Of a stretch of DNA of 64,000 nucleotides, positions 1 to 64,000 are shown in pieces. A program made the translations under genes and the position numbers. The DNA lies in the NCBI GenBank assembly GCA_040285825.1, contig JAUPSS010000006.1, positions 1,178,001-1,242,000 on the forward strand. The letters are read 5' to 3'. Source of the stretch: Eukaryota sp. TZLM1-RC (lineage: Eukaryota > Protista > Metamonada: BaSk clade). A model generated the notes under the pieces. The model searched no databases, was not told where the DNA came from, and worked only from the letters and a program-made list of their open reading frames with translations. Within the stretch, counting starts at the first letter, position 1, and every line of letters begins with the position of its first letter.

Positions 1-30
1 TTTTAAAATCTTGTGAATAGAAGAAATCTC

Positions 31-765
31 TTAATTTATTGAATTTGCACACTTGATTAAATTAAATCATAACTAATGGGACGACTATCATTAAACCAAG
101 ATTTTCTCTACAAAATCTTGATTTGCTTGCTGTCTAGCTAAAGCTTCTCTAATTCGATTGAAAAACCGCGGTAATCTATTAATAATGGCAAATTGAATCC
201 GTGAACGGCCTAAAAAATATCAAATCTTTTCATTGTTTTTTCTTTCACCATTTTTTGGAAGTCATCCAAAAAAGTTTCTGCTTCAACTGATAATCTTCCA
301 TTTATCGAAAATGGGAAAGCAATAAAAACCAGCTGTGTATTTCTATCGATATTTGCATCTTCAATTTCTTTATCATATTTTCTATGTTTTTCTTTTGCTT
401 TAAAATCCAGAGCAGCCACAGGATTAAGTTTTCTTCTGTGAACCAAAGTATCGTTTGCAACATTACATGAGACAAAGTCAACAATAGCTTCAGAATTATC
501 AATCCAATCACAGTCTACATCACGTCTATCATCAGAACCAAAACTATTAAAAGAAAGTGTTTCTTTCAGCAGTAGGCTCTTTGATACACGAGATTCTTGC
601 AGTTCGTGCCACATTATAACCAGTGTCTCTAACAACATCATGTAATGAAGAACGATAAGCCATCAATGTCGAACAATTCAGAGCATGACGCTAAAAGAGC
701 TGTGGTGAATTCAAGCAAATAAATTTTTCTTTTGATAATTATTGATTAATGGGAATATTCAAATA
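31..765 (-). mobile_element. 5'-truncated, degenerate copy of CRE-like non-LTR retrotransposon family A (endonuclease region + 3' UTR)
   Basis: Near-identical to 34540-35270; ORF 210-641 matches the C-terminus of the 34599 ORF (DVxCDWIDNSEAIVDFVSC...KAKEKHRKY). Confidence 0.92.
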
Positions 766-984
766 ATTACGGGTGTGCTGGATGAGAAGGATGGTGTGTT
801 TTGTTTGCATTGAAATCAGCTTATTGTGTATAAACCAAGAATTGTGAACTTTTTTTAATTTCCAATTTATTATTTTCCAGAAACTAAACATAAAAATTGA
901 TATTCTAAATCTGGATAGCCAACAAGAATTGACTGGAAGTTTTTTCTTCAAAAAAGCGATCAAGAAATAATAAAGCAGAAAACA

Positions 985-1395
985 ATAATGGGACAACACC
1001 TTTAAAATTGAAAATACAATTCTGTTCCCCCAAAACGTTTTATCAAACATTCTTCCTGTACATTGTTTTACAACATTGTTTTAACCAAATCATTCAAAAA
1101 AGATGAAGCAAGTGGTCCAAGCGTATCATGTAAGGAGAAAGTAAATGGACAGAGGACATGATGAGTGTGAGATTCAGCATTCAAAAAAACCAACTTTGCT
1201 GCATATTTATCCATTTTAGGATTTTCAGCAACAGACTGCGGATTCTTGTGTTTTGACTGAACTGATGATATGGAAGAATTGTTACACACATCAGTTTATC
1301 TCACATCAGTAATGATAGTGGTCCCATCAAGTCCTTCAAGCATTAAATCACCTCCGTTGCGACCAAAAGAATTCAAAGTATCTTCATCAACCAAA
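985..1395 (-). mobile_element. Degenerate fragment of non-LTR family B (endonuclease C-terminal part)
   Basis: Peptides HVLCPFTFSL and FWGNRIVFSILK match family B LCPFVFSL and YWQNRIVFSIFK (11098-11970). Confidence 0.75.
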
Positions 1396-1565
1396 CGAAA
1401 AAACGTGGTCAAAGTAGCAAAAAACCTCACGTGAAATATTTAAAGAATTTAAGATGTGAGTTTTTTTCCTGAAACCCAAAACAGTTTTTGTCTTTGAGCA
1501 ACAAATGTTCTGTAAATAATGAAGTTGTAAGCAATAAAAACGATTTGTGACTCTACATATCTATA

Positions 1566-3743
1566 ATGGGTGGGCATCCTGGTAGCTTCTTGTGTCTGGT
1601 TCACAGAGGTTTGCTCCTTGAACCGGGTGTTCTCCCATGTGGCCATTCGTTTTGCGACTCCTGCCTAGATGAGTGGTTAGTGCTGATCCAAACTTGTCCT
1701 TCCTGTAGAACTGCTGCTTCTCACGATATATCTAGAAACAATCAGCTAGAAGACCATATCAAGGATGTTCTTAAGCCAAATGTCATCCAGTCCGATGACC
1801 TGAAAAATTTGTCTCGTTTGAAACGCACTCCGAGCGCCACCATTCATGCCGCAGTAGTGAATCAGACAGATGTGATCTGAAAGCAGCCTTTTTTCTCCGA
1901 AGAGGACCTTGAACTTGTTCGAGAAGTTGTTGCTAAAGTTTATCAAGTATATCGGTTTCTCAACTCACCGTCTCACATGGTCAGTGTTTTAGGTGTTACT
2001 CTCGACCCCCCAGGTATTGTGGAAGAACGATTGTCTTGTTCTATCCAAGATTTTTTCAACCACAAGCGAGCTTTTAATACAACGGAAGCGTTTATCGTTG
2101 TCGAAGCAATATCTCTAGCTGTCTTGTGCTTCCATAAAGCAGGTTTTGTTCACCGTGATATTTATGCTGGAAACGTGTTACTCAAGCTCCGTGGTCAGGC
2201 TGTTGTCGCTGCAAAGTTGGGATATTTTTATGATTCCAGAGCAAGTGACGTTATTCTTACCCAAGCTGATCTTGGAACAGTTGCTTATGTGGCACCTGAA
2301 TTACTCCTTGGGGATTCTCCTGAAGCCAGTACTAAAGCGGACATTTTTTCTTTGGGCGTGTTGTTTTGGGGTGTTTTGGCCAATATTGATCCATCACAAG
2401 TTTTTTCGAACCCTGCCCATCTTCAAATTGGTAGAATTTCTTCTCAAGGTGTTGCTTTTGTTGATCTGGATTCGTTGCCCAATATATGGAAGCCTTTGAT
2501 TAAAGTTATGGTCAATCCTAAAGATGAAGATCGCCCGCAGATTGACGAGGTTGTTGACAAAGTGCGAAGCTTGAGAGTCGAAGCCCTACATCAATTTCAA
2601 CCTGCCAACACCACAATTGAATTTTTGCAGAAGCGAATTGCCGAGGTAGAATCAGCCAATCATCAAATCACAAACAACATGGAAAATCAAGCTGTCAGAA
2701 TTGCTGAATTGGAAAAAGACAAAGCTTCATTAGAACAATCATTGACAATTAGTAGTGATACTATTTCCACTCAATATGCTCAAATTGCCAGTCTTGAATC
2801 TGTTAAGTCTGAATTGGAAAAGAGGATTGTTGAATTGGAGTCAAGGATAAATAACGTCAATGTTGATGAACATCCCTCACCAAAGGAACGCATTATTCAA
2901 GTCATCAAATCACTTGTTGATTGGAATAATCTTAGCGATGATGATAAGGAGGATATTTGGGATGAGGATGTTAGCGATTTGAACCTTTTATCTCGCCCCA
3001 TTGGCCCTGAAGGCGCTATTGCACTTGCCCTTGCTCTTGAGACTCATCCATTTTTTCATAGTTTGAATCTTGATGGCTGCAACATTGGACCTGAAGGCGC
3101 TGTTGCATTTGCCCGTGTTCTCGAGACTCATCCATCTTTTGACAGTTTGAATCTTGATTCCAACAACATTCGATCTGAAGGTGCTAGTGCAGTCGCTCGT
3201 GCTCTCGAGACTAATTCCTCTCTTCTGTATTTGGATCTTCGGTGCAACAACATCGGCTCTGAAGGTGTTAGTGCTCTCGCCCGAGCTCTCGAAACTAATT
3301 CATCTCTTTCTGTTTTGAATCTTCACAGTAACAACATTGGCTTTGAAGGTGTTAGTGCTCTCGCCCGAGCTCTCGAAACTAATTCATCTCTTTCTGTTTT
3401 GAATCTTCACAGTAACAACATTGGCTTTGAAGGCGCTATTGCACTGGCCAGTTCTCTCGAGACAAATTCATCTCTTTCTGTTTTGTCTCTATTCGCCAAC
3501 AACATTGGCCCTGAAGGCACTATTGCACTTGCCCGTGCGCTCGAGACTAATTCGTCTCTGTCTCAATTGTATCTTGCCTGGAACAACATTGGCCCGGAAG
3601 GCGCTATAGCACTTGCCCGTGCGCTCGAGACTAACTCGGTTCTTTCGCATTTAGATCTTGGCTACAACAACATAGGCAATTCAGCCACATCCAAACTCAA
3701 ACAAATAGCATCTAAACGTCGTTTTGTCAGAGTTGTTTTTTGA
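1566..3743 (+). CDS. RING finger - protein kinase-like - coiled coil - RNI-type LRR protein, interrupted by one in-frame TGA at 1878-1880 (possible pseudogene)
   Basis: ORFs 1566-1880 (LPCGHSFCDSCL...CPSCR) and 1977-3743 (HRDIYAGN, GTVAYVAPE, ADIFSLG; 28-aa LRRs) share a frame and the interval between them is open apart from the single TGA. The DFG position reads GYF. Confidence 0.8.
2983..3690 (+). repeat. About eight 84-bp (28-aa) leucine-rich repeats, including an exact 84-bp tandem duplication 3260-3343/3344-3427
   Basis: Repeated LxLxxNNIGxEGAxALARALETNSSL units seen directly. Confidence 0.9.
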
Positions 3744-3845
3744 TAAACACATTTTTAATTCCATTTCAGAGTTCTATAACAAGCGAGGTGGTAACCAAGT
3801 GAATGGCAGAGAGTGATCTGTTCTTCAATATTGAATTTCTATCAA

Positions 3846-4430
3846 CCTCTCACTACCATCCATCATTATCTCGTTGCAATGGTTTAATAATATCTGCGTT
3901 GAATCGAGCAAAAGGACGATCTTCCAAAGAAAACCAGATGATTCAATGATTTTTTAGGCATATGTGCCGTCTTTTGACATGCTGGGCATCTCTTAATATG
4001 ATTAATCATGTCTTTGCGCATGTCGGGCCAAAAGTAAGCACTATTGAGTAATTCCTTTACACTAATCGTCACACTAGGATGGTCAACATTTGCATGTCCA
4101 TGGATAATAGTTCAAGTCTGCTTCTTTCGACTATCTGGGATAACAATCTTCCCACGATTGATACAATTTTGGTAAATTGTTAATTTCCTCGAAATTAAAT
4201 AATTTTTCTACACTGCCACCAGGGAAAATTAGTAAAGAAAATAATCTGCTAAAGAATGCAATAGCTACAAATTTTCTATTAATTAGCGGTGTCATAGGAT
4301 CTTTTGGTGGGTTAACATCTTGCCATATTACTCAACCTACAGCCACATCAGCACTTATTAAAATATGCTTGTCTTCTGAGGATAATTCTAGAGGGATGTT
4401 TGCCTTAATAAGATTAATGATCTTACCAAA
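3846..4430 (-). mobile_element. Degenerate Ty3/Gypsy pol relic (RNase H and integrase zinc finger)
   Basis: YFWPDMRKDMINHIKRCPACQKTA and SADVAVG.VIWQ...AFFSRL resemble the pol of the intact LTR element at 24830-25720. Confidence 0.75.
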
Positions 4431-4739
4431 GGCCTTGGTCAACTCAAGATCAAGATCAAGGAAGGCTAGAGAAATCGAAGTTTTGACTCAACAGGTGATA
4501 GATGATAACAGCGGATAAACTGTTCTTGTCTCCAGTCCTTATCCAAAAGGCATTGTAATCAACAAAGGATTCAGTGAGTTGGTAAAAATTATTTCCTTTA
4601 TTCTTAATGAATACCATAATTTTTTTCCCAAATCAGCATTGTAACTGATTTTGTATATGTTTGAATTTATTGATTGTTTCATATTAAATAACATTATATT
4701 GATAAATTCAATTTTTAGATAAAAAATTCAAAGTATACA

Positions 4740-4876
4740 ATTGAATGTTGACAATTCAATAAAACCATTGCAGTTGGTCTAAGAGTATTGTTTTTGATAC
4801 AATTTACTGAGGCTCATATAAAATTCCTTATCCGTACATTGACCAATGGTTGTTTATTACAATCATTGGTCAAATC
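4740..4876 (+). repeat. Dispersed ~135-bp repeat; inverted copy at 7097-7235
   Basis: TTTACTGAGGCTCATAT...TGGTTGTTTAT.ACAATCATTGGTCAAATC present in both, in opposite orientation. Confidence 0.75.
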
Positions 4877-5519
4877 AGCACAGTCGATTTTTGCGACCAT
4901 ATGTATAACAATTGTGGCGTCAAAATAGTTTGGGTGGTATGAAGACCTGGATTGGTATATGATGCGTGTTCAATGATTCGGCCAAGGATGAATTTATGTG
5001 TCAATATTGTATTGACACTTACTACGTAAATGCTCATGATTGCGTTTTTCATTGATATTGTATTTACTTGAATTGATGTCAAAAATCAAAAATATTGCAT
5101 TTTTGAAATGACAATTTAAATAATAATAGTTCAATGTTATTGTTAATGCGTCTCATATGATTATAAGGAAAAGCATAGGGTGTGTTGTATTTAATTCGTA
5201 TATTTATGATTAACAGATAGGCTTGGCTGCATTGGCTTATTATTACCTGTCAAACGAGGGTTTCAATCATGGGTAAGGTGAGTAGTCAGATATGTGTTTA
5301 CTAGAAACAATGATCACATTTCAAAATTAACTGTTGAATTAATTCCTTAAAGATTTTTGATTAATTTGTTTTCAATGGTGAATTCAAGAAGCTGATTTAA
5401 TGTCTATGTTTTGAACTTTGATTGATTGAATAGACTTTTAATTTTGAACAGTTTAAATTCTGATGTTCCAAGCAGTCAAATGAAGTCAACCAGAAGGTTA
5501 CCAATTTAACTAACTTAAC

Positions 5520-6135
5520 ATGACCATCTCTGTATTGTTCAAAATTGATAACTTATCGTTCTTCATTACATGATGCTGTTAGAGACACTGTTTCAATATG
5601 GCACAAACTGCAAGAATCTCGTGTATCAAAGAGCCTCTGCTGAAGGAAACACGGTCATTGAATAACTTTGGTTCTGATGATAGAGGTGATGTATACTGTG
5701 ATTGGATTGAGAACTCCGAGGCTGTTGTTGACTTTGTCTCCTGTAATGTTGCAATTGACACTTCGGTTCAAAGAAGAAAACTTAATCCTGTAAGTGCACT
5801 TGAATTTAAAGCTAAAGAAAAACATAGAAAATATGACCGATATCGAAGAAACTAGTGCTGATAAAAATAGAACACTTTTTTATTGTTTTCCTATTTTCGA
5901 TAAACGAAGACTTTCATCAGAAGCAAGAACTTTTTTGAATGATTTCCAAAAATGGTTCAAGAAAAAACAATGAAAAGATTTGATGCAATTAATAGATTAC
6001 CTCGGTTTTTCAATCGAATTAGAGAAGCTTTAGCTAGACATCAAGCAAATCAAGATGTTGTAGAGGAAATCTTGGTTCAATGAATTGCGTCCCATTTGTT
6101 ATGAGTTAATTTAATTAAGTGTGCATGTTCAATAC
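5520..6135 (+). mobile_element. Degenerate 3' fragment of non-LTR family A
   Basis: ORF 5598-5855 (MAQTARISCIKEPLLKE...DRGDVYCDWI) matches the 34599 ORF; family A 3' UTR motif present. Confidence 0.9.
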
Positions 6136-6416
6136 ATTGAAAACATCATTATAATCAGTTGATAGACCAATATCTGATCAACTTCTTGATGATTGAGATT
6201 GTAACACCCACAATGAAAAGCAAGATTGGTCTGTCTTTGGCTTGTCTTCAACTCGCTCAATGTTTTTTCGAACCCATAATTTGAGTTCCACAGTCATCAT
6301 AATCACATACAATCTGATAGTAGATTCCTCACAAGTTATCAATCCAATTGACAGACAATGGTTGAGAAATCAAGGAATTTTAAATAGTAAATAATGATGT
6401 TGCAGTTCTTTTAGTG

Positions 6417-6618
6417 TGAATAATGCATTCATACAAGCAACAAAAATGAATGAATTGTTTCTAAAATTCAATACAACTACTTGTTTATGGATTTATTGTC
6501 ATCAGCTTGCATGATTTAATGAAGCAAAGCCTAGATAACACGTAAGCATAACAAGTAATGTCCTTTTAACCAATTTCTCTCACCATTCCTCATCTTCTTC
6601 ATCCAATGTCTCACCTGA
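6417..6618 (+). pseudogene. Orphan copy of the TRIM-family upstream region plus first codons (ATG TCT CAC CTG)
   Basis: Matches 52434-52513 and the reverse complement of 32763-32960; the ORF does not continue. Confidence 0.75.
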
Positions 6619-7444
6619 TGGGAGGCACTGATTGTAGAGGACAGATAGACTTTCTAAAACACAAATATCACCACCCTCCCCATCTTGACAAACCCACCTA
6701 ACACAATATAGAACACATTTTCCAAAACAATAAAATTGTAAATGAATAACACCTTGCAGTCTCGCTCTCCAAGATTACACTGTTGGAAGAACTGTCTCAC
6801 TATTATATCATTATTCATACAGAAAAGTGTTTAATTTTATGCCGACTCTGACCACTTCATTGGCTTCAATTGATTATTGACTATTTTTAGAATATATCTA
6901 ACGTAAACAAGAAATTTTTTGAATTTAAGTTGAATAAAACAAAAGAACAATATTTATTTATCATTTTATAAGTTTACAAAACATTGCTTGATTACACTTC
7001 AAATGTAATTAAAACATTGATTGCAAGGTAATTTTGTACCACTAATACGACTTTAACATCACAATTGTTATATTAATTGTCCCAAAATGGACTTTAAAGA
7101 TTTGACCAATGATTGTGATAAACAACCATCGGTCAATATACGAAACTAGGAACTTCATATGAGCCTCAGTAAATCGTATAAAAAACGATACTCTTACACT
7201 TACAGCAATGGTTATATTAGTTTGCAACATTCAATTGTTGGCTTTCTTTCTTTTGAAATTTATAAATCCAATATTTTCAATTTGATGTTAAAACTTTAAT
7301 TAACTCCATTGATTCAAACAAATACAAAAACAATTGAAAAAATTAACTTAAAACAAGAATAAAAATAAAATAAAAGAAATTAACATTCCAAAAACGAAAA
7401 TAAAAGTAAAACCTCAAAACAAAACACATTGAAAAAAACCAATG

Positions 7445-10400
7445 CTATATCTGATTCGGCTTAAACGTTAACAAATCTCCAATAAAACTATAACTATCAT
7501 TCAAATGCGTGACAATCAATGCCATCAAAGGTTCATATTTGTGTCTAATGCAAGGTCCTCTGAGCAGATTCTTTACCAGTCTTATAGCTGAAAACGTTCG
7601 TTGATCCAGATTGCGACTAGTGGCAATATCTTTTAGCAAAGAAGCACAGTAATTAGATAATCGCTCACATTCAACTGAGTGTTGGTCGTCTGAATCCTTA
7701 CAAACCAACCCTAGCAGCAAGTCAAGGCACTCTTGCTTCAACAACTTGTACACAAGCTTTTGTGCCCTAGGATAGACCCTAGCTTTTCTCAGTGGATTCA
7801 TTTTGTTTGTGGCGGCAGTCAAGCAGATGGAAACATATTCTAATATTTCTTGATCTAATGTTAATAAAAGTGTTAGGAGGGCCTGCTCTGAAAAAGGAAC
7901 CCCATTCTTGTTCATGAATTCACGTAAAGGAGAGAGATCTTGGCAGTGGATTAAATCATTCAAATCAAGGCCAGCTACGAATGAATGTGATGGCATGAAC
8001 TTGTTGCGATAAAAACCCGTAAGATCAAAGGGACCATCATCCTTTGTCTGAGAGGAAAGCATAATCTCAATGTGATAAGGATCAGTACTAGAAAACTTTG
8101 TCTTTAAAGTGAAAGATTCAACAAGAGAATCAAAGTAGATCAAACATCCGGGTAAGAGAAAACAGACAAAAAGCATACTTAACAATGTTCCTCTAGCAAG
8201 CAGTGATCCGACAGTTTTGGTAGAATCTTGACTGGAAATGAAGGCGACGCTGAGACCAGCAGACATTAAAATGACACCAGAAGTTACAATGGTAGGAAAT
8301 GAATCTCTAACGGCAATTTTGAGAGCGCTCTTCTTGGTCCAATCTTTTCTATAATCGAGGTAGGAGGAAGTTAATAGGATAGCATAGTCAACGGCACTTC
8401 CCATTTGTATAGCAATCACAACCAAGTAGGATAAAAAGAAAATAGATTCGCCTTGTACAAAGGAAATGCTCATGGACGCCCAAATGGCTCCTTGAATGAC
8501 AACGATGAGTAGGATAGGAACTACAAGCGACATAAAAGCCAGCATGACTAAAATGACAATTGAAACAACTGTAATAATGTTGATTTTGTAGAGATCATTC
8601 ATGAAGGATTTCTCAGTATCATAGGTGGACACTATTAAGCCAGCAACAAAAGTTTCTGCACCAAATTGGGTTTGGCTAGAATTTCGAAGAAATTCGACAG
8701 TGGCAAAGGTGTCATCTCCTTCATGCTCAACATCCAAGTTAAGAATTATTCTTTGTGTGGAAATTCCTCGAAGGTTAATCTTAGCCAGCTCCAATTGATC
8801 CAAAACTTCATCCATCACTTCATGGTCCTCTTCCGACATAAAGTCCTTCACAAACTTGTTGGTGTTACGTTTTTTATCCAAGAAATGTACCAGTTCCCGT
8901 GCAGGAACTGGAACAGAAACTACCTTATCATTTTCAGCAAAGTACGCAGCATAAACTAATATGGCCAGATCTTCTTCTATTTCAGTGACTGTTGCAAACT
9001 CCGTGAATGTAAGCTTATTATCAGCATCTTCAACCAAATCCATCATATCAGCAAACTGTTGTGCCTGAATTTCGTTGAAAGGTAAATGCCCCTGCTCGTC
9101 CAAGCTTTGCATGTAAAATAATAGATCAGAAAACTTAATCAATGATGCCGGGTTGAAACTACCATCAAAAATAGCCTGAGTAACCTCTCTGACTTGTTCT
9201 TCATATGTTGCATTCCAATCGAAATTTTCGGTAAAATAGGAATAGTAAATGACAGTCATCATTGGCTCAGGCATTCCCAACAATTCGGCACTTTCTTCAA
9301 TTGTCAACATGTTATCTAAATTTTTAAAAATCAAATGGATTTGTTGTAATTGTTCTTTTTCCGATGGGTCCATGAGATCAGCAATTTCTGGTTCCTTCGT
9401 CGCTTCATATACAAAATGAATGGCATCAGCCAGTATAATTTCATCTGGATCCTGGTATCCTTTTTCTAAATAGTAATAGGCAAATAGAAGATTTGCAGTC
9501 TCCTTGGTCATGTCGCTTTGTTTTGGTAAATCTTTAGGCACAAGTGGCTGATATACAGTATTGGAAAGGGCTAGATACGATGACAGTACTGGAGAATCAC
9601 CAATGTGAAAACCTTCAACAATGTCAATAAACTCCTGCTCATCACTGTAAGTAGAATTAATTCCTTCCTTCTCATACAGCACCATGACCACCTGAGATGC
9701 ACCAAATTCACTCTCAATGCGGTCTCTTTCATCGCTATGAGGAACATCAGTAAAGAGATAGGTGTTGTGTGTTTGAATAAAAAAAGTAATTGCAACAATG
9801 GCGGCTGTCAAGAAGAACAACATTTTGGATCGCTTAATGGAATAATTAGCAAAGGTCTGGCCAGTGAGACTTGTTGCCTTTTTCTTTGTTCGTTCACAAA
9901 GAGTGTGCAACATCACTAAAAGTCCAGACATTATGAAAAACACGGAAACCAATGAAAAGAAAATTCCCTTTGCTAGGACCACCCCAATATCCCTTCCCAT
10001 TCTGTATTCCATAAAAGTCAATGCCATCATTCCAGCAATGGTAGTCAAACTAGAAGAACTGATGGGAATGATTGAGGCAGCAAGGGCATCAATCATCGCT
10101 TTCTCACTTGAGGCTTGCTTATCCAACTCTTGGCGGTAGCGGTTGAGCAGAATGATAGAGTAGTCCATAGACAAACCTAGTTGGAGGACGCTTGAGATTG
10201 AGTTTGTAATGTATGAAATGTTTTCAAAAATAACATTTGTTCCGTTGTTTAGTGCAATAGCGACCAAGACAACGATGCCAAAGATCAAGGGGTGCAGGTA
10301 AGATGTGGACATGATGGTCAAAACTAGTACAAGGATCGCCGTTGATGAACCCACAATAAGAGTCATTTCCTGCGTGAGATTAGACTTTGTGTTGTAATTG

Positions 10401-10852
10401 TCCACAGCTGCTCCACTCATTGAAACAGTGTGGTCAGAAAGAGAGTCACGGATGGATTTAATGGTGGTCTCTGCTTCTAGACTGTAGTCGTCGTGTGAGA
10501 GCGTCACTTGGAAGAGAGCATTTCTCCTTGAATAGTGACTCTCATCATTGACATTGAAAGAAACAAAATCCACTCCCGTTATGTCTTCTAATATAGAATG
10601 TATGTCATTTGCAGTGTTTTTGTTTACATTAGAAACCATGACAGAAATGGCCCCTCCTGTGTCAAACTCTTCTTCTACAAGATTTAAAGCGATGTATGTC
10701 TCACTGTCAGGGGGAAGATAGCTGGAACCATCATAGTTGATTTCTACTTGGGAGGACAATCTTAGAGAAGCAGCTGTAAGTACAAGAAAAAGAACAAAGA
10801 TGGGGCCTCGCCTGAAAACAATAAAGCAAGCAAGCCTATATATAAGTGTCAT
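7445..10852 (-). CDS. MMPL/RND-family membrane transporter of bacterial type with an extra ~210-aa C-terminal extension
   Basis: Two RND TM repeats with LQLGLSMDYSIILLNRYRQE and IQMGSAVDYAILL motifs, SSSLTTIAG, large extramembrane loops; 1135 aa, intronless. Confidence 0.88.
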   Translation of the reverse strand: MTLIYRLACFIVFRRGPIFVLFLVLTAASLRLSSQVEINYDGSSYLPPDSETYIALNLVEEEFDTGGAISVMVSNVNKNTANDIHSILEDITGVDFVSFNVNDESHYSRRNALFQVTLSHDDYSLEAETTIKSIRDSLSDHTVSMSGAAVDNYNTKSNLTQEMTLIVGSSTAILVLVLTIMSTSYLHPLIFGIVVLVAIALNNGTNVIFENISYITNSISSVLQLGLSMDYSIILLNRYRQELDKQASSEKAMIDALAASIIPISSSSLTTIAGMMALTFMEYRMGRDIGVVLAKGIFFSLVSVFFIMSGLLVMLHTLCERTKKKATSLTGQTFANYSIKRSKMLFFLTAAIVAITFFIQTHNTYLFTDVPHSDERDRIESEFGASQVVMVLYEKEGINSTYSDEQEFIDIVEGFHIGDSPVLSSYLALSNTVYQPLVPKDLPKQSDMTKETANLLFAYYYLEKGYQDPDEIILADAIHFVYEATKEPEIADLMDPSEKEQLQQIHLIFKNLDNMLTIEESAELLGMPEPMMTVIYYSYFTENFDWNATYEEQVREVTQAIFDGSFNPASLIKFSDLLFYMQSLDEQGHLPFNEIQAQQFADMMDLVEDADNKLTFTEFATVTEIEEDLAILVYAAYFAENDKVVSVPVPARELVHFLDKKRNTNKFVKDFMSEEDHEVMDEVLDQLELAKINLRGISTQRIILNLDVEHEGDDTFATVEFLRNSSQTQFGAETFVAGLIVSTYDTEKSFMNDLYKINIITVVSIVILVMLAFMSLVVPILLIVVIQGAIWASMSISFVQGESIFFLSYLVVIAIQMGSAVDYAILLTSSYLDYRKDWTKKSALKIAVRDSFPTIVTSGVILMSAGLSVAFISSQDSTKTVGSLLARGTLLSMLFVCFLLPGCLIYFDSLVESFTLKTKFSSTDPYHIEIMLSSQTKDDGPFDLTGFYRNKFMPSHSFVAGLDLNDLIHCQDLSPLREFMNKNGVPFSEQALLTLLLTLDQEILEYVSICLTAATNKMNPLRKARVYPRAQKLVYKLLKQECLDLLLGLVCKDSDDQHSVECERLSNYCASLLKDIATSRNLDQRTFSAIRLVKNLLRGPCIRHKYEPLMALIVTHLNDSYSFIGDLLTFKPNQI

Positions 10853-10974
10853 AAAACAGAGGGCAGGGTCCAGAAGGAAGCTCTATTAGGCTGTTTCAGT
10901 TATTTCAGTTATGTTTTTTTGTTCATCAATTTTGTTTCACTTTTGAAATGAGAAAAGAACATTGTTTCCATTCA

Positions 10975-13500
10975 TGGAAAATACACAGATTTGCTCTGAA
11001 AAATACATAAATACAGCATAGAAACATTCGATTATTTATATAAATCTTTTTTTTTATTTAATTTATTTTTATTCAACAACAAATATGAAATACACAATTA
11101 AAACTCCACATCCTCAAAACCTGCCTCCCCTACATCAAAACAATTAATCGCCAAAGATTCAGAAAATTTCCCAAAAGAAGATAGTGAATCAGAAATTAGT
11201 GTTACCATTCCCTTAAAAATAGAAAATACAATCCTGTTTTGCCAGTAAACACGATTGAAAATTCTTCCAGTTCTTTCCTTTACAACTACAACAAAATCCT
11301 CAAGGAAAGCCATAGCAGCCTTACCTAGAGATCCAAGTAAAGAAAAAACAAATGGACATAAATTATATTGGGCATGAGAATTTTCATTAACCGAGGAAAT
11401 GGGTTTCGCATATTTAGCAATTTTATATTTTTCGCCTGCAAGAAGAGGATTATTTACATCCGAGTTAATGAAATGTTCGTTAGAGGAATTACAAGGGTCA
11501 ATAGACATGGCGTCCAAAATAGTAAAACTACCATTTAAACCAGGAACAACTAGATCACCTCTAGTCAGACCCATAGAAGCTCTGTTGTAACGCGTACTAT
11601 CAATATTGGGATCATCAAGAATTAATTTTGATAACAGCGGTTCTAAAAAGGAATCTACACGATATGATTTGCACATTACATAAATTTGGTCCCTGACGTT
11701 ATTATGCACTTTGCTTCTAAACGTAATGAAATGTTTACAGTTCAAAAGATGAGTAAACAAAAGAGGTTTACCACATTTACAAGTTAAATGATTGGGCAAA
11801 TTGTTTGGCCACAGAAAACAACGAAAACGCATGTTTAGAAGCCATTCATTGTCTTTTAACAAAAGTCCATAAACAGAGGGAACTTGAGTTACTAAAGCAG
11901 CAGCTGAACTATCACGAATATCCTTTAAAAAAATTACCGAAAGCGGGATTTTTAGTTTTGGCCAAGCCAAGTCTTACTTCATAATCCAAGCCTTCATATA
12001 ATTTAACCAGATGGTGCTGAAGCTTTTTCAAGCAAAAACGTAAATTTGGAAGTGATCGAGTGGGAATTTCTTGAACATTTTGAGGAAAACACTGAATCCA
12101 GATATCACTAGGCAAATTTTCTAATTCAAATTGCAGTTGATTCAAGTAAAAATTTGATTCACCATTGATCAGATGAACATCAAAAGGGAACCTTTGGAAA
12201 ATTCAAAACAAAATTTTTACCACCTCCCAAAAATGCTGCTTTACACAGAATCGAAGATTTGGTGAATCCAATTCCACCCAAATCTGCTGAACAAAATACA
12301 TGACTTCGAATTAAAGATTCATTTACTTCTAATAAAGAAGAAAAAAATTTGACTCGAAGTTTGTTAAAAAGATCTGCAAAAATTGAGAGATACCGAAGGG
12401 GAGTTGACCTTAAAATATGAGTGAATTTTTCCAGAATAACAAATTTTAAAATAAAAAATTTGATGTGTTTCTCAATGTCACATTCAGCAATAAAACTAAG
12501 ATCCTTGTCAAACTTCTCCAATAAAGTGTTTAACTGGGAATAAATTTCATCCAAATTGCCAAGCCAACATCCAAGAAACTTAAAAGCTTGTTGGTCATAA
12601 TTGATAAAAGGAATTTGAGCTCCACCAATCATCAAAGATTGTTTTTCTCTACCAATCAAGAGACATTTAGATGGGTTCAAAGCTAAACCAATTTCTTTGT
12701 ATTTCGCCGCAATGTTTTCAGAAACCCTAGAAATGCTTTCAAAAGAACCAATAATAGAAATGTCATCCATATAGGCAACAATACGCAAATCAGGGAAATC
12801 TTGTTGTGTCATTTTAATGATATTATGAATAGCCAAACAAAACAGCAAAGGGCCAAGAGGATCACCTTGTTTCACACCAGAAGAAGATTCAAGGGTAAAG
12901 GAGTGAAAAATTAAGTCTGATTTTTTTCCATAAAATAAATAAAAATATGCAGAAAGTTCAGGAAAATCATGAAGAAGCACATCAAAAATACAATTACGTT
13001 TCACAGAATTGAAAGCATTTTTGAAATCCAAATTGAAAATATATTGATGTTGTTGACTATTAAAAAAAACATCTGAAGTCATTGAAGCAACAGAAGCACC
13101 TTCAACAGTTTTTATACCAAATTGGAAAGGCTTCAAATAGTCCCTTGCTTTAGTAGAAATTCTGTTAAAAATAAGCGAAGAAAGCAATCTGGTTAATGAC
13201 TCTCCAATGGCAATTGGTCTAACTCCATCAGGTTTGTCACCTTTACCAGGTTTATATAAATCTCAACAATAAATGTCAAACCAACATATTCAATTAATTG
13301 AAGAAACACCCCTAAAGCTACAAAATCAAGAAACAACTATCAAACATGAGTGGGTGTGCACTCCCTTCATTGATTTGAAAAAGCATTCAACTTGTTACAT
13401 TTTGGTGTTGTTTAAAACTACCATGTCCCACAGGGGATGGGTGACTCTCAAAGCAAAGCCATCAAGAAGAAACTTAGCAGGGGAAAAGGAATACGTATTA
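10975..13500 (+). repeat. Unclassified dispersed repeat (10975-11047 + 13251-13500) split by a family B insertion; uninterrupted copy at 54781-55097
   Basis: TGGAAAATACACAGATTTGCTCTGAAAAATAC and ATGAGTGGGTGTGC..CCTTCATTGATTTGAAAAA are contiguous at 54781-55097 but separated here by the insertion. Confidence 0.8.
11048..13250 (-). mobile_element. 5'-truncated CRE-like non-LTR retrotransposon family B (RT + RLE), poly(A) tail, 13-bp TSD TTTATATAAATCT (11035-11047 / 13251-13263)
   Basis: GVRPIAIGE, LDFKNAFN, GVKQGDPLGPLLF, AYMDD; CKCG..HLLNC zinc finger; RGDL..D..KxxKY nuclease motif; T-run at about 11047-11055; TSD read directly. Confidence 0.93.
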
Positions 13501-13890
13501 AAACTGTCGGAAGTAAAAATACAAAAAGAATAGACCAAAAATACATTTATTTGTATTGGTAATTTCCAAAAACATTTTCCACTATTAAAAGTGTTGATTA
13601 CTCCAAGTTTTATTGAACTACAACACTTTATAAAATTAAATAAGAAAAGGGACTTAATTAATGAACCAAGATATCCTCTACCAAATACTAATCTGCATGT
13701 TTTCTCGCCATTGTTTGATGCAAGTTTGTTGTTTCTGATGAGTGAAAGCTATTTTATGCTTAACTTCAAAACTTTATGTTAATTAAAAAGTTTGGTATTT
13801 AGTCGTCAACCAATATCTCAAATTACTCAGAAAACTTAAAACATAAAAATGCCAAATTAAAATCAAAAAAGAAAATTAAAACTAAAAAAC

Positions 13891-15249
13891 TCATTCAAAA
13901 TCAGTCTGCAAGGGCAATTTTTTCAAGTTATTAATAATCTTATCTTTAATCATATCCAAATACTCCCTACTATTTAGATTGACTTCACTAGCACAAGGTT
14001 CTATTTGCAACATGTAATGTGGTTCGTACTCGCCAAACCTCTCATGTTCAGGTATATCTACTGGTAATGGAGCCGAATCAGTAGCTAATGCCAGTATTTG
14101 AGTCCATAACCTGGCAGCATTGGGGTTTGAATAACCACCTCCCCCAAGCGCCATAACATGCACAGGAAGTCTAATCGCAAAATCAATGCATCTAGCCAAA
14201 CCATAAACTGATAAGGAAAACGTACCAATAGGATCTTTTGTTAGAGTGTCAGTACCACATTGAATAACCACAACCCCAGGTTTGAATCGTTCAAAAGCTT
14301 GGGTAACAACATTTGTGTAAATGTACCAGTACGCTTCATCATCCATTCCATCATGCAAAGGAACGTTAACAGAGGTGTACCTTCCCAAACCACTTCCAAT
14401 GTCTTTTAAAGAACCTGTTTCAGGATAAAATCCCTTCCCGAATTTATGTAGAGAGATGGTCATGACCTGTGGATCGTCATCAAAACTCTCCTCAACTCCA
14501 TCCCCATGGTGTACATCTACGTCAATGTACATTATCCGTTTGAATTTCTTTTTAAGTTCATTTATACCAAGCGGAATATCACCTACAAAACAGTAACCAC
14601 CCGCAGTGTCCATTTTGGCATGGTGCCGGCCCCCTGAAAAGTTAAAGACGACTCTGGAGATATCAGCATTTAAGACTCTAGCAGCAGTCAATGTTGCTCC
14701 TGCTACCCAAGATGCATGTTCGTAGAGGCCTGGGAAAGGAGCACAATCGGGTTCAACAAGACCATAAGCAGCAAGTGTGTCGGGAGACAGACGTGATCCT
14801 GTGGTGGTTTCCAGAGAGTAATATCTTAGAGCATTCACATATTCCCGAGTATGGTATTCCATGAGTTCTTGGTGTGTTGCTGGTTTTGGAGATATCATGG
14901 TTACTTTTTCAAGAAGGCCATAGTGGGTGGCGAGGTCCCAAAAGAAGCGAAGCCTGTCTTTGTTGACAACTGGATTGTCTCCATGTTTTAAAAGTTCAGA
15001 ATTGCAAACAAAACAGATTTGTTCCGAGGCGACAAGTTCTTTTTCATGTATATCGAGAGACGGACGTATTTTAGATTTTCGGGAAGAAGTTATACCAGAG
15101 TGAGTTCTTTTGAGAGATACATTTCCAATAAGAGAAGATCCTATAGATGGAAGAGCGAAGGAGGTCATTCTCACAGATATTTTCTGTAAAAATGAATAAA
15201 GTGTCCTGATTGAGGGATTGAGAAGTGGAAGATTTCCACCATTAAACAT
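13891..15249 (-). CDS. Class I histone deacetylase (HDAC8-like); true start possibly the Met at ~15168
   Basis: GGRHHA, GYC, YIDVDVHHGDGVE, SLHKFGKGFYPETG, QCGTD, GGGGY motifs. Confidence 0.93.
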   Translation of the reverse strand: MFNGGNLPLLNPSIRTLYSFLQKISVRMTSFALPSIGSSLIGNVSLKRTHSGITSSRKSKIRPSLDIHEKELVASEQICFVCNSELLKHGDNPVVNKDRLRFFWDLATHYGLLEKVTMISPKPATHQELMEYHTREYVNALRYYSLETTTGSRLSPDTLAAYGLVEPDCAPFPGLYEHASWVAGATLTAARVLNADISRVVFNFSGGRHHAKMDTAGGYCFVGDIPLGINELKKKFKRIMYIDVDVHHGDGVEESFDDDPQVMTISLHKFGKGFYPETGSLKDIGSGLGRYTSVNVPLHDGMDDEAYWYIYTNVVTQAFERFKPGVVVIQCGTDTLTKDPIGTFSLSVYGLARCIDFAIRLPVHVMALGGGGYSNPNAARLWTQILALATDSAPLPVDIPEHERFGEYEPHYMLQIEPCASEVNLNSREYLDMIKDKIINNLKKLPLQTDFE

Positions 15250-16349
15250 GAACCTACATCAACCTTGATTCTCTGCAGGTATACTGATCTGTCTTCACCA
15301 TCCATAGCTACTACCATCAGATTCAACATCTTCAACTATGCATTTCGATCCCTATTCCACAAACTCTCGTATGATTTACACATGGTAAGACCTCGATGAA
15401 TAGATATCTCCTACCCTTTCTTTAACCTTGGATTTCTCCAGTTTTCGAACATCTCATCTGTTTTTTCTGCTTTCTTATAATTGGAACCACAACAACAGGT
15501 TCGACACTCATCAATAAAAAAGACTTTTCAACCGGCCTCTTTTAACTGAAACTCTCAAACCTTTTACTTTTTTAGCTTTCTTGAATTTCATATATTCTCG
15601 TTGTTCTCAACATCATAGAATTGATGGTGCTTTAGGGATTACTTTGGATGTCCTTATTTTTAAATAACACCTGTCAATTTTGCTGGATTAATTTGTTTAT
15701 AATTTGTTGATACTTCCCAAACACAACGGAATTATTATTTCCCCAATTTCAAAAAGTTCCTTTCAATTAGCCAAGTCAAACAGCAATTGACATGGGTTAC
15801 ATTTTTATTTCACTGTCAGGAGAGTAATAAATAAAGTCATTTTTTAGTTTCTTTATATAAAGTGTTTTTGACCTGCTATTTTGGGTTGATATTAATCCAT
15901 TAAACGTGTTAGGGGAATTTTAATAATCAAGAATTCATTGAAGAACGAATACCCAAATGAAGTACAAGATGATTGATAATTGCTTGCTTTAGGTATATTA
16001 TCAAACCCTAATGAAGCAGGCTATTTGGTTATTTGTCCACGGTAAGATCCTATGCATTACTAAAGCTGATTCTGTTGCAGCAAAAGCCAAGACTCAGATG
16101 TTTGGGGATAAATGTTATCGAAAATACATAAATAAAGTGACGCTTGTTTCTAAAATGCTAACAATTGGTTGATGGTGATAATAAGACACTTCTAAGTGGG
16201 TATTTAGTCATGATTATCCTTCGTTATCTGTGCTGGTAACCAGAACGCTACTGTTGTTGGGCCATTGACGCCATGGAATATTAGGAATATAATCGAAAAC
16301 TTCGTTGTTTGATGATTCATAGATTTATGTCGGCCGACCTAGTTGTGGA

Positions 16350-16819
16350 AATGCTGTAGATTCCCTAATTGCCATTTGCCTGCTTCAACTGTACATACTA
16401 TCTTGACCACTTTGCGATGTCTTACATGTTCCAAGATGCCACACGTAGCTACAACTCACAGGAGCTCTATCGAGAACGTGACATAAGACGTTTGCAAGAA
16501 CTTGGTATGTAATCTTTGCTCTTTCATCTCAGACTCAATGTTACTTCAAAACCTAGATTCCACCATTCAAACATGCTGGACCGCTGTGGGTGAACTTGAA
16601 AAGAAGGTTGCAGATCTACTGCTCACAAAACATGATTCATCATCAACACAGAGCCAACTTCTGAGCCAAGTACAAAGCCAGGTGAATACTCAATCGAGTA
16701 CGTGCTGTTCAAATGAAGAGTCCACGTCAACAAGAGATCAGGTTGTCGAGAAGCAGGAGCTCATGATTACCATGCTGGTAATGGCATTGCAAGTTGCTTC
16801 GTTGAACTCAATAGTTTGA
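16350..16819 (+). pseudogene. Degenerate RING-like / coiled-coil gene with a putative 28-nt intron (16505-16532)
   Basis: Cys-rich remnants across frames (CRFPNCH, FACFNC, PRCH). Removing GTATGT...CTCAG joins ...RRLQEL to DSMLLQNLD in frame. Confidence 0.4.
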
Positions 16820-17424
16820 GTGTACAATAATGGTCCAATTTTAATGTTTGTTTGTGAATGTATTTGGTCTTGTGTAATTTTTTGCAAGCCTTCATTGATT
16901 TCAATGTTCTTATTTTATAAAATTAGTTAAGCTGTCTGAAGTGAAATTGTAAATGTTGAGAATAAGTGCCTGAGAATAGCCACTATTGATACAACCATTG
17001 ATGAATCATCAGTATGCATAAACTGAATAGTTCATATGATAATCCAGTCAGTGATTGAAGCAAAGTTGAATGTTTGAGTTTGATGGCTAATCCCAGTCAA
17101 TTTGGTGGAAATTTCATCACTGTCGGTGCATGAATTCTGAACGATATTGAATATCAGAGAACGTGAGTCCTTCACACAGTGATGGGATACGTGGCTCGAA
17201 TGTGATACATTCATATACTCTAATCATTTTAATAAAAGCCAACGAGATTGACATACGCTGAGACTTCTGAAATTGCAGTTGGACCGAATTATTAATTTTC
17301 TAAACCATACTTTTTAATCACAAGACATTACTATTTGTGATCAGAAACTGGTTGGAAAATTAATCAAATAACCAATTACAATATTAAAAATAGACCTTCT
17401 GTTGGAATCAATCTGTAAATGCCG

Positions 17425-17530
17425 TTTCCTACGATCCTTATGAAGGAACTGGCAGACGTCAGCGATTGGGAGCAATTCAGCGGGAATAGAAACGGAATTA
17501 TCATTAACACCATCAGAGCCAGAGTAATCA
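17425..17530 (-). mobile_element. Small Ty3/Gypsy RT relic
   Basis: PRLTGDYSGSDGVNDNSVSIPAELLPIADVCQFL vs PRLTGDYSGKDGVNANTIPVEPNLPRISDVLVFL in the intact element. Confidence 0.75.
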
Positions 17531-17769
17531 CCAGTTAATCTTGGGGCCAGAACAGTACATAATAATGTCAAAAAAACAAATTTATGTAAAGTGTAAATCA
17601 TATTGAGTAGATTCCTATTTAGAACTTTGGATATCAAAATCAATTCTCTTTGACTCCAATATTGATAGTACGCGCTACAACAGGGGGTCCATGGGTCTGA
17701 CAAAAGGTGATCTGGTTGTTCTCGACTAAAAAGGTGGTTTTACTATTTTAGACGCCATGATCAAACATT

Positions 17770-17990
17770 GATGCAAGAAAAAACTATGAAAAGATTTGAT
17801 ATCTTTTTATGGCCTACTGAATTTAATTGCCATTTTTAAGAGATTGCCTCAGTGTTTCAATCAAATAAGAGAAGCTTTACCTAGACATCAAACGGATCAT
17901 AATTTTGTAAAGGAAATCCTGGTTCAATGAATTTCGTCCCATTAGTTATGAGTTTATTATGTTAAGTGTGCAAGTTCAATAAATAATGTG
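17770..17990 (+). mobile_element. Short degenerate 3' fragment of non-LTR family A
   Basis: Matches the family A ORF end and 3' UTR (GTCCCATTAGTTATGA...AAGTGTGCAAGTTCAATAAA). Confidence 0.85.
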
Positions 17991-18090
17991 TTTTAATAAA
18001 AAATCATCGTCCAGCAAATTCACAGGTTGTACTGCTTAGTATTAATTTCACCACACTGACTATTACTCAACTCTAGGGTGCTATTAGCCG

Positions 18091-19146
18091 ATGTCTTCAT
18101 CATCCTCAGACTTTTTTGATTCAGATTCAGATTCAGATTCATATGATGCTTTTGAAGTTGATGGACTCAAACTTTCAGCAAATTGGCTCTACCTTCATTC
18201 TGATTCGCCTCCTGGTCACTATGATATTCATCACCGTGGTCGTGGTGTTCAGTTCTCCTATGCTCAATCACTAAGCCCTGTGGATCGAGGTAGACCATAT
18301 AACTATTATGAGTTGGAAGTTATAGATGTCCCTCGTGATGGTCCTGATGGCTACGCAGCAGCCATTGGTCTAGTTCCTGAGCGGTATTCTTCAATACGTC
18401 TTCCTGGGTGGTCATCAAACTCCATCGCATATCATGGTGATGATGGCAAGGTTTTTATCAACAGCGGTCAGGGAGAGAGCCACGGATTTCCTTCTGCGAG
18501 ACCTGGGGATTCCATAGGGCTTTTACTTTACCAAAACAACGTGTATTTTTCTCACAATGGGAGGTTATTTAACCATGTTTCTTTCAACTGTTCATTACCC
18601 ACTTGCTATGCGGCCGCTGGACTCTCTGATGCTGGTGAACGTGTTATCTTCAAGACTAGCCCTCCATTTCGTTGTTCTCATGCCTCCATTCTTAGCTTCA
18701 TCACGCAGCTACCTGGTGGCTCTCTCCTACTTGGTCCAAATGAAGAACTTGAGGACCATTACGCACACGTGTTACAGAAAACACAACTTGATGAATTCAA
18801 GTGCATTATCTGCTTTTCAGTTGTTTCAAATGCTGTAGAGACCAATTGTTGTCACCAGCTGATCTGTGAAGCATGCTCTCGTCTGTCTTCATGTCCGCAT
18901 TGTCGTCACAAAAGGTTTCAATGTAGACCAAACTATCCAATAAGAAGAATGGTTGATGGGTTTGAGGTTATTTGCAGGCATTGTGAGGAACATGCTGTTT
19001 TGGGAGAGTTTCGTGGTCATTACACCCAATGCAAGAGTAGGCTATTGAAGTGTAAGGTATGCCAAGAAGGAGTATCAAGAGAAGAAGTCATTGATCACTT
19101 GGTTGGCAAACATGAAGATGATTTGGCTTGTTTATTTTTCAATTAG
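18091..19146 (+). CDS. SPRY domain - RING finger - zinc finger protein (putative E3 ligase)
   Basis: YYELEV, AIGLV, LPGWSSNSIAYHGDDG (RanBP9/10-type SPRY); CIICFSV...CCHQLICEAC...CPHCR RING; CxxC..H..C and CxxC..H...H fingers. Confidence 0.88.
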   Translation: MSSSSSDFFDSDSDSDSYDAFEVDGLKLSANWLYLHSDSPPGHYDIHHRGRGVQFSYAQSLSPVDRGRPYNYYELEVIDVPRDGPDGYAAAIGLVPERYSSIRLPGWSSNSIAYHGDDGKVFINSGQGESHGFPSARPGDSIGLLLYQNNVYFSHNGRLFNHVSFNCSLPTCYAAAGLSDAGERVIFKTSPPFRCSHASILSFITQLPGGSLLLGPNEELEDHYAHVLQKTQLDEFKCIICFSVVSNAVETNCCHQLICEACSRLSSCPHCRHKRFQCRPNYPIRRMVDGFEVICRHCEEHAVLGEFRGHYTQCKSRLLKCKVCQEGVSREEVIDHLVGKHEDDLACLFFN

Positions 19147-19667
19147 GTTTAAAATCATTTTGTTGATTCTTCTCTGTTGAAGGTTGATGTTTTAATGATG
19201 TTTGTATGGTTTTTTTGTTATTGCCAGCTTTCATTTTCTATTTGGTTTTGATTCTCCCATAGCCTGATCACAAGCTGATTCTAGTATATCCAAGCAGTAG
19301 TGACTTGGGGTTTGGGTTTTGCAGTATGTTTAGTGGTTTATTTATTAATGTTATTATTGCTAGTGGTACATGATTAAATGTCTTTGTTATTTTAGATAAA
19401 CAAATAATAATTTGTTAAAAGATTTTTCTATGGTAGTGAATTCTCAGAAAATATTATTTAATAATCCAGGATTATACAGTTTTCCATGGCTAAGAGTGAT
19501 AACAACACTTTTAAAATTGGTTTAATTATATACAACATTGATTTATTTTCAACGAAAAACTAATCAACAAATTTTGAATTCTACATCTAATTACCCCAAA
19601 TCTGCAAAAAACAATTCACTGGAAAAGTTGTTTTAGTTTGGTTTATAGCAGGAATATTTTGCCTCTT

Positions 19668-19823
19668 TGTTAGCCTTGGATAATATTTATAATAGTTTAT
19701 TTATAGTTTACTAATAGTATTTGTATTTATTGCGCCTATGCGCTTAAGTTTAGGGAAATCCTTATTTCCCTGTAATAAATTACATTTAAGGTATACTCAA
19801 TGTCTAACCCCCACAGATCATCA
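19668..19823 (+). repeat. 5' LTR (156 bp); contains the AGGGAAAT-CCTT-ATTTCCCT hairpin followed by AATAAA
   Basis: Identical to 26889-27044 by direct comparison. Confidence 0.96.
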
Positions 19824-22800
19824 ATACGTATTGGATCACCTTTGGGTGGTTCCAATGACAACTCCGAGACTGTTAGGACTGATCCTCCTACGTCTCACTC
19901 TTCGAGTTCTTCCTCCCGAACTCCTCAGTCGGGACCAGAACAACCCTTGTCAACTGGGCCCGAGGGAAGCAATGCTTCTCCTCCTCCTGTGTTAACTCCT
20001 CCTCCGGAGATCCTGTTACACAACCCAATGTTACAAGTTCTTCCTCCCAAACTCCTCAGTTGGGAACAGAACAACCCTCTGGCGGCGAGAGAAGTGATAC
20101 TTTCTCTCAACCCTCGGGTCAAGGTTCCACTCCATCTACGGATGACGTTCCTGTGGTTCCTATCAGTCTTCCTGTTCCTCCCTCTAATGTGGAAAACTTT
20201 GTACCTCTTTCTCCTCCCCCTGGTTCTGAAGGAGAGGTTGAAGATTCCCTTTTAGGTCCTGAACAGTTCAGTACTTTAGATGAATATCTGAAGTATGTTA
20301 TCAACCAGACTGACCCTGACTCGGCTAGCAACAAGATATCTGAGCTGTTGAAGCTCAAGAGGGTAGAGCCTCCCTCTTCACCTATTGTTTGCGCTCCTGT
20401 TGCCCCTTCCACTTCTTCTACGGAAGCTCCTGGGGAAGGACAACAAGTTCTTTCTACTTCTTCTACGGAAGCTCCTGGGGAAGGACAACAAGCTCCTTCC
20501 ATTCCTTCTAGAGAAGTACCTATGGAAAGCAGCCCTCCACAACAACCAGCTCCTCCTGCAGTCCCTGCTGGTAGCCCAAATCCTACTACTCCTTCTCAAG
20601 AAGTTCCTGTAGCAGGCCTTCCTGATACTTCTGCTCCTACTACGGTAGCTCCTACAGAAGTCCATTCAACTCCATCTGTTCCTCCTTCGGGAGTTTCTAC
20701 TAGAGGAGTAATTCATGTCCCTGCAACCTCTGGCCAGACTCCTCAGCAAGGTCACGTTGTTTCTTCTATTCCTGCTGCTTGGCAGGTGCTTAGTGCTGCA
20801 CAGCCTAACACTTATCAAGCCCCAAGCCAGCCCCAGGAATCAGATTCTCCTTTCATCTCTACCCAACAGAGAACTGAAGCTCAAAACTTAGTTCTCAATG
20901 CTGGTATTGAGTTAATGCTAGGAGATCCTGCATCGATTCCTCCCAATGAACTCATTGCTGCTTTACCCCCATTTTGGGGTCCAGAAGTGGTTAATGATCA
21001 CGGCTTTAGGATCCGCAGAAGAATAGGTCCCTACTTCCCAACGGAAGAAGTAGACAATCTTACGGTTCGTTGTGACCCTCCTCCAATTTATCCTCAACGG
21101 GATACTGTTGGAGGGTTCAGAACTCCTCGTGAAGGTGTACAGAGGATCTTCGCTGGTGATGAGCTGAATCTCTTCCTCAACCGATGTAACCCATGTCCTT
21201 TCCCCAGGTTTAGCCCTGGATACAATGCCTCTCTTGATATTTATATCAATAGAGACTTCAGGACTGGATGGTGGTACACTTACACTACGAACTACCAAAG
21301 ATTGTACCTTCAAGACCGCAGACCAGACCATTGCGCGTCATATTTTGGTCCAGAACATAGAAGGAATAGGCCACTAAGGGACGCCCTGATGAATGTACAG
21401 GAGAACATTGGTGTCACCAATTCTAGTTCTCTTCTGTGGGTCAATGTTGATGGTAATGTGCAAAGTTACTATCCGAGCGATCATGACCCAGTAGAATTGA
21501 GAACTTCTGAGCCTGACCCAGTTGAGACAGACACAGTTTTTCTCATCTTTGAGCATTGAGCCTCAAGATGACCAACAACAAGATGAGCCAATGGCGACTA
21601 CTGACACTGTTGAGTCAGTGCAACAATCTGTAGTTGTCCAATCTCAGGATCCATCAACTCCTTCCCAGGTTCCTCAGGACCCTAGGCTCCTAGGAGTAAC
21701 TCCTTCTAACACTCCCATAGCTCCCCAGTATTCCAACACCCTACTGATGGAAGCTATGGCGAGTTCACAAGATAGAGATAGAGATAGACAAAGAGGTGGT
21801 CGTCCTAGAAAACCCACCCTGGAAGCCAACGATATCTCTGACCCAGTAAGGATCTTGAAATTCATCGACAGATTTATTCTGTATGCTAGGACTGAGAGGA
21901 CCATTGAAGAGAGAGACATCAATGAATCTGATCCTACTCAAGTCAGACTAGCAAGAGAAGTGTCTGAATTAAGAAGGCAACTTGAGGAACGTTCTCGTCC
22001 TCCTGCCACTCCTCAATCCATAAGCAGAGAAAACCGGAACCTCCCTCTCGATCAGAGATATGGTAACCCCCTCCACGAGTGGGACCGATTCAGAGCTGCT
22101 GCTCAAGTCGACCCTCGCAGGATCGCCTCCTGTGTTACTCCAGAATGCTTGGCCGCTCTGAGAGCTCAAGGCAGGTTTTCGTCCATGTCTGATAGTATCT
22201 CAGCTATCGACAACATCAATGAGGAGCAAATATGGGAATCGATTTTACACCTCAGCCAGTATAGTACATTAGAAACGGCGAGGAATCAGTTATATAGAGT
22301 CCAGATGAATTGGAATATTCAGGACTTTAGGAATCGCTGGGGCGACTTCACAGTGAGGCTAATGAGAACGGTTTCACGAAGTACTGCCATTTCTGACGTC
22401 AGGGCAAGCGACCGTGCCTTGTATGGTCAACACTTTCTACAGCGTATTCAAAACTGGGAAATTGCAACCCATATGATCGATTCTGTTGGTATTCAGGCCA
22501 TCAGTGACAACCTGAGAACAGTATGGTCCACACCCAATGTTTGGCAACATCATACTTTACAACAATTTGTCGACATCCTTGCTGCTGAATACATGAGTTG
22601 GTGTTCAGCAAGATCCTATGACGAGCAAAGGGCCAACATCAGTGACAGCTATCAACAACATATGGGTCACTACGTTAGAGCAAACCCAAAGGACAAGAAA
22701 AGAATAGGCAAATTTAAGCCTGCGGGTTCCAGCGTCGCCCCTGCTCAACTTACCAAAAGGAGCAAGTCGCAAATTAAGAAAGAAAGAGATAAAGCTGGTC

Positions 22801-23201
22801 TCTGTAGATTCTGTGGTCTTCCAGGCCACTCCATTAACGAATGTCCCGACCCTGATTGCCAGCGATCCAAGCAATGGCGAGAAGCCAACCCAGATGCCGT
22901 TCGAGCATATTTGGCTAGGGGTAGTAGTAATAGTAGTAGTAGAGGCAGAGGTAGACGTAGAGGAAGAGGCAAGGGCCCTTCTAGTAGTAATAAACGTTCC
23001 CATAAATATTCTATGTTTACTATAGAGCAAGATAGCTCTCCAACAGGTAATACATCAAAGCAACGTTCAAACAAATGTTCCTTGTTTACTATAGAGCAAG
23101 ACAGCTCTCCAGCACGTAAAACACCAAACATAAAACAAACCTCAGTCTCCAACCAGTGGATTAAGTGCTTAACTAATCCTTTGACTACCCAGAATTTTTA
23201 A
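19800..23201 (+). CDS. gag: Extended Gag, probably one ~1130-aa ORF (split at ~20005 and ~21540): P/S/T-rich N-terminus, unknown folded domain, gag core, CCHC knuckle
   Basis: ORFs 19800, 20060 and 21522 overlap and join after single-base changes in runs; CRFCGLPGHSINEC knuckle; internal 45-bp and ~70-bp-period repeats. Confidence 0.7.
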
Positions 23202-26200
23202 AACAGCTACAACGATAGAAACACCAAATAAACCCTGTTTCATTCATGAGTTCGACTCGAACCCAGACTCAGAGTCCCACAGTGATATCTTCATGGTTCG
23301 CACCTCAGATGTCGCACGCAAAAATTTAAAATTGAAATTTTCAATAAATAACTGCGAAATAGAAGGGATCATCGACTCTGGAGCTTCGATATCAGTCATC
23401 ACTGTTGATCTAGCAGAGAGATGCAACATGGTAAAGACTAACCATTGCATAAACTTTAAGTCTGCAAACAACATCATGTCGAAGTCTTTAGGATCAGCAG
23501 AAGGCACACTGAGCTTCAGACTCGGTAGTGTAACCCAATTAGTTCATGTGAAACATAGCTTGGCCATCATTCCTGGCAACAATATGTTACTAATTGGTAG
23601 AGACCTGCTGCATCACCTAGGCTTATTGAACGATGAAGGCCTCTTCATCAAGATGGATGAGGAACATCGTACATTACTTCTGCCTGAGGCTGAATTCGAC
23701 CATCGAATCTCCCAAGTCTCAGATGTCGTCAACGTCCCCAGACGTTGGTTGGAGCACATACAGTCTTCTGGTTGTACTATTAACCTCGACTGTGACAACG
23801 ACAAGAAGACCTTACTTCTAACCTTGAAAGAGTTCGAAGAGACATTCACCCTTAAGCCGCATGCTGATGGGATTGACTGTCCTCCAATGGAGATCAACTT
23901 TCACGATGAAAGTATTCGAGTCAGACGACCCCCTCGTAGGTTAAACCCCGAGAAACAGAAAGTCGCCGAACAGATCTTCGATGAACTCGTCGAGTCTGGA
24001 TTTGCTGTACCATCGAACCATGAGTTCAGCTCTCCAGTATGTCTTGTGGTATACCCTGATCATCGTAAGCCTCGTCTTACTGGTGATTACAGCGGCAAGG
24101 ACGGAGTCAACGCCAACACTATTCCCGTTGAACCTAATCTCCCCAGAATATCCGATGTGCTAGTCTTCCTTTCAGAAGCCAATTTCATCGGTACCCTTGA
24201 CCTCCCCAAAGCCTTTTGGCAACTAAAAATTGCAGAAAAGGACTGGGAGAAGACTGCCTTAAGCATCCCTGGCAAAAAGCATCATGTTTAAACGTGCTGC
24301 TTTCGGCCTCAAGAACGTTCCTGCAGTTTTCCAGAACGTTATGGCAGACATCTTCTCCGGAGACGGTGTATTCATCTATATAGATGACATCATTATAGTA
24401 GGTAGAACTTTCAACGAGTTCCTCGGACGTCTAAGACGTGTCCTCGAGAAGGCTCGAACCCGTAGAGTTAGCCTTGGACTGCCCAAGTGCCATTTTTGTG
24501 TCCTCTAGACACCCAATAAAGATCCTTGGTAGCAGATTCCAACACAAAACCAGGACCATTGATCCTACACGCACAGAGTCTTTACTGAATCTTCCCAGAC
24601 CTAAGACTGTGAAAGACGCCCGTAGCCTTATCGGCTCAGTCAACTTCATTAGGGAATGGCTTCCCCAGGTAACCAAGCATGTTGCCCCGATCATCAAACT
24701 AACACACGGCAAACCACGTCGCCTGCAGTGGAAAGACACTCACGACCACCATTTAGCCGAAATCAAACGCCTGATCGCGGAGCATATGCCTCTAAACTTA
24801 CCTCCGGTGGATAACCAAGTACTAATTAGTTGCGATGCCTCTGATATAGCAGTTGGCGGCGTGATTTGGGAACAATTAGAACCCACTAAGGACCCTGGTA
24901 CTTCCTTACTCAATAGGAAATGTAGACCAATCAGCTTCTTCAGCAGATTGTTGACTAACTCCCAGCAGAACTGGCCCACGGTACAGAAAGAGCTTTACGC
25001 TATCCTTCTCATGCTTACCGAAAGTGGCTTCGAGAACTACCTCAAAGGAAGGCGCCTGATCATTTTCACAGATCACCAAAACCTTACTTACATGCTCACC
25101 GCTCCGAACAAAAACAGAATAGTCAGAAGGTGGCTTCCCATCTTTTCTGAGTTCCTATTCGACATAGTTCATACAAAAGGGAAGAGAACCATTGGGCAGA
25201 CATGCTATCTAGGATAGTACCGCCCCAAGACAATCATACCATCAACCATCTGGTACATTCTAATGACCAAGAGTTTCACCCTATCTACTACACAAATAGG
25301 ATTGACGAAACTGAGTCAGAGAGATGCTTCGTTGAAGATCTCCATACATTTGAGAAGGTGCTCATCCTTCAAGACAGATGCTCCAATGACCTTCCACTCT
25401 TCGAGCCATGGCTCTGCAAGATCAGGTCCGAACAAAAAGCGAGCCCTCGCTAACCAGGACACCTCATTTAACAACTGTACTTTGGATAGTCGTCTAGATC
25501 TTTATCTGACTCCAGAGCACAAGATCGTGATTCCTCAATCACTGGTTAAGGATACGCTTAACCTTCTACATGGACTCCCGCAAGGTGGCCACCCCAGTAA
25601 GGCAGAAAGTCTCCTCAGACTCAAGAACAGCGACTACTGGTGGCCTAACATGCTTTCAGACATGACCAAGCACGTCCAAGAATGCCCCTCCTGTCAGAAG
25701 ACAGCAGCAGTCCCCAAACTGCATGTCCCTACAACTGGTTCCTTGTGGGCTGACAGACCATTCGCAAGAGTTAACGTCGACGTCATTGGTCCTCTTCCTG
25801 AAGATCAAGACGGCCACAGATACATTCTTGTATTTGTGGATAGCTTCACGAGGTTCACTATCATAGTCCCCCTCAAAGAACTCAACGCCAACCTTACCGC
25901 TGACGCTCTCATATGGAAGGTATGCGCGATATTCGGGATCCCGTTCATAGTTCATAGTGACAACGGTCCTGAGTTCTCTAAAGCTGTCTTCGACGCTCTA
26001 TGTGAGTTTTTGGGCATAGAGGTCTCAAAGTCCGTCCCTCACTTCTCTCAGTCCAACGGTTTAGTCGAACGCCGTCACCGTGACATTTTGCAGAATTTGA
26101 GGAAGCTGCTCGTAGATTTTAACGCCTACGACGCATGGTCAGAGTACATACCCTATGTACAATTGTTAATCAACTCATCCAAGAGTTCGATTACAGGTTA

Positions 26201-26904
26201 CTCACCATACGAGCTCATGTTTGGTTCAGATTTTAGCCCAAGAGCTGACCCCGGCAAAAATCATAGAGACCCTCGAAAGCTCAACGTCTGAATCAACCTA
26301 CATCAACAACATTCAATCCAAATTTGCCAGATTGAAGAAGAAACAGGAGGAAGCAGAGCTCCGTCAAGCTTCCAAGGCTCCTCCTCGTGATTCCCAAATC
26401 GAAGCCAACCCTTTCTCTCCTGGCCAATTGGTAAAACGAGCTTCGTCTTCCACTGCTAAGTTACATGGTAACTACAAAGGACCATTCTTAGTTATCGACA
26501 CACCCTCTACCTCCACAGCTGACATCAAGAACCTGTGTACTGGTATGGTTGTTAAAGCCAGTGTGAAGCACCTCCAACCTTGGCATTCCAGTTTACCAGT
26601 AGATGATGAATTTCACTCCTGGGTTGCTGCTGGCGATGCAGAAGAGCACGTGATCCAGAAAGTCCTCAGTCAGGATGGTGATTACTGTCAAGTCCAATGG
26701 CCTGGCAATCATATTACCACTGAGCTGGTTTCGACTGTTCAAAACACCTCTGCCTATAAAGAATTCTCCAAGTCTGTTTCTAATACTCGCTCTCGTCCTT
26801 CACGCCGTAAACGTCGTTCTGTTAATATTAACAATAATGTTAATCCAACTCCTATCAGGCCTCGACGCTCGAAAAGAAGAAAGGGCAGTGTTAGCCTTGG
26901 ATAA
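23185..26904 (+). CDS. pol: Pol polyprotein: aspartic protease, RT, RNase H, integrase with GPY/F motif and degenerate chromodomain (apparent frameshifts at homopolymers ~24277, 24497, 25180, 25437, 26258)
   Basis: IIDSGAS; LDLPKAFWQ, FGLKNVP, YIDDII; CDASDIAVG, ELYAI, TDH; HHCC finger, VDVIGP, HSDNGPEF, SNGLVER; YKGPF; HVIQKVL...VQWPG. Confidence 0.92.
26871..26888 (+). other. Polypurine tract
   Basis: GAAAAGAAGAAAGGGCAG immediately 5' of the 3' LTR. Confidence 0.85.
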
Positions 26905-27044
26905 TATTTATAATAGTTTATTTATAGTTTACTAATAGTATTTGTATTTATTGCGCCTATGCGCTTAAGTTTAGGGAAATCCTTATTTCCCTGTAATAAA
27001 TTACATTTAAGGTATACTCAATGTCTAACCCCCACAGATCATCA
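26889..27044 (+). repeat. 3' LTR (156 bp)
   Basis: Identical to the 5' LTR; followed by the TCTT TSD. Confidence 0.96.
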
Positions 27045-27522
27045 TCTTTCTCTTATTTAAATTCTTGCTATTGATTTAATTTTTTAAGTATTGGTGTGTT
27101 TATTAAACAAACTGTTTGTTTCAAGAATTAAATATTTTCAAGTATTCAAAAAATTTGAACAAAAACAGATAAAGAAAAATTGGTGACACTCACAACTCAA
27201 TTGATTAATTGCAGGTTAAATAGCAAACATTGTACTTCTCCTTTTCAATCTACATTTTAGAATTTATTTCAACTTTTTAGTAATACAAATTTTTCTTTTC
27301 TTATTTTTATTCAAAATCATATTGAATTGTAGCTAAATTTGCAAACTAATTGAGGATAATAAAAATAATTTTAAGCTTCAACTTTCCTGATTATTAAATT
27401 TACCCTTGAAATTAGAAAAACAATAGAGTTATTATTACATAAAGCAAAAATTATGTGTTTAATTCATATTAATTGTTGTTTTATTCCAGAAAATAATTAC
27501 AAAAAACCAATTTATTTACAAA

Positions 27523-29031
27523 CTAAATCCCTTTACTAGCCCATACAACAGAATTGGCAATCAACCTGTGACCATCAGTTGAGCTTTGCCAGCCAGCACC
27601 TGCAAGATCACTACTATAACAAAGACAACCAAACTCCACAATTCTACCGTGTCCTATTTCATTCTTTGCAATTAAAGGACTTCCATTGAACACAATTGCC
27701 AACAAGGTTCCATTGACAAGTTGGGCATCTTTACGAGCAGAAGGAACAGCAAAAGAGTTGACATTTGTGAATATTGGGTCGTTTGACTTTGTTTTAACAA
27801 TGTTTTGTTGTGATCCAAGTTCAGTAGAATTACCCCCACTAAAGCAAGAGTAATTAAACCATTGGGGGCTTGATGATGGATAGAAGTTGAACAATACCAA
27901 ACCTTTACCAGCTTCTAACAGCTGGTTGAGGTATTGGCCTGGACCTCGGACATGAGAAGGATCTAAAACCACAACATCAAAAGGTTCAAGTTGATTGTAA
28001 TTGTTGATGGCGTTACCACTTGAATTAATAACAACTTCTAAATCCCCCCAATTTTCAGTTAAACCTTTATTAAGCTTGGTGGTTAGGTCGTTGATGGTAG
28101 CTGAAAGAACCCAAACCCCAACACGAATCCTTCTTTTTCTGTTACCTCTGAAACCATTATCAACAGCATTGGACTGAACTCTGGATTGCACACCGCCGAA
28201 TTTAGCATTTCCAGCAACCCTATTGACCTTTTTCACCATGTCATTATACCTCTTCTGCATTCTATCCAAATGATCCTTTCCTTTTGAAATCATAGATGAA
28301 AGTTCAGCTTCGATATCAGGAACTTCAACATTGAGTGAAACCACTTGGCCAGAGTAGAAAACATCAGCGGTTGGTTCTCTGAAACAAGACTCAACAGAAG
28401 AAGTGAAGAGGGAAAGACATTGGGAGGAGGTTGTGTTTATGGATGCATTAACTTCATTGGTTACATTCTTGGCTTCATCAACGCACTGTTGGAGGTAATT
28501 GTTGAGAGTAGTGACCTTATCAGTATACCTTTCAATGGCTTGGACAAGAGGCATCATTTTCTCATGAGAGGAGTGGCCATCCAAAAGCGAACAATCTACA
28601 CAGACAGCAACAGAACATTGGGGGCAAAAGTACTCCAAAATCTTAGTTGGGTGCTTGGTACATTTGACAGGACCTAGTGAACGTTCTTCCATCGGAACAA
28701 CATGGTGATGGCTAAGAGCTCTACGATGGATATTGGATGAACAGGAGTCGCAGAACATGGCTACACATTCTTGGCAGACCACGGTGGCATTGGAAGAGTC
28801 ACATTCTTGGCACAGCTTTGACCTGGGTTGTTGATGTTGTTCAATGGCCTCGCGCATTTTGATGTTCTCGCGCAAGGTTCTGGCATCGACTGCTGCACGG
28901 CATTCCGGACAACTTCTACTGTACAGTAGAACCGGACGGAGACACCTTTCCAGACATGCACTATGTCCACAAGGGAGAGTACAAGGCTTTTCCATGATGT
29001 CAAGACATATCGCACAGTTCATCCATTCCAT
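27523..29031 (-). CDS. TRIM-like E3 ligase (RING-Bbox1-Bbox2-coiled coil) with the family C-terminal alpha/beta domain
   Basis: CAICLDIMEKPCTLPCGHSACLERC...CPECR; CQECD..CQEC..FCDSC..H...HH; CTKHP..YFCPQC..CVDC..H..H. First ATG at 29031. Confidence 0.9.
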   Translation of the reverse strand: MEWMNCAICLDIMEKPCTLPCGHSACLERCLRPVLLYSRSCPECRAAVDARTLRENIKMREAIEQHQQPRSKLCQECDSSNATVVCQECVAMFCDSCSSNIHRRALSHHHVVPMEERSLGPVKCTKHPTKILEYFCPQCSVAVCVDCSLLDGHSSHEKMMPLVQAIERYTDKVTTLNNYLQQCVDEAKNVTNEVNASINTTSSQCLSLFTSSVESCFREPTADVFYSGQVVSLNVEVPDIEAELSSMISKGKDHLDRMQKRYNDMVKKVNRVAGNAKFGGVQSRVQSNAVDNGFRGNRKRRIRVGVWVLSATINDLTTKLNKGLTENWGDLEVVINSSGNAINNYNQLEPFDVVVLDPSHVRGPGQYLNQLLEAGKGLVLFNFYPSSSPQWFNYSCFSGGNSTELGSQQNIVKTKSNDPIFTNVNSFAVPSARKDAQLVNGTLLAIVFNGSPLIAKNEIGHGRIVEFGCLCYSSDLAGAGWQSSTDGHRLIANSVVWASKGI

Positions 29032-30284
29032 TGTGCAGGATGATGGATAATCAAAATATTGAATGGACAATTATCAAACTTCAAATTGACATTTCTCGTC
29101 TGGATTTGGTAATTAACGAAGTTGTCAATGTCAACTGGTCACAATTGGTTCGAGTTCATGTATTCCATCTGGTTCCATAATCCAAACACTCCAACTTTGA
29201 CAATATAAACTTTGAGGGTTCAGTAATTAATAGCCTCCCATTATTTTATAAATACTGAATTCATTGTGTTTGTGTCAACTCTTCCTTTATTTCCGCTGTT
29301 TATTTTTAAAATAGATTTCAATAATTAGAAACGATATGGCCAGGATGAATGCATTAGACAAACACGATGCATGTTCCCAGCATCTCATTCTTATCTCCGT
29401 CCATCCGAATTGATTATACAACAGATCATTATAGGAAAAAGAATCTTTATAGACCAGAATTTTGATAAAAACAACAGCAAAAAGACATTTAAAAAAGTCA
29501 CACTTTCAGAGGCTAACAGTTCAACATGAATTTATTAATTATTTCTTGTACTTTTGACTTACAGTGATTTTTTGGGTTTCTCAGTGGATTTTTGTTGAAC
29601 TTTATGACTGGCTCGACTTTAATTGATTTCCATCATCCACGCAATTGAAAATTCTTTAAATTTTTGTTCTTAAATTCCTTTTTTGTTGTTTATTAAAATT
29701 TTGACGAACGGACCTAATCTTCATAGATAAAAGAATGGTTTTGTGTGAGGTCAGCTTGACTTTCTGAGTAGATGTGTTATTTGGAGTGTTATAAATTCAA
29801 CATCAATATTTTTTGATTTTTATTGATTTCTCAACCGTTTTCTGTCGTTTGGATTGATAATTTGTGATGGTTCTACTATGAGATCCTGTATGTGACTTTG
29901 GTGACTGTGGAACTTAAATTGTATCCTTAAAAACACAGCGTAAGCTCAAAACAAGCCAAAAACTAATCAATTATGGCTTTCAAGTGTTATTGTTATAACC
30001 CTCAACCATCAAGAAATTGATTGGATATTGGCCATTGTATTCAACACAGCGATGTACAGCTAGTTCAATTGGTAGCTTCAGCATTTTAAATACCAACTCC
30101 GTTAATCCTTGTAATTCTACTAACAAACATTTCACAAATTCTGATCGCACCTTTGACTTCCAGAATTTCAGTGAGCACTACTGGAATTCTTTAAGTAATT
30201 CATTAAGAATTTGAACTCCAATGGCATGATTCTAATGTAAATGATTTTCTTCTTGTTTGGGAAAATACAAAATGCTTTTTTATA

Positions 30285-30656
30285 TATTGAATTTGCACAC
30301 TTGATTAAATTAAATCATAACTAATGGGACGACTATCATTAAACCAAGATTTCCTCTACAAAATCTTGATTTGCTTGCTGTCTAGCTAAAGCTTCTCTAA
30401 TTCGATTGAAAAACCGCGGTAATCTATTGATAATGGCAAATTGAATCCGTGAACGCCATAAAAAAATATCAAATCTTTTCATTGTTTTTTCTTTCACCAT
30501 TTTTTGGAAGTCATCCAAAAAAGTTTCTGCTTCAACTGATAATCTTCCATTTATCGAAAATGGGAAAGCAATAAAAACCAGCTGTGTATTTCTATCGATA
30601 TTTGCATCTTCAATTTCTTTATCATATTTTCTATGTTTTTCTTTTGCTTTAAAATC
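30285..30656 (-). mobile_element. Young 3' fragment of non-LTR family A abutting the TRIM 3' flank
   Basis: Nearly identical to 34545-34916. Confidence 0.92.
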
Positions 30657-30734
30657 TATAGAGTTATTACTACAAAAACAAAAATTATTGTTTTACTCCA
30701 GAAAAAATTACCGAAAAACCAATTTATTTACAAA

Positions 30735-32773
30735 CTAAATCCATTTACTAGCCAATACAATAGAATTGGCAAGCAACCTGTCACCATCAGTTGAGCTTTG
30801 CCAGCCATTACCACTATAATCACTACTCCAACAAGCACAACCAAACTCCACAATTCTACCTTGTACTATTTTATTCTTTGCAATTAAAGGACTTCCATTA
30901 GACACACTTGCCAACAAGGTTCCATTCACAAGTTGGGCATCTTGACGAGCATGAGGAACAGAAAAAGAGTTGACATTTGTGAATATTGGGTCATTTGACT
31001 TTGTTTTAACAATGTTTTGTTGTGATGAAAGATCAGCATCATTACCCCCCCTAAAGCAAGAGTAATTGAACCCTTGGGGGCTTCTTGATGGATTCCAGTT
31101 GAACAATACCAAACCTTTACCAGCTTCTAACAGCTGGTTGAGGTATTGGCCTGGACATCGGACATGGGCAGGATCAAAAACCACAACATCAAAGGGTAGA
31201 AGTTCATTGTAATTGTTGATGGCATTACCACTTGAATTAAAAACAACTTCTAAATCCTCCCAATTTTCAGTTAAACCTTTATTAAGCTTGGTAATTAGGT
31301 CGTTTATGGCACCTGAATAAACCCAAACCCCAACACTAATTTTGAACATCAATTCCCTTCCTAATAATTTTCTGGAAATTTCACCAATATTGTACCTTGA
31401 ACAATTCTTTTTAATTACCTTCTCCAACCATTCTTCTTTTCTTTTATTTAAAGAATTTGTTAAAGTAATATTTGATAATAAATTATTTGGAATAGTTGGT
31501 AATTCTGGAACTAATTCAAATGAATAATTATCAATAACCTTGCTTAATAACAAAGAATTAGAATGTTGAATTGCAAAATTAACAACATTAATAAATTCTT
31601 GATTGGAAAACCTGCCAAATTCCAATTTAGAAATAACTAAATCAAAATCAATATCAAAAACTAAATTTGATTCAAGGTTAAAGAGCCAAATAAAATCTGA
31701 AACATTAATTGATTTTGAATTATTAATAAAATTGGCAATTAATTATTGTTTTAATTCCAAGTCAACTTCAAGAGGAATTAATTCATCTATTTCATCTCTT
31801 AAAGGGACACAATCTTGACCAAATTGGGCAGCAAAGACAAGTTCTTGAGAACTTTTTGAAAAATTCAGCTTGTCAACATCAATCAATTCCTTTCCAAGTA
31901 ATTTCCTAATAAAGATAGCTTAAAACCAATAGTTTCAGATTCTAAATTATCAAAACAAGTAAATAAAGTAGTTTTAAATTCATCAAATACATTTTGAATC
32001 TTTTGAATCTCTTCCTGAGCTCTTTCCTTCACATTGCCATCAAAAGCAAGTGATTCTTCGACAGTTTTCGACGACTCTAGCTGCTGAAGCTTTAAACTAG
32101 ATTGTCTGATCAAATCACCAATCAAATCATGTAAAATTGATTGGGTTTGATTGAGGCTTTCCCTCACAACCGATTCTACTCTATCCCCTGATTGAGCCAA
32201 GGAGGGTGCAATAGTGGAAACTCTTGCTTGAAACTCATCCATTTGTTTGGCAAAGACTTCCTTGGCTTGTGAAAATGACACAAGAGCTTCATGGTGTTGA
32301 GAGTGGCCATGAGGCAAGCCACATGAATCGCACAAAGCAACCTTACACTTGGTGCAATAATGCTCGATTTCCTTGTTCTTGTGGTGAGGGCATTTGGGAA
32401 GGGAGACGTTGGATTTTTGTGAGAGAGGGACGACAGTGTGGTATTGAAGGGCCTTGAGGTTGTGGAGGAAAGAAGAGCAGTCGTGGCAGTAAGAATGATC
32501 ACAATCAGAGCAAAATAAACCAGCAGCAGCTTCTTCGCATTGAAAGCAGGGTTCAGCGGCAGGAGAGTGATGTGAGGAGGCTTCGATGATGTCGCGCAGT
32601 GTGATATTTATGCGATGACACATCAAGGGAATCTCCTCGCGGCATTGGGGACAGGAAGAACGTTGCTTCTTGGAGGGCAACAGACATCGATCACGACAGA
32701 AGCTATGACCACATGGGAGCGTAGTCGGTTGCTCCATGATCTGAAGGCATATTCCGCATTCTAGGTGAGACAT
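30735..32773 (-). pseudogene. TRIM-like paralog of 52503-54542 with a 1-bp loss (~31905, A-run) and an in-frame TAA (31743-31745)
   Basis: ORFs 31883-32773 and 30735-31625 align with the 679-aa paralog; CAA-TAA here vs CAA-AAA in the paralog. Confidence 0.85.
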
Positions 32774-33635
32774 TGGATGAATAAGACGATGAATGGCGAG
32801 AGAAGTTGGTTAAAAGGACATTATTTGTCATGCTACGTGTCACTTAGGTTTTGCTTCATCAAATTATACAAAATAACGACAGTCATTCTTAAAACAAGTA
32901 GTTTATTGAATCGTAAAAAACTGTTCATTTTTTTTGCTTGTGTGAATGCATTATTCAGAGTATAAAAAATAAACATCATTTTTTGGTAATTTTATTTTAT
33001 TGTTTAATTTTAATTTGGACCAAGGTTCACTGTTTTTTTTTCATTTTGAAATTTTTAGCATTTGAAAGAGGAATACCATTATCATTATTTTCTATTGTAG
33101 CTTCCTTGATTTCTCAACTGTTGTGTATTAATTGGATTGATATTTTATGAAGAATCAACTATAAAAATTTGAATAATGAAACTAAATCTCTTTATTAATT
33201 GATTGATTTTTAATTCTTAATTTTCACTTCATTTTTTGAATTTGTTTTTTGTTTAGTCCTTGTGTTTATACTCTTTCCACAAAAAGTGAGGAGGTTTGGT
33301 TATGAAGGTTATTCATAGTACAAGGTGGCAATTCTAATTCTAGAAATGTTTGCTTTTCTAGTTTGATGATCAAAGACCACCAACTCTAACTGATGTACAG
33401 TCAATTATACTAAAAAATAATATTGTGGCCGAAATGAATTTGATCAAATAAAAGAAGTAAAAAATTGAAAATGGATTTTAAGGTTACCGGAAACTTTTTC
33501 GAATATGGACTAAATAAGGCTTTTATAATACTTACAATATTTTCCTGAATTTGGGAATTGTCAACGAATGCAGACTTTCTGGAAATTTTGACAATTCCTG
33601 CAATTGGACCAAATTTTAAATTCAATTTCAGTACT

Positions 33636-36600
33636 TCTTTGACAATTTTTGTTGAAGCTTTTTACAGCAAAACTGTAAATTAAATAGAGATCGATCGGTT
33701 TGGAATTTCTTGAATTGATTGAGGAAAACATTTGGTCCAAATTTGTGGCGGTAATTTTTCAAGTTCACAAGATAACTCAAACAAATAGGGACTACAATTG
33801 GGGACTAACAGATGAGAATCATCAGGAAATCTACGAGAAAATTCATAAATAAAATTTTTGCAAATCTTTTACAAGATATGTGTGACAGTACTTCTTCTGC
33901 CTTAGTAACAACAATTCCACAAGTTTATGGTACTCTCTTATCCGATTCTGCTTGGACTCTGAATATGAGATTTCGTTCCTTTATCTGGCCTGATAATTTA
34001 CCTCATAATTTAATTTGTAAATGTTCTCGAGAAATTACAACTACTCATTTGTTAAATTGTAAACATTTTATTACTTTTAGAAGCAAGGTTCATGATGCTG
34101 TAAGAGACCAGTTATATTGTATGTGTAAATCTCATAGAATTGAATCCTTCTTGGAACCTTTGTTGTCAAATCTGTTTGATGCTGAAAATGATTTTCATAA
34201 GAATAATAGAGGTGATGTCATATTACCTGGATTAGATGGAAGCTTTATTTTATTGGATGTAATGTCTGTTGATCCTTGTAATGCCTCAAATGAAAGGCTT
34301 TTTAATTCTGAAATTGATAATCCCCTTTCAAATGCTGAAAATTTTAAATTCAAAAAATACAATGAACCTTTGTCCAAATTGGCCAGTCTACAGCATGCAA
34401 AATACAATTTGTATCCATTTATATTTTCCCTTTTTGGTTCACTTGCACCAACTGCTTTACGTTTTTTGGATGATTTTGAAATGATTGTAAAGAGAAGAAC
34501 TGGCAGAAATTTCAACAGGTTGTTTTGGCAAAATCTATTTAATTTATTGAATTTGCACACTTGATTAAATTAAATCATAACTAATGGGACGACTATCATT
34601 AAACCAAGATTTCCTCTACAAAATCTTGATTTGCTTGCTGTCTAGCTAAAGCTTCTCTAATTCGATTGAAAAACTGCGGTAATCTATTAATAATGGCAAA
34701 TTGAATCCGTGAACGCCATAAAAAAATATCAAATCTTTTCATTGTTTTTTCTTTCACCATTTTTTGGAAGTCATCCAAAAAAAGTTTCTGCTCAACTGAT
34801 AATCTTCCATTTATCGAAAATGGGAAAGCAATAAAAACCAGCTGTGTATTTCTATCGATATTTGCATCTTCAATTTCTTTATCATATTTTCTATGTTTTT
34901 CTTTTGCTTTAAAATCCAGAGCAGCCACAGGATTAAGTTTTCTTCTGTGAACCAAAGTATCGTTTGCAACATTACATGAGACAAAGTCAACAATAGCTTC
35001 AGAATTATCAATCCAATCACAGTATACATCACCTCTATCATCAGAACCAAAATTATTCAGAGAAAGTGTTTCTTTCAGCAGGGGCTCTTTGATACAAGAT
35101 ATCCTTGCAGTTTGTGCCATATTGAAAACAGTGTCTCTAACAGCATTATGTAATGAAGAACGATAAGTTATCAATTTAGAGCAATTTAGAGCATGGCGCA
35201 AAGTGAGTTGAGGTGAATTCGAACAAATACATTTTTCTTTTGATAATAATTGGTTAATGGGGATGTTCAAATATAATCTCATTTTTGTTACAAATGCTTC
35301 ATTAGTAGCACACAATCCAAATCTTCGTGGTTCAATGGTTACAAAAAGTGAAGAATCTGACACCTTGTTTTCACAAACACCCTTTTCCAATAACAATGAG
35401 TGAAGATCTTGATTTAAAACAGCCGAGCTGCAAATATTATTATAAAGATCTTTTTCATACATTCCAGTCAATCTTTTCTGTAATGTTCGAAGAGTATACT
35501 TCAAATTTAAAACATTTTTTTCTGGAATATTGCCATTGAATGATTGGGGAAAACATCGACCCCATTTTTCTACATCAATTCTTGAAATTTCTTCATTTAA
35601 TGCAAAAACAGTGGAACTTTGCGTTGTCATCAATAAATCTTCCCAATCTGCAAATCTTACGGAGAACTCAAAGATTGCATTTCTGCATCCACCAACAAAA
35701 GCACACGAGGTAAGAATAGAAGCCTTCGTCCACCCTAAACCACCATATTGTGGACTAAGGTAAGCATGATCTGGAATTTGAAACATTTTACATCCCAGTA
35801 ATTGAGACAGAACTTTTGTACGTAACTCATTAAACTTTTGAGCCAAAGGTCTAGTGACGAGAGGATTTGTAGATCGAAATATATGATTAAAATTGGAACT
35901 AAAACACAGTCTTATAATGGTAAATTTGATGTGTTTTTTTATATCTAAATTCATCATTCGGTCAATTTTGACAGAAATTGAGTTCAACTTTTCAAACAAT
36001 TTTTTGGTAATTTCATCATTATTTCCTAAAAACGAACCCAAATGACGAATAGCATCAATTGAATATAATTTGGCTTGAATTTCAATATCATCAATTATTG
36101 TGGAAACTGGAGAATTCGATAACAAAACACATTTAAGTAAATTAAGTCGGAGACCAATTTTGGTAAATAATTCTTTAAAACATACAGTTGCTTTTTTCAC
36201 AATATTTAAATCACCAATAAGCACAACATCATCCATATATGCAATCATTTTTAGTGAAGGAAACATCTCTTGAATTTGCAGTAGAATAGGATGAATGGCC
36301 AAACAAAACAAAAGAGGTCCTAACGGATCTCCTTGCTTTACGCCACTTGATGAAATCAAAATGTTGTTCCCAAAATGTAAATTAGAATATGTGCAATATG
36401 TTGATTGAAAATATGGTATTAATTCTGGCATATATTGCAATAAAGCACCATGGATACTGCAACGACTTAGCGAATTGAAAGCATTACTAAAATCCAATGA
36501 CATGCAAACATTGGATTCATTTTGACGAAATAAGACATCAGTAGCAAAAATCGCTGAAGAGACTCCATCTGTAGTATTTATACCATATTGAAAGGGTAAT

Positions 36601-37025
36601 AAAATCTTTTTAGCTTTTTCATTGAACCTGCTTAAGCAACACGCAGAAAAAATATTATGTAAGCTCTCAGAGACTGCAATAGGACGAACATCCATTTTTG
36701 AATTTTTGACAAGTGCAGTCAAACGAGAACTTCTTAATTCTTCTGGGTACTTGCGTTGACCAGATAATATTTGGTTGAAAAATTTGGTCAATAAACCAAG
36801 GCAATCTTCTGAAGAAACAATCGCGGCTTTTACATGATCAATAGGCAAATTTGGCAAAATAGAATAGTGTTTTCTATTTTTAAGGGGATGTTGAAGATGG
36901 TTTCTGATGCTTTGCTTTCTCTTGGATCTCACTATGAGAGAGTTGCATCTAGTGTTTTTGTTTTGGGAGAGATGGATTTTTTGGATGTTGATTTATAGGT
37001 TTAGAATATAATTAAATTTAAAAAA
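33636..37025 (+). mobile_element. 5'-inverted, truncated family B insertion (inverted 33636-33861; sense 33856-34534 and 36850-37025), poly(A), 12-bp TSD AATTTCAGTACT
   Basis: TSD at 33624-33635 and 37026-37037. The inverted part is the reverse complement of 63521-63742 and the sense part matches from 63801. The ORF resumes as WQNRIVFSIFKGM...DVDL* after 36850. Confidence 0.92.
34535..36849 (-). mobile_element. 5'-truncated CRE-like non-LTR family A element (open RT + RLE frame) nested in family B, 11-bp TSD TTTGGCAAAAT
   Basis: DVRPIAVSE, LDFSNAFN, GVKQGDPLGPLLF, AYMDD, CICS..HALNC, DRGD..D..KEKHRKY; TSD 34524-34534 / 36850-36860. Confidence 0.94.
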
Positions 37026-37273
37026 AATTTCAGTACTAAATTTTCAGAAACGGTTTTTAAAGAAGAAGTACAAACAATGTGCAAAATTTGTAATTCAAAG
37101 TTTGTTGATTTTAAAATTCCCATTTTCCACCTAAATTAAACACTCTGTTCGTTGTTATCCAATCATAAAAAATATTACTTGTTACCAGTACTTGGTATTT
37201 GTTTAAATCATTATGAAACAAACCCTTGGTATTAATTTCTATTCTTAAATTGATTTTTCAAAACTATTTCTTT

Positions 37274-38668
37274 TTATTTTGTTATTACATCTATTAAATC
37301 ATATACAGAATCAAACTCAAAATCAACAAACTTACCATTAACAACTTCCTCTACAAAATCCTTCATGAATCTCCCTCCAATCGCCGTAAATGAAGCTCCA
37401 TGGCATTCATCAAGCTCTCTTATCGATATTGCAGCTATGGTCCGCTGATCATACAGTTGAGGAAGCATGTGTGATAGCACAGACATCCTAAACATGTCCA
37501 AAAACCCTGCCCTACTACAATCCTTGTCTCTCTCGGTCATAAAAGGCTCCATGTAATCTGGTGGGGCAAGATCAACAAGAAAAGGAGCTAGAGAATTTAA
37601 AAGTTGAAATATTCTTGGTTGATTGAATTGCAAAGAATTCGTAATAGAATCAGGACCTCCAAAATTCTTCAAGGGAGAGATGCCTTCTATAGCAAAAGAA
37701 TCCAACCCAATTGAATAAGTAAAAATAGAATACATTGATGCCGAACCTAACGAAACAACCCTGGTGAAGTTCACCTTGTATAAAGCGGTTGAAAGTAGAG
37801 ATAAATGAACAGTGTGCGTGTACCGATCTTTATCATCGACAAGGGGGTCAATAACACACGTCACCACGTCACGTGATGCCAGCGCATCAACTATTGGTAA
37901 GGTGACATGTGGTGTTGATTCTAATGGTGGCATTATTAAAGTTGAACTTGATAAATCCTCACTTCGCACGTCATGACTGCACAACAAGCTACCCACAGCT
38001 CCTCTTTCGTCCACCAAAGTAAAACTATATGGAAGGGTGGTGTAGATGCATGATGGCCGATGATAAACACCTAAAAGCGCCGTGATGGCCATAAGAATAG
38101 TAATGAGGTGTGTTATTAAAAAGATGAAAACAAAGACAAACGGGGCAAGGGAATCACGAATTCTAAAAAACCTTTTCCTTGACTTGTGTTGGAACATCAC
38201 GTGGGTGTTGAAGAAGCCAAATGATGGGTTAATAGAGAAGGTTCTGTTAAGTGACCTGACGGGACTCTTCCCCACAGGACTCTTAGCCAAGGGGTTGAGA
38301 ACGTTGGTGTTGGTGGGAGGAGGTCTGTACTTGGAACTGCGGATGGTGAGGTAGAAGAAGAGTGAGCATGTGGGGAGAAGGAAGGATGGAACGAGAGAGG
38401 AATGTCGGATGAGGAAGAAGCGTAGGAGAGAGACTATGAAGGCGAGGATGAAGATAACTGAGGAGAGAGAGAATAGAAAGCGAAGAAAGTAGACACGACG
38501 TTTATGTTCACGATTAAAGCATAGCCAACCATATCGATCAGCTACAAAGAAGCAAAAAGATGTGAGTACGAGAAGGAGGCCAGAGAAGTATGAATGAGTA
38601 TCAATGGCTGAAAGCACGACAGTTATGCCAATGACCGTCCCTGAGAGGCACAAAGATGCAACAGGCAT
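37274..38668 (-). CDS. Hypothetical membrane protein (about 5 TM segments + soluble C-terminal domain)
   Basis: 464-aa open frame with coding-like composition and hydrophobic N-terminal helices; no family recognised with confidence. Confidence 0.75.
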   Translation of the reverse strand: MPVASLCLSGTVIGITVVLSAIDTHSYFSGLLLVLTSFCFFVADRYGWLCFNREHKRRVYFLRFLFSLSSVIFILAFIVSLLRFFLIRHSSLVPSFLLPTCSLFFYLTIRSSKYRPPPTNTNVLNPLAKSPVGKSPVRSLNRTFSINPSFGFFNTHVMFQHKSRKRFFRIRDSLAPFVFVFIFLITHLITILMAITALLGVYHRPSCIYTTLPYSFTLVDERGAVGSLLCSHDVRSEDLSSSTLIMPPLESTPHVTLPIVDALASRDVVTCVIDPLVDDKDRYTHTVHLSLLSTALYKVNFTRVVSLGSASMYSIFTYSIGLDSFAIEGISPLKNFGGPDSITNSLQFNQPRIFQLLNSLAPFLVDLAPPDYMEPFMTERDKDCSRAGFLDMFRMSVLSHMLPQLYDQRTIAAISIRELDECHGASFTAIGGRFMKDFVEEVVNGKFVDFEFDSVYDLIDVITK

Positions 38669-38754
38669 CGGCTAAAGTAGTAGTGACAAAAAGTGGCAAC
38701 TAGTCGAGAATAGAGGATTGTGGAGATTCTGAATTAAATTAAATAAATATCTTC

Positions 38755-38845
38755 CCTTTCTCTTGGATCTCATTATGAGACAGTGTCATCTAGTTGTTTT
38801 GTTTTGGGAGAGAAGGAGTATTTAGATGTTGATTTTTAAGTTTTT
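38755..38845 (+). mobile_element. Very short 3'-end fragment of non-LTR family B
   Basis: Matches 36915-37005 (CTTTCTCTTGGATCTCA...GATGTTGATTT). Confidence 0.7.
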
Positions 38846-39207
38846 GAATAAACAAATTGTAATTTTTGGTCATGGAAAAGTATTGATAGTATTTTAGTTA
38901 AAATTTGATGTCCATCACTTTCCTATGCTCTACTGACTTGATTTTCTCAAATGAAGATTTATTTGGACCAAACTAATCAAACCGTTTGCTGTACATGTTG
39001 TTTTGCAATACGTACTTGCTGTCTCTTTACTCAGTTGAATTGTGTAAGAAAATAGAAACTGGATCAGGGTCAAAAGAGGGCTATGTCCTTCTTTCTTGTG
39101 AATCGTTTATGAGCACTGTCAGAAACAGTGGATTTGAACAACAACAATGCTGTCTCTAACAATTAGTTTGTTTTACGAATAAACAACATTTATTAAAATT
39201 TATTTAT

Positions 39208-41259
39208 TTAAACACATTCACCACACCAAGCAACAGCATTGGCTATTAATAAATGACCATCAGATGAGGCATGCCAGTTGCCTGCATGTGCATGGATGTC
39301 ACTGCTGAGAGAAAAGAAGCCAAATTCAACTAATCTACCACTAGCAACAATCTTCTTGGCAATTAAAGGAGTACCGTTATTGATAGTAGCAACCACAGTT
39401 CCACTGGTGAAGTTTGCGCTTATTCTCCCAGCATTTGAAGAAAAAGAACTGACATTTTTAAGTAAAGGATCATCAGGAAGTGTTGGAGTCATGGTGACGT
39501 AATTTTCTCTTGATTGTTGATAAAAGTTGAACTGTCCTCCATCAAAACAAGAGTAATTAAAACCATTTGCTGGCTGAGCATTGAACAAAACCAAACCTTT
39601 TCCTGATTCAAGTATTTGGTTAAGAAAAGAAGCTGTCCACCTCATGCTATAAGTCTCCACAACAACAACATCAAAAGCACTCAATTCATTGAAATTGTTT
39701 ACTTCCCGACCTGGACTAATTGAAATCTCAACGTGATTCCAATTCTGATTAAATCCTTTTCTAAGCATGGAAACTATATCATCTAGATAATTATCCCCAG
39801 TAGAACAGTAAACCCCAACATTAAGCCTTTTAAAACAAACTTCCCTTCCCAATAACCTTTTAGAAACTTCTCTAATATTACCTTGATTACAACTAACATT
39901 TACCACCTTCTCCAACCAAACTTCCTTATTACCATCAACAACATTAGAAAGGGTCAAATTAGAAAGGAAATCGACAGGAATTTCAACGACTTCTGGTAAT
40001 GATTGGAATTGGTAATTGTCGATAACTTTGACTATCAAATCAGTTAAGGAGTGGCTAATTCCAAAATTTAAAATATTGGTGAATTCTTCTTGACCTAAAT
40101 CCCCAAAATCAATTTTGTTGGTAATAGATTTTATCTCTGCAATGTTGAGAAATTCGGAAAATTGAAGAAGCCAAATAAAATCAATTGATTTAATTACCCT
40201 AGATTGAGCAAAAAATAATGAAATTGTTTTTGATTTTAAATCATTAGGAATTTCACAAGAAAGAATTTCCCCAATAATTTCCCTATTAATGGTACAAATA
40301 GAATCAAATTGCACTGCCATGAGGACCTCTTGAGCTCTTTTCGAAATATTAAAGCTGCTGACATCTACAAAATCTTGATTGAGTAATTTTCTAAATAAAG
40401 TCAATTTGAAATTTTTGGTAAAATTCTCAATATTTTGAAAGCTTTCTAACCAAATATTTTGGTATTCTTGCAAAATATCAATAGCATTTCCTACACATTC
40501 AATACCTTTTTCCTTCAATTGTCCATCAATCAAGAGATTTTCATCAAAAACCTCACCACAATCAATTTGATTGATTAGGGTAGCTGATTGTCTGATCAAA
40601 TCAGCAATCAAATCATTCAAAATTGATTGACCAGTCGAAAGAGTTTCCTTGACCACTTGGTCAACTCTTTCGGTTGGTTCGGGTAAGCTAAGCGTACACG
40701 TGCTCAATGCTTCCTGCAATGTCTTCACCTCCTCAGTGACAGCTTCCTTGGCATCGAGAAGAGGGATCAATTGCTGGTTGTGGGCAGCGTGACCTTCCAA
40801 TAGACCACAAGAATCACAGATTGCTACCTTGCATTGGGTACAGAAGTACTCCAGGTTCTTGGTCTTATGGCGAGGACACTTGACGGAGGCTAGGGAGGCT
40901 TTCTTTTCGAGAGGGACGATGTTGTGGTTCTTTAGCAATCTATGTTCATGAAGTTGAGATGAGCATTCTTGGCAGAGAACACCATCACATTGCTCGCAGA
41001 AGAGAGTGGCATCGGCTTGAAGACAGTCATTGCAGACGGGTGATTCCTTTGGTTTCTGGTTGAGAGCATCGATCGCCTCGATTAGGGCTATGTTGATTGA
41101 GAGAGTTTGTTGGGAGACGTTTTTGCGACAGGAGGGACATGTGGAGTTGGACTTCAACCATTTAGAGAGACATTTAGTTCGACAAAAGCTATGACCACAA
41201 GTAAGGGTTGTGGGTTCTTCCATTGTTTTAAGACATATGCCACATTCAAGAAGACTCAT
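39208..41259 (-). CDS. TRIM-like E3 ligase (RING-Bbox-Bbox-coiled coil-helical-C-terminal alpha/beta domain), divergent paralog
   Basis: CGICLKTMEEPTTLTCGHSFC...CPSCR, two B-boxes, FDVVVV..LESGKGLVLFN..GRLVEFG..DGHLLIANAVAW. Confidence 0.92.
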   Translation of the reverse strand: MSLLECGICLKTMEEPTTLTCGHSFCRTKCLSKWLKSNSTCPSCRKNVSQQTLSINIALIEAIDALNQKPKESPVCNDCLQADATLFCEQCDGVLCQECSSQLHEHRLLKNHNIVPLEKKASLASVKCPRHKTKNLEYFCTQCKVAICDSCGLLEGHAAHNQQLIPLLDAKEAVTEEVKTLQEALSTCTLSLPEPTERVDQVVKETLSTGQSILNDLIADLIRQSATLINQIDCGEVFDENLLIDGQLKEKGIECVGNAIDILQEYQNIWLESFQNIENFTKNFKLTLFRKLLNQDFVDVSSFNISKRAQEVLMAVQFDSICTINREIIGEILSCEIPNDLKSKTISLFFAQSRVIKSIDFIWLLQFSEFLNIAEIKSITNKIDFGDLGQEEFTNILNFGISHSLTDLIVKVIDNYQFQSLPEVVEIPVDFLSNLTLSNVVDGNKEVWLEKVVNVSCNQGNIREVSKRLLGREVCFKRLNVGVYCSTGDNYLDDIVSMLRKGFNQNWNHVEISISPGREVNNFNELSAFDVVVVETYSMRWTASFLNQILESGKGLVLFNAQPANGFNYSCFDGGQFNFYQQSRENYVTMTPTLPDDPLLKNVSSFSSNAGRISANFTSGTVVATINNGTPLIAKKIVASGRLVEFGFFSLSSDIHAHAGNWHASSDGHLLIANAVAWCGECV

Positions 41260-41749
41260 TGGATGTTGATTAGTCTAATAAAAGGTTTGAAATTTCTGGA
41301 GAAGAGATAATTTTGATTGGTGAGTTCAACAAAATCTAAATGAATGTAAAGGGTTTGTTTTGAAAGAAATGGACTACTTAGATGTTGATTCAAATGCTGT
41401 TTACTGTATAAGTTTGCTCAATGCAAATCCTGTATTTGAAAGTGGATTAAAAGTGATGCTGATTGATACTCGCTTATTTCAAAAACTAGGACATATGCCA
41501 CATTCAAGAAGACTCATTGGATGTTGATTAGTCTAATAAAAGGTTTGAAATTTCTGGAGAAGAGATAATTTTGATTGGTGAGTTCAACAAAATCTAAATG
41601 AATGTAAAGGGTTTGTTTTGAAAGAAATGGACTACTTAGATGTTGATTCAAATGCTGTTTACTGTATAAGTTTGCTCAATGCAAATCCTGTATTTGAAAG
41701 TGGATTAAAAGTGATGCTGATTGATACTCGCTTATTTCAAAAACTAGGA
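41232..41749. repeat. Exact 258-bp tandem duplication covering the TRIM start codon and upstream region
   Basis: 41232-41489 repeated at 41490-41747. Confidence 0.93.
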
Positions 41750-41769
41750 AATGCACCATCAACTCCGGA

Positions 41770-42489
41770 TATCACCTTATTTATATTTATACATTTGTTT
41801 CAGCTTTTGCAGAAAACTGGATATGCTGAGCTGCTGAAACAATTTTATATATGGTTGTCTGATGGATAAGAATGATAGAAAAGTGTTGCAAGCTCAGTAT
41901 TTCACGTTGATTGTTAATTGGAAAGATTGTGGTTTTTCGATAGCACGTGTTCTGTATCACTTCTTTTACTGATAGACTTCCCTAAATGGAAAATGTGAAC
42001 AAAAAAACCAAATGTCTGTTTCTAACAGCTTTTCTGTTTCATACACCAGTGTGAACTCTCAACATGTTGATGTTTTTCATCACGCTTGTGGGCTCAATGA
42101 ATGATTAATAAATTCTAAAGGGAGAGAAATTGACATTGCCAAAATAGGCATTCAACTAATTTAAACTATCCTCACTATTACAAAATCAGCCTTTCTACAG
42201 ACCATTGTTTGATTTCCTATAAATGAAGTTTAACTTGTAGGAATTCCGTATGGAACTTTCATACCACTCTAAACTTTAGAAAACATGAGTTCAATTGTTC
42301 AATTACTAACGCCAATTCTTTCACACTTCTTGTTGTATTGAGGTCAAGAATTATTCAATAATTATTTAAGACAATACAGATTGTTTTCCTTATAATACAT
42401 TATTGATATCAAACGCAACTTTATGCCCTGAAAATTCTAGATTATTATAGTAAATTATAGAAATGCAAAAATCATTGAAGTTTAGAATG
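41770..42489. repeat. Unclassified dispersed repeat; homologous blocks at 50489-50705 and 51236-51634
   Basis: TCACCTTATTTA.ATTTATACATTTGTTTCAGC and ATAAATGAAGTTTAACTTGTAGGAATTCC...ATGCCCTGAAAATTCTAG are shared. Confidence 0.8.
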
Positions 42490-42519
42490 ATAATTTTCTA
42501 CCTCAAATTCGGTCATTTG

Positions 42520-43780
42520 AACCAAAACACCAACGACGATTTCTGAAAAATAGCGTTCTTCACATATCCGCAGCTGTTCACAATCGAAAGATGGTGATGG
42601 GACATTGAAGGGACATCAATAATAACAACGTCTTTGTTTCACCGTAAATTGATGCTCAGTATTCACCAAATTGATTATGATTGTGTTCTGCCATCATAAT
42701 GATGAGACAAACTTCCCCGGCGATTTAACTTTATTGGCATCAATGTGAAGCACATCAAAAGCCTAAGAAAAACATGGTTTAAGCTGAACATACTGATGTA
42801 ATAAGCATCATCATTAAACTGACGTATTATTTCAACGATTATAATAGCATTGAAAGCAACAAATATCTCAAAATTATATCTATTCAATACTAATGAACAG
42901 ATACATTAACCAATAATATAGCTCTCAACACTCATATACTAAACGATCAGAATTTTCACCAAGCATTGATTCATAAACTATTCTATTGACCCTGAGTTGA
43001 TTTGCTGATGAATTGCAATACTTGGCCCTAGAAAGTAAAATGGTAAATTTAAAAACACTGGAGACATCAACATGGTCTCAGAGAGGTGACGTGTTTTGTG
43101 CAACTCGTAGTCAATGATGAACGTGATGATTTCACTGAAATTATCTTTCCATACAGATTCTACTATTCATGAGCTGTGAGTTTTTCAGCTTGTCGCCAAT
43201 TATACGGTTCATAATGAAAAGGCGTCTTATTTGTGTGGTATACAAAATCTTTTAAGGCCCGTTGAAAATCTTCCTGATCCAAAATTGTAGCCAAAAAGTT
43301 TCCCGTAACTCTTAAATAATTGTTTTCTCTTTCACCTGAATAGAACTGCAGAGCTGTGTGATTTTCTGGATCTTATATATGTGCAGTTACATGAGCTTGG
43401 GTAAGAATTGCGTCAATTCGCCGTTTGAATAGCACAAGAATCATAGAATAGCTCAAGAATCATGCCTGCCTTAACAAATTCTGATCCATTACAGGTTATG
43501 ATGAACCGGACACACTTGGCACCAACAGCTTGCATGACATTATCTATTTGATCAGCAAAAACATTGCCTCCTTTTTTTTGATTTGTTGAATCAAAGGCAT
43601 TATAGAAAAAATGAACAGCTGGAGCATTTAACATGACATTCAAAAACCCTGTTCCATTTGAATTGGTCTATGCAACGGTGCTGATGGAAAATTCTGACAC
43701 TTTGATTGTGTCGAAATAGACATTTAACTCTTTTCTCAGCTCTGATTCAACTAAGGGCAGATATTTCGTTTTTATGACCT
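42520..43780 (-). pseudogene. Probable hAT-superfamily transposase relic (boundaries approximate)
   Basis: NVML...FF...KKGGNVFADQIDNVMQAVGAKCVRFIITCNGS...AG...CAIQTAN resembles the hAT/DUF659 catalytic region (TDN, CxxH degenerate); many stops. Confidence 0.45.
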
Positions 43781-43894
43781 GTGGAAAAGATGATGAAAGC
43801 CTTTGTCTCATAGTTCACATTAGATTTAGAACTTTATATAATAATAATAAATAATAAATCAAAATTATAAAATTTTATAACTATAACTAAATAT

Positions 43895-46800
43895 TTATTT
43901 ATTTATTTATTTATATAAAGAATCAAATAAAAACAAAACAAACTAAAACACATAAGAAACTAAATTCTCCACGCCAACTCTTGATGAATCCTTATAAAGT
44001 TTAGACATCATTAAACTTAAGTACTTCGGAACACTTCTGTACAAAGCGAAAATGATACGATTTTTCCATAAATTCTCTGCAAAATTCTTACCACTTGAAC
44101 GACATAAATTACCAAAATCATTGATGAAATTCAAGGCGGATTGTCCAATGTTGCCAAAAATCGAAAAGGCAAAAGGAACAAACGAAAACTTCGAATAAAG
44201 GTTCTTATTTAAATCATTTAATATCTCGGTATATTTATCTCTCTTACGATCTTCAGCCTTGTTTAAATGACCATTAGTACTAAGTAAAACATCATCGCGA
44301 TAAACAAAAGCAAAGGGATCAACTGTAGTGAAATCAACAACAACTTGAGAGGAATCCACAAAAGGAGCAATTAAATCACCTCGACGTGAATTAAAAAGAT
44401 TATCATCACTATAATGCTTCAACAAAGGTTCTACTTTGCAACTAAAATTGTAACACTTGAACATCTCATATGTCACATCACGAACGGCATTATGAAGAAC
44501 TGACCTATATTGGAGAAATTTCTTACAGCTCACAATATGACGAAAATTGGCAGTAGGTTTTTTGTTACAAATACAATAAGAATTGTCCAAAAGACCACTT
44601 GGATACATCCCTAATCTCAACCGCATGTTTTGTTTCCAAGCTTCATTTGTTAAGTGAAGACCAAATGGCCTTGGTTGCTGAGATATTAAACTAGTACAGT
44701 TCTGAATGTCTGATAAAAAGGCAGCAAAGACGGGATTATTAATCTTAGTCACACTAAGTCGTTTAGAAAAATCCAGGTCTTCAAAACCAATAAGAACAGA
44801 CTTCTGTAATTTCACAACAGCAAGATGAAGGTTGGTGAAAGATCTCGAAGGCACAGCAGGCAAACTTGAAGGAAAACTCCTATTCCAAATATCAACAGGT
44901 AGTTCTTGCACCATTTTTTTCAAGAGAAATTAATAAAGGATGTGATTCATTTAAAGGAATATGATCAAAACGAAGTTTCCATTCAAAAAGAAAATTTTTC
45001 ATACCACCAATAAAAGCACTTTTGCATAAATACTCTGCTTTTGAAAAACCAACTCCACCAAATTTAGGACTAAAAAATGCATGATAAGGAATTTTAGATG
45101 GACAAACTTCTACTAAATTTCCTAAGAAATTTGTTCTCAAAGTATTGAATTGACGTGCAAAATCATGAGAAATTGTGGGAGATAAAGAACGAAGAAGATG
45201 ATTAATTTTTGATCCAAAACACACATTGAGGACCGAAAACGCTAAATGTTTGTCAATTTCTAGATCTTGAATAGCCAAAAGTTGCTCTTCGATTTTCTCC
45301 AAAATACCTGACAAAATCGATTTAACTTTTTCACTATTTCCAAAATAAGATCCAAGAAACCGAATAGCATCTTCCTCGTAATCAACGTATTTGATAAAAG
45401 TTTCTTTAAATGCCACCTCCGCATGCTGATTACCAATAATGAAACACTTGGGCAATTTAATGTCTAACCCTATTTCTTTGGCCAGAAAAACAAAATGTTG
45501 TAAACCGTGTTGTAAAAGAGACAAAGGGCCAATAAGTGATAAATCATCTGCATAAGCACATATATGAATGTCAGGAAAATCCGACTTAAATTTTACCAAA
45601 ACTGATTGCAGTGCTAGGCAAAAGAAAAATGGACCCAATGGATCCCCTTGTTTGACCCCTCTTGACGAAACAATATTCTCAGAATGAAAAATTAAGTTAG
45701 AGGGTGATCCATACATCAATTTAAAATACGGCAAAAGTGGAGGATAGTGTAGTTCAAGTTCTTGCAAAATACTGGAGCGAAAAACGGAGTTGAAAGCATT
45801 TTTAAAATCAATGTTCAATAAATAATTTTCGCCTTTTTGATTGAAAAGTAAATCTGTACACAACGCAGCACATGTTGTGCCATCAGGAATTCCGATAGCA
45901 AACTGATAAGGACGAAAATAATTAATTGCGGATGACTTAACTCTTTTAAAAGAAATAATTGCTAATAATCTCATTATGGACTCACCAACAGCAATAGGTC
46001 TGACACCACCTCCAGGCTTATTTAAAGCAACTAAACGAGATGCCATTAACGCTTGTGGTAACTTGAAACGTCCCATGATGACACTATTAAAAAAGAAAAC
46101 TAAATCATCCACGATTTCTGGACATATGTTGACTGCGGACTTTAAATGATCATAACTAAGTCCAGAAGGCCCAGCAGAACGACCAGACGGAAGTCCTTTA
46201 ATAGCTACACTAACTTCATCACAAGTGATAGGATTAGCAGTGAAGAAATCACGTTCATTATCAGAGACGATGTGATTTATGGTGAAGTCTTCAGGTGGAT
46301 GAAGAGAATTTAAACAATCCAATGTTTCATCATTGAAGGCAGCAGGAGAAGAACCAGCCAATAATTTAAGTGCTGAAGAGTATTGTGAACGAAGAATCAA
46401 AGACTCAAAGCGTTTTTTGACATTTTTAAATTGTGGAACCGACTTCTTATATTTAGATTTCTTGTGTGAAGACATAGCCTTAGAAAGAAAAAATTTCCAA
46501 AAAATCGAAGGATTCCAAATGCCCTTTCGAAGAGAGAAGGTTAAAGATCGAATAACTGTTGCAAGAGAAGACGAATGAGCAGGAGAAACGAATTGAGGGA
46601 TTGCAAATGGAGGTCTACAAGGATCAATTGGCGTGCAAGAATCACAAACCAAAAGAGGTCGACCCGAAACATTGAATCCAGAAACTGGAGAACAACAGAA
46701 CAAACATGATTTTGTATTACTACTGACTGAAGACGAATGAAGTATATGTGGAGGCTCAATAGACTCAATAGGTGAAGATAATGATGCCAATACAGCTTCA

Positions 46801-46956
46801 TCTGACAAAACTTTTCGCTGAGGACATGTTGTTTTTGTGTGACCAACAGTTTTGCACAAAGAACAGGTAGTCACAGAATTCTTAGGGCGTCCTCTAGAAG
46901 GTTTTGAAGTAACTGGTTTCGGAGGCATAGATAAGCATGGAGGGAGAAAAAAAAAT
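43895..46956 (-). mobile_element. Apparently full-length CRE-like non-LTR retrotransposon family C (~3.06 kb), (TAAA)n tail, 13-bp TSD TATAACTAAATAT
   Basis: TSD 43882-43894 / 46957-46969; 28-nt 5' UTR; single ORF 46928-43943 with one frameshift in a T/A run at ~44917. Confidence 0.93.
43943..46928 (-). CDS. Family C protein (~995 aa): AT-hook, CCHC knuckle, C4 finger, RT, CCHC finger + restriction-like endonuclease
   Basis: RGRPK; CSLCKTVGHTKTTC; SAGPSG; GVRPIAVGE; GVKQGDPLGP; AYADD; CICNK..HIVSC; RRGDL..VDFT..AEDRKRDKY. Confidence 0.9.
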
Positions 46957-47168
46957 TATAACTAAATATAATTTATATTGCATTACACTCATAAAATTAC
47001 AATAGAATAGTTGACCAGAGCCATTGATTGAACTTGAGTGGTGTTGAATAGTCGTTCAAACAGTTTTGTTGCGTGCTTCAATGCCTTTAATTTCATCAAG
47101 AATAAAGATTTGAACTCTGTTATACTTGGAACTTTAGCAGTAGGACGTGTAGACCAAAGCTTTTTCCT

Positions 47169-47467
47169 CTACATCAAAAGCAAAAAGAGAATGATCCCAA
47201 GTGTAAGCATGATTACCGAAATGAATATCGATATTGTTTGTACATTGATTATTAGCTGTGATGTTTCTGTAGATTTGGAAGAAAACATTGCTTCAATGAT
47301 GATAACAAAAATAACTAGAACAAACCCCACAACCAATGTGCGATTAATAAACTTCCCACCGACAGTCCCCAGTGAGTAGCAAAGCACATGATTTTCTTGT
47401 TCTAGAGTTGGATCGGGGGAAGTCTGGAGTTAACAGCTAACGAACTTACGAAAAACAGGTTACACAT
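47169..47467 (-). CDS. Small (90 aa) two-TM hypothetical protein with a 26-nt intron (47424-47449)
   Basis: ATG at 47467, exon MCNLFF, intron GTAAGTTCGTTAGCTGTTAACTCCAG, then in-frame TSPDPTLEQENHVLCYSLG... and two hydrophobic helices. Confidence 0.65.
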
Positions 47468-49520
47468 TTCAAGAGCGGCTGTTGCTACAGGTCAAGCAAC
47501 AAGTTAAAAGATGAGGATAAAAGTTGTCACTTGATTGGTCTCATGTTGACGTATTGTGACATGACTCATGTGAGGTTTAGAGTTAAAGTTGAAGCAGTCA
47601 GAAAAATTTAAATCAAAATTTGATTCAACTAAAGCTATCTAGAACCCCTTTAAACTGATACTGGGCACTATTTAGTAAAGGCTCCATCGTATTACAAAGT
47701 TTCGTTTTATCATAAAGTGTAGTTTTTTTGTCAGTATGTCGTCTCTTTAAACAATTTTTTATATTAATGCAGCAAAATGAATATACAATGAGGCTCTATT
47801 CGATGAGGTGTTCTATTTTGTAATTTACTTGATGAAAGCTGAAACGTATGCATTCAGTTAAACACTCATCAATTGATTTTGCTATACAACTTTCCTATCA
47901 ATTTCATTGAATATTTATTTGAATGCCTTCAAAACTTTGGTTTGTTTAGTTTTAAGTAAAGAAAAGTTTTTGATTAAACACAAATTAGGTGTCTTTTAAG
48001 GGGACGTTTTGTCTATTTACTTCTCATTGTTATAGATACAGCATTGACCCCTTTAACTGATTCGAAAATAACTACCAAAAATTGAATTACACTTACATCG
48101 AGTTCTTCGTGACACAAATACTGATTATATTTATGACATTAATTTGGTATTCATTTATTCAAAATGTAGGAATCATCAGTTCTTTTGCTCTTCGATCTCA
48201 TGTTTTTCGCATGAATTATATGCTTGGTCACAGTTCAAAGTTTCGGTGCTCTATGTCATTTAAATAGTGATCAAAAATTCACAAACTAATTCATTCTGAA
48301 GAAGTTTATGATATCGAACTTCTTTGATAAACAAAGAGAAGCGTCTCAGAGTTTCCTCAAAACACTATTGCAGAAGACTTTTACAGAGTTTTTAAAGTCT
48401 GTTAAAGGCATTTATATATTCGCTATTCATAGAGTAAAGAGTATGAAGTGTCCCAGTTTTGAATTGTTATTATCAAGTTGACATTCTTGGTTGAATCATT
48501 TCCATTGTAAGTATCTATGTGGAAGCTGTGCTCTATTGATGAAAAGATTACCTATTGCGACGTCTAAAATGAAAACAATTGTGCGAAAAATTAGCATCTG
48601 AGGCTCTCGATTCCTCATATCGCAAATTTAAACTCAGGTTGGAACTCCACGATCAGCAAAACTTTATGAGCAAATTTGGCAACACACAACGTTCCGTTGC
48701 AACCTCTCTTTTTCAATTTGATTGAATTTAACCTTTGCCATTTCACATGCACTGAAAAATGAAAGCGTTTGAGATAGTTTCACGTTGGTTGCTAAGTTAT
48801 GAATTCGATCCAGACTGAAATAATGACCAGAGTTGTCGCATTTATGAAGCGAAATTCCTCAAAGAGCTTTCGCTGTTCTTTTTCAAATGAAGAAAGTTCA
48901 TCAAAAACCATTCATATATGAAGGTTTTTGACAAAAGCAGACCTTATCTCATTTGTTAGAATAGATACAAGTAATAATTACCTGGTAGTGACTAGATTTT
49001 ATGCTGTGCTGATACACTTTTAAATGGCTCTCGACCATAATGTTTTTTGGGTCCAATTCGCAATGTTCAGCAAAAATAAAAATTAATTACTGCGACACTC
49101 TTCCGTTGCGAAACATTGGTAGCAAGAATAACAAAAGGAATGAACAGTCAGTATATTCACCAAAAACTGCAACTCATTTGGTACGACCGACCTGCTAACA
49201 GCTTGATGATGACAGAATTTGAAATTCCCAATGTATGATTAATTTGTGAATTGATTCCATGCTGAATATCATCAGCAATATGGCTTAGATTTGATTTTCC
49301 ATGAAAAAGTTTGGATCTCAACCCAGATTCATACGTTCATTGATACCTTGATGGTCACACACATGATCTTAATGAAATTTCAATACAAAAGTTCGAAAAA
49401 AATTGGTTGACAAATGGAGAAAAATGGAGAAAAGATAGGAATAACAATAAGCCGCTTAAAAAGATTGTAATCGCTGACAAACAGAGAACAAAATTTGATT
49501 CAGAATGACGATTTCTTGTG

Positions 49521-49593
49521 CAGATTACCTAGCGTGGTCTATTTCAAAAATGACACGTAAGCATGACCAATGAAGACCTTTTAATCAACTTCT
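49521..49593 (+). promoter_or_regulatory. Orphan copy of the TRIM upstream region (TGACACGTAAGCATGAC), truncated by a family B fragment
   Basis: Near-identical to 52404-52475. Confidence 0.7.
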
Positions 49594-49602
49594 AATATCA
49601 TT

Positions 49603-50480
49603 ATCTGGTGTCAAACAAGGTGATCCATTAGATCCTTTCTTTTTCTGCCTTGCTATCCATCCTTTAATGTGTGAATTAAAACAAGAATTTCCAGGTGTTC
49701 ATATAACTGCTTATATGGATGACATATCAATAATTGGTTTAATTGATTCATTGAGAACAATTGCTGAAATTGTTCAACAGCGCTATTATCAAATTGGTCT
49801 TTCTCCAAATATTTTCAAATGTTTACTGATTGGTAGAGAGTCAGCTGATCTCATTATTGATGATCAAAGTGTTCCTTTTATTAATTATTTTGAATCAGGA
49901 TTTCGTTTTTTAGGTTGTTATTTAGGCAATTTTGATGAAATTCGAAATCAACTTTCCTCTCTTTTGGATAATTTTGAAGAGGAATTGATTGTTCTTTCAG
50001 ATTTAAAGATTGAAAAACATCTTAAATTTTTCTTCCTCAGAATTTGTTATTCAGGGAATTATTCATATCCTACGATCAACATCACCATCTATATCTCTCA
50101 GAAGAATTTTCAATGAATTAAGAACAAAATTTTTGGCTAATTTGCTCGATATTGATTCTTCTTTTTTACGTAGTCATATTTTTTGTAGTACAGAATTGGG
50201 CGTTTTGGATTTTCACAAATCAAAATATTTGTGTAAAGCCGCATTCATCGATGGAGGAAAAAATTTCGTTTTTGAATTTTTGAAACGTTTTCCTGAAAAC
50301 CAGCATTTAATAGAATGTTGTGTTAGTGACTATTTAGTGTCCTTGCGGAGTGAAATTGAATGCATTTCTCCTCACATATGGTCCAAATGCTTTCCTTCTG
50401 ATATTCAAGAAATTCAACCCAGGAGTTTGATTTCCTTGAAATTTGCATATGCTAAATTGCAGAAAAAGATATTAAAAGTC
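49603..50480 (+). mobile_element. Internal RT fragment of a family B-related non-LTR element
   Basis: GVKQGDPLDPF, AYMDD, EKHLKFFFLRIC, GGKNFVFEF. Confidence 0.85.
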
Positions 50481-50789
50481 TCCGGCTGTCACCTTATTTA
50501 AATTTATACATTTGTTTCAGCTTTTAAAGAAAACTGGATTTGCTGACCTGCTAGATAATCTTGTACATGGTTGTCCGATGGAGTAAAATGTTAAACACAC
50601 CACAGTTGGTGGCTTAAAAGTGTTGCAAACTCAGTAATTCACGGATATTGTCAATAGAAAAGACTCTGTTTTATTGATAAAACGTGTTCTGTATCACTTC
50701 TTTTGAAAAGTATTTCCAAATAATATTAAATTAATAATGATCATTCGTTAAATAAATCTATTATTAAAAATGATAAATAAATCTATTTC

Positions 50790-51100
50790 TTAAACTTACA
50801 CACTCAACAGAATTGACTCATAACTAATGGGACAAAATTCATTGAACCAAGATTGCCTCTACAGAATCTTGTTATAGTTGTTGTTTCGATAAAGCTTCTC
50901 TATCAATGATTGAAGAACCGAGGCAATCTATTAAAATTGGGAAATTGAATTTGAGAGGCCATAAAAACATATCAAATCTTTTCACTGATTTTTTGAACCA
51001 TTTTTTGGAAATCATTCGAAAAAGTTCCTGCTTCTACTGGTAGTCTTTTGTAAATAAAAAATTGGAAAGCAATAAAAACAAGTGGTCTATTTCTAACAGT
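50790..51100 (-). mobile_element. Old 3' fragment of non-LTR family A
   Basis: TCATAACTAATGGGAC...GAACCAAGATT and downstream similarity to 34560-34860. Confidence 0.75.
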
Positions 51101-51679
51101 TCTGTTTCATACTATATTTATTAACAAAAAATTTCAGTTACCTTGCTTCAAATTGGGAAAACGTTTGTTAGTCAAGAATCCATTCCCATCCAACTGCATA
51201 TGAGACTCCAAAAAAGCATATGAGACTCTACACTAGTGGGCTCAATGAATGATTCATTAGTTTTTATGGGAGAGCCATCTTCATTGCCAAAAAAAGCACT
51301 CAATTATTTAAACTAAATTTCACTATTACAAAATCAGGCTTTCTGCATACCATTGTTTGATTTCATATAAATGAAGTTTAACTTGTAGGAATTCCATATG
51401 GAACCTTCATAACACTCTCAAATTTAGAAAACATGAGTTCAATTGTTCAATTACTAACGCCAATTCTTTCACACTTATTGTTGTAGTGAGGTCAAGAATT
51501 ATTCAATAATTATTTAAGACAAGACAAATTGTTTTCCTTATAATACAATAATGATATCAAACACAATTTTATGCCCTGAAAATTCTAGATAATAGTAAAT
51601 TATAGAAATACAAAAATGATTGAAGTTTAGAATGGCCAATAAAAGTTTATTAATTTTATATTTTATTCTACGAAGAAAC

Positions 51680-52137
51680 AAAACAAAACAAAACAAGCTC
51701 AAACACATAAGAAACAAAATTCTCCACACCAACTCTTGATGAATCCTTACACAGCTTGGACATCATTAAATTTAAGTACTTGGGAACACTTCTGTACAAA
51801 GCAAAAATGATACGATTCTTCCATAAATTCCCTGCAAAATTCTTACTTGAACGACATCAATTATCAAAATCATTGAGAAAATTCAAGGCAGATTGTCCAA
51901 TGTTGCCAAAAATCGTGAAGGCAAAAGGAACAAACGAAAACTTCGAGTAAAGATACTTATTTAAATCATTTAATATCTCAGTATATTTGTCTCTTTTACG
52001 ATCCTCAGCCTTGTTTAAATGACCATTAGAACTAATTGCTCCTTTTGTGGATTCCTCTCAAATTGTTGTTGATTTTACTACAGTTGATCCCTTTGCTTTT
52101 ATTTATCGTAATGAAGTTTAAGTTAGTTCTGATGGTC
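51680..52137 (-). mobile_element. Truncated family C copy with 5' inversion (minus 51680-52035; inverted 52033-52137)
   Basis: 51697-52035 matches 43943-44283; 52033-52137 matches the reverse complement of 44269-44373. Confidence 0.85.
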
Positions 52138-52221
52138 CATATCTACTATTGAAAACTTACCTACAACATTTTCTTCAAAAATTTTCCTTGTGATAACAAC
52201 GAGCTAGGAACAAGGCTATAC

Positions 52222-52403
52222 ATTCCTTTAAAAATAGAAAATACAATTCTGTTTTGCCAAAAGGTTCGGTCAAATATTCTTCCAGTTCTATTTTTGACAA
52301 TAGATGAGAAATCGTCCAAAAAAGATAACGCAGTTTTACTTAAGATTCCAAATAAAGAAAAAGCAAAAGGACAAAGAAGGTATTGAGTATGTGAGTTGGA
52401 ATT
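52222..52403 (-). mobile_element. Family B endonuclease-region fragment
   Basis: HTQYLLCPFAFSLFG...RTGRIFDRTFWQNRIVFSIFKGM. Confidence 0.8.
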
Positions 52404-52433
52404 CAGATTACCTAGTGTGGTCTATTTCAAAAA

Positions 52434-52450
52434 TGACACGTAAGCATGAC
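52434..52450 (+). promoter_or_regulatory. Conserved upstream motif TGACACGTAAGCATGAC of TRIM genes
   Basis: Also at 32827-32842 (minus), 49551-49567 and 6536-6552; lies ~52-55 nt before the ATG where the gene start is present. Confidence 0.5.
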
Positions 52451-52502
52451 CAATAAGACCTTTTAACCAACTTCTCTCACCATTCATCATCTTCTTCATC
52501 CA

Positions 52503-54542
52503 ATGTCTCACCTAGAATGCGGAATATGCCTTCAGATCATGGAGCAACCGACTACGCTCCCATGTGGTCATAACTTCTGTCGTGATCGATGTCTGTTGCC
52601 CTCCAAGAAGCAACGTTCTTCCTGTCCCCAATGCCGCGAGGAGATTCCCTCGATGTGTCACCGCATAAATATCACACTGCGCGACATCATCGAAGCCTCC
52701 TCACAGCACTCTTCTCTCTCTGAACCTTGCTTTCAATGCGAAGAAGCTCCTGCTACTTTATTTTGCTCTGATTGCGATCATTCTTACTGCCACGAATGCT
52801 CCTCCTTCATTCACAAAATCAAGGCATTTCAATCCCACACCGTCGTCCCTCTCTCACAAAAATCCAACGTCTCCCTTCCCAAATGTCCTCACCACAAGAA
52901 CAAGGAAATCGAACATTATTGCACCAAGTGTAAGGTTGCTTTGTGCGATTCCTGTGGCTTGCTTCATGGCCACTCTCAACACCATGAAGCTCTTGTGTCA
53001 TTTTCACAAGCCAAGGAAGCCTTTGCCAAACAAATGGAAGAGTTTCAGGTTAAAGTTTCCACTATTACCCCCTCTTTGGCTCAATCAGGGGATAGAGTAG
53101 AATCGGTTGTGAGGGAAAGCCTCAATCAAACCCAATCAATTTTACATGATTTGATTGGTGATTTGATCACACAATCTGGTTTAAAGCTTCAGCAGCTAGA
53201 GTCGTCGAAAACTGTTGAAGAATCACTTGCTTTTGATGGCAATGTGAAGGAAAGAGCTCAGGAAGAGATTCAAAAGATTCAAAATGTATTTGATGAATTT
53301 AAAACTACTTTATTTACTTGTTTTGATAATTTAGAATCTGAAACTATTGGTTTTAAGCTATCTTTATTAGGAAAATTACTAGGCAAGGAATTGATTGATG
53401 TTGACAAGCTGAATATTTCAAAAAGAGCTCAAGAACTTGTCTTTGCTGCCCAAATTGGTCAAGATTGTGTTCCTTTAAGTGATGAAATTGATGAATTAAT
53501 TCCTCTTGAAATTGACTTGCAATTAAAACAAAAATTAATTACCATTTTTATCAATAATTCAAAATCAATTAATGTTTCAGATTTTATTTGGCTCTTTAAC
53601 CTTGAATCAAATTTAGTTTCTGATGTTGATTTTGATTTAGTTATTTCTAAATTGGAATTTGGTAGGTTTTCCAATCACGAATTTATTAATGTTGTTGATT
53701 TTGCAATTCAACATTCTAATTCTTTGTTATTAAGCAAGGTTATTGATAATTATTCATTTGAATTAGTTCCAGAATTACCAACTATTCCAAGTAATTTATT
53801 ATCAAATATTACTTTAACTAATTCTTTAAATAAAAGAAAAGAAGAATGGTTGGAGAAGGTAATTAAAAAGAATTGTTCAAGGGACAATATTGGTGAAATT
53901 TCCAGAAATTTATTAGGAAGGGAACTGATGTTCAAAACAATTAGTGTTGGGGTTTGGGTTCATTCAAGTGTCATAAACGACCTAACCACCAAGCTTAATA
54001 AAGGTTTAACTGAAAATTGGGGGGATTTAGAAGTTGTTATTAATACAAGTGGTAATGCCATCAACAATTACAATCAACTTCTACCTTTTGATGTGGTGGT
54101 TTTAGATCCTTACAATGTCCTTTGTCCAGGCCAATACCTCAACCAGCTGTTAGAAGCTGGTAAAGGTTTGGTATTGTTCAACTCTTCATCATCAAGGTCC
54201 CAAGGGTTTAATTACTCTTGCTTTAGTGGGGGTAATTGGACTAACCTTGGATCACAACAAAACATTGTTAAAACAAAGTCAAATGACCCAATATTCGCAA
54301 ATGTCAACTCTTTTGCTGTTCCAAGGGCTCGTAAAGATGCCCAACTTGTCAATGGAACCTTGTTGGCAAGTGTGTCTAATGGAAGTCCTTTAATTGCAAA
54401 GAATGAAATAGGTCAAGGTAGAATGGTGGAGTTTGATTGTTATGAATGGAGTAGTGATTTTGATGGTAATGGCTGGCAAAGCTCAACTGATGGTCACAGG
54501 TTGATTGCCAATTCTATTGTATGGGCTAGTAAAGGGATTTAG
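52503..54542 (+). CDS. Intact TRIM-like E3 ligase (RING-Bbox-Bbox-coiled coil-helical-C-terminal alpha/beta domain), 679 aa
   Basis: CGICLQIMEQPTTLPCGHNFC...CPQCR; two B-boxes; C-terminal domain shared with the paralogs. Confidence 0.93.
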   Translation: MSHLECGICLQIMEQPTTLPCGHNFCRDRCLLPSKKQRSSCPQCREEIPSMCHRINITLRDIIEASSQHSSLSEPCFQCEEAPATLFCSDCDHSYCHECSSFIHKIKAFQSHTVVPLSQKSNVSLPKCPHHKNKEIEHYCTKCKVALCDSCGLLHGHSQHHEALVSFSQAKEAFAKQMEEFQVKVSTITPSLAQSGDRVESVVRESLNQTQSILHDLIGDLITQSGLKLQQLESSKTVEESLAFDGNVKERAQEEIQKIQNVFDEFKTTLFTCFDNLESETIGFKLSLLGKLLGKELIDVDKLNISKRAQELVFAAQIGQDCVPLSDEIDELIPLEIDLQLKQKLITIFINNSKSINVSDFIWLFNLESNLVSDVDFDLVISKLEFGRFSNHEFINVVDFAIQHSNSLLLSKVIDNYSFELVPELPTIPSNLLSNITLTNSLNKRKEEWLEKVIKKNCSRDNIGEISRNLLGRELMFKTISVGVWVHSSVINDLTTKLNKGLTENWGDLEVVINTSGNAINNYNQLLPFDVVVLDPYNVLCPGQYLNQLLEAGKGLVLFNSSSSRSQGFNYSCFSGGNWTNLGSQQNIVKTKSNDPIFANVNSFAVPRARKDAQLVNGTLLASVSNGSPLIAKNEIGQGRMVEFDCYEWSSDFDGNGWQSSTDGHRLIANSIVWASKGI

Positions 54543-54780
54543 TTTGTAAATAAATTGGTTTTTTTGTAATTATTTTCTGGAATAAAACATCAATTAATTA
54601 ATTAATTAAACACATAATTTTTGTTTTTTATAATAACAACACTATTGTTTTTCTAATTTCAAGTGTAAATCTTGGTAATAATCAGGAAAGTTGAAGTTCA
54701 AAATCCTTTTAATTATCCTCAATTGGTTTGCAAATTTAGTATGATTTTGAATTAAAATGGAAAAAAAATTTTACCATACG

Positions 54781-55097
54781 TGGAAAATACACAGATTTGC
54801 TCTGAAAAATACAAAAATACAGCATAGAGGCAATCGACGCTTCATATAAATTTCAACAATAAATGACAAACCAACATACTCAATTTATTGAAGAAACACC
54901 CCAAAAGCAACAAAACCAAGAAACAACTATCAAACATGAGTGGGTGTGCTTCCTTCATTGATTTGAAAAAACATTCAATTTGTTACATTTTGGTGTTGTT
55001 CGAAGCTACCATGTCCCACAGGGGATTCCTTGACGCGGTGACTCTCATAGCAAAGCCATCTGGAAGAAACTTAGCAGGGGAAAACGAATACGTATTA
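54781..55097 (+). repeat. Uninterrupted copy of the dispersed repeat that is split by family B at 11048-13250 (empty site)
   Basis: TTCATATAAATTT at 54841 corresponds to the single-copy target. Confidence 0.8.
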
Positions 55098-55185
55098 GAC
55101 CGTTGGAAGCCATTGAGAGAAAAAGATTTCACCTTTGGGGTTTTGTAAATAACAAAAAATACAAAAAAAAACAAAAATGCATTGA

Positions 55186-55551
55186 ATATCTATTTAACAA
55201 ATTCTGTAAATCAACGAAAAGAAGAATGGTTGGAGAAGGTAATTAAAAAGAATTGTTCAAGTGACAATATTGGTGAAATTTCCAGAAAATTATTAGTAAG
55301 GAATTGACAATCAAAAAAATTAGTGTTGGGGTTTGGGTTGATTCAACTACCATAAACGACCTAACTACCAAGCTTAATATAGGTTTAACTGAAAATTGGG
55401 GGGATTTAGAAGTTGTTATTAATTCAAGTGGTAATGCCATCAACAATTACAATCAACTTGAACCTTTTGATGTTGTGGTTTTAGATCCTTGCAATGTCCC
55501 TTGTCCAGGCCAATACCTCAACCTGCTGTTGAAAATTGGGGGGATTTAGAA
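55186..55551 (+). pseudogene. Promoterless partial copy of the TRIM C-terminal variable domain
   Basis: Matches 53805-54151 but carries its own residues at the variable sites; ends with a re-copied 21-mer (55391-55411 repeated at 55531-55551). Confidence 0.85.
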
Positions 55552-56003
55552 ATTCCTTCCTGTTCGGATTGAACGAATTATGCTTTGACTTTGAACCACA
55601 TTTGATGTTAAACGCAAAGTAAAAGAGAGGAGACAGATTTTTCTGTGGTTTTTCTGAAGCATCACTTATTAAGAAACTAATATGGCTAGTATGTTACGAT
55701 GAAATCACCTTGTGGACCTTGTTTTCCATCACCCTTGTATTCAACATATATTGTTTAGTCTTGTCACTTTGCAAAAGCAGATTGAGGGCATTCATCACGA
55801 ATTGAGAGCATGTGGTTCATCTAAATACGTGTGAGAAACCGAGAATAGATCATAATTGTAAGGAATCATATTGGTAGTAATGAGCAACCATTGAAGTGGT
55901 TGAGACAAACTCATTTTACTGGATGTAAAAATCAAAGATAAAATCTTCAACTCAACACTCATTATAGAGGTCACTTAATCCATTACAGGCGTTATCTTCA
56001 AGA

Positions 56004-56474
56004 ATGGACCTACACCTCACAAGACTTGTTCAAGAACATAAAGCATGGAAGCGCAACCATCCACCGGGCTTCATTGCTCGTCCACAAAAACTGGCTGATG
56101 GCAGTCTCAATCTCATGCGTTGGCAGTGTAAAATCCCAGGACCCCCAGACACAATATGGGAAGGTGGCATGCTCCCTGTAGTCATGGAGTTCTCCTCAGA
56201 TTATCCACAAATGCCACCCAAATGTCGGTTCGACCCTCCTCTCTGCCATCCCAACATTTTCCCATCTGGTACTGTTTGTTTGTCACTCTTGGCAGAAGGA
56301 AAGCAATGGAGACCCTCGCTGCGTGTGAAGGATATACTGCTAGGGATTCAGCAGTTGTTAGAGGGCGTGAACATTGATGATCCTGCTAATGAAAAGGGTT
56401 TGTTGTTGTACATTCATGACCAAGAAAAGTACAAGGAACAGATTCGAGAGTATGTTCGCCAGCATTCTCACTAG
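56004..56474 (+). CDS. UBC9: SUMO-conjugating enzyme E2
   Basis: RLVQEHKAWKRNHPPGFIARP..ADGSLNLMRWQCKIPG..T.WEGG; HPNIFPSGTVCLS. Confidence 0.92.
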   Translation: MDLHLTRLVQEHKAWKRNHPPGFIARPQKLADGSLNLMRWQCKIPGPPDTIWEGGMLPVVMEFSSDYPQMPPKCRFDPPLCHPNIFPSGTVCLSLLAEGKQWRPSLRVKDILLGIQQLLEGVNIDDPANEKGLLLYIHDQEKYKEQIREYVRQHSH

Positions 56475-56917
56475 TGTTTATTAATTATATTTATTTTCAA
56501 TTAGTTATTTTGGAATTTTGATTTTTGTTTAGTGTTAACATTTCGAGGTTGGTTTGCTTATTGTTTTTAGTTTTTATTTGGTTAACTTTGATTCATAAAT
56601 GGTCTCTAACACTTGTTTTTGTTGTAGTCAATTATGTAGTCTAACTGTCAAAATTTAATCAAAATGATTGAGTCAATGGTGAAGACATGCATTGATCAAT
56701 TCTAATTCAAGTGACTATTTCGATAACAAATTGACAACCTTCCTTAACCTTCACTGTTGTGGTTCAGTGAATCAATGTGGGCACTTTGTTTGCCTTCATA
56801 ATCTTCATTCAACTTCAATTGACGACTTTCTAATTCACATGTTTAAAAAAGTTGTTTTCAAACCTTCATAACAATCATGGTGTAAAGTTAAAAGAAAAAA
56901 GATTGTTTAATCTACTG

Positions 56918-57413
56918 TTATTTATTGAATTTGCACACTTATTTAAATTAACTCATAACTAATGGGACGACTATCAGTGAACCAAGATTTCATCTACAAA
57001 ATCTTGATCTGCTTGCTGTCTAGCTAAAGCTTCTCTTATTCGATTGAAAAACCGTGGTAATCTATTAATAATGGCAAATTGAATCCGTGAACACCAAAAA
57101 AAAATGTCAAATCTTTTCATTGTTTTTTCTTGCACCATTTTTTGAAGTCATTCAAAAAGGTTTCTACTTCAACTGACAATCTTCCATTTATCGAAAATGG
57201 GAAAGCAATAAAAACCAGCTGTGTATTTCTATCGACATTAGCCTCTTCAATATCTTTATCATATTTTCTATGTTTCTCTTTTGCTCTAACATCAAGAGCA
57301 CTCACATGATTAAGTTATCATCTGTGAACCAAAGTATCATTTGCAAAATTACATGAGACAAAGTCAACAATGGTACAAGAATTATCAATCCAATCACAGT
57401 ATACATCACCTCT
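56918..57413 (-). mobile_element. 3' fragment of non-LTR family A
   Basis: Matches 34540-35035. Confidence 0.9.
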
Positions 57414-57486
57414 GTTTTTGTTTAATAAAATACAATTAAAAACCAAATCAACAGACAATACCATTTATTACCCAACCAAACCCCTC

Positions 57487-58590
57487 CTAAAACAAGGGAC
57501 ACAAACCAATTTCAGAACATACATCAAAATCACCATCTTTTGCAAACACCAGCAACCTTTCTAATTCTGCAATCAGATTCAAGCACCATTTACTACCAGC
57601 ACCTCCTCTTGAAGAACACATCATCCTAGTGGTTGCAGATGCCATCTCCATGTCGCTCTCCCCATGACCCTTCACCATGTCAACCAAACCCCTACATGTC
57701 TCGCACATTGGCCAATAGTTGATGGAGCATTGTTTCTCCCTGCATAGACGAATGACGTGACAGATGAGTTCAGGAGGGAAGGCTCGGAGTAAAAGGGCGA
57801 TTATCTCGTCAATAGAGTCTGATAGCATTCGTTCGCAGCTAGGTCTAAAAGCAAGAGGAACAGTCTCACAGACGTCACTCAACCACTTCTCAATCTCTTC
57901 TCGTGTGGTTTCATCGTCTAGCTTGTCCTCAATGGCACGCATGACAAAGACGCAGACGGAGCATTTGGTAGAGTGGTCATTGTTGTCGTGGGGGTTTTGG
58001 AGGTTTTGTGGTTTGGAAACACATGTGCCAGTGAAGTGGCAAACAAAATCAGGAGAAAGACCTGATTTGAGGAGATCAATGATGATTTTACCGTATTGAT
58101 CAACCCAAACATGACAGGATTGAGACCAAGAAGGAGAGGGTAACATATCGCAGGTCTTCCCAACAAAATCGATGATGTGCTCCTCAGAGTCTTCTAGCTT
58201 GGAGTAGATCAACTGCACAAGCCATTTACACAGACTACAGGCAGGAGAGTTGGAGTCTGAGGGAGAAGAAAGAGACTTATCAAATTCCATTAGACACAAA
58301 CCTAATGGATCTTTTTCTGTTTTCATCAGAGTCACTAGCTCCAAACGATGCTGCATTGCTTCTGGAGAACACAGCAGATGATCTGGGTCTTCTCTGCATT
58401 CGATTTGAATTAAGTCAAGATAGTGAGAGTCAGTCTTGACTATTAAGGATTCAGTTCTAGCTATGACGCCTTTGGTTAGTAAAGTTGAGTGAAACATACG
58501 ATTCACAAATGATTCACATTGGTTAATATCAGTTGGTTCTGTTGCCACAACCACAACCAGCACAATGCACAGGACTACAACAAGCTTCAT
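57487..58590 (-). CDS. Prosaposin-like secreted protein with several saposin-B domains
   Basis: Signal peptide; CSLCKWLV...C...C..VDQYG.....C...C and CSVCVFVM...C...C...PELICHVIRLC saposin patterns. Confidence 0.9.
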   Translation of the reverse strand: MKLVVVLCIVLVVVVATEPTDINQCESFVNRMFHSTLLTKGVIARTESLIVKTDSHYLDLIQIECREDPDHLLCSPEAMQHRLELVTLMKTEKDPLGLCLMEFDKSLSSPSDSNSPACSLCKWLVQLIYSKLEDSEEHIIDFVGKTCDMLPSPSWSQSCHVWVDQYGKIIIDLLKSGLSPDFVCHFTGTCVSKPQNLQNPHDNNDHSTKCSVCVFVMRAIEDKLDDETTREEIEKWLSDVCETVPLAFRPSCERMLSDSIDEIIALLLRAFPPELICHVIRLCREKQCSINYWPMCETCRGLVDMVKGHGESDMEMASATTRMMCSSRGGAGSKWCLNLIAELERLLVFAKDGDFDVCSEIGLCPLF

Positions 58591-59269
58591 TGTGAGGAGT
58601 AATTTGAAGGGGATATCATTAGGTTTGTAGCTGTAAATATCTACAGTTGTTGAGAATAATTGAAATTAACAACGGTGAGACGCTTCTAAATAAAAAAATT
58701 CTATAAAAATACAATAATTAATATATAAAATAACTCTTAATGATGGAATTGGTCAAGTAGTGGCTACGGTTCTGATTGAGAACCCAAAATCACTGTTTTC
58801 TATTTATCCACAAAGAAAACACCGACGCATTACAACAGCTTGTGTATAAAAATTTGTTTCAATAGGGAATATGAATATTAATTCGAAAATAATATTAATA
58901 AATTTCAAATAATAAACTAAAACTAAAATATCATATTTTGTAGATGATCGATCCGATTACAATCAGTTTCTTGTTAATAGAATATTGAAATGTCATAATT
59001 TTGTTTTATCATATGGCAAAAACCTAAATTCTTTGTCAGATGCTTTTGGTGAGTTACATTATAAAAATAATCATCCATTTAACTTCATATTCAGAAAATC
59101 ATATCCCAAAGCAGTCAAAAAGAATCAACTATTTTCGAAAATACAATCCAGAAATCAATATCTGCGAAAAAAGGAAGCTTCCACACCATCAAACCGTACA
59201 ACAGAAATGTCAAAGCAATGTGCACTGATGCACATCACAGATTTTGAAATCATTTTGGGAATTGTTTAG

Positions 59270-59337
59270 AAAATAGTAAAATAACTACGATTTAACCACT
59301 GAAAAAAAAATAGTAAAATAACTACGATTTAATCACT
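59270..59337. repeat. Short direct duplication (31 bp, 37-bp period)
   Basis: AAAATAGTAAAATAACTACGATTTAA(C/T)CACT twice. Confidence 0.85.
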
Positions 59338-59954
59338 AATGATGATCAAAACGCTTATTCACCCTGTGATTTTCGAAATTTGCAAAATCATCAATAAAAT
59401 TCATAACAGTTTTTCCAAGACGTCCATACAGAGATTTAGCAAATGGGCAAATTTGGTCATCCACATGGCGAACTCATTTCCATTCTTTCCAAGGGTGGAA
59501 CTATAGTTCCTTCTGCCGATTGTACGATTCTGAATAATCAAGGGGTTATACTGCGGATTGTGCCTTTTTGAGGGCATCTTATTTGAATTTTTCAGAAATT
59601 GATTCACAGAGTTTCTATTTATACTAAACAATTATTCTACCTCTAAAAAAAGGGTTCCACATAACTAATGAAGGGGAAAGTATCAATTTCCATTCTGTTT
59701 TCTTCCAATCATGTTTATTATTTTTTGTTTTGAATATTTGAATGTTGAAAATATTCTCAGCTTTCTTGTTCATTTTTCTTGCAACTAATGAATGATTTTA
59801 TTAATAGGTACGCGCTGATTCCTCTTAATAATTGAGAGAGAGAGTGATTAATGAGGAAAGAGTCAAGAAAAACACAGATTAAAACAATAAATAATAACCA
59901 AGATTGCAAAAGTAGATTCACAAAAACAAAATAAATGGCAATAAACAACCTAAA

Positions 59955-61001
59955 TCATCGTTGATACAATGGTGAATAGCTTCTTCTAGGTGGAGACCTC
60001 GGACTCCGTGAACGTGCCCTCGTTGGTGAATAATGACTTCTTCTGGGAGAACGTCTACGTCGTGACATCGGTGGGCTCTCTGAACGTCGTCTGGGGTCTG
60101 GCGAATAGTTTACATCAGGAGAATAAACAGACCGCCTTTGTGGAGAGGCAGATCGTCTGTAAAGAGGCGAATAGCTACGAGGGGGTGGAGAACGTTCCCC
60201 GATTGATCGGTATGATTTACTTTCATATCGGGGAGGTGAAGGGTAATCTCCGACTGATCGGCGTCTCTTTGGACTTGGAGACCTCCGTGGACTATATCGC
60301 AAATGAGAATATCTGCTACGTTCTGGAGAGGGTACTGCTTTATACGAGCGAGAACTTGGTGGAGAATAGCTGTGGTCTGGAACTATAGGTGGTGAACTGG
60401 GATAACGTCTCCTATCTCTTGGACTGGTTGTTTCAACAAAACGGTATGGAGAACGTTCTCGAGGAGGTGAACTCTGTGGAGAACGTTGAAACTTAGATTG
60501 AAGTCTGTATAACCTATCTCGTTGCCTGGAATATCGATTAGGTCCTTCTTCTTCGCGAGAATATGAAGAAGAGCGTTTAGGGTCCCTTTCTGATTCTTCA
60601 AAGGTATCTGGAGAAACCTCTCCCCACTCAGGTGCCTCCCTCACATCGGGTGAACGATCACGAACATCATTTTGTTTAGTAGGAGGGGGATGATTTATAT
60701 GAAACTCATCCAATAGCTCCCGTTTTTTTGAGGCCACTGACAAGAGCACCTCCTCCTCAGGAAGTTCTTGCTTAAGCAACTCTTTTTCGTGTCGAGCTAG
60801 AGGAATGAAAACTTCTCGTCTCAATAAATCTCTATTGACAGATGATTGTGCTGTAACATGTCGCTTAAGGTTCTCAAGTTCTGAAGAAGCAGGACTTTTT
60901 GTAGGAAGGTTGGTTTGTTTAAAGGTAGATGCTAAGTTGCGTGAGACATATCCAGAGGTACCAAGACCCCTAGTAGATGTCACTCCAACCCCATTATACA
61001 T
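59955..61001 (-). CDS. CWC21: Cwc21/SRRM2-like splicing factor with RS/SP-rich tail
   Basis: N-terminus MYNGVGVTSTRGLGTSGYVSRNL is the conserved Cwc21/SRm300 start; Arg/Ser/Pro-rich C-terminus. Confidence 0.85.
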   Translation of the reverse strand: MYNGVGVTSTRGLGTSGYVSRNLASTFKQTNLPTKSPASSELENLKRHVTAQSSVNRDLLRREVFIPLARHEKELLKQELPEEEVLLSVASKKRELLDEFHINHPPPTKQNDVRDRSPDVREAPEWGEVSPDTFEESERDPKRSSSYSREEEGPNRYSRQRDRLYRLQSKFQRSPQSSPPRERSPYRFVETTSPRDRRRYPSSPPIVPDHSYSPPSSRSYKAVPSPERSRYSHLRYSPRRSPSPKRRRSVGDYPSPPRYESKSYRSIGERSPPPRSYSPLYRRSASPQRRSVYSPDVNYSPDPRRRSESPPMSRRRRSPRRSHYSPTRARSRSPRSPPRRSYSPLYQR

Positions 61002-61159
61002 TAAGAAAGGGTTGACAGGTTGATATGTCTTATTTCAAATTGGTAATTATTACAACTCCAATTCACTCGCTCTAGTTTCGGATGACTAACCAGTCTAGAT
61101 GATGGCTACAACATGATCAACACAAAATTCATGACTCGTTTCATTCTAGAAGCAATATC

Positions 61160-64000
61160 ATTTCTTCCACTCTTCTTTCTTCTTCTCCCTCCCTTAGTCA
61201 ACCCTTTCATATTTCACTTTCTGTCAAGGCGTCAAAGTCGTACTGTTTCTCTGTCAAAACGATGCCTTTGGCTGATAGTGACTCTGATACTGATTGGAAC
61301 GCCCAAGCAAAGATTCTACCAGTCAGATCAAGCTCATCCACTCCACTTCCCCACTCTCCCCACAATACAAGCTATGCTCGAAATTCATCTCAAAAAAATT
61401 TTCATTCAAAAACTGATCATTGTACCAGAAAAAACACAGAAAAACCACCATTACGTTCCTTGCGTTCTGTTGCGCGTTCTATTAACAACTCCGTTTCTCG
61501 AAATTTGTTTTCTCCAGCTGAAACTGCAAAAAGTCAAAAGTCTATTTCTACTTTTAACTCAAAAATTGACAAAATTGAAAGAACTGAAAAAATGAAACCA
61601 CTGCCATTAAAAGGTTCTAAAAAATGTTCGATTTGTGGTATCAGTGGTCATAATTCGAGAACGTGCCCTGAGAAACAAAAAAAGAATTTGAATTAAAATC
61701 TGCTCAACAAATTCTCAAATGTTCTGTTCCAGCTGTTGCCGTTGTGAAAGGTGCTGAAAATAATGTTTCTGACGATCAACAGTTAAATGCTTCTAGTGTT
61801 CCCTCTTCTTCCCCTTCTGAAAACAGTAATTTTTGTTGTCCATTTTGCAAAAAAGATGTTGCAGATTCACGAAATGGTCGAAAACTTCTGTTTTGTACGA
61901 ATTATAAAGCCGTTGATACCGTAAGACCCCCGATCCGGATCCCAGTAGAAATAAGTCCCGCCAGCACAATCCCCTTCTCAATGGAAATGAGAAATTTTAC
62001 TTCTGAATTGAAAAATAATAAGTGGAATATTTCATCCTTCTGGAAATATTTTGCTAGAAAAAACAAAAATTGTTTTAAGAAAAAATTTGGAAATAGAAAA
62101 ATTGTAAAATCAAAAATTTGCCGTAAATTGTGCTTACGTGGTCGTTATGGTGCCGCAAAGCAGTCTTTGTTTTCCTCTTCTTTGGCTGATGCAAATTCTG
62201 ATACCCTTGAAAAACTTCAAAAGTTGATCCTCAAGAAAATTTCAAGTGCAGCAAGCCTGAAGTGTGTTCTTTTTGGATTGAAAATCCTATTACTGCAATT
62301 GAAGTTCTTAAAGCTATTCAAAAATTGCCAAAGGGGAAAGCAGCAGGCCCATCTGGAATTTCTTTTGATCTGTTAAAAATAGCGTGTTCCAGTGCTCCCG
62401 AAATTGCTGATGATCTAGCCCACTATTTTCAACAATTGATTGTTTTGAAAATTAATCCTCCATTTGAATTACTCGCAGCACGTCTGATTGCTTTAGTAAG
62501 GCCTGGAAACGGAATCAAACCTGATGGAATACGCCCAATTGCTGTTGGTGAATCTCTTTCTCGTTTGCTAGCATCAATTGTCTTCGATCGTGTCAAAGAC
62601 AAAGCTTCTACATTTTTGAATCCTCATCAATTTGGAATCAAAACAATTGATGGTGCTTCTGTTGCTGCTATTGCCTTTGATACCTTTTTTAATGCAGAGG
62701 AAAATAATTTTATTTTTAATCTCGACTTTAAATTCTGTAAAGCGAGAAGCAATTTTTGAAGTTATTAAATCTGATTTCCCTGAGCTATCGAGTTTTTTCT
62801 ACCATTTTTATGGGAAAGAATCAGTTTTAATTTTTAATTCATTTGGTCTTAAATCATCTTCTGGAGTGAAGCAGGGAGATCCTTTAGGCCCATTATTGTT
62901 TTGTTTAGCTATTCACAAAACTTTAAATATCATTAAGCAAAAATACCCTTCTATAAAAATAGTTGCTTATATGGATGATATATCCTTGATTGGTTCATTT
63001 GATTTACTAGAATTGGTTGCTCAAGAAATTGCCGATTCATATGAAAATATTGGGCTTCATCTTTATGCCAGCAAATGCCTTCTGATTGGCTCTTCTGCTC
63101 AAGACCTCGTGATAAACGATTCTATTGTCCCTTTTACTAATTATAGTAGTGATGCTTTTAAGTTCCTTGGTTGTTGGTTAGGAAATGTGCCTCAAATTCA
63201 GAATGAATTGCAAGTTATTTTGGAAAAAATGAAAATTGAACTTGATTCAATTTCTTCTTTAGATGTAGAAAAGCATATTAAATTTTTCATGCTTAAAATT
63301 TGCTACACTGGGAGAATAACCCACATTTTGAGATCTTGTGCTCCTTCCATAGCATTAGATTTTTGTCGTTCTTTCAATTCATTGAGAACAGAATTTTTTG
63401 CTGATTTATTGGATGTAGAACCAGGAATGTTGAAAAGCCATTTATTTTCTTCAGCAAATTTGGGTGGTATAGGATTTACTAAATCTTCAATTTTGTGTCA
63501 ATCAGCATTCTTGGGTGGTGGCAAAAATTTTAATTATGAATTTTCTCGTAGATTTCCTGATGATTCTCATCTGTTAGTCCCCAATTGCAGTCCCTATTTG
63601 TATGAGTTATCTTGTCAACTTGAAAAATTGCCGCCACAAATTTGGACCAAATGTTTTCCTCAATCAATTCAAGAAATTCCAAACCGATCTCTTTTTAATT
63701 TACAGTTTTGCTGTAAAAAGCTTCAACAAAAATTGTCAAAGATTTTTGAAAGCTTGGATTTTGATGTTAGACTTGGCTTGGCCAAGAAAAAGAATCCCGC
63801 TTTTGCAAATCTTTTACAAGATATGTGTGACAGTACTTCCTCTGCCTTAGTAACAACAATTCCACAAGTTTATGGTACTCTCTTATCCGATTCTGCTTGG
63901 ACTCTGAATATGAGATCTCGTTCCTTTATCCGGCCTGATAATTTACCTCATAATTTAATTTGTAAATGTTCTCGAGAAATTACAACTACTCATCTGTTAA
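61160..64000 (+). mobile_element. Near full-length family B non-LTR element (5' end approximate; runs off the window), multiple frameshifts and stops
   Basis: ORF from 61262 with CSICGISGHNSRTC knuckle; AAGPSG, GIRPIAVGE, GVKQGDPLGP, AYMDD; 63801-64000 matches 33856-34055. Confidence 0.9.

Follow-up and report, generated by a model that had tools for sequence, protein, structure and literature searches.

Ubiquitin ligase families whose recognition domain diversifies fast are characteristic of cell-autonomous immunity in animals, with TRIM5 and the finTRIMs as examples, and F-box and MATH-BTB proteins probably play an equivalent role in plants and nematodes, with pathogen proteins as the proposed targets. 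In the nematode and plant F-box and MATH-BTB E3 adaptor families, Thomas (2006, Genome Res) reportedly described positive selection in the substrate-binding domain. TRIM-type proteins are usually regarded as an expansion of animals, and to our knowledge almost no comparable ligase families have been described from free-living protists. Fish finTRIM and primate TRIM5alpha and TRIM22 are RING-B-box-coiled-coil (RBCC) ligases whose B30.2/PRY-SPRY sensor is under diversifying selection (PMC2657112, PMC3845644), and in F-box and MATH-BTB ubiquitin-ligase adaptor families the selection likewise falls on the substrate-binding domain (see also PMC3030570). Outside animals, only single TRIM37-like genes have been reported, for example in Dictyostelium (PMC5758549). 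We here describe a family of TRIM-like genes from a metamonad in which positive selection is limited to the C-terminal sensor domain.

The source genome is that of Skoliomonas litria TZLM1-RC, a free-living anaerobic flagellate that feeds on bacteria (PMC11603281). Within the window, the 64,000-nucleotide stretch of contig JAUPSS010000006.1 that was analysed, the following features were delineated.

52503..54542, plus strand: gene C, an intact open reading frame for a 679-aa TRIM-like protein with Pfam RING, B-box (two stretches) and DUF7408 matches
Parts of the gene C protein by Pfam: RING at residues 5-45, first B-box at 75-117, second B-box at about 126-160
Parts of the gene C protein by AF2: long helices at residues 167-293, helical middle domain at about 300-478, GATase1-like sensor domain at 480-679
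53940..54539, plus strand: sensor domain of gene C, class I GATase-like/ThuA-like fold, DUF7408
27523..29070, minus strand: gene A, a 515-aa TRIM-like protein
30735..32773, minus strand: gene B, a C-type copy in two open reading frames, 31883-32773 (5' half) and 30735-31625
55185..55540, plus strand: fragment D, truncated and frameshifted, with the end of the middle domain and sensor-domain residues 1-74
39208..41259, minus strand: gene E, intact and TRIM-like, 683 aa, from a second subfamily with C-like architecture

Copies A, B, C and fragment D were located by ORF and alignment where an earlier note on this DNA had placed them, and all the variable strings quoted there were found in the paralog alignment. 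Gene A is without the long middle domain, and over the aligned N-terminal stretch its RBCC part matches that of C at only 39% identity; near-identity to B and C is confined to its sensor domain, at 27526-28128, and some 200 nt of 3' UTR. In gene B, the loss of one base from an A-run near 31890-31897 breaks the reading frame, and the copy is either a pseudogene or an assembly error. Fragment D has loop variants of its own, the first of which is identical in DNA to that of paralog L006 on another contig. Gene E shares 40-44% identity with C and 77-78% with P0013/P0161 from another contig. Altogether, 11 close paralogs and one fragment carry the C-terminal 200-aa domain; three of the 11 lie in the window, and eight more, all intact and with identical patch locations in the paralog alignment, lie on three other contigs. 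With about 10 more distant copies seen, this is the family size so far. The earlier suggestion that these genes are embedded among active retroelements holds for the window itself, which is rich in reverse-transcriptase ORFs, but most paralogs elsewhere in the genome are flanked by ordinary genes; the link is weak, and retroelement association was rejected as a trait of the family.

The proposed TRIM-like make-up was upheld, a RING and two B-boxes recognised by Pfam being followed by long helices in the AF2 model. The RING scores 30.8 bits against zf-RING_2 (cut-off 27.3) and 26.2 against zf-C3HC4 (cut-off 21); its Cys/His zinc ligands are unchanged across 14 sequences, and C26-x3-C30 has one residue more than the x2 that is usual at this place. 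Both B-box stretches match PF00643 at 47-49 bits in all copies. The helices that follow (167-191, 196-233 and 246-293) have a pLDDT below 50 and may form a coiled coil, predicted at low confidence only. The middle domain is confidently predicted as helical in the full-length AF2 model of gene C, and had no match in the protein atlas search. Elsewhere in S. litria, BTB, RING-only and kinase modules also carry the sensor domain, so that a single genome puts this fold on three further kinds of effector. In Skoliomonas sp. GEM-RC1 it occurs in TRIM-like fusions too, and an Atlas cluster of BTB-BACK proteins has a matching fold.

The sensor domain combines a frozen framework with variable patches. 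Between gene A and the other copies, its DNA is 93-96% identical in the framework and 58-73% in the patches; pairwise, 654 of 1956 codons in patches differ at two or three bases, as against 121 of 9075 in the framework. These figures confirm the pattern first noticed from the sequence alone, of near-identical DNA interrupted by short stretches of multi-base codon changes, and a seventh, small patch at domain residue 40 can be added to those listed before. The patches were thought to follow beta-strands, and this is seen in the predicted topology: the seven loops lie after strands b1-b4, in one hairpin, in one strand and after the last strand. The framework belongs to a larger homogenised region. 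Past codon ~240, pS drops about 5-fold, framework dS being 0.065 and 5' dS 0.30, and of the deep split that the N-terminal tree shows, little is left in the tree of the 3' part. Homogenisation across paralogs has reached the 3' two-thirds of the genes, most likely through gene conversion.

Selection was assessed with our own implementation of the GY94 site models (not PAML), branch lengths being held at the proportions of the M0 fit and copy B being included, correctly framed, in the domain data set; in the full-length pairwise table the rows of copy B were discarded for the middle and C-terminal columns, where it is mis-framed after the break. For the sensor domain, the likelihood-ratio statistic 2dlnL was 136 for M1a/M2a (p = 3e-30), 153 for M7/M8 and 135 for M8a/M8, with omega2 = 6.6 on 13.7% of sites under M2a, and each third of the domain was significant on its own tree. 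Nineteen sites, all in loops or at strand ends and rich in S, N, Y, G, D and W, have an NEB posterior above 0.95 (domain residues 8, 10, 11, 40, 58, 61, 82, 84, 85, 99-102, 129, 168, 169, 174, 175 and 177). Site tests were not significant in the RBCC part (omega 0.16) or the middle part (omega 0.31), where only purifying selection was found. Recombination, which is clearly present here, inflates codon site models, and per-segment trees and tree-free pairwise estimates lessen this concern but do not remove it. By the pairwise estimates, patch dN is 7.0 times the local framework dS (95% CI 4.5-10.9), and 1.49 times (1.03-2.15) the un-homogenised 5' dS, a modest excess on the strictest neutral yardstick. 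Site models and pairwise estimates agree with the earlier expectation that dN/dS exceeds 1 at the patches, and the variable sites, as judged by topology alone, appear neither scattered over the fold nor buried.

It could also be that the loops are simply unconstrained and that concerted evolution, with no positive selection, has shaped the rest of the domain: the paralogs would be old (5' dS 0.3-0.5), conversion would go on levelling the well-matched framework blocks, and its tracts would halt at already diverged loops, which then drift neutrally. The 5' region does indicate genes far older than the 3' framework implies, the ratio on the 5' yardstick is no higher than 1.49, and synonymous diversity is raised beside the patches as well, for which a mutational process acting locally would be just as good an explanation. 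However, the ratio stays above 1 although invariant residues are counted within the patches, and at the 19 sites, which were picked for their variability, pN is 0.31-0.68 in the nine pairs of lowest 5' pS (0.17-0.24). Nor do the loops look free of constraint: their lengths are kept, with single-codon indels only, stops are absent from 10 of the 11 copies, and the anchors S9, P57 and S171-S172-D173 inside them stay fixed. Paralogs of the second subfamily differ in the very same loops, and M2a gives p = 0.026 from three genes of that subfamily. We regard neutral drift of the loops as unlikely, and continue with diversifying selection.

Searches against PDB chains returned nothing useful from the single sequence and only weak ThuA-like matches from a profile, so the fold had to be approached by structure. 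The AF2 model of the sensor domain of gene C (pLDDT 96, pTM 0.93) has as its best Foldseek match the ThuA-like 1t0b (E = 6e-8), and VIA gives Z scores of 19.3 for 2gk3, 18.8 for 3soz, 18.6 for 3rht and 17.1 for 1t0b, over 182-185 residues at 2.4-2.7 A. The HisH, TrpG, PabA and GuaA subunits are matched at Z 12.7-14.2, in line with the three-layer alpha/beta/alpha GATase1 fold, and the GIFT domain of IFT52 (5fmr) and a ribophorin-type OST subunit (6s7t chain G) at Z 14-15. The domain alone matches DUF7408 (PF24157) at 31.5 bits (cut-off 27), and among 48 relatives 20 match DUF7408 and 11 match ThuA. The guess of a class I GATase/ThuA-like fold is therefore borne out by AF2, Foldseek, VIA and Pfam. 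The relatives in bacteria are extracellular and multi-domain, carrying Ig-like and dockerin modules, and among the structural neighbours are domains from glycoside hydrolases and from other enzymes that act on carbohydrates. The sensor domain is of a bacterial type and was apparently borrowed from bacteria.

The family is probably, in our view, though by no means certainly, a diversifying substrate-recognition repertoire on a TRIM-like E3 scaffold, likely directed against fast-evolving non-self proteins. The RING/B-box proteins, with their putative coiled coil, would act as E3 ubiquitin ligases, as their architecture suggests, with the non-catalytic GATase1-like/ThuA-like (DUF7408) C-terminal module as the substrate-recognition part. 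Gene conversion would hold the 3' UTR, the helical middle domain and the scaffold of the C-terminal module nearly identical among paralogs, while diversifying selection would push the seven loops apart and loop variants would be swapped among paralogs as cassettes, the outcome being one constant effector part with many binding surfaces. The loops may form a single binding face, because loops that leave parallel strands at their C-terminal ends share, as a rule, one edge of the sheet. The most likely use of such a repertoire would be to bind fast-evolving non-self proteins, be they viral, of retroelements, or from intracellular or prey bacteria, and to have them ubiquitinated.

The same molecular mechanism could, however, serve a non-immune purpose, with endogenous or ecological targets rather than parasites being recognised, for example in self/non-self or mating recognition, in the sorting of cellular substrates, or in binding prey-derived molecules, possibly glycans. 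The extracellular bacterial relatives and the carbohydrate-related structural neighbours just mentioned are compatible with such targets, as are the bacterivory of the organism (PMC11603281) and the inconsistent linkage to mobile elements among loci. Against this, an omega of 6-7 at a few loop sites within a frozen scaffold is typical of arms races, and housekeeping substrate sorting would normally leave each paralog under purifying selection. Only a small chance can be given to non-parasite targets, and recognition of fast-evolving non-self proteins remains the reading that we prefer.

Loop cassettes are shared in a mosaic fashion, identical ones being found in otherwise different paralogs on different contigs, the promoterless fragment D included. 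Together with the raised pS around the loops and the frequency of multi-base codon differences, this might indicate that the loops are targeted by a programmed or error-prone process, such as templated conversion from pseudogene fragments, with selection acting merely as a filter. Ordinary ectopic conversion would explain the sharing of cassettes equally well, though, and the roughly 260 kb covered contained a single fragment. Neither is there the base bias of a diversity-generating retroelement, since each of the four bases occurs at the variable codon positions and no copy has adenine at every variable position; the reverse transcriptases of the window being of retrotransposon type, mutagenesis by such an element was ruled out. 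A mutation-driven origin of the variability appears quite improbable. That the domain is an enzyme, an amidotransferase or a ThuA-type sugar-processing protein whose variable loops tune the specificity of a catalytic pocket, would agree with its ThuA/GATase1-like fold and Pfam relatives and with the strongly conserved S-S-D...W...S-T-D-G motif adjoining the last variable loop, but is hardly credible and was rejected because the Cys-His-Glu triad is missing: in the paralogs and 41 distant relatives, Cys, His and Glu are not conserved at positions 79-87 or 165-180, the places where true amidotransferases have the nucleophile elbow (after strand 4) and the His/Glu pair (after the last strand) are hypervariable in the paralogs, and the best structural matches (2gk3, 3soz, 3rht, the IFT52 GIFT domain and the OST subunit) are uncharacterised or non-catalytic. 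No known enzyme domain with an intact catalytic site, as the earlier note had allowed for, is present.

Beyond the substrate-recognition repertoire itself, one could envisage, more tentatively and as a possibility rather than a likelihood, a germline combinatorial repertoire of a unicellular eukaryote that is neither animal nor plant, in which a transferred GATase1-like scaffold with seven selected loops is combined with TRIM, BTB and kinase effectors, and conversion shuffles its cassettes while holding the scaffold uniform. The bacterial-type domain would then probably have been gained by gene transfer and made into an antibody-like scaffold, and the shuffling, if so, would draw on gene fragments as well. 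Such a repertoire would amount to a new immune-receptor scaffold, and a deep-branching protist would have arrived at the TRIM5/finTRIM strategy independently. Whatever its ligands, the family shows sharply how concerted evolution and diversifying selection can operate within a few codons of each other; its frozen scaffold and about 19 fast sites make the system easy to test, and the clean split between scaffold and sites recommends the domain as a candidate natural binding scaffold.

We know of no previous link between the GATase1-like/ThuA-like fold and recognition, and of no prokaryotic ThuA-like or DUF7408 protein that belongs to an E3 ligase or acts in recognition through hypervariable sites. 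DUF7408 was not found mentioned in the literature searched, and the S. litria genome paper contains neither 'ubiquitin', 'B-box' nor 'ThuA', those of its matches to 'trim' that were listed being software names and the like. The bacterial and archaeal ThuA-like, DUF7408 and BatA-associated GATase1-like domains (1t0b, 2gk3, 3soz and 3rht) resemble the Skoliomonas domain in fold, in scaffold motifs and in the absence of an amidotransferase triad, but occur in stand-alone, membrane-anchored or extracellular multi-domain proteins, unlike the E3-type fusions of Skoliomonas. The IFT52 GIFT domain and the OST ribophorin-type subunit are likewise non-catalytic GATase1-like binding modules of eukaryotes, but belong to single-copy, conserved housekeeping proteins without diversification. 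With the F-box and MATH-BTB families the S. litria proteins have in common that, in a lineage-specific family of predicted E3 components, only the domain presumed to bind substrates is positively selected, and the sensor domain is also found on BTB; they differ in having the RING in the same chain, another sensor fold and a family that is small so far. With finTRIM, TRIM5alpha and TRIM22 they have in common a RING and B-box part, in S. litria with a putative coiled coil, under purifying selection, a clustered multigene family with recombination within it, and a C-terminal recognition domain made of a conserved scaffold and a few hypervariable loops. The numbers of selected sites are similar, 16-17 in finTRIM by M2a/M8 (PMC2657112, PMC3845644) and 19 in the S. 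litria family. In contrast to finTRIM and TRIM5alpha, the host is a unicellular metamonad, the scaffold is homogenised to an extreme degree, an extra helical domain of 180 aa lies between putative coiled coil and sensor, and the sensor is an alpha/beta GATase1-like (DUF7408/ThuA-like) domain and not a beta-sandwich SPRY. The evolutionary logic of TRIM5 and finTRIM reappears in a metamonad, on a different sensor fold.

Skoliomonas litria is a free-living, anaerobic and bacterivorous metamonad originating from a soda lake (PMC11603281), and its assembly is based on Nanopore reads polished with 206x Illumina (PMC11316075). A single TRIM-like architecture accounts for four genes and one gene fragment in the window:

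27523-29070, minus strand, gene A, 515 aa
30735-32773, minus strand, gene B, split into two ORFs
39208-41259, minus strand, gene E, 683 aa, from a divergent subfamily
52503-54542, plus strand, gene C, 679 aa
55185-55540, plus strand, fragment D

Pfam identifies in the window genes a RING finger, two B-box stretches and a C-terminal DUF7408, which scores 31.5 bits (cut-off 27) against the isolated 200-aa C-terminal domain, referred to below as the sensor domain. In the full-length model, residues 167-293 form long helices with low confidence, while residues ~300-478, the middle domain between the RING/B-box/coiled-coil part (RBCC) and the sensor domain, are confidently predicted as an all-helical domain. 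The break in gene B (window 31885-31900, minus strand) consists of one A missing from a run of four (GGAAAATT in gene C versus GGAAATT in gene B), and the frameshift may either mark gene B as a genuine pseudogene or stem from a homopolymer miscall in the Nanopore-based assembly. A database search yielded eight more paralogs on three other contigs, all of them intact in the retrieved DNA. Four are annotated 12 codons short (667-668 aa, with an internal Met as start), and their public gene models are truncated, because the ORF extends 12 codons upstream (L001:9965-10000, L003:9965-10000, L005:9965-10000 and L007:9965-10000, L numbers denoting loci fetched around relatives) to read MSHLECGIC..., supplying the first two RING cysteines and placing a full RING at the true ORF start.

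The variation among copies is concentrated in short patches of the sensor domain. Every patch string quoted in the earlier note was found in the window copies, and the same patches are evident in the 11-copy alignment, together with a small additional one at residue 40. In DNA, gene A matches the other copies at 93-96% identity across the framework of the 200-aa domain and at 58-73% across the patches. Two or three base differences per codon were seen in 654 of 1956 pairwise codon comparisons within patches, as against 121 of 9075 within the framework, and Nei-Gojobori estimates gave a dN of 0.53 and a dS of 0.25 for 37 contiguous patch codons, compared with 0.042 and 0.090 for 165 framework codons.

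The diversification suspected at the patches was borne out by site-wise analysis, with omega significantly above 1 in site models of a kind that recombination is known to inflate. Using our own GY94 site-model code (F3x4, relative branch lengths fixed and scaled from the M0 fit) on 11 + 3 genes, we obtained for the sensor domain of the 11 close copies a 2dlnL of 136 for M1a vs M2a (p = 3e-30), 153 for M7 vs M8 and 135 for M8a vs M8, with an M2a omega of 6.6 at 13.7% of sites. Because the family recombines, the test was rerun on thirds of the domain, each with its own tree, and all three were significant (p = 3e-9, 2.5e-14 and 3e-9). Nineteen sites had a posterior above 0.95 (domain residues 8, 10, 11, 40, 58, 61, 82, 84, 85, 99, 100, 101, 102, 129, 168, 169, 174, 175 and 177), and Ser, Asn, Tyr, Gly, Asp and Trp are abundant at the selected positions. 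Site models gave no signal of positive selection in the RBCC part (omega 0.16, p = 0.41) or in the middle part (omega 0.31, p = 0.21). Members of the second subfamily (gene E plus a pair of genes from another contig) vary in the same loops, with p = 0.026 for the sensor domain from three genes only and no signal in the other parts. As a separate observation, the first B-box (codons 91-110, at 52773-52832 in gene C, and their counterparts in gene E) is the gene-wide peak of synonymous divergence (pS about 0.7); pN is also raised there in both subfamilies (0.25), omega > 1 not being significant.

In the long-form genes, pS is 0.2-0.6 over the first ~235 codons and 0.02-0.15 thereafter, and the branch separating the L006 paralog and gene C from the rest measures 0.267 in the N-terminal tree and 0.015 in the middle-domain tree. 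Gene A, whose RBCC is only 39% identical to that of gene C, is ~95% identical to the other copies over the sensor domain plus some 200 nt of 3' UTR, the similarity starting exactly at the domain start. The drop in pS, the collapsed branch and the sharing of only the 3' module by gene A show that this module is undergoing homogenisation, for which gene conversion is the simplest cause. Paralogs that are otherwise unlike and lie on different contigs have loop variants in common, in a mosaic pattern: loop 1 in D and L006, loop 2 in L001a and L002, loop 3 in A and L004, and part of loop 6 in A and L006. At invariant residues, synonymous diversity is 0.226 within 2 codons of a selected site, 0.096 at 3-6 codons and 0.050 beyond 6. 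Such a rise would be expected were old loop alleles shielded from conversion by selection; a local mutational process near the loops would give the same result.

Since homogenisation means that local dS may underestimate the age of the loops, the dS of the un-homogenised 5' part was added as a yardstick. For seven genes of one subgroup, patch dN was 7.0 times the 3' framework dS (bootstrap 95% CI 4.5-10.9) and 1.49 times the 5' dS (bootstrap 95% CI 1.03-2.15). Among the nine pairs of lowest 5' pS (0.17-0.24), pN at the 19 sites was 0.31-0.68, and its correlation with 5' pS was weak (r = 0.36). Pure drift of unconstrained loops, to which the lower bound on this strictest yardstick comes closest, is unlikely, because even there the ratio exceeds 1 and pN is high in pairs of low 5' pS.

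An AlphaFold2 model of the sensor domain, built from an alignment of 48 relatives collected by exhaustive profile-free search, reached a pLDDT of 96 and a pTM of 0.93. Its best Foldseek match was the ThuA-like protein 1t0b (E = 6e-8); further GATase1-like proteins, as well as HisH, ranked below it. VIA-align ranked the uncharacterised GATase1-like proteins 2gk3 (Z 19.3) and 3soz (Z 18.8) first, then GATase1-like 3rht (Z 18.6), 1t0b (Z 17.1), the IFT52 GIFT domain 5fmr (Z 14.7) and several true amidotransferase subunits (Z 12.7-14.2), so that the class I GATase/ThuA-like fold guessed earlier from sequence proved right. The catalytic triad is absent: across the paralogs and 41 distant relatives the elbow that follows strand 4 carries no conserved Cys, and no His/Glu pair is conserved beyond the last strand, and the triad-equivalent positions belong to the hypervariable set. 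By DSSP of the model, selected sites lie directly after strands b1, b2, b3 and b4, while others open the 99-111 hairpin, fall in strand 126-132 or occupy the loop that follows strand 160-165. Loops that come after the strands of a doubly wound parallel sheet share one edge, which is the active-site edge in enzymes; given this established topology, the modelled loops following strands would share one face, and it is our guess that sites 99-102 and 129 lie on it too.

The sensor domain also occurs in S. litria alone (proteins P0016, P0017 and P0026) and fused to BTB (P0018), to RING only (P0020 and P0025) and to a protein kinase (P0024). TRIM-like fusions are present in Skoliomonas sp. GEM-RC1 as well (P0011 and P0160), and a BTB-BACK protein cluster in ESM-Atlas has the same fold (TM 0.84). 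RING and BTB proteins both form part of ubiquitin ligases, and the presence of the domain on both supports its putative role as a substrate-recognition module. A middle-domain copy (45% identical, L006:1858-2307, plus strand) lies in or just after a BTB gene (L006:1-1909), and P0018 joins BTB to the sensor domain. It seems that the middle-plus-sensor module is portable among E3 types. The next relatives are prokaryotic, including extracellular multi-domain proteins (Ig-like, dockerin), BatA-type membrane proteins and PEP-CTERM proteins. The closest non-skoliomonad relative (1849 aa, L010:8001-13550) combines several DUF7408/ThuA-like and many Ig-like/ASH domains, with a dockerin at its C-terminus. 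Its gene is flanked by metabolic genes packed closely on one strand, as is typical of bacterial contigs, which makes descent of the sensor domain from bacteria plausible.

Other genes in the window include the following, the first three of them ordinary:

1977-3743, plus strand, LRR-containing protein kinase
7445-10852, minus strand, MMPL/RND-type transporter
13891-15249, minus strand, histone deacetylase
18091-19146, plus strand, SPRY domain with a weak RING match after it
25263-26291, integrase-like ORF
34599-36932, reverse-transcriptase ORF
44892-46928, reverse-transcriptase ORF
56004-56474, plus strand, ubiquitin-conjugating enzyme (E2, PF00179, 130 bits)
57487-58590, minus strand, secreted-looking protein with several saposin B domains (SapB_1/SapB_2)

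Reverse-transcriptase ORFs are frequent, and the embedding among retroelements described in the earlier note holds within the window but finds no support outside it, where most other paralogs are surrounded by ordinary genes. The E2 gene, 1.5 kb downstream of gene C, is possibly a mere neighbour. Saposin B is the fold of amoebapore-type antimicrobial proteins. The SPRY gene is possibly another E3 with a recognition domain, and SPRY genes near TRIM-like paralogs were also seen at loci L002, L004 and L007.

The most economical reading is that of a TRIM-like family with predicted E3 ligase activity and predicted binding, in which effector and scaffold are constant and the binding surface diversifies; the evolutionary pattern would suggest a role in defence. 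In this the family is analogous to primate TRIM5alpha and the fish finTRIMs, which likewise combine a constant effector and scaffold with a diversifying binding surface, 16-17 sites having been found in the finTRIM B30.2 loops by the same tests (PMC2657112), and also to nematode and plant F-box and MATH-BTB families. From all of these it differs in its sensor fold, its extra middle domain, its host lineage and how sharply scaffold and loops contrast.
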